Shown here in pieces: positions 1-54,272 of a DNA stretch of 54,272 nucleotides (its first letter is position 1; every line of letters begins with the position of its first letter). This stretch comes from a virus. Its lineage: Duplodnaviria; Caudoviricetes. The translations under genes were made by a program, and so were the position numbers. The DNA lies in the IMG/VR virus record IMGVR_UViG_3300012663_000565, positions 1 through 54,272 of that record, one strand, 5' to 3'. Below the pieces are notes generated by a model. The model saw only the letters and a list, made by a program, of their open reading frames with translations. It did no database searches and was not told the origin of the DNA.

Positions 1-2
1 AC

Positions 3-551
3 AAGATCCATAAGGACGTAGTTGGCTTCTTGACCTTCTCTAAGAAGGACTTGTACGACTTTGATCCTAAGTCTAGCTCACGTGCGTTTGCTACTCCTCG
101 TAGCTGGTCATTTGTTAGCGAACTGTTGCACGACGATGACTGCGATAACGATACACTAACTAACTTAGTGTCTGGTTCAGTTGGCGAAGGGCTTGCAGTT
201 AAGTTTATGGCTCACCGAAAAGTTGCAGGTAAAATGCCTAACCCAACAGACATTTTGTCGGGCAAAATTAAGAAAATGGAATCTAAAGAAATCTCTGCAA
301 TGTACTCGTTAACAGTATCATTGTGCTACGAACTTAAAGATTCCTGCGATAAAAAGGCTAAAGATTGGAACAGCCAAGTTAATAACTTCTTCCAATTTAT
401 TATGGATAATTTTGAAACAGAATTAGTTATTATGGGTACTAAATTGGCATTGTCTAGCTACAAATTGCCGTTGGATCCAGACGAAATTGATTGCTTTGAC
501 GAGTTCCATAAAAAGTTTGGCAAGTACATTGCGGCCGCTACTGAAAAGTAA
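3..551 (+). CDS. AAA+ ATPase (MoxR/dynein-related type), 3' part; truncated at window start
   Basis: The frame is open from base 3 (KIHKDVVGFLTFSKK...). It has a 'FATPRSW' sensor-II-like motif and lies directly upstream of an HExxH/vWA gene, a common AAA-vWA pairing. Confidence 0.75.
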   Translation, partial: KIHKDVVGFLTFSKKDLYDFDPKSSSRAFATPRSWSFVSELLHDDDCDNDTLTNLVSGSVGEGLAVKFMAHRKVAGKMPNPTDILSGKIKKMESKEISAMYSLTVSLCYELKDSCDKKAKDWNSQVNNFFQFIMDNFETELVIMGTKLALSSYKLPLDPDEIDCFDEFHKKFGKYIAAATEK

Positions 552-568
552 TTTGGTATAGCCCGCAA

Positions 569-597
569 TTGACACCTCCTTCGGGAGGTGTTATAAT
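569..597 (+). promoter_or_regulatory. Consensus sigma70 promoter with extended -10
   Basis: TTGACA (569-574), 17-bp spacer, TATAAT (592-597), with TG at 589-590. It lies about 30 nt upstream of ATG 629. Confidence 0.85.
571..592 (+). terminator. UUCG-tetraloop hairpin, possible terminator of the ATPase transcript
   Basis: ACACCTCC-TTCG-GGAGGTGT is a perfect 8-bp stem about 20 nt after the ATPase stop. The U-tail is weak (TTATAAT). Confidence 0.5.
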
Positions 598-628
598 ATA
601 TACATACAGTAAATACTTAGGAGCAAAC

Positions 629-1819
629 ATGTCACATACTGATCCAATCATTGATAAAATTATTGTAGCACGAGTTGGGCTACTACTTCGTCATCCGTTT
701 TTTGGTAACATGGCTACCCGACTGAAAATCGAAGAATGCACAGACTGGTGTATGACTGCCGCTACAGACGGTCGTACCATTTATTTTAATCGCGATTTCT
801 TTACGCCACTTACAGTTAAACAAATTGAGTTCGTTATTGCCCACGAAATCTTGCATAATGTATTTGACCATCTTGCTCGCGGTGAAGGACGAGATCGACG
901 CATATTTAATGCGGCGGCTGACTATTGTGTTAACGGACAATTGATCCGTGATCGAATCGGTGAAGCGCCTCCAGAAATTAAAATCTTCCATGATCCAAAA
1001 TATTATAACTGGTCTGCAGAACAAGTGTATGACGATATTTTTGAAAAGCACGACGAAGAAAGTCTAGCGGCATTAGGTCAATTGCTCGACGAACACGTTG
1101 ACTGGGGCGATCAAGATGGCAAGGGCAATGGTAATAAGCCAAATTATTCTAAAGAAGAATTGAAGGCAATCCGTGACGAGATTCGCGAAGCTACTATGGC
1201 AGCGGCTCAAGCGGCGGGTGCAGGTAATGTACCTGCAAACATTCAACGTATGATTAAAGATCTTACAGAGCCTAAAATGAACTGGCGTGAAATTTTGCGC
1301 CAACAAATTCAAAGCACTATCCGCGATGACTACACATTTATGCGACCTAACCGTAAAGGATGGCACATGAATGCAGTTCTTCCTGGGACTAACTTTAGAG
1401 AGACAATTGACATCTGTGTAGCTATTGATATGTCAGGCTCTATCGGTGATGAGCAAGCTAAAGACTTTTTGTCCGAAATTAAAGGTATTATGCAAGAGTA
1501 CCAAGACTTTAATATTAAAGTATGGTGCTTTGATACTCGTGTTTATAACGAACAAGATTTTAACGGCTATACAATGGACGAGTTTGACGAATACGAACCA
1601 ATGGGCGGTGGTGGTACCGAGTTTGATGCTAACTGGGACTACATGAAGGAACACGATATTAACCCTAAGAAGTTTATCATGTTCACAGACGGTTATCCTT
1701 GGGGTAGCTGGGGCGACGAAAATTACTGTGATACAGTATTCATTATCCACGGTAACAACACCATTGTTCCCCCATTTGGCGAATATGCATATTACGAAGA
1801 AGTTAAAGAAGCGGCATAA
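629..1819 (+). CDS. Metallopeptidase-like (HExxH) plus vWA domain protein (DUF2201-like)
   Basis: Motifs TAATDG, AHEILH, MIDAS DMSGS, GGGGT and FTDG. Start moved to ATG 629 because of the AGGAG RBS; the upstream TTG is the -35 box. Confidence 0.8.
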   Translation: MSHTDPIIDKIIVARVGLLLRHPFFGNMATRLKIEECTDWCMTAATDGRTIYFNRDFFTPLTVKQIEFVIAHEILHNVFDHLARGEGRDRRIFNAAADYCVNGQLIRDRIGEAPPEIKIFHDPKYYNWSAEQVYDDIFEKHDEESLAALGQLLDEHVDWGDQDGKGNGNKPNYSKEELKAIRDEIREATMAAAQAAGAGNVPANIQRMIKDLTEPKMNWREILRQQIQSTIRDDYTFMRPNRKGWHMNAVLPGTNFRETIDICVAIDMSGSIGDEQAKDFLSEIKGIMQEYQDFNIKVWCFDTRVYNEQDFNGYTMDEFDEYEPMGGGGTEFDANWDYMKEHDINPKKFIMFTDGYPWGSWGDENYCDTVFIIHGNNTIVPPFGEYAYYEEVKEAA

Positions 1820-2106
1820 TGGCATTAAAAAACGGCAAGCCTAATCCATTAAATTACTTTGGCTTACGCAAAGTAGAGTTTGCGGCGCCGCATTTTAAAT
1901 ATACTACATTTAACAAATATACACCATCATTTGTTAAACAGTTAGACACATGGATTAAAAATAATCTAAACAACAGATATTATATTGGCCAGGGCATTTC
2001 CTTAGATAATACTAATACAATTGTGTATAATGTAGTCATCGGATTCGAAAGTGAAAAAGAACTCAGTTTCTTCACAATTGCCTGCCCACATTTACAAACA
2101 AGATAA
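1819..2106 (+). CDS. Hypothetical phage protein
   Basis: 95-aa ORF translationally coupled (TAATG) to the vWA gene. Confidence 0.7.
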   Translation: MALKNGKPNPLNYFGLRKVEFAAPHFKYTTFNKYTPSFVKQLDTWIKNNLNNRYYIGQGISLDNTNTIVYNVVIGFESEKELSFFTIACPHLQTR

Positions 2107-2135
2107 TTATATGTGTACTTTACAAAGGAGACACT

Positions 2136-2372
2136 ATGACTGAAGAAGTTACACAACCTACAGCCCCAGAACAAGCACAGCAAGAATCTAATGATCTTAG
2201 CATTAATGATCTTAATGCAATGAAGGTTATTATTGATATTGCCAGTTCACGTGGTGCATTTAAACCAAATGAAATGACAGCAGTTGGTCAAACATATACT
2301 AAACTATCGGCGTTTTTAGAACAAGTAGCAAAACAGGCAGAAGCCGCGAAACAAGCTCAAACAGGAGCATAA
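2136..2372 (+). CDS. Hypothetical phage protein
   Basis: 78 aa, AAGGAG RBS, helical composition. Confidence 0.75.
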   Translation: MTEEVTQPTAPEQAQQESNDLSINDLNAMKVIIDIASSRGAFKPNEMTAVGQTYTKLSAFLEQVAKQAEAAKQAQTGA

Positions 2373-2373
2373 T

Positions 2374-2973
2374 ATGCAAAACTTAAAACACGTAGGTAGA
2401 ATTAAAGCTACAGGTAAAAAAGTACTTGTCGCTTTTAGAACTCTACCAGGTGACGCTTATAGCGCACTAGTTGTATTCACAGAAAGCCTAACCGACGATT
2501 ACCATAACGGTATTATCAACTTAGTCGAAAGTCCAGCTGCTCAAGAATCGTACGAGTTTGCAGAGGCGTTAGATCGCACACAGTTTCCAGACGGAAGTCG
2601 TATGTTGCCTAGCTTGCATGCTAAAGGTAGATTGATTAAAGTATCAACTGATCAAGTAGAAATGACTCCAGTTATTGGAACAACTATTTTACTGTCAGAG
2701 CTTAATCAAATGATTGCTGAACAACGTGGAATTGCTGTTGACGATTTACACATTGCACCGAGTAACCAGGACAAAGCCGAAATTAAAGAAGTTGCTTCTG
2801 CAAAAGAAGTTCCTGCACCAGCACCAGAAGTTGCGGCGCCTGCCGGCTCAGCAGAAGATCAAGCTAAATTCTATCGTAGTCAAGCAGACAAGTTAGCAAA
2901 GCAAGCGGCAGAAATGCGTCGGAAAGCTGAAGAGCTTGCGCCAACTAAGAAGAAGGTTAAAGAAGAAGCGTGA
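2374..2973 (+). CDS. Hypothetical phage protein with C-terminal coiled coil
   Basis: 199 aa, AGGAG RBS, Ala/Glu/Lys-rich helical tail. Confidence 0.75.
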   Translation: MQNLKHVGRIKATGKKVLVAFRTLPGDAYSALVVFTESLTDDYHNGIINLVESPAAQESYEFAEALDRTQFPDGSRMLPSLHAKGRLIKVSTDQVEMTPVIGTTILLSELNQMIAEQRGIAVDDLHIAPSNQDKAEIKEVASAKEVPAPAPEVAAPAGSAEDQAKFYRSQADKLAKQAAEMRRKAEELAPTKKKVKEEA

Positions 2974-3290
2974 CATCTCAGGGAAAAGTTTTTCCCCGGG
3001 AAGTTATAGAATGTTGGCCAGAAGTGTTCGGAGAGATAAAACTTAACGTATTACCTCTCAGGTATCTGCAAGCAGTGTTGATTAACTTTAAAGACGGCAA
3101 GACGTGGGAAATAAAAATAACGTCTAACACCAAAAGAAATGGTTGGGATACTTTTGAAAAATCGTTATCGGAATTATTTAAAGCCTACGAACGGAAAATA
3201 GACAATATCGATTTTAAACTTGATACAAATCGTATCAAGAAAGACATTGAAAAAGAAACAACTCGTTTTTTAAAGAAAAGAAAGTTATAA
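2970..3290 (+). CDS. Hypothetical phage protein
   Basis: 106 aa; GTGA overlap with the upstream stop. Confidence 0.65.
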   Translation: MTSQGKVFPREVIECWPEVFGEIKLNVLPLRYLQAVLINFKDGKTWEIKITSNTKRNGWDTFEKSLSELFKAYERKIDNIDFKLDTNRIKKDIEKETTRFLKKRKL

Positions 3291-3980
3291 ATGAAAGTAA
3301 AATTAATTTCGTCAAGTAAAGCAAGTAAAGAAATGGTAAGCGAAGGCATATACGATGCACAAGAACTTATTGCGTTTTGTGCTAGAGTAAGTAACCCAGC
3401 TAATCAATTTAATACAGAAACTAGTGAGAAACTAATCAAGTATCTTACAAAACACAAGCACTGGTCTCCTTTAGAAATGGTTAGTGCATGTTTAGAAATT
3501 GTAACGACACGCGATATTGCTCGACAAATTTTACGTCATCGTAGTTTTAGCTTTCAAGAATTTAGTCAACGTTATGCTGACCCAACAGCAGAGTTAGACG
3601 AAGCATTTGTTCTGCGCGAAGCACGGTTCCAAGATACTAAGAATCGACAGAATAGTGTAGAAGCAGACATGTCTGACGAAGCCCAAAGGCAAATTGCATA
3701 CGAGTGGGAAAGAGCTCAAAAACGAGTATTGTTTTCTGTTAAGCAGGAATACTCGTGGGCTATCAAGAACGGTATTGCTAAAGAGCAAGCACGAGCAGTA
3801 TTACCAGAAGGGCTTACTGTAAGTCGTTTGTATATGAATGGCACACTACGTAGTTGGATTCACTTTATCGAATTACGTAGTGCCAATGGTACACAAAAAG
3901 AACACATGGAAGTAGCCCGGGCATGTGCGCAAGTTATTGCAGAAATCTTTCCGATGGTTAATGATTTTGTTGGCGAGTAA
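3291..3980 (+). CDS. thyX: FAD-dependent thymidylate synthase
   Basis: ThyX signature RHRSFSFQEFSQRY, plus HWSPLE, AKEQARAVLP and NGTLRSWIHFIELR. Confidence 0.95.
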   Translation: MKVKLISSSKASKEMVSEGIYDAQELIAFCARVSNPANQFNTETSEKLIKYLTKHKHWSPLEMVSACLEIVTTRDIARQILRHRSFSFQEFSQRYADPTAELDEAFVLREARFQDTKNRQNSVEADMSDEAQRQIAYEWERAQKRVLFSVKQEYSWAIKNGIAKEQARAVLPEGLTVSRLYMNGTLRSWIHFIELRSANGTQKEHMEVARACAQVIAEIFPMVNDFVGE

Positions 3981-5640
3981 ATTCCATTTCTAGCCAAGTA
4001 TAATTATTAATCCTACTTAATGCCGGTTTATTGCCGGCATTCTCTTGGCCATATGCTCGTCCGGCGAGTGCGCCTGTTATGGCAAATTTACCATAAACTG
4101 CATCAAAACCTTTTGTACACCACGTATCTAAACGCTCAGTAGTTTCCGCATCTATTTGTCCGTCAATTGCTTTACTTGCTAACTTAACACATTCCCTAAA
4201 GGCACTACGCCAAGTAGTAAACGGATCAGTATTAAACACTGTAATATTAGATACACTAGGCATGGCTCTAAATCTTTTACTAATACTTGTAGTCATATCA
4301 GTACTAGTTAGATCCATTGCTAAAGTTAAATTGGTCGGTAATAACTTAACACCACCATATCCATATACTAGCTCATTAATAGGATTTTTACTTTGCCAGA
4401 CGTGTACAATGTCCCTATCATAATGCGGTAATAATAAACTAAAGTCAAAGTCGTTTAGTATTTCAGCATCACCGTCTATTACCCAAAACATAGGTGTTGT
4501 GGATAACTTAGCAGCCTCTTTATGTGCATTATGTATACCTTTCACACCGTGTACACGTTTAACCCTAGGAAACCGTGATTTAAGACTCAGATAATTTTTT
4601 TCTGCGTTTGGCTCATTGTACGAGATAAAAATCATGTCATACGGCTTCAAGCGGCTTGATAAAATTTCATGTTCCTTCTTATTAATGATATATCTGAAAT
4701 TAATTTCTTTTTTTGAAACGGGACGTTGCGTAGATAACAGCATCAAACCGTTATATTTAATTTCGGTTATATCTTGATTTTGAAATACATGATTTTCCGA
4801 CCTATCGTAGTCATATGTACCATCAAGAGGATTGAAATATAGATCAAATATAGATTCATCTAGTACTTCAATTTCTGGCCAAACACACCAAAATAGAGGC
4901 TGAGTTTCTGTTTGACAAATTTTATAATAGTCTTCGTAAGTATCTATGTAATAGCGAGGATATCTAAAACATGTTGCTACACTAGGGTATTCTTTTTTAT
5001 TGATTAAAAACTTATGATTTACTTCTTTTTTTGAAACAGTCTTTTGTTTACTGAATAAAGTAAGTCCACTAATATATGACTCTTCCCCGTTACAAGAATT
5101 TTTCCAAACATGATTTTCTTGACGATCATAAGTGTTATGAAAGCTAAATGTGAGATCGAATATTGTGTTATCTAGCACCTCAATGTTAGGAGGTATTGCC
5201 CAAAACATATCTGTTGTAGATGTTTCTATTGCGGCAAGATATTCTTCATAGGTATTAATATTAAACTTATCGTAAGGTTTAGGTATGCTTGCAAGTATGT
5301 GTATTTCTTTTTTATTTGTAAAAAATCTATAGTCAGCTTCTCGTTTGCTAACTTTTATAGCTTTTGGAAATAAACAAACTCCGTCATAAAACTCACCATT
5401 TTTAAACACATGGTTGTATTCTAAGTCCCACACGTCGACTGCGTAATCAAAATTAAATGTTTTTTCAATTATTAAATTATCCCACACTACCCAGAACATT
5501 TTAGTAAACGATCTTTTGGCAGCAATAGATAGTGTGGTGTAGATATCACCATCTATAGGAATACGTTTAGCAGTAGGAAATCTAGATTTTAACTCAGTAA
5601 AGTCACTATCGTTATTTCCAATAAAGAAAATATCATACAT
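3958..5640 (-). CDS. Multi-repeat glycosyltransferase-like (GT-A) protein
   Basis: The C-terminal domain (FISYNEPNA...RVHGVKGIHNAH...FWVIDGD...YGYGGVKL...WRSAFRE) is paralogous to 5633-6538 and is preceded by three degenerate repeats. Start set at ATG 5640 (MYDIFF), overlapping the upstream stop. Confidence 0.7.
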   Translation of the reverse strand: MYDIFFIGNNDSDFTELKSRFPTAKRIPIDGDIYTTLSIAAKRSFTKMFWVVWDNLIIEKTFNFDYAVDVWDLEYNHVFKNGEFYDGVCLFPKAIKVSKREADYRFFTNKKEIHILASIPKPYDKFNINTYEEYLAAIETSTTDMFWAIPPNIEVLDNTIFDLTFSFHNTYDRQENHVWKNSCNGEESYISGLTLFSKQKTVSKKEVNHKFLINKKEYPSVATCFRYPRYYIDTYEDYYKICQTETQPLFWCVWPEIEVLDESIFDLYFNPLDGTYDYDRSENHVFQNQDITEIKYNGLMLLSTQRPVSKKEINFRYIINKKEHEILSSRLKPYDMIFISYNEPNAEKNYLSLKSRFPRVKRVHGVKGIHNAHKEAAKLSTTPMFWVIDGDAEILNDFDFSLLLPHYDRDIVHVWQSKNPINELVYGYGGVKLLPTNLTLAMDLTSTDMTTSISKRFRAMPSVSNITVFNTDPFTTWRSAFRECVKLASKAIDGQIDAETTERLDTWCTKGFDAVYGKFAITGALAGRAYGQENAGNKPALSRINNYTWLEMEFTRQQNH

Positions 5641-6538
5641 TACGCTTACGAACAATCCTCGGAGTGTTGTGGTATACTTGTTTAAAGAATTTGCTGCCAT
5701 CTGAGTTAATGTCTGCAACTTCTAACTTGCATTCGTGCTTTAAGGTTTCACCTAAGCCCGTAATTTCGTAGGGCAACATTTCAGTAGTAATTTTGCTGTA
5801 TTTTTCTTCCCATTGAGTAGTCAAGTATTCAAAGTCGCGTACCTGACTATAATCCCAATCAGTACAATTAGTTAGATATGCGCCTTCTCGAGCACCGTAA
5901 ATTGACCACATGCCGTTAGGAACATCTGCTCCAATATTACACCAAATTAGCAAACGTTGATAATTTTGCCACCAAACTTTTTTAAGATCAGGAACCTTGG
6001 CGCCTTGATCTAACGACATTTTAACGCCTTCACGGAAACCTGCTCGCCATGCTTGAAACGGAGTAGCGTTTGTAAAGCTCTCGCTATAGTTGTCATTAAA
6101 CTGATAATACCGATCATCAAAACAAAACTCTACTAATCCCTTAACATCTGTAGGATCAGAATTTTCATGGGTCTTCATTTCATTGACAAATTTACGTGTC
6201 CACAACTTAAGGCCACCATTACCATACATCAAATGATTTACGTGTACCTTGCCACACCAACTAAAAACATTTTCACTGGTAAGTCCTAGTTCATCTAAGT
6301 TAATTTCTACTTCAAAAAATTTAGGATCTACAATATTGTCTGCATCTACTGTAACAAAATATTCAGTTTCGCTTAATGCGGCGCAGGCTTTATGTGCCGC
6401 ATCACTGCCTTTAACTCCGTGTACCCGTTTAGCCCAAGGCACTTTACTGCACAAATCTGCGTAATTTTTTTCAGCATTAGGTTCATCATAACTTAAAAAC
6501 ACAATGTCTTGATCAATAATTTTTATTTTATTACTCAT
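5633..6538 (-). CDS. Glycosyltransferase-like (GT-A, DxD) protein
   Basis: FLSYDEPNA, RVHGVKGSDAAH, VTVDAD (DxD), YGNGGLKLW, AWRAGFREG. Confidence 0.7.
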   Translation of the reverse strand: MSNKIKIIDQDIVFLSYDEPNAEKNYADLCSKVPWAKRVHGVKGSDAAHKACAALSETEYFVTVDADNIVDPKFFEVEINLDELGLTSENVFSWCGKVHVNHLMYGNGGLKLWTRKFVNEMKTHENSDPTDVKGLVEFCFDDRYYQFNDNYSESFTNATPFQAWRAGFREGVKMSLDQGAKVPDLKKVWWQNYQRLLIWCNIGADVPNGMWSIYGAREGAYLTNCTDWDYSQVRDFEYLTTQWEEKYSKITTEMLPYEITGLGETLKHECKLEVADINSDGSKFFKQVYHNTPRIVRKRNV

Positions 6539-7134
6539 TTTATAATCCTTAACTTATAGGATGCAAACACTAATTTACTACTGATTGCAACTTTCTTAAT
6601 ATCTTTTTCAAACACACTGTCAAATGGAACTGTTACACATATTGAGGTTAATAAGTCATGTGTATTAATAAAAATAGTACGTACTAGGAAATCAAAGTCA
6701 TTTTCTAATGTTACAAAGAACACTAGCTTCGGTGCTAATATTGTATTATATGTGCTTTTAAACGTGTCGCTTAAAAAGAAATTCCATTCTTGATTAGGGC
6801 CATTCCATTCTACGATGCAATCAGTTACTTCGTCTGATTCTGATATCCATTCAAATAATGTATTTTTAAATACGTAACCCGAAAATTCATTAACAATAGA
6901 TAAGATTGTAGTTTTGTTTGATCCCTTATTATAGCCAACTTGATAATCTTTAAAGTGCCATTTACCATTTAAAAAGTTTACAATATCATTAAAATCAACC
7001 TCAATACCATCTTCGTACACATTACTCTTTTCATTAGTAATAGATAATATAGTACCAGTTTTTTTTTCGTAATATACGTAGTACTGAGGTATTGTATCAA
7101 AACTAGGAAGGTTAGCTATTTTCTTTTTTGCCAT
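6535..7134 (-). CDS. Hypothetical protein within the glycosyltransferase cluster
   Basis: 199 aa, overlapping both neighbours, AAGGAG RBS. Confidence 0.7.
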   Translation of the reverse strand: MAKKKIANLPSFDTIPQYYVYYEKKTGTILSITNEKSNVYEDGIEVDFNDIVNFLNGKWHFKDYQVGYNKGSNKTTILSIVNEFSGYVFKNTLFEWISESDEVTDCIVEWNGPNQEWNFFLSDTFKSTYNTILAPKLVFFVTLENDFDFLVRTIFINTHDLLTSICVTVPFDSVFEKDIKKVAISSKLVFASYKLRIIK

Positions 7135-7960
7135 TTGCTAACTCCTTTAATCTTGTTAAAATTTTCTTAGATAAAAATAAGTGATCTACGTAATGAAACA
7201 ATTTAGATTGTTTTATATTGTTAACTATTAATTCGCCCTTGTGTGTTAATACATGATGAGCGCCATCTTGCCACGACACATGCGCCATATCCCAATCTTG
7301 TATTAGCGGTTTCATATGGGTAAACTCCAATGGACTACATGCATCATTTACACAATCATACGCACCTGCAATCTCAATTGCAATAGCTGTGGCCAAATCC
7401 ATACTTAACCAGTCCTGATATTCTTCTGGAGAAAACTGTGTGTAACACCATTCCCAGTTGTTACACACAAATTCGAGAACTCGATAAAACTCGTGAGCGG
7501 CTGTGGATTTTTTAAAATAGTGTAATGCAAAATACGGACTTGTTAGTTTATTAACATTAAAAGTCTTTCTATAAACAGTGTCTACAATTATATCATTTTT
7601 ATGATTTTTAATTTTTGAACAAAATTTAAGATCGTGGTTGTTACAATAATTCCACCATTCTGAAATATCTTCTAACATCAACATGTCAGTATCGAGCACC
7701 ATTGTTTCATCGTACGGAGTTACATGATATAATTTCCAACGATTTTCTGCTTGATATCTAGTGCCTTCCTTATACCAAGGAATAGGTATAATACTGTCAA
7801 ATACATCTAAGTATTCGTCTGGCACTGTGTTGTTAGTTACTAGACTAATTCTAGTAACAGTTGATTGACTAAATTTAATACTCAATGCAAGTGCATATGC
7901 CTGCCTCACATAATCTACTGTATCGGTATTCTGTGCTAATACTAAAAATCCTTTAGACAC
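7112..7960 (-). CDS. Glycosyltransferase-like (GT8-like, DxD) protein
   Basis: DYVRQAYALALSIK, TPYDETMVLDTD (DxD), FTHMK. GTG 7960 with a GGAGG RBS is preferred as start. Confidence 0.7.
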   Translation of the reverse strand: MSKGFLVLAQNTDTVDYVRQAYALALSIKFSQSTVTRISLVTNNTVPDEYLDVFDSIIPIPWYKEGTRYQAENRWKLYHVTPYDETMVLDTDMLMLEDISEWWNYCNNHDLKFCSKIKNHKNDIIVDTVYRKTFNVNKLTSPYFALHYFKKSTAAHEFYRVLEFVCNNWEWCYTQFSPEEYQDWLSMDLATAIAIEIAGAYDCVNDACSPLEFTHMKPLIQDWDMAHVSWQDGAHHVLTHKGELIVNNIKQSKLFHYVDHLFLSKKILTRLKELANGKKENS

Positions 7961-8798
7961 CGTAACCTCCATCAATAAATCTAGACAAACTAAATTTATT
8001 CATTACGTGTACATCAAGACCATTTGTTTTAGCCAACATATACTCGCCTAAATGATCTTCTTTTTCTACTAAGAATTTCATCTTAACACCGTCTATGCTT
8101 AAAAGGATATCACGATCAATTGTGTATTTTTTTGTCCCGGGTAAGTCTGTTGCAAACTCCCCGTTTGTTTTTCCATTCATTATGTGGATAGCAATGCTGA
8201 ACGCATAATCGTTCCTAAAGGCTGTTTGATCAATGTTATACAACATCTTAAAGTAAACCCAGTTAGCTTTAATGTATGTAATTAAATCAAAGAACGCTTG
8301 ATTAACAGTATTCTTTTCAAAGACAAAAACACTTGCCCAATAAAATGGGATACTGTAACTGTTAAGTCTAGTATACGGCCGGACATCTCGCCAACCTGCT
8401 AAATCAAAACTTTTACGATATATTTGTAAATTTGCATCTTTATCAAATGCTGTTTTTAAAATAGCAGAATTAATTATATAATCGCTATCTAACACTAGCG
8501 TCTTATCGTATGGGGTTAATTCATACACACGACTTCTTGATAAATTTTTCCAGTCAAGTGTTTTAGATTCTAAGGTGCCGTCATGAAATACTTTTTGTCC
8601 AGTTTCTTCTTGAGGCAATACAATAATCTTATCAAAGCAATGATCGGGACAAGATTCTAATAACCAATCAGGACTGTCTGTGATGATGCTAACAGGAACC
8701 TGCAAGAATTTTCTTACACGCTCGGCTGCAAAGGATGCTAACTTTACGTAATCAATAGTGCCGTTGTTCTGAGCAAAAATTACTGCGCCATTTGTCAT
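7953..8798 (-). CDS. Glycosyltransferase-like (GT8-like, DxD) protein
   Basis: TPYDKTLVLDSD (DxD), FRNDYAFSIA, HVMNK; paralogous to 7112-7960. Confidence 0.7.
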   Translation of the reverse strand: MTNGAVIFAQNNGTIDYVKLASFAAERVRKFLQVPVSIITDSPDWLLESCPDHCFDKIIVLPQEETGQKVFHDGTLESKTLDWKNLSRSRVYELTPYDKTLVLDSDYIINSAILKTAFDKDANLQIYRKSFDLAGWRDVRPYTRLNSYSIPFYWASVFVFEKNTVNQAFFDLITYIKANWVYFKMLYNIDQTAFRNDYAFSIAIHIMNGKTNGEFATDLPGTKKYTIDRDILLSIDGVKMKFLVEKEDHLGEYMLAKTNGLDVHVMNKFSLSRFIDGGYGV

Positions 8799-9145
8799 AG
8801 CCCTATAATATCTCCAATTTTTCTCTTGGATTTAATTTCAGTAAATTCTGCGCTGTACTTGTTTAGTACCTCAAAGTAGATGCCTACAATTGTGTCAAAA
8901 AATTCTTGTACATTTACAATAATAATAGGAAAATTATTAACATCGATAAATGCAACATCAGTATCGTGTCCTAAATCTAATACAGTTTTAGTAAAATTAA
9001 TCAACTCAGGGGTGATATTAAACGTGCCACCATTTTCATAGTAAACAAGATTTTGTTTAAATTCTTCTAAAATTATTCTGCGTTGATTTGATAATGTTGC
9101 CATATAGTTAGCAACAGCAAATGCCTTTTCGATACGCTCGTCCAT
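8795..9145 (-). CDS. Hypothetical protein, first gene of the glycosyltransferase operon
   Basis: 116 aa, GGAGAG RBS, ATGA overlap with the next gene. Confidence 0.75.
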   Translation of the reverse strand: MDERIEKAFAVANYMATLSNQRRIILEEFKQNLVYYENGGTFNITPELINFTKTVLDLGHDTDVAFIDVNNFPIIIVNVQEFFDTIVGIYFEVLNKYSAEFTEIKSKRKIGDIIGL

Positions 9146-9163
9146 ATACTCTCCAGATTTACT

Positions 9164-9192
9164 ATTGTACAGTATAGTAATTAGCGTGTCAA
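9164..9192 (-). promoter_or_regulatory. sigma70-type promoter for the glycosyltransferase operon
   Basis: On the minus strand: TTGACA (9192-9187), 17 bp, TACAAT (9169-9164), 18 nt before ATG 9145. Confidence 0.75.
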
Positions 9193-9201
9193 GAGGTTAG
9201 G

Positions 9202-9801
9202 TTAAGATGAAAATGGTAGTCTATGTACCCAGGATGTAAGAATCCATTTTTCGCCAGATATCGGAGGTAATCCGGCATGTTTAGTTTTTTCATTTAGCTC
9301 GTATATGTATTTGTAGTCAAAAAATATCATAGACCCTTTTTTTGGTTTAACTTTGATACCAATAAGAGGGAAATCAGTTTCTCCGCCTTCTTCTACGTCA
9401 TTTAAATATATTATACAAGTTGCTATTCTATCATTATCGTAAGTGTGTATATGTGGAAAATTAAAAAAATCCCAGTGGTGCTTGTACTGTTGTCCTATAG
9501 CATAATGTTGTATTTGCGGAGTTTCAAAATTTGTAGTGTCAAATTTTAAAAAATAAAATTCTTCTCTAATTGCTCGATAGTTTGCTATTGTTGCAAATGT
9601 AAATTCTTGCAGTGAATCATAGTATGTACTACTAGTACGATGTTCCGTTAGCCTCGACCCTTTAGTGTCAAAATCGTATCCCATGCTTGGCTGTAATTTT
9701 TCACGAGTACGATCAATAATAAAATCGCATTGCTCGTGGGTTAATACATTGTGATAAAGGATAACTTTTGGTTCGTTAAATAATCTTTGCTTTGATGCCA
9801 T
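9202..9801 (-). CDS. 2OG-Fe(II) oxygenase, prolyl 4-hydroxylase (P4Hc) type
   Basis: LTHEQC, RTS, QIQHYAIGQQYKHHWD (HxD), RIATCIIYLNDVEEGGETDFP, VKPKKG, HAGLP, GEKW. Start set at ATG 9801, just after the upstream stop. Confidence 0.85.
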   Translation of the reverse strand: MASKQRLFNEPKVILYHNVLTHEQCDFIIDRTREKLQPSMGYDFDTKGSRLTEHRTSSTYYDSLQEFTFATIANYRAIREEFYFLKFDTTNFETPQIQHYAIGQQYKHHWDFFNFPHIHTYDNDRIATCIIYLNDVEEGGETDFPLIGIKVKPKKGSMIFFDYKYIYELNEKTKHAGLPPISGEKWILTSWVHRLPFSS

Positions 9802-9808
9802 ACCGCTG

Positions 9809-12427
9809 TTAGAAGCCGCCGCCGCCGTCAGGTGCAGGCGGTGGTGCTTCATATGGCGTGGCGGTTACTGTAACAGTTCTAGTGTTTCCTGAAGGGAATG
9901 TGAATATAATATCAAACGTTCCGGCACCATTTAAAGGGTACGGAAATGTAGCATTTCCTGACGAATTTAAAACATGACTAGTCCCATAGTTAGTTGTAAC
10001 GGTGCCGCCGGCAAAGCCGCCAGTTAATGTAAATGTAGGTGTAAATGATGGCGGGCCATCTCCGTCGTCTACAATTGGACCACTTGTTGGAGATACAGTA
10101 GCTGTTTCGTTATACCTGCGTTGACGATAGAAAAAACTCTTAGTAGTTGGTGATGAATCAACTGCAAAGTTATATACAAATGACCCTGCCGGATTAGCTC
10201 CAAACGGCCCTGTACAGTCAATGTTAACAATTGCAAATGTAGTACCAGGGTTTGACAAATTAAAGTTTAGGCCGCCATCGGCACCAGTAGTAGTGTTAGA
10301 CGGATCTGAAAATAGTTTTCTTACATTTACAATGCCTGAACCGCTGGTACAGTTTATAGTAAACTGTGCTGTTGAAGTAGCATTAGTTGCACCAATAAAC
10401 GCCTCTTGAGTCGTAGGAGTTACTGTATATTCAAACGGAGGTGCTACCGGAGGGCTAGCATTTGCTGAGAATGTTACTGTTTGAGCAGTAGCTCGAACTG
10501 GCCCACTAGTAGATCCAGTATGTATTCGTACAATGAGTGTTCTATCTGTTAAGAATTGTGCATCATTACGAACTGTTCTAACAAGTGTGGCACTGTTACT
10601 TGTAACTCCGATAGTGCCACTATTAGCGCCGTCAGTGAAATCGCCAGCAACAGTAGTGCCGCCGTTGGTCCAGTACAATGCACCGTCAGCAAAATTAGTT
10701 GTGTTTATAGTGTAAGTTACTTCTAGTCCGTTAACTGTACGACTAACTGAATATGTTGCAGGTGGAGGCGGTGGATCTGGGGTCGGTATTGGAGGAATAA
10801 CAATCGGAGGTGGAGTTTGACTCGAATCTTGTAACTGCACTGGTAATGCAGTAGCAACTATTGGGCCGCTAATAGATCCAGTACGCAACTCGATAATAAT
10901 TGTTTCATCTCCGCCTGGTTCAGTTAACAAATCAGCTTTAGGATACAATGTAATTGTACCAGAGTTAGAAGTAATTGGTACTATTCCGCTATTATTGCCG
11001 CCGGCAAAGTCTACGCCTTGAGCAGTTCCACTGTTTGTCCAATATAGATTACCATCTGGAAAATTAGTAGTTGTTACTGCCCAAGTGCAAGTAGTGGTTT
11101 CTGTAGCAAAGAATTGGCTAGGAACAATATTATACCCTAACGACTTAGAACTATCTAATACGGATACCGTAGCAGCAGTTGCTACTACCGGGCCGCTGGT
11201 AGATCCAGTACGTAACTGAATAATAATTGTTTCAGTACCTTCTGTTGTAAAATCGTTAACAATATTTTTTGTAAAAGAACCGATATTTCCGTTAACTGAA
11301 ACAGAACCGCTGTTGAGCCCATCAGTAAAGTCAGTGCTAGATACAGTACCAGAATTAGTCCAGTATAGTGTACCGTTTCCAAAATTAGCAGTAGAAATAT
11401 TAAACGTAACAGGAGTGCCTTCGTCCATAACCGAAACACTTGGGGTAATCTGATAAACAGGATTCACGGGTGGAGATGGAACTGTTCCAAATCCTGATTG
11501 TTCAACAGTAGGTGCAGTAACTGATACATACGGGCCCGATGGTTTTAAAACTTCAAGGGTGCTAGTTAATATTCCTGTTACAAATTCATCTACACCAAAA
11601 GGTCCAAATAGTCCGTACAATGTAGTATTAGGGTTCGGTGAATCATCTCGCCATTGTATAGAAAAAATAATTTGTGTGTTAGCATTGGCTAACCTTGCAA
11701 AAATTCTAAATTTATTATCAGAGTATGTTGTGCCCGGAGCAAGTTGTTCAAATATTAATTGATCCGAGGTGGTTAACTGTGCCCAACCAATATTGCTTGT
11801 TGTGCCGGTTGTACCACTTCTACTAGTAGTTTCTCGAGTTAGAGAAATTTTACCCATAGAATTTAACATAGTAGTCCATGTGGCATTTTTTAAACTGTAA
11901 CTAGCATCGCCGGCATCGTTGGCTCTACTTGAGCTAATACGTAATGAGCCGCCAGCATTAAAAAAATATCTAGCTTGAGTAGTATTAGAAAATGTTGCTG
12001 TTACTGTTTGAGTAATTTGTGTGTTCCATTGACTTAAATTAGTTGCTACTAATGGAATAACATCTATCTGAGTATCTGGAGGGGTAACTAGTCTATTAGT
12101 AATTGCGTTTTCCGCAACTGACAAATATTGCGCACGGTCTGCTTCTGTTATAGTTACGCTAGTTAACGGTGTTGTTAAGATTGCCGAAACATCAGCATTT
12201 TGATGATACCGGCATCGCAATAAATCGTTTCTTAAATTTATCCACTGAGTAGTTGATATTTTTGCAAATTGCGACACTTGACTGCTAGAAGCAGTCTGCC
12301 CATAACCAAAAGTACTATCAGCAAGATCAGTAGCAGGGTTTGTTCCGCCGGCACCGAGCACAGCAGCAACCCGTTTTTGGATTGCATTATAATCGTCTGC
12401 TATAATCTTTGAACCTTTACCTGGCAT
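9809..12427 (-). CDS. Virion fibre/appendage protein with Calx-beta/Ig-like repeats and Pro-rich linkers
   Basis: The N-terminal ~300 aa are paralogous to 12489-15599. Three repeats of T.NF..G.LYWTN.GT...DF..G.NSG; polyproline tracts. Confidence 0.65.
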   Translation of the reverse strand: MPGKGSKIIADDYNAIQKRVAAVLGAGGTNPATDLADSTFGYGQTASSSQVSQFAKISTTQWINLRNDLLRCRYHQNADVSAILTTPLTSVTITEADRAQYLSVAENAITNRLVTPPDTQIDVIPLVATNLSQWNTQITQTVTATFSNTTQARYFFNAGGSLRISSSRANDAGDASYSLKNATWTTMLNSMGKISLTRETTSRSGTTGTTSNIGWAQLTTSDQLIFEQLAPGTTYSDNKFRIFARLANANTQIIFSIQWRDDSPNPNTTLYGLFGPFGVDEFVTGILTSTLEVLKPSGPYVSVTAPTVEQSGFGTVPSPPVNPVYQITPSVSVMDEGTPVTFNISTANFGNGTLYWTNSGTVSSTDFTDGLNSGSVSVNGNIGSFTKNIVNDFTTEGTETIIIQLRTGSTSGPVVATAATVSVLDSSKSLGYNIVPSQFFATETTTCTWAVTTTNFPDGNLYWTNSGTAQGVDFAGGNNSGIVPITSNSGTITLYPKADLLTEPGGDETIIIELRTGSISGPIVATALPVQLQDSSQTPPPIVIPPIPTPDPPPPPATYSVSRTVNGLEVTYTINTTNFADGALYWTNGGTTVAGDFTDGANSGTIGVTSNSATLVRTVRNDAQFLTDRTLIVRIHTGSTSGPVRATAQTVTFSANASPPVAPPFEYTVTPTTQEAFIGATNATSTAQFTINCTSGSGIVNVRKLFSDPSNTTTGADGGLNFNLSNPGTTFAIVNIDCTGPFGANPAGSFVYNFAVDSSPTTKSFFYRQRRYNETATVSPTSGPIVDDGDGPPSFTPTFTLTGGFAGGTVTTNYGTSHVLNSSGNATFPYPLNGAGTFDIIFTFPSGNTRTVTVTATPYEAPPPAPDGGGGF

Positions 12428-12455
12428 TATTGTCCTTTTTATTCATGATGTATTT

Positions 12456-12486
12456 AACAGGAGTTAAAACCTAACTCCTGTTTTTT
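12456..12486. terminator. Intergenic 11-bp hairpin, possibly a bidirectional terminator
   Basis: AACAGGAGTTA-AAACC-TAACTCCTGTT, followed by a T-run on the + strand. Confidence 0.6.
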
Positions 12487-12488
12487 GA

Positions 12489-15400
12489 TTACCAAGTAAT
12501 AGTTAAAACACCATCGCCGCCGTCAGTTGGTGTACGGGCACTATTTGGACCGCCACCTAAGCCGCCGTTGCCGCCAGTAACAGCACCCTGGTTTCCAGTA
12601 CTAGGCAGTGATTTAACCCAGCCGGTTGGTAATGGACTACTTAACCCTCTAGAACCAGAAAATCCACCGTTGTCGCCGCTTCGACATTGACCGCCAAGGC
12701 CGCCAAATTGGCCGCCACCGCCACCGCCACCGCCGCCGCCGTCAGTGCCTCTTGGTTTAAATTCTCCGGCAGTTCCAGAAGTTCCGTTGCTATAAGATTC
12801 AGCTGATAGGTATTGCCCTGGAGAACTATTGCCGCCACCGCCGCCTCCACCACCACCGCATGCAACTGCAATAAGCGTATTGTTTAATCGTAGTGATGTG
12901 GCGCCTCCGCCACCGCCACCGCCACCAGATACTCCAACGTCGCCAGCAGCCCCGCCAAAGCCGCCCGGACCTGCTCCAATAGATTGAGTTCCGCCACCTG
13001 CGCCGCCGCCTTCACCGGTACTTGGCATGCCTCGACGACCACGTGCGCCAACACTGAATGTTAGAACATCTCCAGCAGTCACTGGAAGAGTTCCACTAAG
13101 TTGATCTCCAGGATAACCATCTGCGCCGGCTAATCTATCATTTCCACCGCCACCGCCACCGCCGCCAATTAATACTAGGCTAACTGATGTAGTGCCTGCT
13201 GGTACAATCCATGTTTGTTGAGTGCTAGTAGGAGATATTGTTAATGTTCCGCTTGTTGGCGGAGTAACAGGGGGTGTAACAGGAGGTGCAACCCTAGCTT
13301 GTGTATGAGTATGTGACAACCCTGTTGGGCCGCCCGCTATAGCTGCTTGGAATACATAAGTAAACGAATCGCTGATACTCGAATTTATTGCAGATGTTGC
13401 TGTAAAGTCAATTGTTTGTGAATTTCCACTACTTATAAAGAAAGAATTTGGAGCAAATGCAGTAGTGCTACCTGCAGGCTTAATTCCATTAGCTATCGTA
13501 ACAATTCCGCTACCTGCTGTACAAGTTACAGTAAAAGATCCCGTAGTTGTTTGGGCCGCTGTTGTTCTACTAATTGACTGAGAACTAGTTGCCGGACTAA
13601 GAGTAATAGTAGGAACAGGAGGCGGTGGAGGAGGTGCTGCAATCGATAGTGACGTACTAGCTGTTCCAGTTAATCCGGTAGGATCTGTTGCTCGTACTGT
13701 AAAATTAACACTTCCCGAAGTTGTAGGAGTTCCAGTAAAATTACCGTTTGCTAATAGTGATACACCATTTGGTAATGTTCCAGATAGTAGGGCATACGTG
13801 TAAGGAGCAGTTCCGCCTGTGGCAGTCACGTTAGTTCCCGGATTAACCGGAATGCCTACTTGATACGATGATAGCTTAACAAAGGCTAATGTTAGTGCAG
13901 GGCGAGCGGCAACTGTCCAAGTAACTGCTCCTAGTAAAGACTGTCCTGTTGTATCAGTAACGTTTAATTGGAATGTTCCAGTACCTACAGCAGACGGAGT
14001 TCCTGATAAAGTTACTGTTGATACTCCTGCTAAACTAGAAAAGTTTGCACCAGTTGGCCATACACCAGTAGGGCTAAATGTGTACGGGCCAATTCCACCA
14101 GTTACACCAAATGTAACACTTAATGGGTTTGCTTCTGTTGCGCTAAAAGTAGTCGGTGATATTGCTGATAGTAACGGAGGAACTATTACTGTATAAGTTC
14201 TTGATGCCGTATATAATTCAGCATCAGTGGCAGTTACCGTAAATGTATAACTACCTGCAGTTGTTGGGGTTCCTGAAATTACACCGGTTGTAGATATTGT
14301 CAGGCCTGGCGGCAATCCGGTAGGAACACTGAAAACATAGGGCGTTGCGCCGCCACTAGCTGTAATAGTTGTAGTAAACGGTTGTGAAATTACAGGTAAA
14401 TTTGGTAACGTTGCAGGAGATACTGTGATTGTTCTAATACTAGTAGTAACTGTGTAAGTTCTCGATGCAGTAAAGTTATTGCTATCTGTTGAAGATATGT
14501 AAAAAGTATATGTTGCAGCAGTTGTTGGTGTGCCGCTTAATACACCAAGTTGACTTAATGATAAGCCAGCTGGTATAGTGCCAGTATAATTATATATGTA
14601 AGGACTTGCGCCGCCAGTTGTAATCAATGTTGTTGAAGTAGGAGTACCAACTTGCATATCTGGAATAGTGGTAGGACTAATAGATATAACTGGTGCGAGT
14701 CCGCCACCGATGCCAGAGGTACTAGCAGCTGGAGCGGGAACTGAAACATTATTACCCGAAGCACGATAAACTTGAACAATACTATTTAAAGTGCCGTCAA
14801 CATCTTCGTCTATAAGTTGCACAGATTGATCACTAAATCGTATAGTGAATACTAGTACATTAGGCTGAGGGCGTTTTGCAAAAATAAAATACCTATTGTC
14901 GGCATAGTCGCCTGCAGGAGCATTTTTTTGAAAAATTAGTTGGTCTTCTGTTAATAGCTGATACCATCCAATGCTTGTACTAGCTACTCCAGTTCCGGTA
15001 TTAGTTGTTGAATTATAGTTAAACGCAATAACGCCCATGCCGCTCGACGGCGGAGATGAAAACATCGAAGTCCATGTATTATTTTTACTATTATTAGTGC
15101 CGCCAAAGCGTTCTGCACTAAATTCTATTTGACTGCCAGAATTAAAAAAATACCTTGCAGCATCTGCATTAGGGAAAGTGACTGTGATAGTATGAGTAAC
15201 GACTCCGTTCCATGGAGAAGTACGTTGTTGGACAGGAACTAATGCTTCTCGTGTTGCTTGGTTAATTGGCGGCTTTATTAGTCTATTCGATGCTAATGTA
15301 ATTTCGTCTGCCATTTGTGCATATGCAAGACGATCTGCATCGGTAATATTAATTGATTTGGTTGGTAATGTTAACGCTGAATTTAGATCGCTACCTGTTT

Positions 15401-15599
15401 GATGCTGCCGTGCTTTTAATAAATCTGTTTTTAAATTTGTCCACTGCGCTACTGTAATATTAGATCGAATAGGTACTTGACTACTTAATACTGGCTGGCC
15501 ATATCCTGTTGTTTCTAACCCGGTGCCTAAGACCAATGCAACTTTTGATTGGATTGAATTATAATCAGTTGCTAAAATTAACGAATTTTGTCCTGCCAT
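12489..15599 (-). CDS. Virion fibre/appendage protein with He_PIG-like Ig repeats and a Gly-rich C-terminal domain
   Basis: Four repeats of GG..PY.....G..P.G.......SGTPT..G...F....TD, a PPPPPPP linker and a glycine-rich C-terminus. Confidence 0.7.
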   Translation of the reverse strand: MAGQNSLILATDYNSIQSKVALVLGTGLETTGYGQPVLSSQVPIRSNITVAQWTNLKTDLLKARQHQTGSDLNSALTLPTKSINITDADRLAYAQMADEITLASNRLIKPPINQATREALVPVQQRTSPWNGVVTHTITVTFPNADAARYFFNSGSQIEFSAERFGGTNNSKNNTWTSMFSSPPSSGMGVIAFNYNSTTNTGTGVASTSIGWYQLLTEDQLIFQKNAPAGDYADNRYFIFAKRPQPNVLVFTIRFSDQSVQLIDEDVDGTLNSIVQVYRASGNNVSVPAPAASTSGIGGGLAPVISISPTTIPDMQVGTPTSTTLITTGGASPYIYNYTGTIPAGLSLSQLGVLSGTPTTAATYTFYISSTDSNNFTASRTYTVTTSIRTITVSPATLPNLPVISQPFTTTITASGGATPYVFSVPTGLPPGLTISTTGVISGTPTTAGSYTFTVTATDAELYTASRTYTVIVPPLLSAISPTTFSATEANPLSVTFGVTGGIGPYTFSPTGVWPTGANFSSLAGVSTVTLSGTPSAVGTGTFQLNVTDTTGQSLLGAVTWTVAARPALTLAFVKLSSYQVGIPVNPGTNVTATGGTAPYTYALLSGTLPNGVSLLANGNFTGTPTTSGSVNFTVRATDPTGLTGTASTSLSIAAPPPPPPVPTITLSPATSSQSISRTTAAQTTTGSFTVTCTAGSGIVTIANGIKPAGSTTAFAPNSFFISSGNSQTIDFTATSAINSSISDSFTYVFQAAIAGGPTGLSHTHTQARVAPPVTPPVTPPTSGTLTISPTSTQQTWIVPAGTTSVSLVLIGGGGGGGGNDRLAGADGYPGDQLSGTLPVTAGDVLTFSVGARGRRGMPSTGEGGGAGGGTQSIGAGPGGFGGAAGDVGVSGGGGGGGGATSLRLNNTLIAVACGGGGGGGGGNSSPGQYLSAESYSNGTSGTAGEFKPRGTDGGGGGGGGGGQFGGLGGQCRSGDNGGFSGSRGLSSPLPTGWVKSLPSTGNQGAVTGGNGGLGGGPNSARTPTDGGDGVLTITW

Positions 15600-15626
15600 T
15601 TGATGTTGTCCTTTGTATACCTGTGG

Positions 15627-15634
15627 TATTTATA
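15627..15634 (-). promoter_or_regulatory. T4-type late promoter
   Basis: Exact TATAAATA on the minus strand, about 28 nt upstream of ATG 15599. Confidence 0.75.
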
Positions 15635-17161
15635 TTATAAAATTACGCATTCTACTAGTTTAATACCGGCAACATCACTAGATTCTAGTGCAATAGCAAA
15701 TACATCGGCTGTGTTACCCATAGCTGCTTGAGCAGTGCCAGCAGGGCCAGCGACCAATCGCTGTCCTTTTATAACATTTCCAATTACTTTTACTGGAACT
15801 CGACCTTTAAGAGCAACCGCAGTACCGCCAGCTAGTTCGCTATTCATTAAATACGCTGGTTTTTCAGATATTGCACCCAATGCACGGAAGCCTACTTGCG
15901 CAGCAGTAATTTCTTGTTCTCCGCCTACCATAACAACTGTGCCAACTTCGTATTCAGCATCGGCTAAGTAGTTTTCTGCCAAGTCGGCATAGTTAGCTGA
16001 CGTTGCTGTACCAACAAAGTAAGACGCTCTAATTGCACCAACTGGAATTGAAACTCCGTTGTTATCAAAAATTGCATCGGTCCGTACTACAACGGTACCA
16101 GAGCTAGTTACAGAACTTGCAGCTCGGTAATCACCGGCACCCAATTTTAAGGTATCTGCTTTAGTTGCAGCTCCAAAAAATGTGTTAGCATATACTGTAC
16201 CAAACGGAATTAATGCTGTTCCAATATTTGATGTGCCTGCTAATTCAGTTTCAAGGTTTGAACCGTTAATAATTAACGGAGTTTTTACCTGACTACTAAC
16301 TTTTGTTTTAAAGTAAATTTTTTCGCCTAACTGATTATCAATAAATCCCCAGTTACTACTGTCAGTATAAACACGAAGTTTAGTACCTACTGTAAATCCG
16401 ATATCCGCAAAGTTAACTACTCCGTCAAATGACGCATTACCTTTTTCAACATATCCTGCACGACCTAAGCCACCTAATTTAATAGCATTAGATGAAGTGC
16501 CCCAGAATCTGTGGGTTGTATCTGCACCAGAAGTAACTCCGTCATCTCCAGTGTTGTATAATGTAACACCTTGATGTATCTTGTTTGTAAAACCTGCAAT
16601 AGGGTTAGTAACAGAATCTAACGTCCATTCTCCGTCGGCACTAATAATAAAAATAGTAACACCGTTCGCAACAGCTTCAATAATTGCATGAGTTCCGCCA
16701 ATAGAATCACGTACCGTACGCGATCGCATTTGTGTAGTTGCTTGTCCGGCGGCACTTTGCGGGCCTACTAGTACAAATCCAGGTACGTTTGCGCCGGCGC
16801 CATTTTCTGACCAAGCAAACAACTGTTTATTAATAGTATCAAACCAAAAATCGCCCTCAGTTAATCCAGTTGGGGGAGTATCACTAATTTCTGATCCGCC
16901 AGTAGTACGAAATTTAGAACCATCATAGAATTTTAGTTTTCCGCCGTTAGTAGAATCATACCATAACTGCCCGCTAATTGGACGTGGGGGAGGGTTGTTA
17001 TTAGCAAAATTCTCTAATAAGTACAAGAAATTTTCGTTCTGTACCTCGCCGTAGCCGGCATAATTTTTACCAATTATTTTAAGATCAGTAGTATTATCAA
17101 TTGTTCCGTCGGCAACTGTTGCAATTAGTGTACCGCTGTATTTGTTTATGGCGTATGGCAT
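15635..17161 (-). CDS. Tail fibre-like protein with C-terminal autocleaving intramolecular chaperone (peptidase G2/IMC-like)
   Basis: N-terminal GKNYAGYGE..NENFLYLLENFA...GQLWYD; C-terminal YADLAE...PAYLMN...ALKGRVPVKV. Confidence 0.7.
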   Translation of the reverse strand: MPYAINKYSGTLIATVADGTIDNTTDLKIIGKNYAGYGEVQNENFLYLLENFANNNPPPRPISGQLWYDSTNGGKLKFYDGSKFRTTGGSEISDTPPTGLTEGDFWFDTINKQLFAWSENGAGANVPGFVLVGPQSAAGQATTQMRSRTVRDSIGGTHAIIEAVANGVTIFIISADGEWTLDSVTNPIAGFTNKIHQGVTLYNTGDDGVTSGADTTHRFWGTSSNAIKLGGLGRAGYVEKGNASFDGVVNFADIGFTVGTKLRVYTDSSNWGFIDNQLGEKIYFKTKVSSQVKTPLIINGSNLETELAGTSNIGTALIPFGTVYANTFFGAATKADTLKLGAGDYRAASSVTSSGTVVVRTDAIFDNNGVSIPVGAIRASYFVGTATSANYADLAENYLADAEYEVGTVVMVGGEQEITAAQVGFRALGAISEKPAYLMNSELAGGTAVALKGRVPVKVIGNVIKGQRLVAGPAGTAQAAMGNTADVFAIALESSDVAGIKLVECVIL

Positions 17162-17183
17162 TTCCGTTATTCCTTAGTTCTAG

Positions 17184-17190
17184 TATTTAT
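17184..17190 (-). promoter_or_regulatory. Late promoter-like box
   Basis: ATAAATA on the minus strand in the intergenic gap upstream of ATG 17161. Confidence 0.6.
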
Positions 17191-17201
17191 TTTATTTTAG
17201 C

Positions 17202-19091
17202 TTACAAATTGAACTGGAAAGTCCAAGTTCCGCTAATTAACTTAAATTGTTTAGCTACATCCGTGTCAATACACCAAATACGGCAAATTGCATCGTCTTG
17301 ATGTTCATTAACTGGCATCATTAGTGTTACTATATTAGCAGCAATATAGCTATCACTGAGAGAGCCTTGATTAATTGAAAAACTTGTGGCCGCTGTTTTA
17401 ACGGCATAATTCATTGTTTGTAAATTTACAGCATCAGTATCATCTTCTGGGTCTTGTATACTTGTAATTCTGCTACTACTAACATCCACAGTACCTAGGC
17501 CTTTTGGTACAAAGGTTATATTTCCGTTAGTTTCGTTTAGATTTTGATAGGTAATTGTGCTATTAGCAACGTATAAGTTACTAACTGTTAAATTAGTAAG
17601 AGAGCCTACACTTGACAACCCAGGAGCACTGTTAATTCCTGAACCTAAACTGTTTTGACTTAACACTGTAAAACCATTAATCATGTAAGTTTTACTGCTA
17701 GCAATATTAAAGTTCTCTGAACTTCGCCATGCATCATTAGAATTAGTCCAAGTGATGGTCTTATTAGTAGTTCCGCGAAGTAAAATGCCGCCGCCGTCAG
17801 CAGTAATGTCTGTTACACCGCCTGCGCTAAAATTAATTGCCCCGGATGCATTTGCAGATTCTGATGTTATTGTAATTTCGTCAGTGCCGTCGATACTTAC
17901 AATTATTGGATTATCGCCGAAGTCGCCAGGGCCTGCTATTTGAGTAAGAGCAGCACCCGGAATTAGTCCAACAACACTACTAAGACCAGTTATAGTAGTA
18001 GTTGTAGCATTGGAGGTAACTGTACCTGTCACAGACAACACCGCAGATGTACTACCTAATTCTACCAATTTGTCTTCAATAACTAAATTTGTAGAATTAA
18101 TTGTTGATGTTAATCCCTCAACTGTTAAATTACCAGTAACTCGCACATCGCCGTTAACATCTAATGTTGCCTGAGGTGAGTCTGTATAAATTCCAACGTG
18201 TTTATCTGCAGAATTAATATAAAAACTAGTAGGATTCTCTGGGCTAATTAGACTTTTAATTTCAAAATTTTGTCCCGACGCATTTGATTCGATTGAAAAC
18301 TTATCACTAGTAACATTGATTTGACTGCTAGAACTTTGTCCAAGTATTAATGGAACACTATTTTGAATAATGATCGAACCAACACCGGTAGTTGTAGTAT
18401 CAGTTGACGATAAAAAACTGCTAGTTGTTTTAAACTCACCGGTTGGAGATACTAACGAGTCTGCTTGGGTAGCAGGAACATTAAACTTAACACCGGCCCA
18501 TGAGCTGGCATTAAAACCAATTCTAACAGGAACTCTGTTATTATCAGTGTCATAACCAGTGATAGCTTTCAACGGAGTAAATGCATTTTTACTAAACAAT
18601 CCAAGAAGTACTTGTCCAACATATAGAAAAACTACAGGATGAGTTACATTGTTAGTGTCAATTATGTCATTAACTTGAAACCCAGACACTCCTTGTTGCG
18701 CAGTATATATTGGGCCTGCTAGTAAAGATGCCGTGCCGTCATTATAATACATTTGTTGGCGCAAACTATCTATCCAAACATCGCCTCGGGTAAACGAACT
18801 AGGAATAGTATTAGCAACAATTGTGCCGCCAGATACTTTCCACCCTGTGCCATCATATACTTTTAAGCGGCCGTCTCCGGTATCGTACCATAATTGCCCT
18901 TGCTGAGGACGGGCAGGAGTTGATGTGTTGGCAAAATTCTCTAATAATTTTACAAAGTTTTCATTTATTAATTCACCGTATGAACTAGAATTCTTTCCAA
19001 ATAAAGTAAGATCAGTAGAAACCTGATCAATTGTACCATCAACAACTTCTGTTAGTACATCACCGTTTGTTTTGTTTATGATATAACTCAT
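17202..19091 (-). CDS. Tail fibre/baseplate-attached structural protein
   Basis: Shares the N-terminal GKN...YGE..NENF..LLENFA...GQLWYD module with its neighbours; beta-rich, Ser/Thr/Gly-rich. Confidence 0.65.
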   Translation of the reverse strand: MSYIINKTNGDVLTEVVDGTIDQVSTDLTLFGKNSSSYGELINENFVKLLENFANTSTPARPQQGQLWYDTGDGRLKVYDGTGWKVSGGTIVANTIPSSFTRGDVWIDSLRQQMYYNDGTASLLAGPIYTAQQGVSGFQVNDIIDTNNVTHPVVFLYVGQVLLGLFSKNAFTPLKAITGYDTDNNRVPVRIGFNASSWAGVKFNVPATQADSLVSPTGEFKTTSSFLSSTDTTTTGVGSIIIQNSVPLILGQSSSSQINVTSDKFSIESNASGQNFEIKSLISPENPTSFYINSADKHVGIYTDSPQATLDVNGDVRVTGNLTVEGLTSTINSTNLVIEDKLVELGSTSAVLSVTGTVTSNATTTTITGLSSVVGLIPGAALTQIAGPGDFGDNPIIVSIDGTDEITITSESANASGAINFSAGGVTDITADGGGILLRGTTNKTITWTNSNDAWRSSENFNIASSKTYMINGFTVLSQNSLGSGINSAPGLSSVGSLTNLTVSNLYVANSTITYQNLNETNGNITFVPKGLGTVDVSSSRITSIQDPEDDTDAVNLQTMNYAVKTAATSFSINQGSLSDSYIAANIVTLMMPVNEHQDDAICRIWCIDTDVAKQFKLISGTWTFQFNL

Positions 19092-21280
19092 TATATTGTA
19101 CCAGTAAAAATTATATAGTTAATAGTTAAATAAGGATTCATCGTAGTAAACGGTTGTCCTAACGGAGAAACATTAAGGATCCCTCCACTATTTTGTAAGC
19201 CCGAGCCTGTACTAGTTTCTGGCATACCGAGTCCCGGAAATGCATTGTTATCAGCACCTGCACCTGGCAAGCCTGCCGCAAAATATTGCGCATTTCCGCT
19301 GTTTAAATTGTGTTTGTGTTCTGGCAAATTATTTGGTTGTAAAGTACTAGTTTCAAGTCCAGACTGTGCGCCAAGTATATCTGCGGTAACATCAGTTACA
19401 ACATTGGCAGAGCCGCCGCCGGCGTCAAGTGTATTAACAGGATCATTAGGCGCAGGAATAGTTAAAGGTAATCCAGTAACTGAATCTACGTTTTCCATAT
19501 TATCTCGGCCAAGTGGAAATCTGCCTCGTAAATCAGGAAGGGCAAATGTACCTTCACCACGAAGTGTTCCAATGGTATATATGTTCTGGATAACACCATA
19601 TAACAACGGGTACTTTGATATTAACACTTCACTACCGTCACACAACAAATAACCCGATGGAACTACTGAACCAGCAAATGGAAAAATTGATCCAGGTGGT
19701 ACTGTAGCAACGTTGTTCATAAACGCAGCTTTAGTAATTTTTCTTAGGCCACCAGTTGTGCCCGGGCGGAATAATAACATCACATCGGTCAATCCTGAGC
19801 TGGTAATCTCTGTCTTATTAGTAATAAAGTCAGGACTAATTTTTGCTGTGAATATAGCAGGATCGTCTCCTTGACCATCAAAACTAATAGTATTACTAGT
19901 TACATCACTTTTTCTATCTTGAGCACTTAACGTGTTATCTAAACTATCGCCAAGATAAAACCGTGTAGGACTTGCTAATTGAGATGCGGTGCCGCTTATA
20001 CTACCTGTTACTGATCCTGTAATATTTCCCACAAATTCGCCAATAAAAGAATTAGCATAAACAGAATTAAATTTGCGAGTAGATGATCCAATGTTGTATT
20101 TTCCGCTGGCCGAGTCTGACCCCGGTAAAATAGCGCCAGTCAAAGATGTATCAATAACAGGATCAAAATTAAGATCTAAATTATTAACATAAATTTTTCC
20201 ATAAGTAGTAATGTCTCCGCCAAAGTTGCTGTCAAAATTAACAGACAGTCCTCCGTTAGTTACAATGCTTCCTACGCCAACTCCAGTTGAGTTAGTAGAA
20301 CTAGTGGTGTAAATGTTTCCGCTGGCAGCAATATTTCCTAACACATCAAGTACTTCTTGAGGGCTAGAATTATTTTCACCTAATCCAATTTTGCCACTAG
20401 GATCAATGTGTACAAGTGTTGTAGAAGTATTGATATTGATATCAATACTGCCGCCTGCCTTCAATGACTTTAATGTTGCAGTATTTCCACTAGTGCTGAT
20501 TTGAAAACTTAAATCTGCACCTAGTGCAATTCCAGAATCGTTTCTAACATTAAATTGATTGTTGCTTGTGCTAGGAATATCTCCCCTTAAGAAATTTGCC
20601 GCTGCAATAGGAGAGCCACTAACATTAAGTGCATCGGCCCTGCTAGCAGTTCCCCAAAATTTTGTAGGAGCCGTTGTGCTAGTTGAGTTAACTGTTGTTA
20701 GGTTAACTCCACTGTTAATTGTAGCAAAACCTAAAATAGTAGTTTTAGGATTAAACGATTCTGAACTAATAATTGAAACTCTTTGATTAGTTGAATAAAA
20801 TGTTAAAACTGCATGATCAACGTTATCAGTATCTGTGATTACCTCAAGCTCTGGTCCAGTTTTTAATCCAGAACTGTATTGAGGGCCGACTAATAACCAA
20901 TTACTACCAGAGTAAATGTACAACTGCTGATTATTAGTATCAACCCATAAGTCACCCTTAATACTGTTTGCAACACTGGGCGCCAAGGCTGCTTTTTTAA
21001 CTGCACCTGCCGCTGTCCACGCAGTACCGTCCCATACTTTAAGTAAGTTTACACCTACAGTATTATCGTACCATAGTTGTCCTTGTACAGGGTTTGGTGG
21101 TTCTGTTGACTTTGCAAAATTTTCTAAAAGATGTAAAAAATTTTCAGCTAGTACGGTGCCGTAGTTTGCATAATTTTTACCAGGAAACGCAATACTTTTT
21201 TCAGTATTAAGCGACCCGTCTTCAACAATAATTTCTGGTTTAGCAGGAGTAGTTTCTGTAAATTTGACCGAGTATGCCAT
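19091..21280 (-). CDS. Short tail fibre-like protein with tail collar domain
   Basis: VPPGSIFPFAG..VPSGYLLCDG...FALPDLRGRFPLG...LPEHKH...MNPYLTINYII, plus the same N-terminal module. Confidence 0.8.
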   Translation of the reverse strand: MAYSVKFTETTPAKPEIIVEDGSLNTEKSIAFPGKNYANYGTVLAENFLHLLENFAKSTEPPNPVQGQLWYDNTVGVNLLKVWDGTAWTAAGAVKKAALAPSVANSIKGDLWVDTNNQQLYIYSGSNWLLVGPQYSSGLKTGPELEVITDTDNVDHAVLTFYSTNQRVSIISSESFNPKTTILGFATINSGVNLTTVNSTSTTAPTKFWGTASRADALNVSGSPIAAANFLRGDIPSTSNNQFNVRNDSGIALGADLSFQISTSGNTATLKSLKAGGSIDININTSTTLVHIDPSGKIGLGENNSSPQEVLDVLGNIAASGNIYTTSSTNSTGVGVGSIVTNGGLSVNFDSNFGGDITTYGKIYVNNLDLNFDPVIDTSLTGAILPGSDSASGKYNIGSSTRKFNSVYANSFIGEFVGNITGSVTGSISGTASQLASPTRFYLGDSLDNTLSAQDRKSDVTSNTISFDGQGDDPAIFTAKISPDFITNKTEITSSGLTDVMLLFRPGTTGGLRKITKAAFMNNVATVPPGSIFPFAGSVVPSGYLLCDGSEVLISKYPLLYGVIQNIYTIGTLRGEGTFALPDLRGRFPLGRDNMENVDSVTGLPLTIPAPNDPVNTLDAGGGSANVVTDVTADILGAQSGLETSTLQPNNLPEHKHNLNSGNAQYFAAGLPGAGADNNAFPGLGMPETSTGSGLQNSGGILNVSPLGQPFTTMNPYLTINYIIFTGTI

Positions 21281-21283
21281 TTA

Positions 21284-21892
21284 TTATACTCCCACTAAGC
21301 CTGTAAGGCTCTGTATTCTTACTGTGTAATCAACTTGTATTAAACGGTTTAATGATTTTTGTACAGGATGAAAAATAACATGGGTCAATAATAAACTATT
21401 GCCAGTTGCACTGTAACTTTTTAAGCCAAGCTCGTCAAATACATATGCACTTTCATTATTTGTAGTGTTATCATACGCTTGCTGATCAGCTGGTTCGCCG
21501 TAATCTAATAGGCACGTAATAAACACATCTGAATAATTTGTGCCAGTCACATGTCGTGTTTCAACAAAATTTCTGTTGGGATCAACATTATTAGTTGATC
21601 GGTCATCAACTACTTTAGCATAAGTTTGATTGTACAAACTAGCATTGCTACCCGAACTATTTGGGGTTAGATATGTAATAATACCTGTTGGATCAACTGC
21701 TGTTCCACCGTTGCCAAATGCCATTTGGTATATAGATCCGTTACCCGAATTTGAAATGCTTTGTGCCAATGCAATACTCATGTTTTCATAATGAATTGCA
21801 TTACGTTTATTAACATATACTTCTCCGGATACAGGGTCACTGATCTTAATATGACCTTCTATATGTACGCCAGTTGTGTCTTTACTCTGCAT
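21284..21892 (-). CDS. Virion structural protein (baseplate region)
   Basis: 202 aa (NAIHYENMS, FDELGL, LTHVIFHPVQKSLNR), located between baseplate and fibre genes, with a late box upstream. Confidence 0.6.
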   Translation of the reverse strand: MQSKDTTGVHIEGHIKISDPVSGEVYVNKRNAIHYENMSIALAQSISNSGNGSIYQMAFGNGGTAVDPTGIITYLTPNSSGSNASLYNQTYAKVVDDRSTNNVDPNRNFVETRHVTGTNYSDVFITCLLDYGEPADQQAYDNTTNNESAYVFDELGLKSYSATGNSLLLTHVIFHPVQKSLNRLIQVDYTVRIQSLTGLVGV

Positions 21893-21913
21893 ATAAAATC
21901 TCTCTTTATAGTG

Positions 21914-21920
21914 TATTTAT
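21914..21920 (-). promoter_or_regulatory. Late promoter-like box
   Basis: ATAAATA on the minus strand upstream of ATG 21892. Confidence 0.6.
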
Positions 21921-21944
21921 CAAGTACTATTAACCGATAGTTTA

Positions 21945-24900
21945 TTAGGACTTCTGTATATTAGTATGCCATATTCCCGGAGTTGCTTTTAGGAAATTTG
22001 CAATTTTTCCATCATCAATTAAGATATTAGGAGTTGTTTTACCATCCCAGTCTAATCCAGTTCGTTTAACTATAGTAACGATAGTGCCCGGTGCTACTGG
22101 GTTTGTTAATCGAATTGTACTAGTACCATTAACTGAAAACTCTGCTTCGTGAACTTCATCGCCCTCAGGGCTTTCTGGATGCACTAACGGGCTATACGTT
22201 TTAAATGGTTTCTTTTTAAGGCGTGTGCCGCCAACAAATACTTCAATGTCGTCAGCTTGGCTGTAATTGACAGGGATTGTGCCTATTTGCATCCATTTAT
22301 CGCTAGTGGCTGGATCAGTAATACTACTTGGAATTGGTAGGTTTGTTACTGGATCTATTTCAATTGTATACTGTACAGTGTTAACATAGTAGTAATTATT
22401 CGCTCTTACAACATCATTAATCAAATACTGCTTTGTATTCGAATATGTGCCTAAAGGCAACGAATAATTAAATTCTGTAAACCACGGGTCAATCGGTGAT
22501 GCAGTAGGTGTTATATTTGAATTAACAAAAATTCCCGAACTGTTGTCGATTGTAATCTTATCTGTAATAAAACTATCAGTATATGGTATTGTCTGGGACA
22601 CGCCAATATCTACTACATATGCATCTGCAGGATGTGTAACCGGAGTTCCTGTTCCAAGTGTACCGCGGCGTAACTGACTTAGCACATTTCCATTTATAGC
22701 AAAGTACTCTATACGTTCACCTCGAATTTCAATAGCGCCTGGTCTATTTTTAGAAGGATTAGGTATATCAAAGTTAGTTGCATCTACTAACGTAATAGTA
22801 GTGTCTAAATAATGTAACGGTGTAGCAAGTCGAGTTTGTTTATTTGCACTTAGGCGTTTAAAGTGAGTTCTGTTTAATATATCTTTAAACTGCATATATG
22901 ACACACCTGCACTTAGCACATTACTACCGTAAGTGATAAACGTAAACTCGTCTGTTTGATCAGGAGATAACGCCAACGTAATACTCTTCTTATCTGCATT
23001 AAGTTTAAAATCAACGCTAGGAGTTAATAGTGTACCGTTCTTTAATACCCAAACATAATTGTCGTCAATTACTGTTCTATCTAGAAGAATGTATCCGCCT
23101 GAAACTCCAAAGTAGTTATAATACTCAGTAGTATCAGGAGTGATTGATAAATTAGAGGTTACAGTAATTGCAGTACGTTGAACATCAAGAATATCATGCT
23201 TATACGAACTTGTAACTTCAATATAAGTTGGATCATCATATTCTTGTGCAAATACAATTCGTGGCGGTGTTGTATTGGTCCTTGGAATATATTGATACTC
23301 ATTACCTGTTGCAATACTAATCACTAGTTGTTGATTTAAATTAGCCTTGCGGACTAAGTCATTAATCTTAATTGTGATACCAGATAAATCAACAGTATAA
23401 TCTTTTCCAAGCTCTAACAATTTACCAGCAGCAAGAACAACAATATTATTAATTGAAACAGTATATGGTAGGAATTTTGTAGAATCAATTGTGTAATTAA
23501 CCTTAGTTCCAGCAATTTTAAAGTAGCTGTTGTTTGGTCCTTTTAAGAAAGTCTGGTCAACTCGAACTAACATATTAGATTCTGCCGGTAACGCATCGCC
23601 AACATCGTAAATTAAGTCATACGTATCAGTGCCAGTTGGAGCAATCTTCTGTGTTTTAGTTATTGCAAATGTTTGTTGTGTACCGCTAACAATAATGTAA
23701 TTAATTATTTCAGCATTAAATGGAGGAATTATAAATCTAAGACCAATTTTATTAGGAGCATCATATGTATTATCAGTTTTAAATAGCTGAGGGGATACCG
23801 GAATACCGTCAACATAAACTAAAGATGTAACATTATCTACCCATGGTGCTTTAGTAATAAACTCATATGTTGTACCATCACCAATAAAATAATCTAAGTC
23901 TAAAATGTTTGATCCACTAAATCCAATACTAAAGATTGATATCAACAAGCCTTCAGCAGGAGCAACATCAAATTTAATAATGCCAGCTGGATAATCAATT
24001 GAATAATCACCGTCTTCAATAGCTGAAAACTTTTCTGTTTTTATACTTGATACAGATGATAATAGTTGTGTTGTTGGATCTCTATAGCCTTCAGTAGTCT
24101 TAACTACTACTGCCCATACGCTGTTTGGTGTTTGAGTAATTTTAAATTCTCGATTTGTTCCATCAGCAGTATAACTATCAACACGAATCGCTGCACTTCC
24201 GGTACTTGCTTTATCAAATACTTTAATTGCAACTGCATCAACTATCTGGCCAGGAACTACTTCTTCAGGAGCAGGACTAGTAGTAGGAGATACAAAATCA
24301 TCGCCGTCAATAATAATTTCATCAGGAGCAATACCCGATGCTGTTGTGAAAGCACCCGCAAATGTATTCAATGTTCCACCAGATAACGCAGTATCATAAT
24401 CTAACTCTGATGGTTTAATTGATCCGTCACTAGTACTCTTACGAATAATAATTTGATCACCGTCATTAACTGTAATACCAAGCGGCCCAATATCAACTTC
24501 ATTGTCAGTAACAATAGGTAAAAGGATATCACTATCAACACGCACAGGCGATAACAATGAGCTCACTGTGAGCTCGTTATTAGGGTGCAATGGTAGTGCT
24601 AACGTCATTGTCCCGCTCTTTGGTATTGTATAATCTGCAAGCAATTTAAGGGTTCTAACAAATGTTGCAGTTGGTAATGTTGGTGATACTATCGTTAAGT
24701 TTGGAACAATATCTTTAATTATTAGTTGATTTAACTGTACTCGAGTAGAGTCAATGATTTCAGTAATAGTAGTGTTTAGTTGTATTGCTTCAGGTATATT
24801 AGGTGTAATTGATAATACATCGCCTACTTTTAATCCGGCAGTGCTAGTAACATGCAATACACTAAGCAAGTTTACATTCTTTGTAAAATATAAATTACCA

Positions 24901-27900
24901 GATGGAGCATTATTTGGAGATGCACTTATTGTTACTACTGTACTATTAATAATATTTTTTACAACTTGACGAGATCCTGGAGTTGGATTGATTGCAAATC
25001 CTGTACCAATAATTGACATGCCTTCTTCAATTCCGGTAGTATCATCAAGTACCAAATATCTTGGTATGTTAACAACTACTGCTTGATTAGTAGTTGTTAA
25101 CAACTCAATAGCAAGACCCCCTACAGTAGCACTAACTGAGAATTTAAACGAGCTAAATTGTGGAAGAACATAAAACGTAGTTCCGGCAGCTAATCCGGCA
25201 AATGTTGAACTAAACGAAATTGGCATCCAATCAATAAATGCAACTGTGCTATCTACTGTAATGTCTCTACCGGATGCCTCAGATGCAATAACTGAAGTTA
25301 CTAGCGATGCCCTAACAAATTCGCTTACTATACCTATAGTGCTAACGTCAGTAGAAACTTTAACCAATGGATTAACATATTGTACATTGTAATTAAATGT
25401 ATTATTAGTAATCTCAGGAGTATCTACATCAAATATTGCATGATAAACATTTAACTCATCGGTTATGGACGGAGTGTATGGTAACGTAAATATTTCAGTA
25501 CCTGCACTAACTGTTGCAATATAGTCGTCAAACTCTGTATCAGTTATTGCCCACTTATCAGCAAGGTACGGCAAGCTATCCCAACCCGTTGCAATGTCAA
25601 ATCCCATGCCGTTAACTACTACACCGCCGTAGTCAATACCTGTCATTAACTGTGCTAAATCTTTTCCTAAGTCACCTGTTTTAGGATCATAATAGAATTG
25701 TATTCTGTCAGCAGCATTTAAGATTGACCAATCTTTTAAGTAACTGACTGTTATGATAGCGCCATTAGCAGGTGCAGTCTCAAATGTTATTAGTCCACTA
25801 TAACTAGTATATCCTCTAGTTGTTGATTTTTTAGTTGACAATGCATATGTGTCTCTTAATACATCAACTGTGTAAGACGAAGATCGATCTTTACTTGTAA
25901 CGGTTGCTTTACCAATCCTAACATCTGGTGCCCAAGTTAACGGGAATTGTAATTGAGATCCAGTGCCAACTAACGTATCGGTTTCTTGTAGAGAGGAAAT
26001 AAAATACGTTTGAGTAGTACGATCAAATTTCATCTTAATTAAGTTTGATCGAACAACACCCTTGCCAATAGTTGCAATAATTCTTGCAGTAATACCAACT
26101 GTTCCACCTTCTAATTCAACAGTTGGTGCTGATAGATATCCCTTGCCAGGTGTTAATAAAACTATCCTATTAACAGCTCCGTTAGAAATAAAAGCTCTTG
26201 CAGTAGCACCGGTACCCGAATTGCTAGTAATTCTTACAGTTGGTGCAATCTGATAGCCAGAGCCGCCGTCAATGATAGATAATTCTGTAACTACAAATCC
26301 AACATTATCTAACCAGTGCTTCCATGGGTAAGTATTAATTGTATCAAGGTTAGCCTCAATTTTTCCGTTTGATGTTGTAAAAATAGGTTCTAAACTATTG
26401 TCATTAAACACCGGCGGTAGATCAAAGTCAGTTACTGAAGATGCACTAGTATCTAAACTAGCGTAATTGCTAATGTACTCTCGAACTTTAGTTCTATACG
26501 GTTTTACTTCTGTAATATAAGATTCATAATCAGATAAGTTGTCATTTTTATATGTTACTAACTGATGTAAGTTGCCAACATTGTGGCGAGCTGTTACAAA
26601 ACTGGTTTTAAAGGCCCAATCAATATAAGTTTGTTCTGTAAATGCATAACGAACACTAGTAAAGAATAAGTTTAAAAATTCTTGTCTTAAATTGTCTATT
26701 AAAATATCATGTTTTAATGCATTTAAAATAACACGCAATTCTGTAGCAGCACTATTATCAAAATAAGTACCGTCATATAACGAACCGTCATATCCATAAA
26801 CAGTATCAGAAAATTCATACAATGCTGAACTTAATTGAATTGTGCCGTTTTCTTTTCCAACAACAGTGTAACTTTGTGTCCAGTCAACTGATGGCGAGTT
26901 ATTAGTTTTTTGCAACAATAACCAAGTACTAGAACTAGTTGTTTTAATCTTAACAAGTTTTCCAATATCTGGAGATATGTTGTTTAAATCAGCAAACGTG
27001 TTTACTAAGAAATCCGACGATGTAAACTGATTAAAGCCATCGGCAAACCAATCTACATAATTCCAATATAGAGTAGTATTGTATGCCTGAGAACGAACTC
27101 GTGACCAAAGAGCAGTCGACGGTTCATATGAATAAATGCTCCAAACATTGTTTGATAATTCATCTGATCGAACTAGTATAGAGTAATTTCTTACAGACAA
27201 TATCGTAGTATCATCGTATCCAACACCGGATGAAATTACTTCAACATCGATTATTTTTCCAGACGAATTAATAATTGCTCGTAATTTTGCTCCAGTGCCT
27301 GAGCCAGTAACATCAATGTATGGCGCACGTAAGTAACCGTTTCCTTTTTCGATTAAGTTTATGCCAACAATTCTTCCATCAACAATAACCGGAGTAACTA
27401 CTGGTTTTCTAAAAGTTCCAATACTAGCATATTGTAATTCAACATTGTAATCAATCTCAGTATCATATAACCCAGTTATACTACTAGGGGCAGGATCAAC
27501 TAATTCTAAGTTTGCAATATTTCTAGTATCAACAATTAATTGTTTAATTAATACTGCATTAACTTGTTCAACTACTTGTTTTAATGCTTCAAATCTATTA
27601 ACAAACATACCTTGTCTTGGACGATTTTCAATACCGTATTGTAACTTAACTGGTAATGCAGAGTCAGGCACAACACGATCAGCAATATCTTTTCCGCACA
27701 AACTGTCGATCCACTTTTGTTCTAATGCGGTTGGTATAATAGAATTAATATCAGTTGATATTAGCTTCCATTGACTGTGAATATTCTGTTCAATGTTATC
27801 AGTTATCCAATATTCTACTGACAACACTACGTCTTTATCTTCTAATAGCGGCTGAATATTAACTAAACTAAAACTGTTAGTGCTAGTTAATGCTAGATAT

Positions 27901-30900
27901 TTGTATCCGTATCCTCTTGGATTACCAATAAGACTTGCAACGTCAGATGCCGGTAAATTTCTACCTGGCACTGGCGGAGTTATTTTTTTATTTTTTACCC
28001 AGTAGTAGTATGTCTTTTTCTTAGTCTTACTAATAGAATCGTACTTCTGAGAAACACTGTATGCAGCATTACCATATAAACTTTGTCCGCTAATACCTAA
28101 TGCAAGGCCGGCTTCAGTATCTGCTTGAGCATCCCAATCTGCAGGTAGTAGTGTGCTAGATACCCATTCAAATATATCAATACTTGCGCCCGGAAATAAA
28201 GTGTTCCATGTGCTATTTCTATAAACAACGTCACTGCCATCATTGCTATCAATGAATTTGGCGTTTCTTAAATCCCACCATAACGAGCCAACTTGAGAAC
28301 TTGCCCAAGCTAATCCGTCATCAACTGTTACGTTAGTAGTACCAACTGAATAGGTAGCAGGATCATAAAATGTTTTATATTTAATTTCTTGATCAGCAAT
28401 TCCTGGAATCTTTCCTTGAGCTGAATCAATAATGTCAATATAACTTATTAGCTGATTAGTTAGTTTGTTATATAAAAATGCTTTTTTAATTTTCTTAATG
28501 TCAGGCTTGTTACCTTCAGAGTGTACAAGATTCCAGCTATAAGAGTTTACAGCCTTTTTATATTCGTATATCTTTCCAGATGCAGTCCCGTTATTAACAA
28601 GAGCTGGAGCTCCTACAACTACTGAATTTGCGCCAACACCAAAGCCTGCACCATATTCTGAATTTAAATCTGTAAGATTTTGTAAACTTTCGCTGAAAAC
28701 CCAGTTAACATTATATTGATCATAAATGTCAATTCTTCCAGTATCTGGTCTGCTGTATAAGATGTCAGTAGTAGCATCGTCAAAGGTAGTTGTTCCAGCA
28801 TCAAAGTTAATAACATTACGCACGTCAGCATTAGGACTATAGACAACAAGCGTTTTGCCGCTGTTCATAAACGCTAGCTTACTACCAAAAAATGCAGCAG
28901 TTTCAGGGTTTAAATTAGTAAGAACTTGATGCTGTACATATGAAGTATTAGTTTTTTTGTAAACTGTTACATTGCCCTGATCTAATTTTAATCCGTCATA
29001 TAGTACTGAGCTAGCAGCAATGTATGAGCCGTCACCTGACACAGCAAGTCCTTCAGCAAACCGGACGTCAGTTCCAGGTAGGGTAGTAAACTGTACAAAA
29101 TTGGTTGGATCCATGGTTGAATTTGCATAGATAAACAATGATCCAGCCTGTGTAGTACCTGGCGCAGAAACTGCTAGTGTTGAACCATTAGTGCTGGCAG
29201 ATAAAGAAAATCCAAATTTATTACCTGGCTGCGTTGTTGCACTAATTCCAGAATCATTTGCATACTTCCAAGAAAGTATCGTAAATTGTAAATTTCCAGC
29301 TGGTTCTATATCAGGAGCAGCATTCAGGGTTAAAGTATTTGAATCATTTACTATTGCTACATATTGCCCGCTTGAAAATCCAAAGCCAACAACTTTCATT
29401 CCAACTTCAATACCAAGAGTATTAGACACCTTGATTACATTGTTGCTACTACCAATAGGATTGTATGTAGCATTAGCCATAACAGTTGTTAAGTAAGATA
29501 GTTGATAAACTCTACCTGCATTATTGTTATAACCAACTGCTCCAACAAATAAATTATTACCACTAAAGACTACGCTTGATCCAAAATTTTCATTTGAACT
29601 TGGCGACGGACTAATAATAGTATCAACTAAAGTAAAAATATTATTTGTGTCTTTCTTATAAATTGACACGACTCCTTGGCCCACAAGGGTTGAATTTTGT
29701 CCTGTTGAATCAACCGGAACGTATAATATTTTTTTCCATTGTGTTACATTAGCTGTAGGAGGTATTATATCTGTAAGAGAATTTATTGTCGGAGTTCTTA
29801 CTTGATAAAATAAAGAATTATGTTTGACAATTTTTCCTAGTGCATACGAAGTTCCTGAAACCCAGTCGCCAACATAGTTGGTACACACATTTTCAGCTAA
29901 TGGAATACCGGTTACTAACCAAGTACCGTCATTAGACATAGCAATTATATCACCTCGATAGTTTGGCTTTGCTACACCAAACGGCTCAATGGTAATAAAT
30001 GGTTTAATTATTGTATCGCGTTCAGTCCAGCGAGAATTAATGCTTGCCCTATCATAAATTTCTATTTCACCTAATCCGTTTGTTATGGCAACAAGAGTGC
30101 TTGTACTATTGAGAACAATACCTCGGCCTCGAGCAGAATCTAATATAGGTGATGTTGAATTAATCTCTGATGCGGTATAAACAGGATTATAGTTCCATGT
30201 TCCCCATTTGTTTGATCCAATATTGTCTGTCCATATGTAATCACCAGGTTTAGTAGATGTTCCAACTACTGAATCTATTACATCAATAGACGCAGCACGT
30301 TGTGATTTCAATGCTAACACAATTATACTGTCCAGGCCAGTAAATGGATCAGCTGGTGGCGTAAAGGTAGTAGGAACAGATACTGTTATAACATTTGAAC
30401 TAATAGATTTAATTTTATAAAATCCGTTAATTGGAGATGCTTGAGTAATACCAATATACGATCCTACTGGCAATGGTATGCTAACTGTTGTAGTTAGCTT
30501 TAACTCTTTAGTTGAAGCAGTGTACTTTACATCAGTAATATCAATAGATAAATCAGTATATCTATAAACATTCCACCCTTTATAATCTGCCCAGTTGTTA
30601 TTATCAAATCCGCACCAGACAGCATCGCCTTCAACAAAAGTAGATATGTCTTGGGTAAGAATATCATCAATTGATGATAATACAAGTTTTACTTGATCAG
30701 GACGAACATAACCAGGAGTTCTTAGATAAGGCTTATAATTTTTTATAATCGGCCATGGAGTATTATTATAACCAATAGGTTTTACATAAATGTCGTTGGC
30801 TGTTTTCCTAATAATAAAATCTGCAATAGTGTTATCAATACGATTAACAAGTTCAAAACCTTGAGGATTGTTTTTAAATTCAGCCTCATCCAAAACAAAT

Positions 30901-33900
30901 TCAATATTTTCAAACGCACCACTAGCGCCGTATTGACCTGTTCGGAACGCCCATTCTTCGTAGAAATCGATGCTGTCTTTGCCATCTGCACTTAATACAT
31001 CAAACAACTTATTAAGAACATTTTGTGTTCCTTTCTCAATAATCATTCCTTGATAAAACTTAAATTCGCTAACATCGTCTTGAATAATATTAGACAAATA
31101 TTGACGCTTTTGATATCCTATCAAATGCTGAGCAACCTGTTGTTGATTGTTATCAAAATTATCACTATCTAAACTGTAAAAATCTGCAAATTGCGTTGCT
31201 TTATAATTCCAATTAGGTATTAGCGATGCAGTTGGTTTTTCCTTAAGTTTTGCCCAGTCGGAATTATTAAACAGTTCTACGCCTGGTAAGAAAGTTTTTG
31301 CACTGTAATAAAATTCTTTATATTTTACAATGTCACCTAAATTATAGTCCTTCCATTGTTCCCATAACTGTATAGTTGCTTGATCAAATATAAATCCAGG
31401 CACATCAAACGAGCCATTCCAATTTGTACTAACATATCCGGCAACTTTTATACGTTCTTGTCTATATCCACTTTCTGCATTATAGATAGTGTCGTTAAAC
31501 ATTGTAGTATTATTAATAATAATAACTTGTTCTTTTTGTACAAGATAAAAACTTGCTCCAAAAATTCCGTCTGGACCTGTAGGAATATAACTTACTGAGT
31601 TAGTGTCTCTAAAGGAATTTAAAAAGTTAGGAGTAAGTGGAGTACCATCAACTTTAAAAATATCATAGCCGTTAAACGGATTTCGAATGTCATCAGCAAC
31701 TGCTAAAGGTGCAACAAATGTTAGTTTAGTAGCGGCAGGGCTTAATGAGATCACAGAACTACCTACTGTACTAAGACCCTCAAGTTTAACAAACTTTTCA
31801 AAATCAAACGTAGCACTTGGTGCTATTGCAGTAATAGCACTATAGTAGTCACCGTTGTATCGAACAATATCACCGAACAAGAACGATTGGTTAGGCAACC
31901 AATCAGCCCACTTATCCTCACCAGTAGACCAATTTTGTGTAGTCCAGAATAAGAATTCTTTAACACTAGTGTCCCAATTATACATTGCACCTTGAGTTGT
32001 GCTGTATTCGTCAAATACAAAACCTAAGTCTTTTAGATACTCTGCGTATCCTAAAATAAAATCTACAACTTCTTGTATAGAAGAAAACTTTGTTCCATAC
32101 GGAACAGTAATAGTAGTGTCTCTATCCCACGCCTTTCTTAAAATGCCATCAGCTCCGCCAACAACTGGTAAACGTGATAATTTTTCATAATACTGAGGAT
32201 TAAATTCTGTAGTAGTAGTGTGTAGCGATCTAGTTCTATAAAAGCTATTTTCAAACCTAACAATTTTACCTGCGGCATATCTAGAGTTTGTTGACCAAAT
32301 CATAAAAGATTCTGAGATGCCACCAACGTTTATAGTAATACCAGACTGAGTCCAGCCGTAGTATTTAAAGTACGGGGTTGTCCTGCTGTAACCCTTAACT
32401 TCAAATCCATCTGGTAATTTAGTAATAATAATACCGCTATACGTGATCTTCTTGACGGGGCTTGAACTGTTAAGAATAATGTCATAATCTTCTTGCGGTA
32501 CAAACACACTTCCTTGACTTAGTGGAGTTTTACTATCTAATAATAAATTAAATTTTTCTTTGCTAGTAAACCCACCAATGCGATGTGTTAATTTAGCCGA
32601 CATGTTTTCCAACTCGTACTTGTAAGCAGTATAAGATTTTAAATTGTCACTTAAAATGTAGTCAACAATGTAATTAATAATACCAGAAGTAAGTGTTTTA
32701 GTAGTGCTAGAATATATGTTTGGTAAAATAATGTCAGACGGTGTTATCCTTAATCCAGTATCTTTGTAGATTAGTTGTCCTGCAAGATTACGAATAACTT
32801 GCGATCTGTCTAATAATGTACCAAATGTTTTAGCAGGATGCATTAGCATCGATGCTAATAATACGCTAAAAGGATAATAACTGCTTCTTCTCCATGCTGC
32901 TTCTACAGGGCTTACATCGCCAAACACAAAATCACCTGTAGCAGATTGCGTAATAATACCAATAGCCAATCCTGATAAAATAGGACTTACTAGGTTGCCG
33001 TCACTGTCTGCAGGAATATGATCCATGATAAAAGGACGGGCAAACTTAGCATTTATTGTTGCTGGTTTATTTGGCTCACGGATAGTACCTGTCGCAATGT
33101 CTTGCCACATTACTTTATTTTCACTAGTAAATGGGGCGGCGCCATACACTGTAGTCCACCAGGCTGGTTCAATTGTAAACCCTAGCATCTCCCAAGGATG
33201 AGAATGCGGGCGGTCAGTATCAAACATCCAACGATAGACTCCCCTCCAATAACCAGGAACTTCTCGACCATCCGGGGAGGCAAGTCCGTTATAATTAAAT
33301 GTTAAAGAATTTGATCTATCATAGCTTAACGGTTTAGTAAAATCACGATCAATTAAACTAGTCCACTTGTAAAAACTAGGCGAAAGTACCTCATTAAATT
33401 CAGTAAGGCTATATTGAGTTGTTCTGTTATATCCGGGAATGATATCCAATATATCAAAAATATCACTATCGTATTGTACTTTAATATTATTAAAAATTCG
33501 CTTTTCTAACTCTAAAATAATATCATCTCGATAATCACCGTATGCTAAAATTTGACTGCCATCGTGTCCTTGTATCATCATACGAGGTGTTACTAGGGCA
33601 GTATCTTCGTAAATCATAGGTTCGTATTTTGGCCAAATTCCTAACTTAGTAGGAGTTGGCGGTACGAAGGATCCGTTTGTATTTTCATATTCATAGATCG
33701 TTAATACATCGTCATTTTGCAAGGTTGCAGAAATAACTACAAATCCCTGTGTATCAAAAGAATAATCTTTTCCAAATAATAATTGTGTTTCATTTAAGTA
33801 AACTAACACCGCAGTGGTTGATAGGTTATCTAAACTAAAAACACTAGTCAACGGATAAGTTTTAATTCGATAGTCAACAACAGTATAACTATTTTTTAAG

Positions 33901-36605
33901 TTAGCCGCATACGGCACCATGTCACTAAAATAGTATGGGCTAGTAACCGGCGTATCTTTATTAAGAGTTTGTAAGATTAAATCTACATATGTCACTGGAT
34001 CTGTATCAATTCCTAATCTATCAGCAACTGAAATAAAATTTTTCTTAAATCTACCGTAAGCATCTCTAGATTCTTCAATTGCCCTTACAACATTATTTTC
34101 AGATGTAATATGATACAAACTTAAACTTGCAGGGCCGCTGTGTTGAACAAACCGTGTACCAAATGGTGTAACATTTCCTAAGTCTCGAATGTTTTCATGA
34201 TCTGGATCATATGTTTGATCCGTAATAGTTTGTGTATTACTAAATTCTTCAGATACTTCAAACGACTCAGGTATATTATCAATAATTGACCCTACGTGAT
34301 CAATTACTTCGCCGAGTGTAAAATATTCAATATTACCATTTAACGGATTATTTTGTAGATTAATAGGAATTTCATAATAACCAGTAGCATTAACCGGTTG
34401 TGATGCAAATGCTTTTATTGTTAGTACATCAGTTAGTGCAATGTCAGTATTAAGAACAACTGTTTTATAAACTGCACCTGTAGCAATTGTCCAACTAGAT
34501 TCATCTAGTCGAATTCCATTAACGTAGACTTTAACAACTAAATCATTTAAATTATTAACATCGTCAAATATATCAATATTAAAATTATTTGTTAAATTAG
34601 AATTCTTATAAATTCTAATTGCAGGTTGGTATGTAGTTACTCGACACTGTTGCCAGCCGTTAATATACGAGTTGTCTAATGTGTTAAGCAAGTACCCAAC
34701 ATCAATTTTTTGTGTTAAGGTAGTAGAAACTGATTTGTATATAAAACTATCTGTTGCAAGATTAAAATCAAAAACAATATCACCAATATTAGCAATATTC
34801 TTGTAGGATAGTGCAAAACCTAAATTCTTATCAACAGTTCCAGTCCCTACTTTATACGAAAATATTTTTGTACCAGTGAATGTCGATCCGTCATATACTG
34901 AAGTATTTCCAAAACTATTTCCGTTGCTATCAAACACATCAAATAGTGGAGGTTGATTTAACGTTGTTTTCTGTTGGGCAATATTCCATTCTGTACCAGT
35001 GTACCAGTACATTAGCCCTTGATTCTTAGCACCCTTCTTTACTAATGCTACTTGACCCAACACAGGATCAGATACTGGTTCTAAGTGAATTTGTCTAAAG
35101 CCGTTTAGATTTAAAAACTCAACTCTATAAATTCTATTCTTAACAAGAATGTCATTATCTGCCGTGAATAAAATACGCTGGCCTTGAGCTACTGGAATAT
35201 TATCAATATTATATCCTAATGATCCTTCAATTGTTGAAAATACATCTTTTGTAAAAGTGTCTATTAAATCAATATCATCGACTGCGGTTACTCCAAAATT
35301 AAATAATTTTAGATTTTTATTAAATTCAATAATTGGTCGAACTGCTCTAGCAGATTGATCTAACGATACTGTTTTATTATTGTACCTGGCGCTTGATTCG
35401 ATAACATCTTTATGGAACCAACGATTGTATCTGCTCCACGGATTGTAGTCGTTACTACCTCGATTTATAACAATATAATCGGGTGTTCCTGCAAATGAAC
35501 TAGCATCTTCAAACGGCATACTGTCAAACGGGGTTGTGTCAAATAGCACAGATTCGTCAGTAGTGTATGGACTAATTAACTGTAAAACTTTTTCGTTAAT
35601 TAGTTGAATAGAATCTCCAACACCTTCAACATAATATAGTCCTGAAGAATAAATTTCAGGAGTTACATTACCAATAAACTGAACTTTCATGCCGTTGCTT
35701 AATCTAGTACCGTCTGGTAGCACGTATGTCTTTTTGCCTAGTAAATCAGTTTCTACATTAATGCTAGTGTTATCTTCTATAGATGCAATTTCAAAAACAC
35801 CACCTAAATCAACGTCAGTTGTACTAACATAAAATAATAAATCTGGAGAAGTATACGGCACTGTAAAGGTAATTGTACCAGTTTCTACAGAATTTAAATT
35901 AGAAGAAACGGTACTAGCATATACAACACCGGTTGTGTATACATCACTATTTCCAGAAGATCGACCAGTTTTAATAGTGAATGGGTTGCCGGGGCTGTTA
36001 ACTTCAAACTTGTATGTTTGGCCGCGATATAACTTAATTGTAGGATTTTGTACTGGGCCGCCTGGAGAGAATATGTAAGTGTTATTATTACGCTCTGGTT
36101 GGATGTTTATCTGGTAAGTGCTTTCAACCTTGGTTTGTTGGCCGTAAATTTTAATCGAGTCAGGGCCCGACGGAATCCAATAGTAATTTTGAAAATTTAC
36201 AATTTTATCCCAGTTAATGTGCGGATCCCATGAATAAAATTCTTGTAAATTTAAACGGCTATGGTTGGATGTATTTGCCCCAAATACACCTAATTGATTA
36301 ATATAATCAATATAATCTTTAAAGTATGTAGTGTTGCCAATTTCATCTTTAATAACAATACCCGGCTCTAACTGATAATGCTGACGCACCTTGTCGGATG
36401 CGGATATAAACAGATCATCACCAGTTGTTGCTTTAGCATTTTCGCGGCCAATGTACCCGTTAATTTTTTTAACAGTACCCGGTTGTGTTAATTGATCAAG
36501 AGTTGCTGTAAGGAACTTTTTGTTTGCATCTGTTTGATAAAATTTAGGTAGGAACTCAGACGATGCTCCTGTTTTATTGCCGGTTGGGTTAACACTATCA
36601 GCCAT
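21945..36605 (-). CDS. Giant (4886 aa) baseplate wedge-like structural protein (gp7 position)
   Basis: A single 14.7-kb ORF coupled to the gp6-like gene. It contains FG-GAP-like propeller repeats, W....Y..G.IV.Y....Y repeats and GSGY..APTV repeats. Confidence 0.7.
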   Translation of the reverse strand: MADSVNPTGNKTGASSEFLPKFYQTDANKKFLTATLDQLTQPGTVKKINGYIGRENAKATTGDDLFISASDKVRQHYQLEPGIVIKDEIGNTTYFKDYIDYINQLGVFGANTSNHSRLNLQEFYSWDPHINWDKIVNFQNYYWIPSGPDSIKIYGQQTKVESTYQINIQPERNNNTYIFSPGGPVQNPTIKLYRGQTYKFEVNSPGNPFTIKTGRSSGNSDVYTTGVVYASTVSSNLNSVETGTITFTVPYTSPDLLFYVSTTDVDLGGVFEIASIEDNTSINVETDLLGKKTYVLPDGTRLSNGMKVQFIGNVTPEIYSSGLYYVEGVGDSIQLINEKVLQLISPYTTDESVLFDTTPFDSMPFEDASSFAGTPDYIVINRGSNDYNPWSRYNRWFHKDVIESSARYNNKTVSLDQSARAVRPIIEFNKNLKLFNFGVTAVDDIDLIDTFTKDVFSTIEGSLGYNIDNIPVAQGQRILFTADNDILVKNRIYRVEFLNLNGFRQIHLEPVSDPVLGQVALVKKGAKNQGLMYWYTGTEWNIAQQKTTLNQPPLFDVFDSNGNSFGNTSVYDGSTFTGTKIFSYKVGTGTVDKNLGFALSYKNIANIGDIVFDFNLATDSFIYKSVSTTLTQKIDVGYLLNTLDNSYINGWQQCRVTTYQPAIRIYKNSNLTNNFNIDIFDDVNNLNDLVVKVYVNGIRLDESSWTIATGAVYKTVVLNTDIALTDVLTIKAFASQPVNATGYYEIPINLQNNPLNGNIEYFTLGEVIDHVGSIIDNIPESFEVSEEFSNTQTITDQTYDPDHENIRDLGNVTPFGTRFVQHSGPASLSLYHITSENNVVRAIEESRDAYGRFKKNFISVADRLGIDTDPVTYVDLILQTLNKDTPVTSPYYFSDMVPYAANLKNSYTVVDYRIKTYPLTSVFSLDNLSTTAVLVYLNETQLLFGKDYSFDTQGFVVISATLQNDDVLTIYEYENTNGSFVPPTPTKLGIWPKYEPMIYEDTALVTPRMMIQGHDGSQILAYGDYRDDIILELEKRIFNNIKVQYDSDIFDILDIIPGYNRTTQYSLTEFNEVLSPSFYKWTSLIDRDFTKPLSYDRSNSLTFNYNGLASPDGREVPGYWRGVYRWMFDTDRPHSHPWEMLGFTIEPAWWTTVYGAAPFTSENKVMWQDIATGTIREPNKPATINAKFARPFIMDHIPADSDGNLVSPILSGLAIGIITQSATGDFVFGDVSPVEAAWRRSSYYPFSVLLASMLMHPAKTFGTLLDRSQVIRNLAGQLIYKDTGLRITPSDIILPNIYSSTTKTLTSGIINYIVDYILSDNLKSYTAYKYELENMSAKLTHRIGGFTSKEKFNLLLDSKTPLSQGSVFVPQEDYDIILNSSSPVKKITYSGIIITKLPDGFEVKGYSRTTPYFKYYGWTQSGITINVGGISESFMIWSTNSRYAAGKIVRFENSFYRTRSLHTTTTEFNPQYYEKLSRLPVVGGADGILRKAWDRDTTITVPYGTKFSSIQEVVDFILGYAEYLKDLGFVFDEYSTTQGAMYNWDTSVKEFLFWTTQNWSTGEDKWADWLPNQSFLFGDIVRYNGDYYSAITAIAPSATFDFEKFVKLEGLSTVGSSVISLSPAATKLTFVAPLAVADDIRNPFNGYDIFKVDGTPLTPNFLNSFRDTNSVSYIPTGPDGIFGASFYLVQKEQVIIINNTTMFNDTIYNAESGYRQERIKVAGYVSTNWNGSFDVPGFIFDQATIQLWEQWKDYNLGDIVKYKEFYYSAKTFLPGVELFNNSDWAKLKEKPTASLIPNWNYKATQFADFYSLDSDNFDNNQQQVAQHLIGYQKRQYLSNIIQDDVSEFKFYQGMIIEKGTQNVLNKLFDVLSADGKDSIDFYEEWAFRTGQYGASGAFENIEFVLDEAEFKNNPQGFELVNRIDNTIADFIIRKTANDIYVKPIGYNNTPWPIIKNYKPYLRTPGYVRPDQVKLVLSSIDDILTQDISTFVEGDAVWCGFDNNNWADYKGWNVYRYTDLSIDITDVKYTASTKELKLTTTVSIPLPVGSYIGITQASPINGFYKIKSISSNVITVSVPTTFTPPADPFTGLDSIIVLALKSQRAASIDVIDSVVGTSTKPGDYIWTDNIGSNKWGTWNYNPVYTASEINSTSPILDSARGRGIVLNSTSTLVAITNGLGEIEIYDRASINSRWTERDTIIKPFITIEPFGVAKPNYRGDIIAMSNDGTWLVTGIPLAENVCTNYVGDWVSGTSYALGKIVKHNSLFYQVRTPTINSLTDIIPPTANVTQWKKILYVPVDSTGQNSTLVGQGVVSIYKKDTNNIFTLVDTIISPSPSSNENFGSSVVFSGNNLFVGAVGYNNNAGRVYQLSYLTTVMANATYNPIGSSNNVIKVSNTLGIEVGMKVVGFGFSSGQYVAIVNDSNTLTLNAAPDIEPAGNLQFTILSWKYANDSGISATTQPGNKFGFSLSASTNGSTLAVSAPGTTQAGSLFIYANSTMDPTNFVQFTTLPGTDVRFAEGLAVSGDGSYIAASSVLYDGLKLDQGNVTVYKKTNTSYVQHQVLTNLNPETAAFFGSKLAFMNSGKTLVVYSPNADVRNVINFDAGTTTFDDATTDILYSRPDTGRIDIYDQYNVNWVFSESLQNLTDLNSEYGAGFGVGANSVVVGAPALVNNGTASGKIYEYKKAVNSYSWNLVHSEGNKPDIKKIKKAFLYNKLTNQLISYIDIIDSAQGKIPGIADQEIKYKTFYDPATYSVGTTNVTVDDGLAWASSQVGSLWWDLRNAKFIDSNDGSDVVYRNSTWNTLFPGASIDIFEWVSSTLLPADWDAQADTEAGLALGISGQSLYGNAAYSVSQKYDSISKTKKKTYYYWVKNKKITPPVPGRNLPASDVASLIGNPRGYGYKYLALTSTNSFSLVNIQPLLEDKDVVLSVEYWITDNIEQNIHSQWKLISTDINSIIPTALEQKWIDSLCGKDIADRVVPDSALPVKLQYGIENRPRQGMFVNRFEALKQVVEQVNAVLIKQLIVDTRNIANLELVDPAPSSITGLYDTEIDYNVELQYASIGTFRKPVVTPVIVDGRIVGINLIEKGNGYLRAPYIDVTGSGTGAKLRAIINSSGKIIDVEVISSGVGYDDTTILSVRNYSILVRSDELSNNVWSIYSYEPSTALWSRVRSQAYNTTLYWNYVDWFADGFNQFTSSDFLVNTFADLNNISPDIGKLVKIKTTSSSTWLLLQKTNNSPSVDWTQSYTVVGKENGTIQLSSALYEFSDTVYGYDGSLYDGTYFDNSAATELRVILNALKHDILIDNLRQEFLNLFFTSVRYAFTEQTYIDWAFKTSFVTARHNVGNLHQLVTYKNDNLSDYESYITEVKPYRTKVREYISNYASLDTSASSVTDFDLPPVFNDNSLEPIFTTSNGKIEANLDTINTYPWKHWLDNVGFVVTELSIIDGGSGYQIAPTVRITSNSGTGATARAFISNGAVNRIVLLTPGKGYLSAPTVELEGGTVGITARIIATIGKGVVRSNLIKMKFDRTTQTYFISSLQETDTLVGTGSQLQFPLTWAPDVRIGKATVTSKDRSSSYTVDVLRDTYALSTKKSTTRGYTSYSGLITFETAPANGAIITVSYLKDWSILNAADRIQFYYDPKTGDLGKDLAQLMTGIDYGGVVVNGMGFDIATGWDSLPYLADKWAITDTEFDDYIATVSAGTEIFTLPYTPSITDELNVYHAIFDVDTPEITNNTFNYNVQYVNPLVKVSTDVSTIGIVSEFVRASLVTSVIASEASGRDITVDSTVAFIDWMPISFSSTFAGLAAGTTFYVLPQFSSFKFSVSATVGGLAIELLTTTNQAVVVNIPRYLVLDDTTGIEEGMSIIGTGFAINPTPGSRQVVKNIINSTVVTISASPNNAPSGNLYFTKNVNLLSVLHVTSTAGLKVGDVLSITPNIPEAIQLNTTITEIIDSTRVQLNQLIIKDIVPNLTIVSPTLPTATFVRTLKLLADYTIPKSGTMTLALPLHPNNELTVSSLLSPVRVDSDILLPIVTDNEVDIGPLGITVNDGDQIIIRKSTSDGSIKPSELDYDTALSGGTLNTFAGAFTTASGIAPDEIIIDGDDFVSPTTSPAPEEVVPGQIVDAVAIKVFDKASTGSAAIRVDSYTADGTNREFKITQTPNSVWAVVVKTTEGYRDPTTQLLSSVSSIKTEKFSAIEDGDYSIDYPAGIIKFDVAPAEGLLISIFSIGFSGSNILDLDYFIGDGTTYEFITKAPWVDNVTSLVYVDGIPVSPQLFKTDNTYDAPNKIGLRFIIPPFNAEIINYIIVSGTQQTFAITKTQKIAPTGTDTYDLIYDVGDALPAESNMLVRVDQTFLKGPNNSYFKIAGTKVNYTIDSTKFLPYTVSINNIVVLAAGKLLELGKDYTVDLSGITIKINDLVRKANLNQQLVISIATGNEYQYIPRTNTTPPRIVFAQEYDDPTYIEVTSSYKHDILDVQRTAITVTSNLSITPDTTEYYNYFGVSGGYILLDRTVIDDNYVWVLKNGTLLTPSVDFKLNADKKSITLALSPDQTDEFTFITYGSNVLSAGVSYMQFKDILNRTHFKRLSANKQTRLATPLHYLDTTITLVDATNFDIPNPSKNRPGAIEIRGERIEYFAINGNVLSQLRRGTLGTGTPVTHPADAYVVDIGVSQTIPYTDSFITDKITIDNSSGIFVNSNITPTASPIDPWFTEFNYSLPLGTYSNTKQYLINDVVRANNYYYVNTVQYTIEIDPVTNLPIPSSITDPATSDKWMQIGTIPVNYSQADDIEVFVGGTRLKKKPFKTYSPLVHPESPEGDEVHEAEFSVNGTSTIRLTNPVAPGTIVTIVKRTGLDWDGKTTPNILIDDGKIANFLKATPGIWHTNIQKS

Positions 36606-39600
36606 TCGTTGCTCCGTACTTTGAACTTGTTACGTTTTGTTGTGTTAGGTTTACTGCGGTTGCAGGTGTGCCTGTGATTGATTTGATCAAACTTGGGGTA
36701 ATGCTAGGTATAATTTCAATGTCATTAACTGTTGCTCCGTTGATAAACAATTGATCACTTGCTGCTTTAATTTCAAATAGACTACCAAAATTTAGTCCTG
36801 TTTGTCTAGGGACAATTACAAAATTAGAAATGTCAGGACTTAATTGAGTTGTAACGTATGTTGCTAATTCTGTAAAATAAAATGTATCACCAAAGTCCCA
36901 ATTTTCTAAAGCAAAAAATTGATTAATTGCAGTTATTGCTCGGACCTTAATATCGTTGTCTGATACTACTTGCGAAGAATTTTTAACAATTTTAAATGAC
37001 GCTTGTAAGTCTGCATCTGCAATAGTGCCAAATAATATTTTATAACTTATAGGATGGTAAATTACTTCATCAGAAATAGTTTTAATTAAATTCAAATTAG
37101 GCGATATTACATCATATAGTTCTGCAGAGCTCGGTGGCAGTGGCTTATTAATAGGAGCGCCATCAACCCACTGACGGAATAATGTGTCATACCCTTTTGT
37201 TAGTACAAATACATCAATGATGTTGCTTGGGCTAGGATCAATCCTAGAATTATAATCTGCACTATGCTGATACTGGAATTTTAATGCATCTCTACCCTGA
37301 AATACTTTGTAATCTAACGTTGGAATTAACGCATTAATAGCATTAGCTTTAACTACCGTGTCCGTGTCTACAATATAATAATATCGACCAGGTGTAATGT
37401 TAGTTGCTAAATTTTTAGTAGCTACAATAGTAACAACGCTGTTGTTAGGATTGGCAACATACCTGTAATCATCCTGCCCTTGACTTATTGTGTATTTTTC
37501 TTGTAGGATATATTTTTTCCAATCTGCCGGATTAGGCATAACAATATTATTGAATAATTCTGGATTGTCAACGACACCGTTATTATCAGAATCTGCAAAT
37601 GTAACAACAATCTTTTTATTATCAACGTAACCGTCTAAGCCGCTATATTCAGAAACAATTTCCCACGCTTGATCAATAGTAAAAGGAAGAGTTCCGTTTG
37701 CACTAGCTGGATCGGAATTAACACTTAATACCTTAATAGAGTCTTTAATAATAGAATTGCTTCTGCTATCGTAAATTGTAGCAGAAGAATCATAGAAAAA
37801 TCTAATTTCAGTATCACTTTCAAATATGTAACGCTGTTCTCTACTAGTCACTGTATAAAATTCATTATCAGTTGTAAACAATAATAGCCAACTAGCATCT
37901 TGTTTTTTACCCGAAATATCGCCTTGTTTTGCTAGACTAAATTTATCTATAGAATTAATGTTTGGTTCAAACACAATTTGCCACTGTTGGTCAGTTGCAT
38001 TATATCGTAATCCAAAAGGTTTATTACTAGCAATTAAATCAATCATTGTAGTAATAACGCTGGTATCTATTACTGTTCTCCACTTAGGAATAATTTGTGT
38101 AATAATGCTCAGTGAAGGAACTGTCTGGTTTAAAACAATAGGGCCAAAGCCAGTTGCTAATATACCATTACCTACCGCAGTTCCGTCATCTACAATGCTA
38201 ACCACCTCAGCCCATATTGATGTTGTTGCACCTGAAGGCAATCCTGATACCGGTGTAGTGATTAATTTATTAGAGTCTAAAGTGTCAAAATATTTTCCGG
38301 CTGGAGCAGTAAATTTAATTAATGCACCAGGATTAAAATATTTTAAATCTGTAATAGCATAATTTTTACCAACTTTATAAATGGCTGAAGTTACTGCGTC
38401 GCCAACATAACCGCTAGATGTGTTTAAATCTGATGTTACGTTATTCCATGCAATATTAAGACTTACAGTAATATAGTTAACAAATTTTGAATAATATAAA
38501 TTTCTTAAATTATCTTTCTTAATAATGTTAAAAATATCATTGTAGATAATGCCGTCAATATCAGTTTTATTGTTGTAGGAAAATCTTAACTGTCCGTTAT
38601 ATTCTTCAGTATACAATACACCGTCACTAGCAAACATATTAGTAGAACTATACTTGCCTGTAGCATCAGCTAAATCAAAATATCTGCTAATACCAGAGCT
38701 AGTCCTATTAACTGCTTTTACTTTTGCAACTTGTGTGTTAACAGACAACGGACTAATATTATAATCCTCGCCGGTAACCATTCTATTTTGTGTATAGTAA
38801 GTTGCAGGAGCATTGGCTTTAATACTAGCATTGCTTTCAGTTGTAGCTGAATTAGAAACAGAAGATGCAAGTGCTGTAGTAATTGTTAATGTATGCAGTT
38901 GCCCTTGGGCTGAAAAATAATCTACGTTGATAGCAACGTTTTTAATTTCTTTAGGATTAATAGTATATTCTAATCCATTACTAATACGATAGTAAGTTCT
39001 AAATGATCCTAACGGTAAATTACCAAATGTGCCATCACTAAACTGTAAACTAATTCTATCGCCTGCACGAGTTACAACAGCATATATGTCTCTAATATCT
39101 TTTTTAACGCTGTTATAGATAATGTTGTTTCCTTCAAAATTAGACACTTGAGTCCACGCAGTATTTTCAACTCCGTTAGCATCTAGTTTATATAACCATA
39201 CATCAGTATTGTTAATATTAACAGAATCAATATCAATTGACTCGTTACTACTAGGTTGAGCAATGGTAAACGATCCAGTGTTTAGTGTGCCCTGAACAAA
39301 GTTTAAAAAGAACCCGCTTGCACTACTTCCTAATCCTCTGCCGTCATCACGATAAACAAATGCAAGTTTATTTCCAATTTTTGGAGCTTCTTCGTAAATG
39401 AAAGACTCGCCGTTAAAAGTTGTGCTAGTAATTTCAAAATTCATTGATCGGCCGTTTACTGTCTTTGTAAATGCAAAAACAGGTACATCAGCGTTAGCAC
39501 TGTTGAATCTATATTGCTCTGTTGGTATTCCGTATATTGAAGCACTGTCTGCGGGTCTACCAAATTGCTGTGTGCTAGGTAATGCCGCATTAACAACTTT

Positions 39601-40071
39601 AATAAATTGATCGTACCAGTTAGCATTACTTGGATCGTTCCAAGTAATAGTTTGTCCCGATAAGTTTCTACCATTACTGTCAACAACACTTTCTGTTGTA
39701 GATATTGTAGTAAACTTTAATAAGCCACGACTAGCAATGTTACGTTTAGCATTATAGCTAATCATACGGGCTAATCGAAGCACACTTTCTCGACGATCTG
39801 CAAGCTCTAAAAAGTTTTCACGAGCATTTAAATCAATACGGAAAGCTATGCTTTGGCCCAAGAACGCAATAAGGTCGATTAGGGCAAGGTATTCGCTTGA
39901 TTCAATATAATCGTTAAAATCTTCAGGATAATTTGTACGAATGTAATCAATCATAGTACGGCGAAGATTTTCAAAATCGTAGCTTTGAAAGTCTGCATTA
40001 CGGAATGACTGATAAACTTTTTTCCAGTCTTCAGAGACTAATAGTCTGTTTTGTCTAGTTGTTACACTCAT
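36598..40071 (-). CDS. Baseplate wedge subunit, T4 gp6-like
   Basis: DFENLR..MIDY...EDFNDYIESS, ENFLELA.RRESVLRLARMISY, FSDG.FG..P, QNRMVTGEDY. Confidence 0.85.
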   Translation of the reverse strand: MSVTTRQNRLLVSEDWKKVYQSFRNADFQSYDFENLRRTMIDYIRTNYPEDFNDYIESSEYLALIDLIAFLGQSIAFRIDLNARENFLELADRRESVLRLARMISYNAKRNIASRGLLKFTTISTTESVVDSNGRNLSGQTITWNDPSNANWYDQFIKVVNAALPSTQQFGRPADSASIYGIPTEQYRFNSANADVPVFAFTKTVNGRSMNFEITSTTFNGESFIYEEAPKIGNKLAFVYRDDGRGLGSSASGFFLNFVQGTLNTGSFTIAQPSSNESIDIDSVNINNTDVWLYKLDANGVENTAWTQVSNFEGNNIIYNSVKKDIRDIYAVVTRAGDRISLQFSDGTFGNLPLGSFRTYYRISNGLEYTINPKEIKNVAINVDYFSAQGQLHTLTITTALASSVSNSATTESNASIKANAPATYYTQNRMVTGEDYNISPLSVNTQVAKVKAVNRTSSGISRYFDLADATGKYSSTNMFASDGVLYTEEYNGQLRFSYNNKTDIDGIIYNDIFNIIKKDNLRNLYYSKFVNYITVSLNIAWNNVTSDLNTSSGYVGDAVTSAIYKVGKNYAITDLKYFNPGALIKFTAPAGKYFDTLDSNKLITTPVSGLPSGATTSIWAEVVSIVDDGTAVGNGILATGFGPIVLNQTVPSLSIITQIIPKWRTVIDTSVITTMIDLIASNKPFGLRYNATDQQWQIVFEPNINSIDKFSLAKQGDISGKKQDASWLLLFTTDNEFYTVTSREQRYIFESDTEIRFFYDSSATIYDSRSNSIIKDSIKVLSVNSDPASANGTLPFTIDQAWEIVSEYSGLDGYVDNKKIVVTFADSDNNGVVDNPELFNNIVMPNPADWKKYILQEKYTISQGQDDYRYVANPNNSVVTIVATKNLATNITPGRYYYIVDTDTVVKANAINALIPTLDYKVFQGRDALKFQYQHSADYNSRIDPSPSNIIDVFVLTKGYDTLFRQWVDGAPINKPLPPSSAELYDVISPNLNLIKTISDEVIYHPISYKILFGTIADADLQASFKIVKNSSQVVSDNDIKVRAITAINQFFALENWDFGDTFYFTELATYVTTQLSPDISNFVIVPRQTGLNFGSLFEIKAASDQLFINGATVNDIEIIPSITPSLIKSITGTPATAVNLTQQNVTSSKYGATNG

Positions 40072-40090
40072 GATTTATCCTATATAACGA

Positions 40091-40097
40091 TATTTAT
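40091..40097 (-). promoter_or_regulatory. Late promoter-like box
   Basis: ATAAATA on the minus strand upstream of ATG 40071. Confidence 0.6.
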
Positions 40098-40119
40098 CGA
40101 ATATAATTAAGTGGGTATT

Positions 40120-40563
40120 TTAAGCTACTAGCAATCCGTTATTTTGATCGAATCGCAATTGTAGCTCTTGTTGGATGTTATACAGGCGGTATGTTAATAT
40201 ACATTCTATTTGTATTCCGCTTTCGTAAGAGGTTACTGTAACCCTTGATGCTATAACTCTTGGATCGTAATTAATAATAGTATTAACGTTTTCTGTAATT
40301 ACATACTTGACTTCATCAGTCAACGGTTCATATAACATATCCCATATGATAGTACCAAATAAAGGATCCATTAATTTTTCACCCTGACGTACATGGAAAT
40401 GATTAATAATGTCTTGTTTAATTAATTCAAAATCAAACAGACTAAAGTTTTCAGATGATCTGTTGACTGTACTAAACCCTTTGTAAATTTTAGAGCTAGT
40501 GTTATCTAACGTCCGTACCGCAGGTAATTTAATCTTGTCATATAAATTTGAATTTGAGCTCAT
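40120..40563 (-). CDS. Baseplate wedge subunit, gp25-like
   Basis: GEKLMDPLFGTIIWDMLYEP...INYDPRV gp25/GpW motif. Confidence 0.85.
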   Translation of the reverse strand: MSSNSNLYDKIKLPAVRTLDNTSSKIYKGFSTVNRSSENFSLFDFELIKQDIINHFHVRQGEKLMDPLFGTIIWDMLYEPLTDEVKYVITENVNTIINYDPRVIASRVTVTSYESGIQIECILTYRLYNIQQELQLRFDQNNGLLVA

Positions 40564-40576
40564 AATGGTATCCTAG

Positions 40577-42553
40577 TTATTCCCCGTTGGTAGGCTTTGT
40601 TGGGTTAAATGTGTCTGATAACGTTGAGTAAGTCTTCCACAGCTCAGCCGAGGTAGAGATTGTATCAGACGTAGACTTGTCTTGCGGTTTATCAATATCT
40701 GTTACATCAATTGCAATTACATCCTTTGCAATTGCCATATCACCGGTGCCTGGTTCAGAAGCAAGTTGTTTAGACTTAAACACATATTCAGCATATCTTC
40801 CATCTATATCTCGATCTGTTTTATCGTTATAGTATGCTATAGGATCTAAGTTTTCATGCTGTGGGTATGGTTCTGCTGTTGGAATCCTTCGCATAATTGA
40901 TCTAAAGTAATCTTCTTCTTTTTCTGCATTTTCATCTTTAGTAGTATCAACCGGAGCATGCCTAGGAGTAGCATGGGTCACTAATCTTCTAGGATATTCT
41001 GTATTTTCAATTTTAACTGCAATTGGCGCTGTTTCTGTTTCAGCAGCAACAGCATTGCCAGAATTTAAATGAATCTCTCCGCCGTCAATGTTTGTGCCTG
41101 CTGATGTGATATCAGTTATTCCGCCTGAAGAAAATGTGTGTAATCCTACAGAGTTAATAATTGTATCAGCACCGCTATAAATTTCAACTCCGGCAAAACC
41201 TGTAAATCTACTCTTACCAACTGTGTTCTGATTATGATCACCAACTACTGTAACATTAAGATTTGCGTCTAATGTTACGTTCATATCTCCTACAATTCGA
41301 TGTTTAAATTTACCTTCATAAGTTTTAAATACATCTTTTTGCACATTTTCTAATAAATTCTTTTCAACAATTAACACTTGATTACCTAATACATGAGTGT
41401 GCATTTCTCCAAAGCCTTCACCTAAGTCGTCTTTTAAAACATTTGTGCCTACTTTTGTATTAAAGTTTCTGCCAGCTTCAATGTTAACGTCACGTTCTGC
41501 AAAAAAATTAAGATCTTTTTCAGTGTGAATGTTAATACTATCTTGAGCATAGATGTCAATTTTTCCATCACTAGTAAATTCTATCCAGCTAGTGCCACGA
41601 GAGTTAGTAATATAAATTAAGTCTTCGCTATTGTGCATCAATATCTGATGCCCGGTACGTGTTCGAACTCTAAACAATTCGTTATGGGGAATGTCTGGTA
41701 ATCCTTCTTCTTCATTTTCAACGCTTGCATACTCAGGACCGCCCGGATCTGCCTCTGGACCGCCACCAGGTTTCTTTTTACGTTGAAACGCAGCGTCACC
41801 GTCATCCATAACAAATGTAGTTCCGCCAAGACGGCTTACAAATGCATTAGGAAACTGACTTTCAAGTTGTCCAACTGCTCCTTTTTTAGCCCCCGGGCGT
41901 TTGTCTACAGGGCCAGGAGTAGATATTCCAAATACCATGCTAGGAGCTTCGCGGCGAGCACTACTACTAGTAATTCCTCGAATATCGTCTAACATTAATC
42001 CCTGCGCTTCAAGCACATCAGCAATTAAATGTTTAGGTTTTTTTAATTTTGTTTGACTACCAGTTGTATTGTTTTCAGTTATTGATTTATTGTATTCAGC
42101 AACAGGCAGTCTAGTTGGTTTACTTTCATAATCGTCAGCGTCACCTTCAACAAACGCTTCTGTTGCCGCCAAACCCGGCACACTAAAATTCATATACGCA
42201 TCTGGGACACACCCAATCCAATAACCTTTACTAGGGTCACCGTTAATGAATATAACCAACACAGTTGTTCCTACGTCTGGTGGGCAAAACCACATACCGT
42301 AACTTTTTTGTGTATTATTATAATCGTTAGGATCTTCGGCAGTGTAGTCAAATCCGGTACTGCCAAAAAATGACGACATCATTTCTACTTGTTGTATCTG
42401 TGTTGCTGAATCAGTATTACCTGCACCTGGACGTATTAGAGAAACTTCTAATACACCCATGTATGACGGATCAACATGGCTTACAATTCTTGCAAGACAG
42501 GGATACGCAGGTAGTGCTTCGCCAGCGCCGCTGTTTATATCTTCATTGGCCAT
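40577..42553 (-). CDS. Baseplate central spike, gp5/VgrG-like (OB fold plus beta-helix)
   Basis: DPSYMGVLEV, YGMWFCPPDVGTTVLVIF.NGD, RTRTGHQILM, GKIDIYA, then beta-helix-like repeats. It lies next to gp25. Confidence 0.75.
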   Translation of the reverse strand: MANEDINSGAGEALPAYPCLARIVSHVDPSYMGVLEVSLIRPGAGNTDSATQIQQVEMMSSFFGSTGFDYTAEDPNDYNNTQKSYGMWFCPPDVGTTVLVIFINGDPSKGYWIGCVPDAYMNFSVPGLAATEAFVEGDADDYESKPTRLPVAEYNKSITENNTTGSQTKLKKPKHLIADVLEAQGLMLDDIRGITSSSARREAPSMVFGISTPGPVDKRPGAKKGAVGQLESQFPNAFVSRLGGTTFVMDDGDAAFQRKKKPGGGPEADPGGPEYASVENEEEGLPDIPHNELFRVRTRTGHQILMHNSEDLIYITNSRGTSWIEFTSDGKIDIYAQDSINIHTEKDLNFFAERDVNIEAGRNFNTKVGTNVLKDDLGEGFGEMHTHVLGNQVLIVEKNLLENVQKDVFKTYEGKFKHRIVGDMNVTLDANLNVTVVGDHNQNTVGKSRFTGFAGVEIYSGADTIINSVGLHTFSSGGITDITSAGTNIDGGEIHLNSGNAVAAETETAPIAVKIENTEYPRRLVTHATPRHAPVDTTKDENAEKEEDYFRSIMRRIPTAEPYPQHENLDPIAYYNDKTDRDIDGRYAEYVFKSKQLASEPGTGDMAIAKDVIAIDVTDIDKPQDKSTSDTISTSAELWKTYSTLSDTFNPTKPTNGE

Positions 42554-42586
42554 TCTTATCCTTTATGGGTGAGTAGTTTAGACTAA

Positions 42587-44887
42587 TCATACTAGCCCTT
42601 CACCACGTTCGTTTGTTGCATAACTTTCAGATGCTGCTGCTGCTGGAGCTGCATTAGTCAGTTGAGCTTTAGAAGTTACTAGCTTATTAGCGTTTGCCGG
42701 TAGATCGCTGTCTTGTCCTTGGCGTCTATTTCCAACTAATGTTTGTGTAAACTTTCCGCCTTTAAATGTACTAGTAATTGTTGTTAATTTATATAATCCA
42801 CTAAACATTTTGTTTAGCAGGGTATTCTTCATATCGTAGAATCCAGTATTTTGATTAATATCAGCTGGGGTCCTAAAATTGATAATAATGTCTGCTTCAC
42901 CGTTTTGGTAATTAATATTTTTATCTTTAGTTACGTTGATAGCCGATGTTTGATCAGCTGTATAATTACCAGATCCGCTGTTGGCAATGTAATAAGGATC
43001 GCCAACAATGTCAATTGTAATATTCATCATGTCCATGCCAGTTATCATTGCATCGTGAAATAATCTAGCTGCTCTAGTTGCCGCATCTTCGCCCTTTGAA
43101 CCGCCTCGGCTTTGTGTTGACGATCCAGTTGCAACGTTTTTTGCTTGGCCTGGCAACGCACCTGTGACAGGTTGGCCGCCGGTTGGGGGAATCAAAGCAA
43201 CTTTGTCATTTGATCCGGCAGAGTTATTTTCTACGCCTGCATCTTTACTAGCTTCTGCTACCTCACCTAGATTATAGTTGTCTGCAGAAAATACTTGATA
43301 AAATGTATTTGAAATATCAATATCAAACTTTAATACTTGAGTATTATTACCTGTATAGATATAATCGTACACTTTTGCACATTGTTTTTTTAATTGAGCA
43401 ATACCCGGAATTGCTGCATTAGGAGGTGCCATTCTGCTGGCATGCACTTGGTACGGGACCACTCTATAAACGTGTAACTTTGGCATTGTGCCAGTTTGTG
43501 TTAAGTTTGCTTTGGTAGGAATATAATATGTTTGCACATCTATTCTCCACCATGGACGCATGCCTTCTTTGCTTATCTGCGAAGGATCAAGAGCAGCTTT
43601 AGCAACATCACTTTTAAGCAATACTTGATTTATTGCATTAACTATATCGCTGTTTTGAGAAAATTTAAAATCAACAAATCCTGCAGGAGGTGCGTTGACT
43701 TCTGCACGAATTTGATTACCTTTTTCATCAAAGGTGTTATTAACAGCATTAAACGATTGACTTTGCGGTCTAGTCTCATCGTATCCTAACTTAGCTTTTC
43801 CTATAGCATTACATATGCCGTCGCCTTGTACCAGTGTCTTGTTGATACTACTTCTTGAAACACCTAATTTGGCAAATACTTTAGGATCATTAATACTAGC
43901 ATCAATATTTAAAGTAGATGTTGTGTCATCTTCTTTAACTGCACTAGTTGATAATGCAGCACCCGACACTGGGGCGCTTGATATATTTGTTGGAAATATA
44001 ATTACTACTTCGTCTGGAACTGTAACTATTTTTTGATTTTTTTGTTGTGTTTGTCTAGCATTTAATGCAGCTTGTAAACTGTTTTCTCCAGTTTGTAAAA
44101 TTTCTTGTACAGTTCTACCTTTAATTGTAATATCACTTTTTAAATTTCTAACAGAATCTGCTAAAGATTGTGCGTTTGCCGGAACGCCTTTGCAAGTATA
44201 CACACTGCCACCGTTTGATACTTTAACGCTCATAGTGTTAAAGTTAAAAGGAATGTATTTTTTTGTATTTTGTATTGCTTTAAAATTTCCTGTTTGATCT
44301 TGTCCACGAAATTCTACCATTAGCAAATATGGGGCTTCATTAAAGTTTCGGTATCCTGCTTGATATGCAGCTTGTTGGATAGCAATCATAAACTGGCCCA
44401 TGCTATATGGTTCAACAATGGTAAAATCAAGATTTGTACTGTTAGTGTTACCTGTGCTTTTTTCAAATCCGTATTGCCCTGTAATTACTAGATCAGAACA
44501 AAAGAAATCAAACTTTCCAGCTTTAGTTGTAATCCTGTTTCCAGGACTAGCACTACCGCCTTTAAAAATCAACGGAGGAAGTTTACCTGCCAAATATGAA
44601 GTATCTGGAAAATTGTAATCAGCAGGAGTTAAGCATCCCATGCTTATAATATAATCATAAGTTGCAAAATCGTTTAATGGATTAGGCATTGGTAGTTTAT
44701 AGGGCGATGGAATTAAATTTAATCCGCCACTTAATATATTACCAATGCTTCCGCTGATACCGCTAATTGCGCCGTTAACAGAATCAAGTATACCCGTAAG
44801 GCCAGCGACTGGGCCGCCTTGAGTAAAACTGCTTACTGTGTCTTTGGCACTATTAACTAAATTAGTAACCGAACCTAAATCTGCCAT
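42587..44887 (-). CDS. Baseplate hub-like protein (gp27/gpD position)
   Basis: FTIVEPYS, IDIVGDPYY, FSGLYKLTTITSTFKGGKFTQTL at the C-terminus; lies between gp53-like and gp5-like genes. Confidence 0.6.
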   Translation of the reverse strand: MADLGSVTNLVNSAKDTVSSFTQGGPVAGLTGILDSVNGAISGISGSIGNILSGGLNLIPSPYKLPMPNPLNDFATYDYIISMGCLTPADYNFPDTSYLAGKLPPLIFKGGSASPGNRITTKAGKFDFFCSDLVITGQYGFEKSTGNTNSTNLDFTIVEPYSMGQFMIAIQQAAYQAGYRNFNEAPYLLMVEFRGQDQTGNFKAIQNTKKYIPFNFNTMSVKVSNGGSVYTCKGVPANAQSLADSVRNLKSDITIKGRTVQEILQTGENSLQAALNARQTQQKNQKIVTVPDEVVIIFPTNISSAPVSGAALSTSAVKEDDTTSTLNIDASINDPKVFAKLGVSRSSINKTLVQGDGICNAIGKAKLGYDETRPQSQSFNAVNNTFDEKGNQIRAEVNAPPAGFVDFKFSQNSDIVNAINQVLLKSDVAKAALDPSQISKEGMRPWWRIDVQTYYIPTKANLTQTGTMPKLHVYRVVPYQVHASRMAPPNAAIPGIAQLKKQCAKVYDYIYTGNNTQVLKFDIDISNTFYQVFSADNYNLGEVAEASKDAGVENNSAGSNDKVALIPPTGGQPVTGALPGQAKNVATGSSTQSRGGSKGEDAATRAARLFHDAMITGMDMMNITIDIVGDPYYIANSGSGNYTADQTSAINVTKDKNINYQNGEADIIINFRTPADINQNTGFYDMKNTLLNKMFSGLYKLTTITSTFKGGKFTQTLVGNRRQGQDSDLPANANKLVTSKAQLTNAAPAAAASESYATNERGEGLV

Positions 44888-44888
44888 A

Positions 44889-45191
44889 TTATATTCCTAA
44901 TACTGATCGGAGGCTTGAATTTTTAGGTAGATATATTTTTGTACCTACGGTAAAATCAAATATTGGGTCTTGTAGTACATCCATATTACGCTGAACAAAT
45001 ACCCACCACAGATTCGAATCGCCATATAAGTCATATGCTAGCAAATCTGGGCGTTGATGATGTGGTGCTTTAATAGTATATAATATATCGTCGGGTTCTG
45101 AGCTTACAGGTCTGATTGACAGTACATCTAAATAGTCGTTAGTAATTACAGTGTTGGCCCACGGGCTTGAAGTGTTATATTGTGCTGTCAT
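44889..45191 (-). CDS. Baseplate wedge gp53-like/LysM-like protein
   Basis: RPDLLAYDLYGDSNLWWVFVQRN...IYLP. Start set at ATG 45191, just after the upstream stop. Confidence 0.8.
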   Translation of the reverse strand: MTAQYNTSSPWANTVITNDYLDVLSIRPVSSEPDDILYTIKAPHHQRPDLLAYDLYGDSNLWWVFVQRNMDVLQDPIFDFTVGTKIYLPKNSSLRSVLGI

Positions 45192-45192
45192 A

Positions 45193-46143
45193 TTATACGT
45201 ATCCAAAAGAATCCGAAGTATAACCTCCAGATACAAATCTATCTAAACTAAACTTACGAACACTAGTTCTGCTGTACATTGGTACTAGTGTAATTGTAAA
45301 TGTACTTTTTGTTGGCACATAGGCTGTGCCTGCTGCGGTAGAACCGCCAACGCCTGCGGCTGCTGCAAAACTTGTAACCGTTGATGCAAGTTCGGCAACA
45401 CTAGATACTGCTGATGTAATTGCACCTAACTCAGGAATTGCACTACCTAATGCTCCTGATAAGCCCCCTACTGCATCTGCAATATCAGCTATTTCTCCCA
45501 TTGTTGTACCTCGAACATCGCAACCAATATAATCACAATCTTTTTGTAATTGTAATTGGAACTGCGTAATTGCTACAGGGATATTTTTAAAAACATAATT
45601 TCCATAGCCATTAAGAAACACAATAGGAGGGGGGTTACCGGCTCGGGCATCAAATCCCGTAAACATTTTTGTAACTGAACGACAATAGTGCAATGCAGCG
45701 ATCCAATATAGTGCCTGTGTTTTATCTTCAACGTTCATCGGCGCTGTAATTTGAATAGTTCCGGGATTACTACCTTCGTATGCCTGGAACGGATAATTAT
45801 TGTGTACGGGGGCAACAGGACTATACTTTGCACTGCTACTTAGTGTAATGTCAGGAGTATATGGGAATACTAATCCGCCAGCTTCTTTAAGAGGGGCTAA
45901 AACGGGACTACTTCTAAAGCTATTCCACTTTGGAATACTTAACCTAACACGCCAATCGTTACTGTTGTTGTCGTCACTGAAAGAGGATAATGCATTGATA
46001 ATGTCGAGCCCTGCTTCTGCACCAGCCGTTAGTCCAGCCAATCCCAATCGTCCTGCACTAAGGTCGCCAAGCGCACCAACAGCGCCGCTTACTGTGCTCA
46101 CTGTATTTGATACGTTGCCCAATGTGGTGATAATACCTGTCAT
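45193..46143 (-). CDS. Baseplate-tail tube junction protein (gp48/gp54-like)
   Basis: GLVFPYTP, HNNYPF, GNPPPIVFLNGYG..VFKNIPV.IT.F; first gene of the baseplate operon. Confidence 0.6.
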   Translation of the reverse strand: MTGIITTLGNVSNTVSTVSGAVGALGDLSAGRLGLAGLTAGAEAGLDIINALSSFSDDNNSNDWRVRLSIPKWNSFRSSPVLAPLKEAGGLVFPYTPDITLSSSAKYSPVAPVHNNYPFQAYEGSNPGTIQITAPMNVEDKTQALYWIAALHYCRSVTKMFTGFDARAGNPPPIVFLNGYGNYVFKNIPVAITQFQLQLQKDCDYIGCDVRGTTMGEIADIADAVGGLSGALGSAIPELGAITSAVSSVAELASTVTSFAAAAGVGGSTAAGTAYVPTKSTFTITLVPMYSRTSVRKFSLDRFVSGGYTSDSFGYV

Positions 46144-46164
46144 AATAATTTCCTCTTTGGCAAG

Positions 46165-46171
46165 TATTTAT
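46165..46171 (-). promoter_or_regulatory. Late promoter-like box for the baseplate operon
   Basis: ATAAATA on the minus strand, 22 nt upstream of ATG 46143 (GAGG RBS). Confidence 0.65.
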
Positions 46172-46200
46172 TTGCTTTTATTATGTACATAGTTTATAAT
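46172..46200 (+). promoter_or_regulatory. sigma70-type promoter for the gp55-gp47-gp46 operon
   Basis: TTGCTT (46172-46177), 17 bp, TATAAT (46195-46200). Confidence 0.7.
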
Positions 46201-46223
46201 ATAACATCCGGAGAATAGAATTA

Positions 46224-47078
46224 ATGACATTAATACCAAAGACACCCAAGGTTAATTACCTCAACAACAAAGATATGTTGCTCGAAATACATCGGAGCAA
46301 AAGCTCATACTGTAGTTTTACTGATCCAAAGTATCATCAATATGACATTATTTTGCCAAGTTTAGACAAAATAAACATACGTACAGTAGCAGAAGCTAAA
46401 AGGAATCAGGCTAAAAGAATAGGAGATTTGGATTATTCTACTCGTAAAAAAGCCGGTGAAAAAGTCAAGCAAGCCGACTGCGAAGTGGACTATAAGAAGA
46501 TTGCCAAGACAGATTTAGTCTTTAGAATCATGACGTTTGATCATATTCCGCTTAACGGGACTCGCAAAAAGAATCCTAAAAGCCTAGCAGATCATAGAGA
46601 TAAAGTTAACTTTCCACCTTTTCAACATTTTAAATTTAACGATGCTGATGAATTAATTTGTGTGGGCAAGAGTCACTGGAAGGGTGATTTGATTAAAGGT
46701 AAATTTGACAAAGATGCTGGCCAAATTACTCCAACATTAGCAAGAATGATGTTAAAATTATGCGAGAGGTATGCTACTCGCGGCAACGTTCGCGGCTACA
46801 CATATAATGACGAAATGAAAGGGCAAGCTATACTACAGTTAACACAAATTGGTTTGCAATTTGATGAAAGTAAATCGGATAATCCGTTTGCTTATTTTAC
46901 TGCGGCAGTTACAAATAGTTTTGTCCGTGTAATTAACCTCGAAAAACGCAATCAAAATATTCGAGATGACATTTTAGAAATGAATGGTATGAATCCGAGT
47001 TATAGTCGAACTGGTCAGGGCGAGCATGAAGCTGCACTGAAACGCCACGCGGCAGAAAGTGAGGGGCCTAGTGAGTAA
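46224..47078 (+). CDS. Late-transcription sigma factor, T4 gp55-like
   Basis: NYLNNKDML, GYTYNDEM, FDESKSDNPFAYFT; canonical 55-47-46 gene order. Confidence 0.85.
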   Translation: MTLIPKTPKVNYLNNKDMLLEIHRSKSSYCSFTDPKYHQYDIILPSLDKINIRTVAEAKRNQAKRIGDLDYSTRKKAGEKVKQADCEVDYKKIAKTDLVFRIMTFDHIPLNGTRKKNPKSLADHRDKVNFPPFQHFKFNDADELICVGKSHWKGDLIKGKFDKDAGQITPTLARMMLKLCERYATRGNVRGYTYNDEMKGQAILQLTQIGLQFDESKSDNPFAYFTAAVTNSFVRVINLEKRNQNIRDDILEMNGMNPSYSRTGQGEHEAALKRHAAESEGPSE

Positions 47079-48084
47079 TTTATTTAAAAAAGTAGCCTGT
47101 TTTACAGACATACACTTTGGTTTAAAATCAAATAGTAGTGTACATAATCAAGACTGCGAAGAATTTGTAGACTGGTACATTGCTAAAGCCAAGGAGGAAG
47201 GGTGTGACACTGGAATTTTTATGGGCGATTGGCATCACAATCGCAACAGTCTTAATATTACTACTATGGACTATAGCCTTAGAGCCCTTGAGAAACTGGG
47301 ACAGGCTTTCGATAAGTTTTATTTCTTTCCTGGTAATCATGATCTTTACTACAAAGATAAGCGGGACATCCACAGCGTTGAATTCGGAAAGTATATTCCT
47401 GGCATCACTGTGGTACACGAGCCCACTACTATTGGTGACGTTACTTTATGTCCTTGGCTCGTTGGGGACGAATGGCGATCAATAGGTAAGAATGGTGGCA
47501 AGTATATCTTTGGACACTTCGAGTTACCTAGCTTCTTTATGAACGCCATGGTGCAAATGCCGGATCACGGTGAAATCCAACTCGATAGCTTTCAAAATTA
47601 TGAGTTAGGATTTAGCGGACACTTTCATAAACGTCAGCAACGTCAAAATATGATTTATATTGGCAATGCTTTTCCACACAACTATGCAGATGCATGGGAT
47701 GACGAACGTGGCATGATGATTTTAGAGTGGGACGGCACACCAGAATATCATTCTTGGCCTGGGCAACCTACATTCCGCACAGTTACACTTAGCCGATTAA
47801 TCGACGAAGCAGATACGTTGATATTGCCTAAGCAACACTTACGTGTTACACTAGATATTGATATTAGCTACGAAGAAGCTAGTTTTATTAAAGAAAAATT
47901 CATTTCAGATTATAACATTCGAGAGTTAACGTTAATTGCCGAAAAGAAAGAAACTGAAATTAATACTAATATTGATATCCAGTCGTTCGAGTCAGTTGAT
48001 CAGATTGTGTCCAGTCAACTTGTAAACATCGACTCCGACACGTATAATAAGAACACGTTACTAGCAATTTATAATAGCCTATGA
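47071..48084 (+). CDS. Recombination nuclease, gp47/Mre11/SbcD-like
   Basis: Metallophosphoesterase motifs DIHFG, GDWHH, GNHD, GH and SGHFH. GTG 47071 with a GAGG RBS is preferred as start. Confidence 0.92.
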   Translation: MSNLFKKVACFTDIHFGLKSNSSVHNQDCEEFVDWYIAKAKEEGCDTGIFMGDWHHNRNSLNITTMDYSLRALEKLGQAFDKFYFFPGNHDLYYKDKRDIHSVEFGKYIPGITVVHEPTTIGDVTLCPWLVGDEWRSIGKNGGKYIFGHFELPSFFMNAMVQMPDHGEIQLDSFQNYELGFSGHFHKRQQRQNMIYIGNAFPHNYADAWDDERGMMILEWDGTPEYHSWPGQPTFRTVTLSRLIDEADTLILPKQHLRVTLDIDISYEEASFIKEKFISDYNIRELTLIAEKKETEINTNIDIQSFESVDQIVSSQLVNIDSDTYNKNTLLAIYNSL

Positions 48085-49856
48085 TCAAGATAAAAGATTT
48101 AACAGTAAAAAACTTCATGAGTGTAGGTAATCAAACTCAGGCTGTTGATTTTAGTAAAGAAAACTTAACACTTGTGCTGGGAGAAAACTTAGATCAAGGT
48201 GGAGATGACAGCGGATCACGAAACGGAACTGGCAAAACAACAATTGTCAATGCATTAAGTTTTGCACTATTCGGCAATGCTTTAACAAATATTAAAAAAG
48301 ATAACCTAATTAACAAAATTAACAATAAGAATATGTTAGTTACGTTGTCTTTTGATAAAGACGGACAAAGTTATCGCATTGAACGTGGGCGTAAACCTAC
48401 ATTAATGAAGTTCTATGTCAACGACGAAGAGCAAACTACTGAAGAAACAGATGATGCTCAAGGCGACATGCGTGAAACACAAAAGGACTTAGACGATTTG
48501 TTGGGCATGAGTCATGATATGTTTAAACATATTGTTGCACTTAACACTTATACAGAACCGTTTCTAAGTATGCGGGCGGCAGATCAGCGAGTTATTATTG
48601 AACAGTTGCTGGGCATTACACTACTTTCTGAAAAAGCAGACACATTAAAAGAACTTATTAGACAAACTAAAGATAATATTTTGCAAGAAAGTGCAAATAT
48701 TGAAGCAACTAAGAAAAGCAATGAAAAAATTCAATTAAGTATTGACAGTTTACTCACTAGACAAACTGCTTGGAACGTCCAACAAGAAACCGATTTAGAA
48801 AAAATTGGACGGGCTATTATCGAATTAGAAAGTGTAGATATTGAAGCAGAGATTACTGCTCATGCTGAACTTAAAAAATATTTAGATTATACTGCTAAAA
48901 TTAAGAGTCTTAACAAAGAAAAAGCTACATTAGAAAGTGCTACTGCACAAGCAGAACGTAGTGTAAAAAAATATACATCTGAGTTAGCAGCATTAGATGG
49001 AAAGAAATGTCATGCATGTGAGCAAGACTTGCATGATCATAAGCACGAAGAGTTGTTTACTAAAGCTACATCTCATTTAGCAGAAGCACAAAAGTATTTG
49101 GACAAAGTTACTGCTGATCTTAAAAAGATTGTTGATGAGATCGGTACCGATGACGCTCCAGTTCGACCAGATACTTATTACGACACTGTTGAACAAGCAC
49201 TTAAACATCAGAATAATCTTAAGACGTTAGAAACTAATTTAACAATTAAAGCAGGTGAAACAGATCCGTATCAAGAACAAATTGACGAACTGCTCAATAC
49301 TGCCATGCAAGATGTTACGTGGGATACTGTTAACGAGCTTAATACACTAAAAGAACATCAAGAGTTCTTGCTAAAATTGTTGACTTCCAAGGATTCGTTT
49401 ATCCGTAAAAAGATCATAGATCAAAACCTAGCATATTTGAACAATCGCTTGACTTATTACCTTGATAAGATGGGATTGCCTCATACAGTATTGTTCCAGA
49501 ACGATTTAACTGTTGAGATCACCCAGCTAGGGCAAGATTTAGACTTTGATAATCTAAGTCGAGGTGAGCGGAATAGACTTATCCTTGGTTTGTCATGGGC
49601 ATTCCGTGATGTATGGGAAAGTTTGTATCAAAGTATTAACTTATTGTTTGTTGACGAGCTTATTGATAACGGATTAGATGCATCTGGAGTTGAGGGCGCA
49701 CTGGCTGTTCTTAAAAAGATGGGTCGTGAACGCAAAAAGAACATATTCTTGATTAGCCACAAGGACGAATTAATCGGTCGTGTTAACAACGTACTGCGAG
49801 TTATTAAAGAAAACGGCTTCACTTCATATGCAAACGATTTAGAAGTTAATGAATAA
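48081..49856 (+). CDS. Recombination ATPase, gp46/Rad50/SbcC-like
   Basis: Walker A NGTGKT, coiled coil with CHAC zinc hook, LSRGE signature, Walker B LFVDE, ISH. Confidence 0.93.
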   Translation: MIKIKDLTVKNFMSVGNQTQAVDFSKENLTLVLGENLDQGGDDSGSRNGTGKTTIVNALSFALFGNALTNIKKDNLINKINNKNMLVTLSFDKDGQSYRIERGRKPTLMKFYVNDEEQTTEETDDAQGDMRETQKDLDDLLGMSHDMFKHIVALNTYTEPFLSMRAADQRVIIEQLLGITLLSEKADTLKELIRQTKDNILQESANIEATKKSNEKIQLSIDSLLTRQTAWNVQQETDLEKIGRAIIELESVDIEAEITAHAELKKYLDYTAKIKSLNKEKATLESATAQAERSVKKYTSELAALDGKKCHACEQDLHDHKHEELFTKATSHLAEAQKYLDKVTADLKKIVDEIGTDDAPVRPDTYYDTVEQALKHQNNLKTLETNLTIKAGETDPYQEQIDELLNTAMQDVTWDTVNELNTLKEHQEFLLKLLTSKDSFIRKKIIDQNLAYLNNRLTYYLDKMGLPHTVLFQNDLTVEITQLGQDLDFDNLSRGERNRLILGLSWAFRDVWESLYQSINLLFVDELIDNGLDASGVEGALAVLKKMGRERKKNIFLISHKDELIGRVNNVLRVIKENGFTSYANDLEVNE

Positions 49857-50120
49857 ATGCATCAAGACGAAGAACTACATGCTCAATTATTAGCGGAATT
49901 CCGAATTTACTTTGCGGAAAACCAAAAATGGTTATCGGAAGGCACTAAGGCCAGCGCAATTAGACTGCGACAAAGCCTTAGTGAGATTCGTCGCATCTGT
50001 TCTCAGAGGCGTGTAGTTATTCGTGAATGGTCAATTGAAAAAGAAGAAGAATTAAGGCAAAAAGAAGCAGCAAGGCAGGCTCAAAAACAACAGGCTCAAG
50101 GAAGTAATGATGCTAACTAA
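49857..50120 (+). CDS. Small helical protein, histone H1-like Hc1 family-like
   Basis: ENQKW..GTKASAIRLRQSLSEI resembles the Hc1 G.KAA..R.R..L motif. Confidence 0.55.
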   Translation: MHQDEELHAQLLAEFRIYFAENQKWLSEGTKASAIRLRQSLSEIRRICSQRRVVIREWSIEKEEELRQKEAARQAQKQQAQGSNDAN

Positions 50121-50123
50121 AGC

Positions 50124-50549
50124 ATGTCATGGACTTATCAAAATGAAATCGTAGAAACGCTTCCCGAGGATTGTGTTGGTTTCGTGTACTTGATAACAAA
50201 TGACATCTCTGGCAGAAAGTATATAGGCAAAAAATTAGCCAAGTTCGCTAAAACATCTTACAAGGTGGTTAAGCTCAAGAACGGAACTAAGAAAAAGAAG
50301 AAGATTCGTAGCAAGATTGACAGCGATTGGAGAGATTATTATGGCTCCAGCGATGCGTTGACAAAAGACATAGAAACACTAGGCAAAGAAAACTTCAGTA
50401 GAGAAATCCTATATTACTGCACATCCAAGGCGCAATGCTCTTACATCGAGGCCAGAGAACAATTCACAAACAAAGTTCTAGAAAGCAATGACTGGTATAA
50501 CGGACACATAGCTGTTCGTGTACATGGTTCACATATATTAAAATCATAG
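50124..50549 (+). CDS. GIY-YIG family nuclease (single domain)
   Basis: GFVYLITN..SGRKYIGKK, YYGSS, FSREIL, conserved E (YIEARE) and WYN; Lys-rich insertion. Confidence 0.8.
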   Translation: MSWTYQNEIVETLPEDCVGFVYLITNDISGRKYIGKKLAKFAKTSYKVVKLKNGTKKKKKIRSKIDSDWRDYYGSSDALTKDIETLGKENFSREILYYCTSKAQCSYIEAREQFTNKVLESNDWYNGHIAVRVHGSHILKS

Positions 50550-50559
50550 GCTCACTAGC

Positions 50560-51025
50560 GGTATTAAGCAAGCGTCAGCTAACATCAGACGCCCTAAAAC
50601 CTGGATCACGGATCGCAGGGAAGGAAAACTCTCGCCGCCAAGAGTACTCAGCAACTATCCTTTACAGGACGTAGATCGCAACTGCCGCGGTTTTGCTGTT
50701 TGAAAATAATTTAATAGAGCCCAATGAGGGAAGAAATATCCCAGGTTTATATATTATGTTAGCGTATATTATATAAACTGCCGTTGTTTCCGCAAGGACA
50801 AGAACGTAGCTAGAGGTACCGGACAACCGCCTTAGTAATGCTATAACGCTAGTGACTGTAAGAACTCAGATAATGTGTTTTACATTTTTTGCCCGTGCAA
50901 ACGGGCAATTGTGACTGACGAATCTAGATAATATCTTAAGTGCTTCGCACTTGACTATAGTTCATAATTAAAAAGAATAAATGCTTGAGCGATAGCGATA
51001 AGCAGAAGAACGTAAGTTCTTCTTA
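50560..51025 (+). ncRNA. Candidate large structured non-coding RNA, family not recognised
   Basis: About 500 nt with no ORF and more than 10 stems, three of them closed by GNRA loops on the + strand. It includes a nested 3-way junction. Confidence 0.55.
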
Positions 51026-51034
51026 AGTAAGTAG

Positions 51035-51041
51035 ATAAATA
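51035..51041 (+). promoter_or_regulatory. Late promoter-like box
   Basis: ATAAATA 22 nt upstream of ATG 51063. Confidence 0.6.
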
Positions 51042-51062
51042 TCTTACAGGATTATTAGACAA

Positions 51063-52193
51063 ATGAAGATTTACGACATTATTTCCGAGCCTAACACTAT
51101 TGAATCTTTTTTAGAAGACTTAGATAACACTCTGATTAAGAAAGGGCTTATTACTGAAGCAACAGCGGGTGCTACCCAACCTGTTCCCGGTAGTCCCGCT
51201 GGATTAGTTATTCCAGCAGGTGCTAGAACTGCTACACCTACTCCAGCAGCTCCAAATCCTAATGCACCTTCTCAGAGTTCTGCAAATACTAAACGTGCTA
51301 GGATTGCCGCTAAGAAAGCTAGCCGTACAGCTAGTAAAGTATCAGCATCAAAAATGGGAACAGCATTAAAAGGTAAAATTGCAAAAGAACTTACATTGCT
51401 TGATATTCACGGAGATAAAGTAACTAGATTTATTCCAAAAACTGCATTTAAGTTTATGGTAGTAATCAAGTGGTTAGGCATGTTGCCTTTCTTTTTTGAA
51501 TACTGGCAAGATAAAACTGCAATCAGTAGTCTAGCATCTAAAAACGAGATATCAGCAGAAGATGCAAGTGCCGCACATCGTATAGCGGTTACAGAATTAG
51601 TGACCAAGATTGTTGTCAGCGCCGGTTTTGCTAATTTATTAAAATGGTTATTACGTTTACGCTATTTGAGATATGCAGCAATAGCAGGTGGCGCTGTTGC
51701 ATCAGTAGCTACATTAGGATTGTTCGGCGGCCCAGCGGTTGTTGCTATTCTAGCAACTGAGGCTGCTGCAATTTGGTTACAAACTTTCCTACAATCTGAA
51801 AAAGGAAAAGAAATAGTTGCATATTGTGTTGTTTATGCTATAGATCCTGCACTAACTTGGGTATGGAATAAAGGCCCGGGGGCATGGAGTGAAGCGTTAA
51901 AAGCTCCAGAACTATCTGCTGCCGGAGCAAACAAAGTCATAGCCGCTACAAAAGCAGATGGAAAAGCACCTGCAAAAGTTGCGGCTGCTACTGGTGCAAA
52001 TCAAGCTGCTAACCCTGCAATTGCTGCAACGTCAACTGAGCCAGAAGATCCTACACTAGCGGCTACTAAAGCAACAATTGGAGATATTCTTAAGCCTGGC
52101 GAAAAGAAATGGGGTACTGGTAATGCAGGATTTCCAACAGCTGGCGGTGGAAACGTTGATCCGTCGGAATATAAGAGCAAAGCGCCACGTTAA
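51063..52193 (+). CDS. Hypothetical late protein with hydrophobic segments (possible virion-internal or membrane protein)
   Basis: 376 aa with a late box upstream. Hydrophobic stretches such as AAIAGGAVASVATLGLFGGPAVVAILA; Ala/Pro-rich termini. Confidence 0.65.
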   Translation: MKIYDIISEPNTIESFLEDLDNTLIKKGLITEATAGATQPVPGSPAGLVIPAGARTATPTPAAPNPNAPSQSSANTKRARIAAKKASRTASKVSASKMGTALKGKIAKELTLLDIHGDKVTRFIPKTAFKFMVVIKWLGMLPFFFEYWQDKTAISSLASKNEISAEDASAAHRIAVTELVTKIVVSAGFANLLKWLLRLRYLRYAAIAGGAVASVATLGLFGGPAVVAILATEAAAIWLQTFLQSEKGKEIVAYCVVYAIDPALTWVWNKGPGAWSEALKAPELSAAGANKVIAATKADGKAPAKVAAATGANQAANPAIAATSTEPEDPTLAATKATIGDILKPGEKKWGTGNAGFPTAGGGNVDPSEYKSKAPR

Positions 52194-52429
52194 ATAATTG
52201 GCATTTGCGATTCTTTTGTAGTTTCAATATTCTCTTTAATAATTTCTGACATTATTTTAATGTCGTCTGAAGAATATGTATGAAACAAGTCGTTAACATT
52301 TACACCACCGCGCATAAACCAACTGATTCGGAACAACTCAGTTTTAAATTCTGTTATTTCTTTATCTAGCCTAACAAGATACTTTTCAATTTCTTCATTA
52401 GAAAGACTTGTTAGGCGCTTGCGAAAAAA
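52190..52429 (-). CDS. -1 frame extension of the gp26-like gene (gp51-like position); not in the ORF track
   Basis: An 80-codon open frame, FFRKRLTSLSNEEIEKYLVRLDKEITEFKTELFRISWFMRGG...ESQMPII*. The first ATG is only at 52315, and the frame begins at a slippery site. Confidence 0.65.
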   Translation of the reverse strand, partial: FFRKRLTSLSNEEIEKYLVRLDKEITEFKTELFRISWFMRGGVNVNDLFHTYSSDDIKIMSEIIKENIETTKESQMPII

Positions 52430-53238
52430 CTTGACTGGTCCAAATTAATAGTAATAGAATTTTCTGTACCGCAATTATCGCATTTGATTTCGGTAGATGG
52501 CAACTGCCAGGTGTTATTGTTTGCTTGTACTTGCTTACGGACAGCATCAAAAATTCTACTATCACTATTTTCAATCCATTCTTTAATGTAAGCATACTCT
52601 GTTACTACATTGCCTGGCACTTCAACTTGCTCAACACCTGCAATCATAACTTTATTTTGCAATACACCCAAGTCACTATAAATTTCTGCTATCTGTTGTG
52701 TTTTTTCTTCTGAATCTGCTAGTTCAGAAATTTGAAATAGTCGTTTTTGTAATGCAAAGTTTTCTAAATTAAATTCAGTTACTTGTTTATAGTTAAGTGG
52801 GCGTATTCTAATAGTTAAATCATCTATTACTACTTCGTGATTAAACTTGCATTGAGCAAAATGATCTAAAAACTTACTAACATCAATATCATAATTGTTA
52901 TCAGTAGCACAATTTGTGCAGATATGCGTAATACCCATAACGTTTCCGTAGGTTGCAATACGGATGGCAACTAGTAATGCATCAACATCGAGATTACTAA
53001 CTGCCCACGCATTAGTAATTCCTGGGCAGCAACTTTGAATAACTCTTACAGTACTGTCGCCTGTTAGTAACGCATCAGGAGTTTTAAGCAATATCTCATC
53101 CATACCAGTCATACCAAACACTGGTAAGTTAGCTGGATCGCCACTAATAACACCGGGTTCGTTGTATACGCCCTGTGAAGGAAGCGATACAAATACTTTT
53201 GGTTGTCTAAAATACTGTTGTAACGGGTTATTTGCCAT
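52411..53238 (-). CDS. Baseplate hub assembly chaperone, T4 gp26-like
   Basis: FRQPK..V.LPS.G, MTGMDE, LLVAIRIATYG, two CxxC pairs (CTNC, CDNC), ends ...SSFFASA. Confidence 0.75.
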   Translation of the reverse strand: MANNPLQQYFRQPKVFVSLPSQGVYNEPGVISGDPANLPVFGMTGMDEILLKTPDALLTGDSTVRVIQSCCPGITNAWAVSNLDVDALLVAIRIATYGNVMGITHICTNCATDNNYDIDVSKFLDHFAQCKFNHEVVIDDLTIRIRPLNYKQVTEFNLENFALQKRLFQISELADSEEKTQQIAEIYSDLGVLQNKVMIAGVEQVEVPGNVVTEYAYIKEWIENSDSRIFDAVRKQVQANNNTWQLPSTEIKCDNCGTENSITINLDQSSFFASA

Positions 53239-53250
53239 CTTTATCTCCGG

Positions 53251-53275
53251 ATAAATATTATATCGTGTATTTATA
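53251..53275. promoter_or_regulatory. Pair of face-to-face late promoter boxes
   Basis: ATAAATA on + (53251-53257, toward ATG 53301) and TATAAATA on - (53275-53268, toward ATG 53238). Confidence 0.65.
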
Positions 53276-53300
53276 TACGCATATTTCTAGGATTTTATAA

Positions 53301-54272
53301 ATGGCTAAGACTGAAGCAGAACTATTACAAGAGCTAATAGACTTACAAAAGTCAGGTAACACTAATCGTACCGGTAGTAAAATGCAGTTACCAGCAAGTA
53401 ACGCAGCTAACACTGCTGACGATTTAAAAGCATTTGCTAAAACTCTAGCAACTGAAGGAACAAATATAGCTTCAGCAGTAGGTGAGCAAGTTAATATATG
53501 GCGAGGTGCTACTGATAGCGGTATTGGATTTAACAGTGATGTAATTGGACTACGTGCAAGTATAGGTACTACTCGATTAGGAGTAGACGAGTGGTCTGCT
53601 GCTATTGATCGAGGTAGACAAGGGCTTACTAGTCTTGGCGGCAGCATGGGCGAAAGCGCCAAAGCATTTAACAGACTATCATACGACTTTGCCAATACTG
53701 ATGCAGTAGACCGATTGTCTCAGATGGGTTATTCTCTCAAGGAAAGCAATGAAATCCTTGCGTTAAGTACAGCAGGCAAACGTATTGATGTTATTAATGA
53801 TAAAGAAGCTAGCAAACAAGCTAGGGATTCTGCTGAAGCACTTGCAGGTGAAATGGATAAAGTTGCGCAACTAACAGGGGTTACCCGTAAAGCGCAAATG
53901 GATCAATTGCAAGAGCAACAGCGTGATGCTAGATTGCAAGCAACACTTGAAATTGAATTACGCCGTGGTGGCACTGAAGTTGCAGACATGTACAAAAAAT
54001 CAAGCGTACAACTGCAAGGAATGGGTCTTGAAAAATTAGGTAAAGAATTATTTACAGGGCAGGCGCTAAGTGAAAAAGCAATTGCGCAGTTAAATGCGTT
54101 AGGCCCTGCTGGCACGCAATTACGTAATGCAATGAATGCTGTTCGAACTGCTAGAACTGCCGAAGCAAGAATGCAAGCAGACGAGATGATGAAAGATGCT
54201 CAAGCTGCTGTTGCTCGTAGACAAAACGAAGACTCGTATCTTGCATTAGTTCAACGAGGACAAGGTGCAGTT
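53301..54272 (+). CDS. Tape-measure-like protein, 5' part; runs off the window
   Basis: ATG 53301 (MAKTEAELLQELIDLQKSG...) appears open to the window end. Ala/Gln/Leu-rich helical composition; adjacent to the gp26-like chaperone. Confidence 0.6.
   Translation, partial: MAKTEAELLQELIDLQKSGNTNRTGSKMQLPASNAANTADDLKAFAKTLATEGTNIASAVGEQVNIWRGATDSGIGFNSDVIGLRASIGTTRLGVDEWSAAIDRGRQGLTSLGGSMGESAKAFNRLSYDFANTDAVDRLSQMGYSLKESNEILALSTAGKRIDVINDKEASKQARDSAEALAGEMDKVAQLTGVTRKAQMDQLQEQQRDARLQATLEIELRRGGTEVADMYKKSSVQLQGMGLEKLGKELFTGQALSEKAIAQLNALGPAGTQLRNAMNAVRTARTAEARMQADEMMKDAQAAVARRQNEDSYLALVQRGQGAV

Follow-up and report, generated by a model that had tools for sequence, protein, structure and literature searches.

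The question raised by this locus is what fills the largest gap between genes in a genome fragment of an uncultured T4-like lake phage. The window, by which we mean the whole stretch analysed (a 54-kb fragment of 54,272 nt, with a completeness of 15% by the record's own estimate), contains T4-type genes coding for the late sigma factor gp55 (46224-47078) and for the recombination/replication proteins gp47 and gp46 (47059-49856), followed by an ORF of 87 aa and, on the + strand, by a gene coding for a GIY-YIG nuclease of 141 aa (50124-50549). The nuclease matches the Pfam family PF19835 (SegE_GIY-YIG) over residues 3-129 with an E value of 8e-33, and as a phmmer query it gave no match under E 0.1 among PDB chains. 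Between its stop codon at 50549 and the start of the next ORF at 51063 lies an ORF-free gap of 513 nt, which is the largest in the window when spaces between ORFs of at least 80 aa are counted, in agreement with the original prediction that it is the only large one. No ORF reaching 30 aa is present on the + strand of the gap, the window is free of tRNA genes, and a BLASTN search of the gap against 50,697 phage records returned no match. The G+C content is 0.48 over positions 50500-50699 compared to 0.32-0.41 in the upstream flank, and the value of 0.52 over 50567-50701 is that expected from an earlier hand count of about 52%.

The gap had been predicted to hold an undescribed structured RNA. 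The search with cmscan assigned positions 50567-50701 (+) to the Rfam family RF01718, the Polynucleobacter-1 motif, with 109.1 bits (gathering cut-off 37 bits) and an E value of 8.2e-23, covering model positions 1-141 of 141 without truncation. A match to Rfam had itself been named as removing the novelty, and it does so for these 135 nt at the 5′ end, whereas the 3′ two thirds, namely the remaining ~320 nt of the gap, belong to no Rfam family even at E values up to 10. This 3′ part is as conserved as the 5′ part in 91 related phage loci (60 viral contigs found with a motif-derived pattern and 31 more with a second scan and nhmmer) and in betaproteobacterial islands. All 17 further loci that were tested exceed the RF01718 cut-off, with no other family over its threshold. 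Among 47 non-identical phage stretches, conservation spans the entire gap and drops at the start codon of the next gene. Together with covariation and the fold z-score described below, it points to a full-length RNA of ~470 nt at 50553-51023 (+), both ends of which are inferred.

Polynucleobacter-1 was listed as a likely RNA in a table of Weinberg et al. (2010), where it carries the tentative mark 'cis-reg: y', and was reported there from Burkholderiales and from freshwater and estuary samples (PMC2864571). The literature searched on Polynucleobacter-1 and on large phage RNAs held nothing on this RNA beyond that work. The homologues found here, including those from Limnohabitans sp. Bal53, a metagenome-assembled genome (MAG) of Polynucleobacter meluiroseus and Comamonadaceae MAGs, match the reported range, and the window RNA shares with RF01718 the helices, the freshwater habitat and the relatives in Burkholderiales. 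It is a typical member of a known orphan family, of which RF01718 describes only the 5′ third: the Rfam model ends at helix P4, whereas the window RNA runs ~320 nt further with three more domains, has a 5′ strand (50557-50561) pseudoknotted to the P3 loop, and carries a pair of twin words. The tentative cis-regulatory label, a guess of the authors, does not fit the window RNA for reasons given below.

The structure was derived from an alignment of 46 phage sequences including the window (A1), in which 75 pairs form 18 helices, four of them pseudoknots. The share of paired cells is 96.7% compared to 85.3% after shuffling and 32-46% in controls with slid partners; compensatory changes are present in 42 of the 75 pairs, and none of 500 shuffles reached the observed value in any of five measures. 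Helices 3-9 of A1, which correspond to RF01718, are 96-100% paired with both-side changes in 15 of 30 pairs, while helix P9 is invariant in A1 so that no covariation can be read from it. The bacterial clade taken alone gave 90 predicted pairs, 28 of which are compensatory. The + strand of the window folds at -133.5 kcal/mol (z -3.57) with none of 100 shuffles as good, compared to z -1.94 and 6 of 100 for the - strand, and the tested pairs include 127 G.U cells against 32 A.C or C.A cells, which favours a + strand RNA, as had been proposed. The conservation, covariation and folding-energy checks suggested with the original prediction thus all speak for a structured RNA filling the whole gap.

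The same figures bear on the reading that there is no RNA here but a DNA-level element, such as protein-binding repeats or cruciforms, or a hidden small protein gene. Identical direct repeats like the twin words are typical of DNA sites, e.g. iterons, and the gap overlaps with two short ORFs on the - strand (36 and 54 aa). However, a DNA element would not account for the excess of G.U over A.C in the pairs, for compensatory pseudoknots or for the match to a full Rfam covariance model, and the ORFs inside the region vary in strand and place across loci, which makes this reading hardly tenable.

The fold has three domains, of which the 5′ one comprises P1-P6 with PK0 and PK1 and the central one P7-P12 with PK2 and P10, the third lying at the 3′ end. 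In the 5′ domain, the helices P1 (GCGTC/GACGC), P2 (CCTGGATC/GATCGCAGG), P3 (ACTCT/AGAGT) and P4 (CAGCAA/TTGCTG), the last closing a three-way junction with P5 and P6, are all kept in relatives. Pseudoknot PK1 (50557-50639, +) joins positions 50557-50561, a strand located outside the Rfam model, to the P3 loop at 50635-50639; its pairs alternate between AU (27 sequences) and GC (15) or between GC (43) and AU (3), the outermost pair being mostly unpaired in A1, and in bacterial sequences the two strands read CTACYG and CRGTAG. The short pseudoknot PK0 (50567-50580, +) is formed by 50567-50569 with the P1 loop at 50578-50580, has 99% of its cells paired and one pair with a both-side change, and reads GAG against CTC in bacteria.

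The central domain contains the long hairpin P8 (50746-50777, +), with compensatory changes in 10 of 11 pairs. Its loop TTAGCGT (50759-50765) pairs with AACGCTA (50846-50852) to form pseudoknot PK2 (50759-50852, +), in which 99.7% of the cells are paired and four of the seven pairs are compensatory, e.g. CG in 29 sequences and UA in 17. Pseudoknot P10 (50783-50827, +) joins GTTG (50783-50786) to CAAC (50824-50827) in the P12 loop, with UA (26) alternating with CG (20) and GC (30) with AU (14). In bacteria the analogue of P10 is GTTTY against RAAAC, which by eye holds in all 27 sequences, one of them (L082) with a double change. Helix P11 (50807-50810 with 50840-50843, +; 3 of its 4 pairs compensatory) encloses P12 (50814-50816 with 50830-50832 and 50820-50821 with 50828-50829, +), whose P12a part has AU in 26 sequences and UA in 20. 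A window-specific hairpin, TCC-GCAA-GGA, lies in an insertion (50787-50800, +) that none of the other 45 sequences in A1 has.

Two homologous modules, both closed by a box that includes a 7-nt word, make up the 3′ domain together with the three hairpins that come after them. The RNAalifold consensus of the 3′ third was poor, and the hairpins there were judged by eye. The hairpin between the two boxes (50889-50908, +) has compensatory arm variants, with TTTGCCC/GGGCAAA, TTCGCCC/GGGCGAA and TTAGCCC/GGGCTAA in phages and GAGCC/GGCTC in bacteria. It is followed downstream by a variable hairpin mostly with a UUCG loop (50938-50952, +), whose arms vary yet stay complementary by eye, and by a hairpin GCTTG..(CG-ATAG-CG)..TAAGC with a conserved GAG/AA internal loop (50983-51003, +), the three outer pairs of which show double changes in 10, 14 and 14 sequences. 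The terminal hairpin AGAAGAAC-GTAA-GTTCTTCT (51004-51023, +), taken as the probable 3′ end, has arm variants compensatory by eye, including GTGAAC/GTTCAC, ACGAAC/GTTCGT and GTGAGC/GCTCAC; it has no U-run, and no terminator was called in the consensus scan. Compared with the eleven stems drawn beforehand from the window sequence, ten are kept in relatives, among them the stem at 50744-50779 (P8) and CGG-ACAA-CCG (P12), while TCC-GCAA-GGA (50789-50798) falls in the window-specific insertion. The four pseudoknots, helix P11, the hairpin at 50983-51003 and the twin words had been missed.

On these grounds we are highly confident that 50553-51023 (+) is a full-length Polynucleobacter-1 RNA, free-standing and rich in pseudoknots, as regards both its identity and its structure. 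Three RNA libraries from as many studies (X5, X6 and X7) contain contigs that span the nuclease gene and parts of 50567-50950; these are assemblies of relatives from libraries that can hold DNA, from which transcription, strand or ends cannot be read, and with no cover beyond 50983 they are uninformative on the RNA end.

There are 13 true matches in bacterial genomes, two of which are phage-like contigs binned in a MAG. The other 11 include two truncated ones and two ended by contig ends, and the rest carry a diverged 3′ part; Limnohabitans sp. Bal53 has two copies. A metagenome scan added 63 more full-length copies of the bacterial type, and the RNA of the bacterial relatives is longer than ~470 nt. 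In these islands the RNA is placed between a divergent gene coding for a DUF6641 protein (present in 46 loci, with at least 700 nt of upstream sequence available in 44 loci) and a gene for a tyrosine recombinase of 190 aa consisting of the catalytic domain only, present in 36 of 44 loci whose downstream sequence is long enough. The DUF6641 gene is absent from the window, and a literature search for this domain found nothing. The RNA exceeds the RF01718 cut-off in 2 of 151 genomes of the bacterial family concerned, a scarcity in keeping with a mobile element. A restriction enzyme of the AspBHI/Mrr type and a C5 methylase are encoded in one genome within the ~15 kb that separate a tRNA-Phe gene from the RNA module. 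Two truncated copies (L064 and L073) had suggested that the RNA gene contains an attachment site, which was rejected as only 2 of 109 metagenome loci are truncated while upstream DNA is present. Notably, genes for small DNA-cutting or DNA-joining enzymes occur close to the RNA throughout, in phages and bacterial islands alike.

In all 25 distinct bacterial upstream regions there is an invariant TAAATA box 19-54 nt upstream of the RNA, which is probably the RNA's own promoter in bacteria and resembles T4 late promoters; the island copy would then be switched on by late transcription of a T4-like phage. The phage arrangement is different in that none of 60 phage loci has a late box upstream of the RNA. 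The T4-type late box ATAAATA at 51035-51041 (+) lies directly 3′ of it and serves the next gene: eight copies of ATAAATA are present in the window, all of them 20-44 nt 5′ of ORF starts, and a late box directly 3′ of the RNA was found in 35 of 42 phage loci compared to 1 of 59 control windows. The next gene itself (51063-52193, +; 376 aa) is not conserved among relatives, has no blastp match in the other loci and belongs to no Pfam or PHROG family.

Since a late promoter separates the RNA from a non-conserved next gene, the RNA does not look like a leader. A cis-acting role, either as a leader of the downstream gene or as a 3′ UTR element controlling the nuclease mRNA, is in line with the mark in the table cited above and with the fact that in some relatives the RNA begins within or just after the nuclease ORF. 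Besides the promoter arrangement, it is contradicted by the bacterial loci, where a separate TAAATA box precedes the RNA, the DUF6641 gene is divergent from it and the next same-strand gene starts a median of 452 nt past the aligned RNA end, and by the size of ~470 nt with four pseudoknots, which far exceeds known leaders. We consider a cis element of either kind to be very doubtful.

The neighbourhood of gp46 and gp47 could also suggest an RNA-primed replication origin, an alternative already named in the original prediction, with the transcript serving as a pre-primer like ColE1 RNA II or those at the R-loop origins of T4. ColE1 RNA II resembles the window RNA in size and in its many hairpins, the T4 ori(uvsY) and ori(34) transcripts are likewise hairpin-rich, several hundred nucleotides long and located beside replication/recombination genes, and the bacterial islands could copy the origin of a helper phage. 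Neither ColE1 RNA II nor the T4 ori transcripts are known to have conserved pseudoknots or twin words, and a primer role leaves the four covarying pseudoknots and the words of the window RNA unexplained. Moreover, the GC skew over 48-54 kb, a short range, has no turning point at the site, and neither an AT-rich unwinding element nor an RNase H gene was seen next to the RNA in the window, and we regard an origin as improbable.

The other neighbour is the nuclease, which had been put forward as the protein partner of the RNA. It indeed has no separate DNA-binding domain, being a catalytic domain only, and the Lys-rich stretch pointed out in the original prediction is conserved among homologues. 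Homologues 57-87% identical to it are encoded upstream in 87 of the 88 phage loci with upstream DNA, in 84 of them directly adjacent to the RNA, which would agree with an RNA serving as a guide or scaffold that supplies the targeting of the nuclease. Nevertheless, the phage loci are syntenic relatives with the order gp47, gp46, nuclease, RNA, and the adjacency is therefore expected by descent. One phage locus (L032) keeps the RNA with a PD-(D/E)xK nuclease in the GIY-YIG slot, in three others (L029, L055 and L278) another ORF lies between the nuclease gene and the RNA, which in L055 codes for a NUMOD3 homing endonuclease, and no GIY-YIG gene was found by tblastn in 74 bacterial-type loci (442 kb). 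No column in the 1070 nt upstream, including the nuclease gene, tracks the changing word of the RNA (top mutual information 0.36, entropy 0.92). The swap in L032, the bacterial loci devoid of GIY-YIG and the lack of a tracking column leave the idea of a ribonucleoprotein with the GIY-YIG protein unsupported, and a guide of the adjacent nuclease is very unlikely. A group I intron with a GIY-YIG homing endonuclease was considered separately and rejected: no intron family was matched at E values up to 10, and the ORF on the upstream side is intact up to its stop codon, while the one on the downstream side is a new ORF that has a promoter of its own.

The 3′ domain bears the twin words. Box A (50862-50874, +) consists of GAACTC followed by the word AGATAAT (50868-50874), and box B (50920-50932, +) of GAATCT followed by the same word (50926-50932). 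Both copies change in concert between relatives, with ~13 different words in phages and 16 in the bacterial RNAs, ~29 in total. In 66 of 76 distinct phage sequences the parser found the two words identical at 7 of 7 positions; among the other ten, five are identical by eye, one is cut by a contig end and four differ by one letter. The 90 distinct bacterial-type sequences have 7/7 identity in 70, 6/7 in 18 and 5/7 in 2. Mutual information amounts to 0.95 bit for the pair of first letters of the words, compared to 0.29 for the RNA column that ranks next. Words that remain identical while changing represent a covariation which is not explained by ordinary base pairing within the RNA. The constant difference between the triplets CTC and TCT preceding the words argues against simple gene conversion.

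A sequence that the words could pair with was searched for in several ways. No complement of the word, exact or G.U-tolerant, occurs in a conserved place in each RNA and locus, flanks included, and no RNA column is a partner of the first two letters of the word by mutual information. In the 54-kb window, a search allowing up to three mismatches gave 34 matches with 28 expected, and a second pattern gave 22 with 22 expected, so neither the word nor its complement is enriched there. The word is also absent from the tRNA-Phe gene beside one bacterial island and from the repeats of that island. In single-sequence folds, word A is paired over its 3′ half with the linker that follows GUGAC in most phage sequences, one subgroup being the exception, and may thus not be wholly single-stranded. 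The words could also have stayed identical for some reason other than a common partner. Codons, anticodon mimics, translational bypass sites, CsrA sites and GNRA loops were each compared with the words by eye and set aside, each fitting some word types only.

In size and intricacy, and in being carried by phages and mobile elements, the RNA resembles GOLLD (RF01998) and ROOL (RF03087), which form homo-oligomers (PMC12286853). It might accordingly be an RNA-only architecture that assembles with itself, or a decoy acting as a sponge for host or phage proteins, in which case the island copy would be made on infection as a competitor. The palindrome AUCUAGAU read in box B of the window, the T4-late-like TAAATA box of the bacterial copies and the restriction enzyme and methylase accompanying one island copy could be cited in favour of such a role. 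On the other hand, there is no match to RF01998 or RF03087 either at the gathering threshold or at E values up to 10, the palindrome is lost in phages with the words GCATAAT and GAATAAT and in the bacterial words, and identical words are unable to pair with each other. This explanation seems unlikely to us.

There is another likeness to the omega RNA of IscB/HEARO and to the bridge RNA of IS110, where a structured RNA is also found beside a compact DNA-cutting or DNA-joining enzyme and short variable words are set in an otherwise conserved scaffold. Differing from these systems, the enzyme next to the Polynucleobacter-1 RNA varies (GIY-YIG, PD-(D/E)xK, tyrosine recombinase or none adjacent), and its words are identical to each other, 7 nt long and internal, whereas words of the bridge type aim at target and donor; no target for the 7-nt words was found in the searched loci and the window. 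It is conceivable, at a low probability, that the RNA programmes compact enzymes devoid of DNA-binding domains, namely GIY-YIG or PD-(D/E)xK nucleases in phages and the 190-aa tyrosine recombinase in betaproteobacterial islands, with the words bridging two identical short DNA sites so that recombination or cleavage takes place between them. If that were true, specificity would be determined by the words through their fast concerted change, similarly to incompatibility groups.

Taken as a whole, a full-length Polynucleobacter-1 RNA acting in trans with two reading heads appears to be the best explanation, which we hold to have not quite an even chance of being correct. Within it, the suggestion that a partner encoded at another place is contacted through two identical reading heads of the RNA is our best guess and a tentative one, more probably wrong than right. 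In the phage, the RNA would arise from the gp55-gp47-gp46-nuclease transcript, either through read-through or through processing, as suggested by the lack of a late box upstream of it and by the overlap of the nuclease ORF with the PK1 strand in some relatives, and would end at the terminal hairpin ahead of the late promoter of the next gene. The pseudoknotted body may hold out the two words as single-stranded heads, which would each bind one of two copies of a partner sequence, or both bind the same partner, the partner being encoded elsewhere in the mobile element. Given the small genes nearby, coding for GIY-YIG or PD-(D/E)xK nucleases in phages and for the 190-aa tyrosine recombinase in the islands, such an RNA might have a role in DNA transactions of mobile elements.

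For the family, these results mean that Polynucleobacter-1, known since 2010 as an orphan motif with 141 positions, forms the 5′ part of an RNA of ~470 nt, whose size and four pseudoknots place it among the large ornate RNAs of bacteria and phages. The RNA is common to a clade of uncultured T4-like lake phages and to integrative islands of their likely hosts, and Limnohabitans sp. Bal53, which possesses the bacterial form and whose record is not labelled as a MAG, could serve as an experimental handle.

In related phages, the slot after gp46, which in the window holds the GIY-YIG nuclease gene (50124-50549, + strand) directly ahead of the structured RNA (50553-51023, + strand), can differ in its gene content. 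In the phage locus L032, a gene at positions 4127-4642 lies between gp46 and the RNA and codes for a 171-aa PD-(D/E)xK endonuclease (PF24608, E 1e-25), which is a non-orthologous replacement of the GIY-YIG gene in the same slot. In locus L055, the GIY-YIG gene is separated from the RNA by an insertion, namely a 272-aa ORF coding for a classical homing endonuclease with GIY-YIG and NUMOD3 domains, and different, unassigned ORFs occupy this position in L029 and L278.

Two further phage loci, L253 and L298, retain the nuclease with 71-73% identity and possess a strongly diverged RNA, with nhmmer scores of 33 and 23 bits, respectively, versus 144-393 bits in the other loci. Both still match RF01718, the Rfam family corresponding to the 5′ third of the RNA (86 bits for L253 and 91 bits for L298), and the twin words, two 7-nt words of the 3′ domain which change together across relatives (AGATAAT in the window), persist in both as the GTCAAG type. 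Downstream of the RNA, the window encodes a 376-aa Ala- and Pro-rich protein with hydrophobic stretches (51063-52193). It matched no family, and homologues are absent from the related loci, whose genes at this position code for 189 to 719 aa. Elsewhere in the window, a single ORF of 4886 aa (21945-36605, − strand) is located amid the structural genes.

In bacterial-type loci the RNA has other neighbors. A divergent DUF6641 gene is located upstream of it in 46 loci, and in 36/44 loci a tyrosine recombinase gene is found downstream, at a median of 452 nt past the end of the aligned RNA. The recombinase is about 190 aa long and consists of the catalytic domain only; it resembles Xer catalytic domains and shows weak similarity to tyrosine-type DNA invertases (NCBIfam), which are about 200 aa in length. 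In the bacterial genome island L314 (G001:C1:55000-72000), a tRNA-Phe gene lies about 15 kb away from the RNA module, and the interval contains genes coding for an AspBHI/Mrr-type restriction enzyme and a C5 cytosine methylase as well as a DUF6339 gene. A palindrome with T's after it, GTCCTTTAAAAGGAC, occurs at least five times in this island and resembles a local terminator. In the bacterial copies L064 and L073, similarity to the full-length RNA ends after about 220-300 nt, with the upstream genes intact; the Limnohabitans genome additionally carries a full copy, L072.

The product of the window ORF 46224-47078 is gp55, a late sigma factor, which matches phrog_12791 (E 3e-72). The heptamer ATAAATA occurs at 15627, 17184, 21914, 40091, 46165 and 53268 on the − strand and at 51035 and 53251 on the + strand, and because each of the eight copies precedes an ORF start by 20-44 nt, it is the late promoter box of this phage. 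As for the bacterial-type loci (e.g. L068, L076 and L082), no good −35 element was found by eye near an invariant TAAATA box, which lies 19-54 nt upstream of the RNA in 25/25 distinct upstream regions and resembles the T4 late promoter core.
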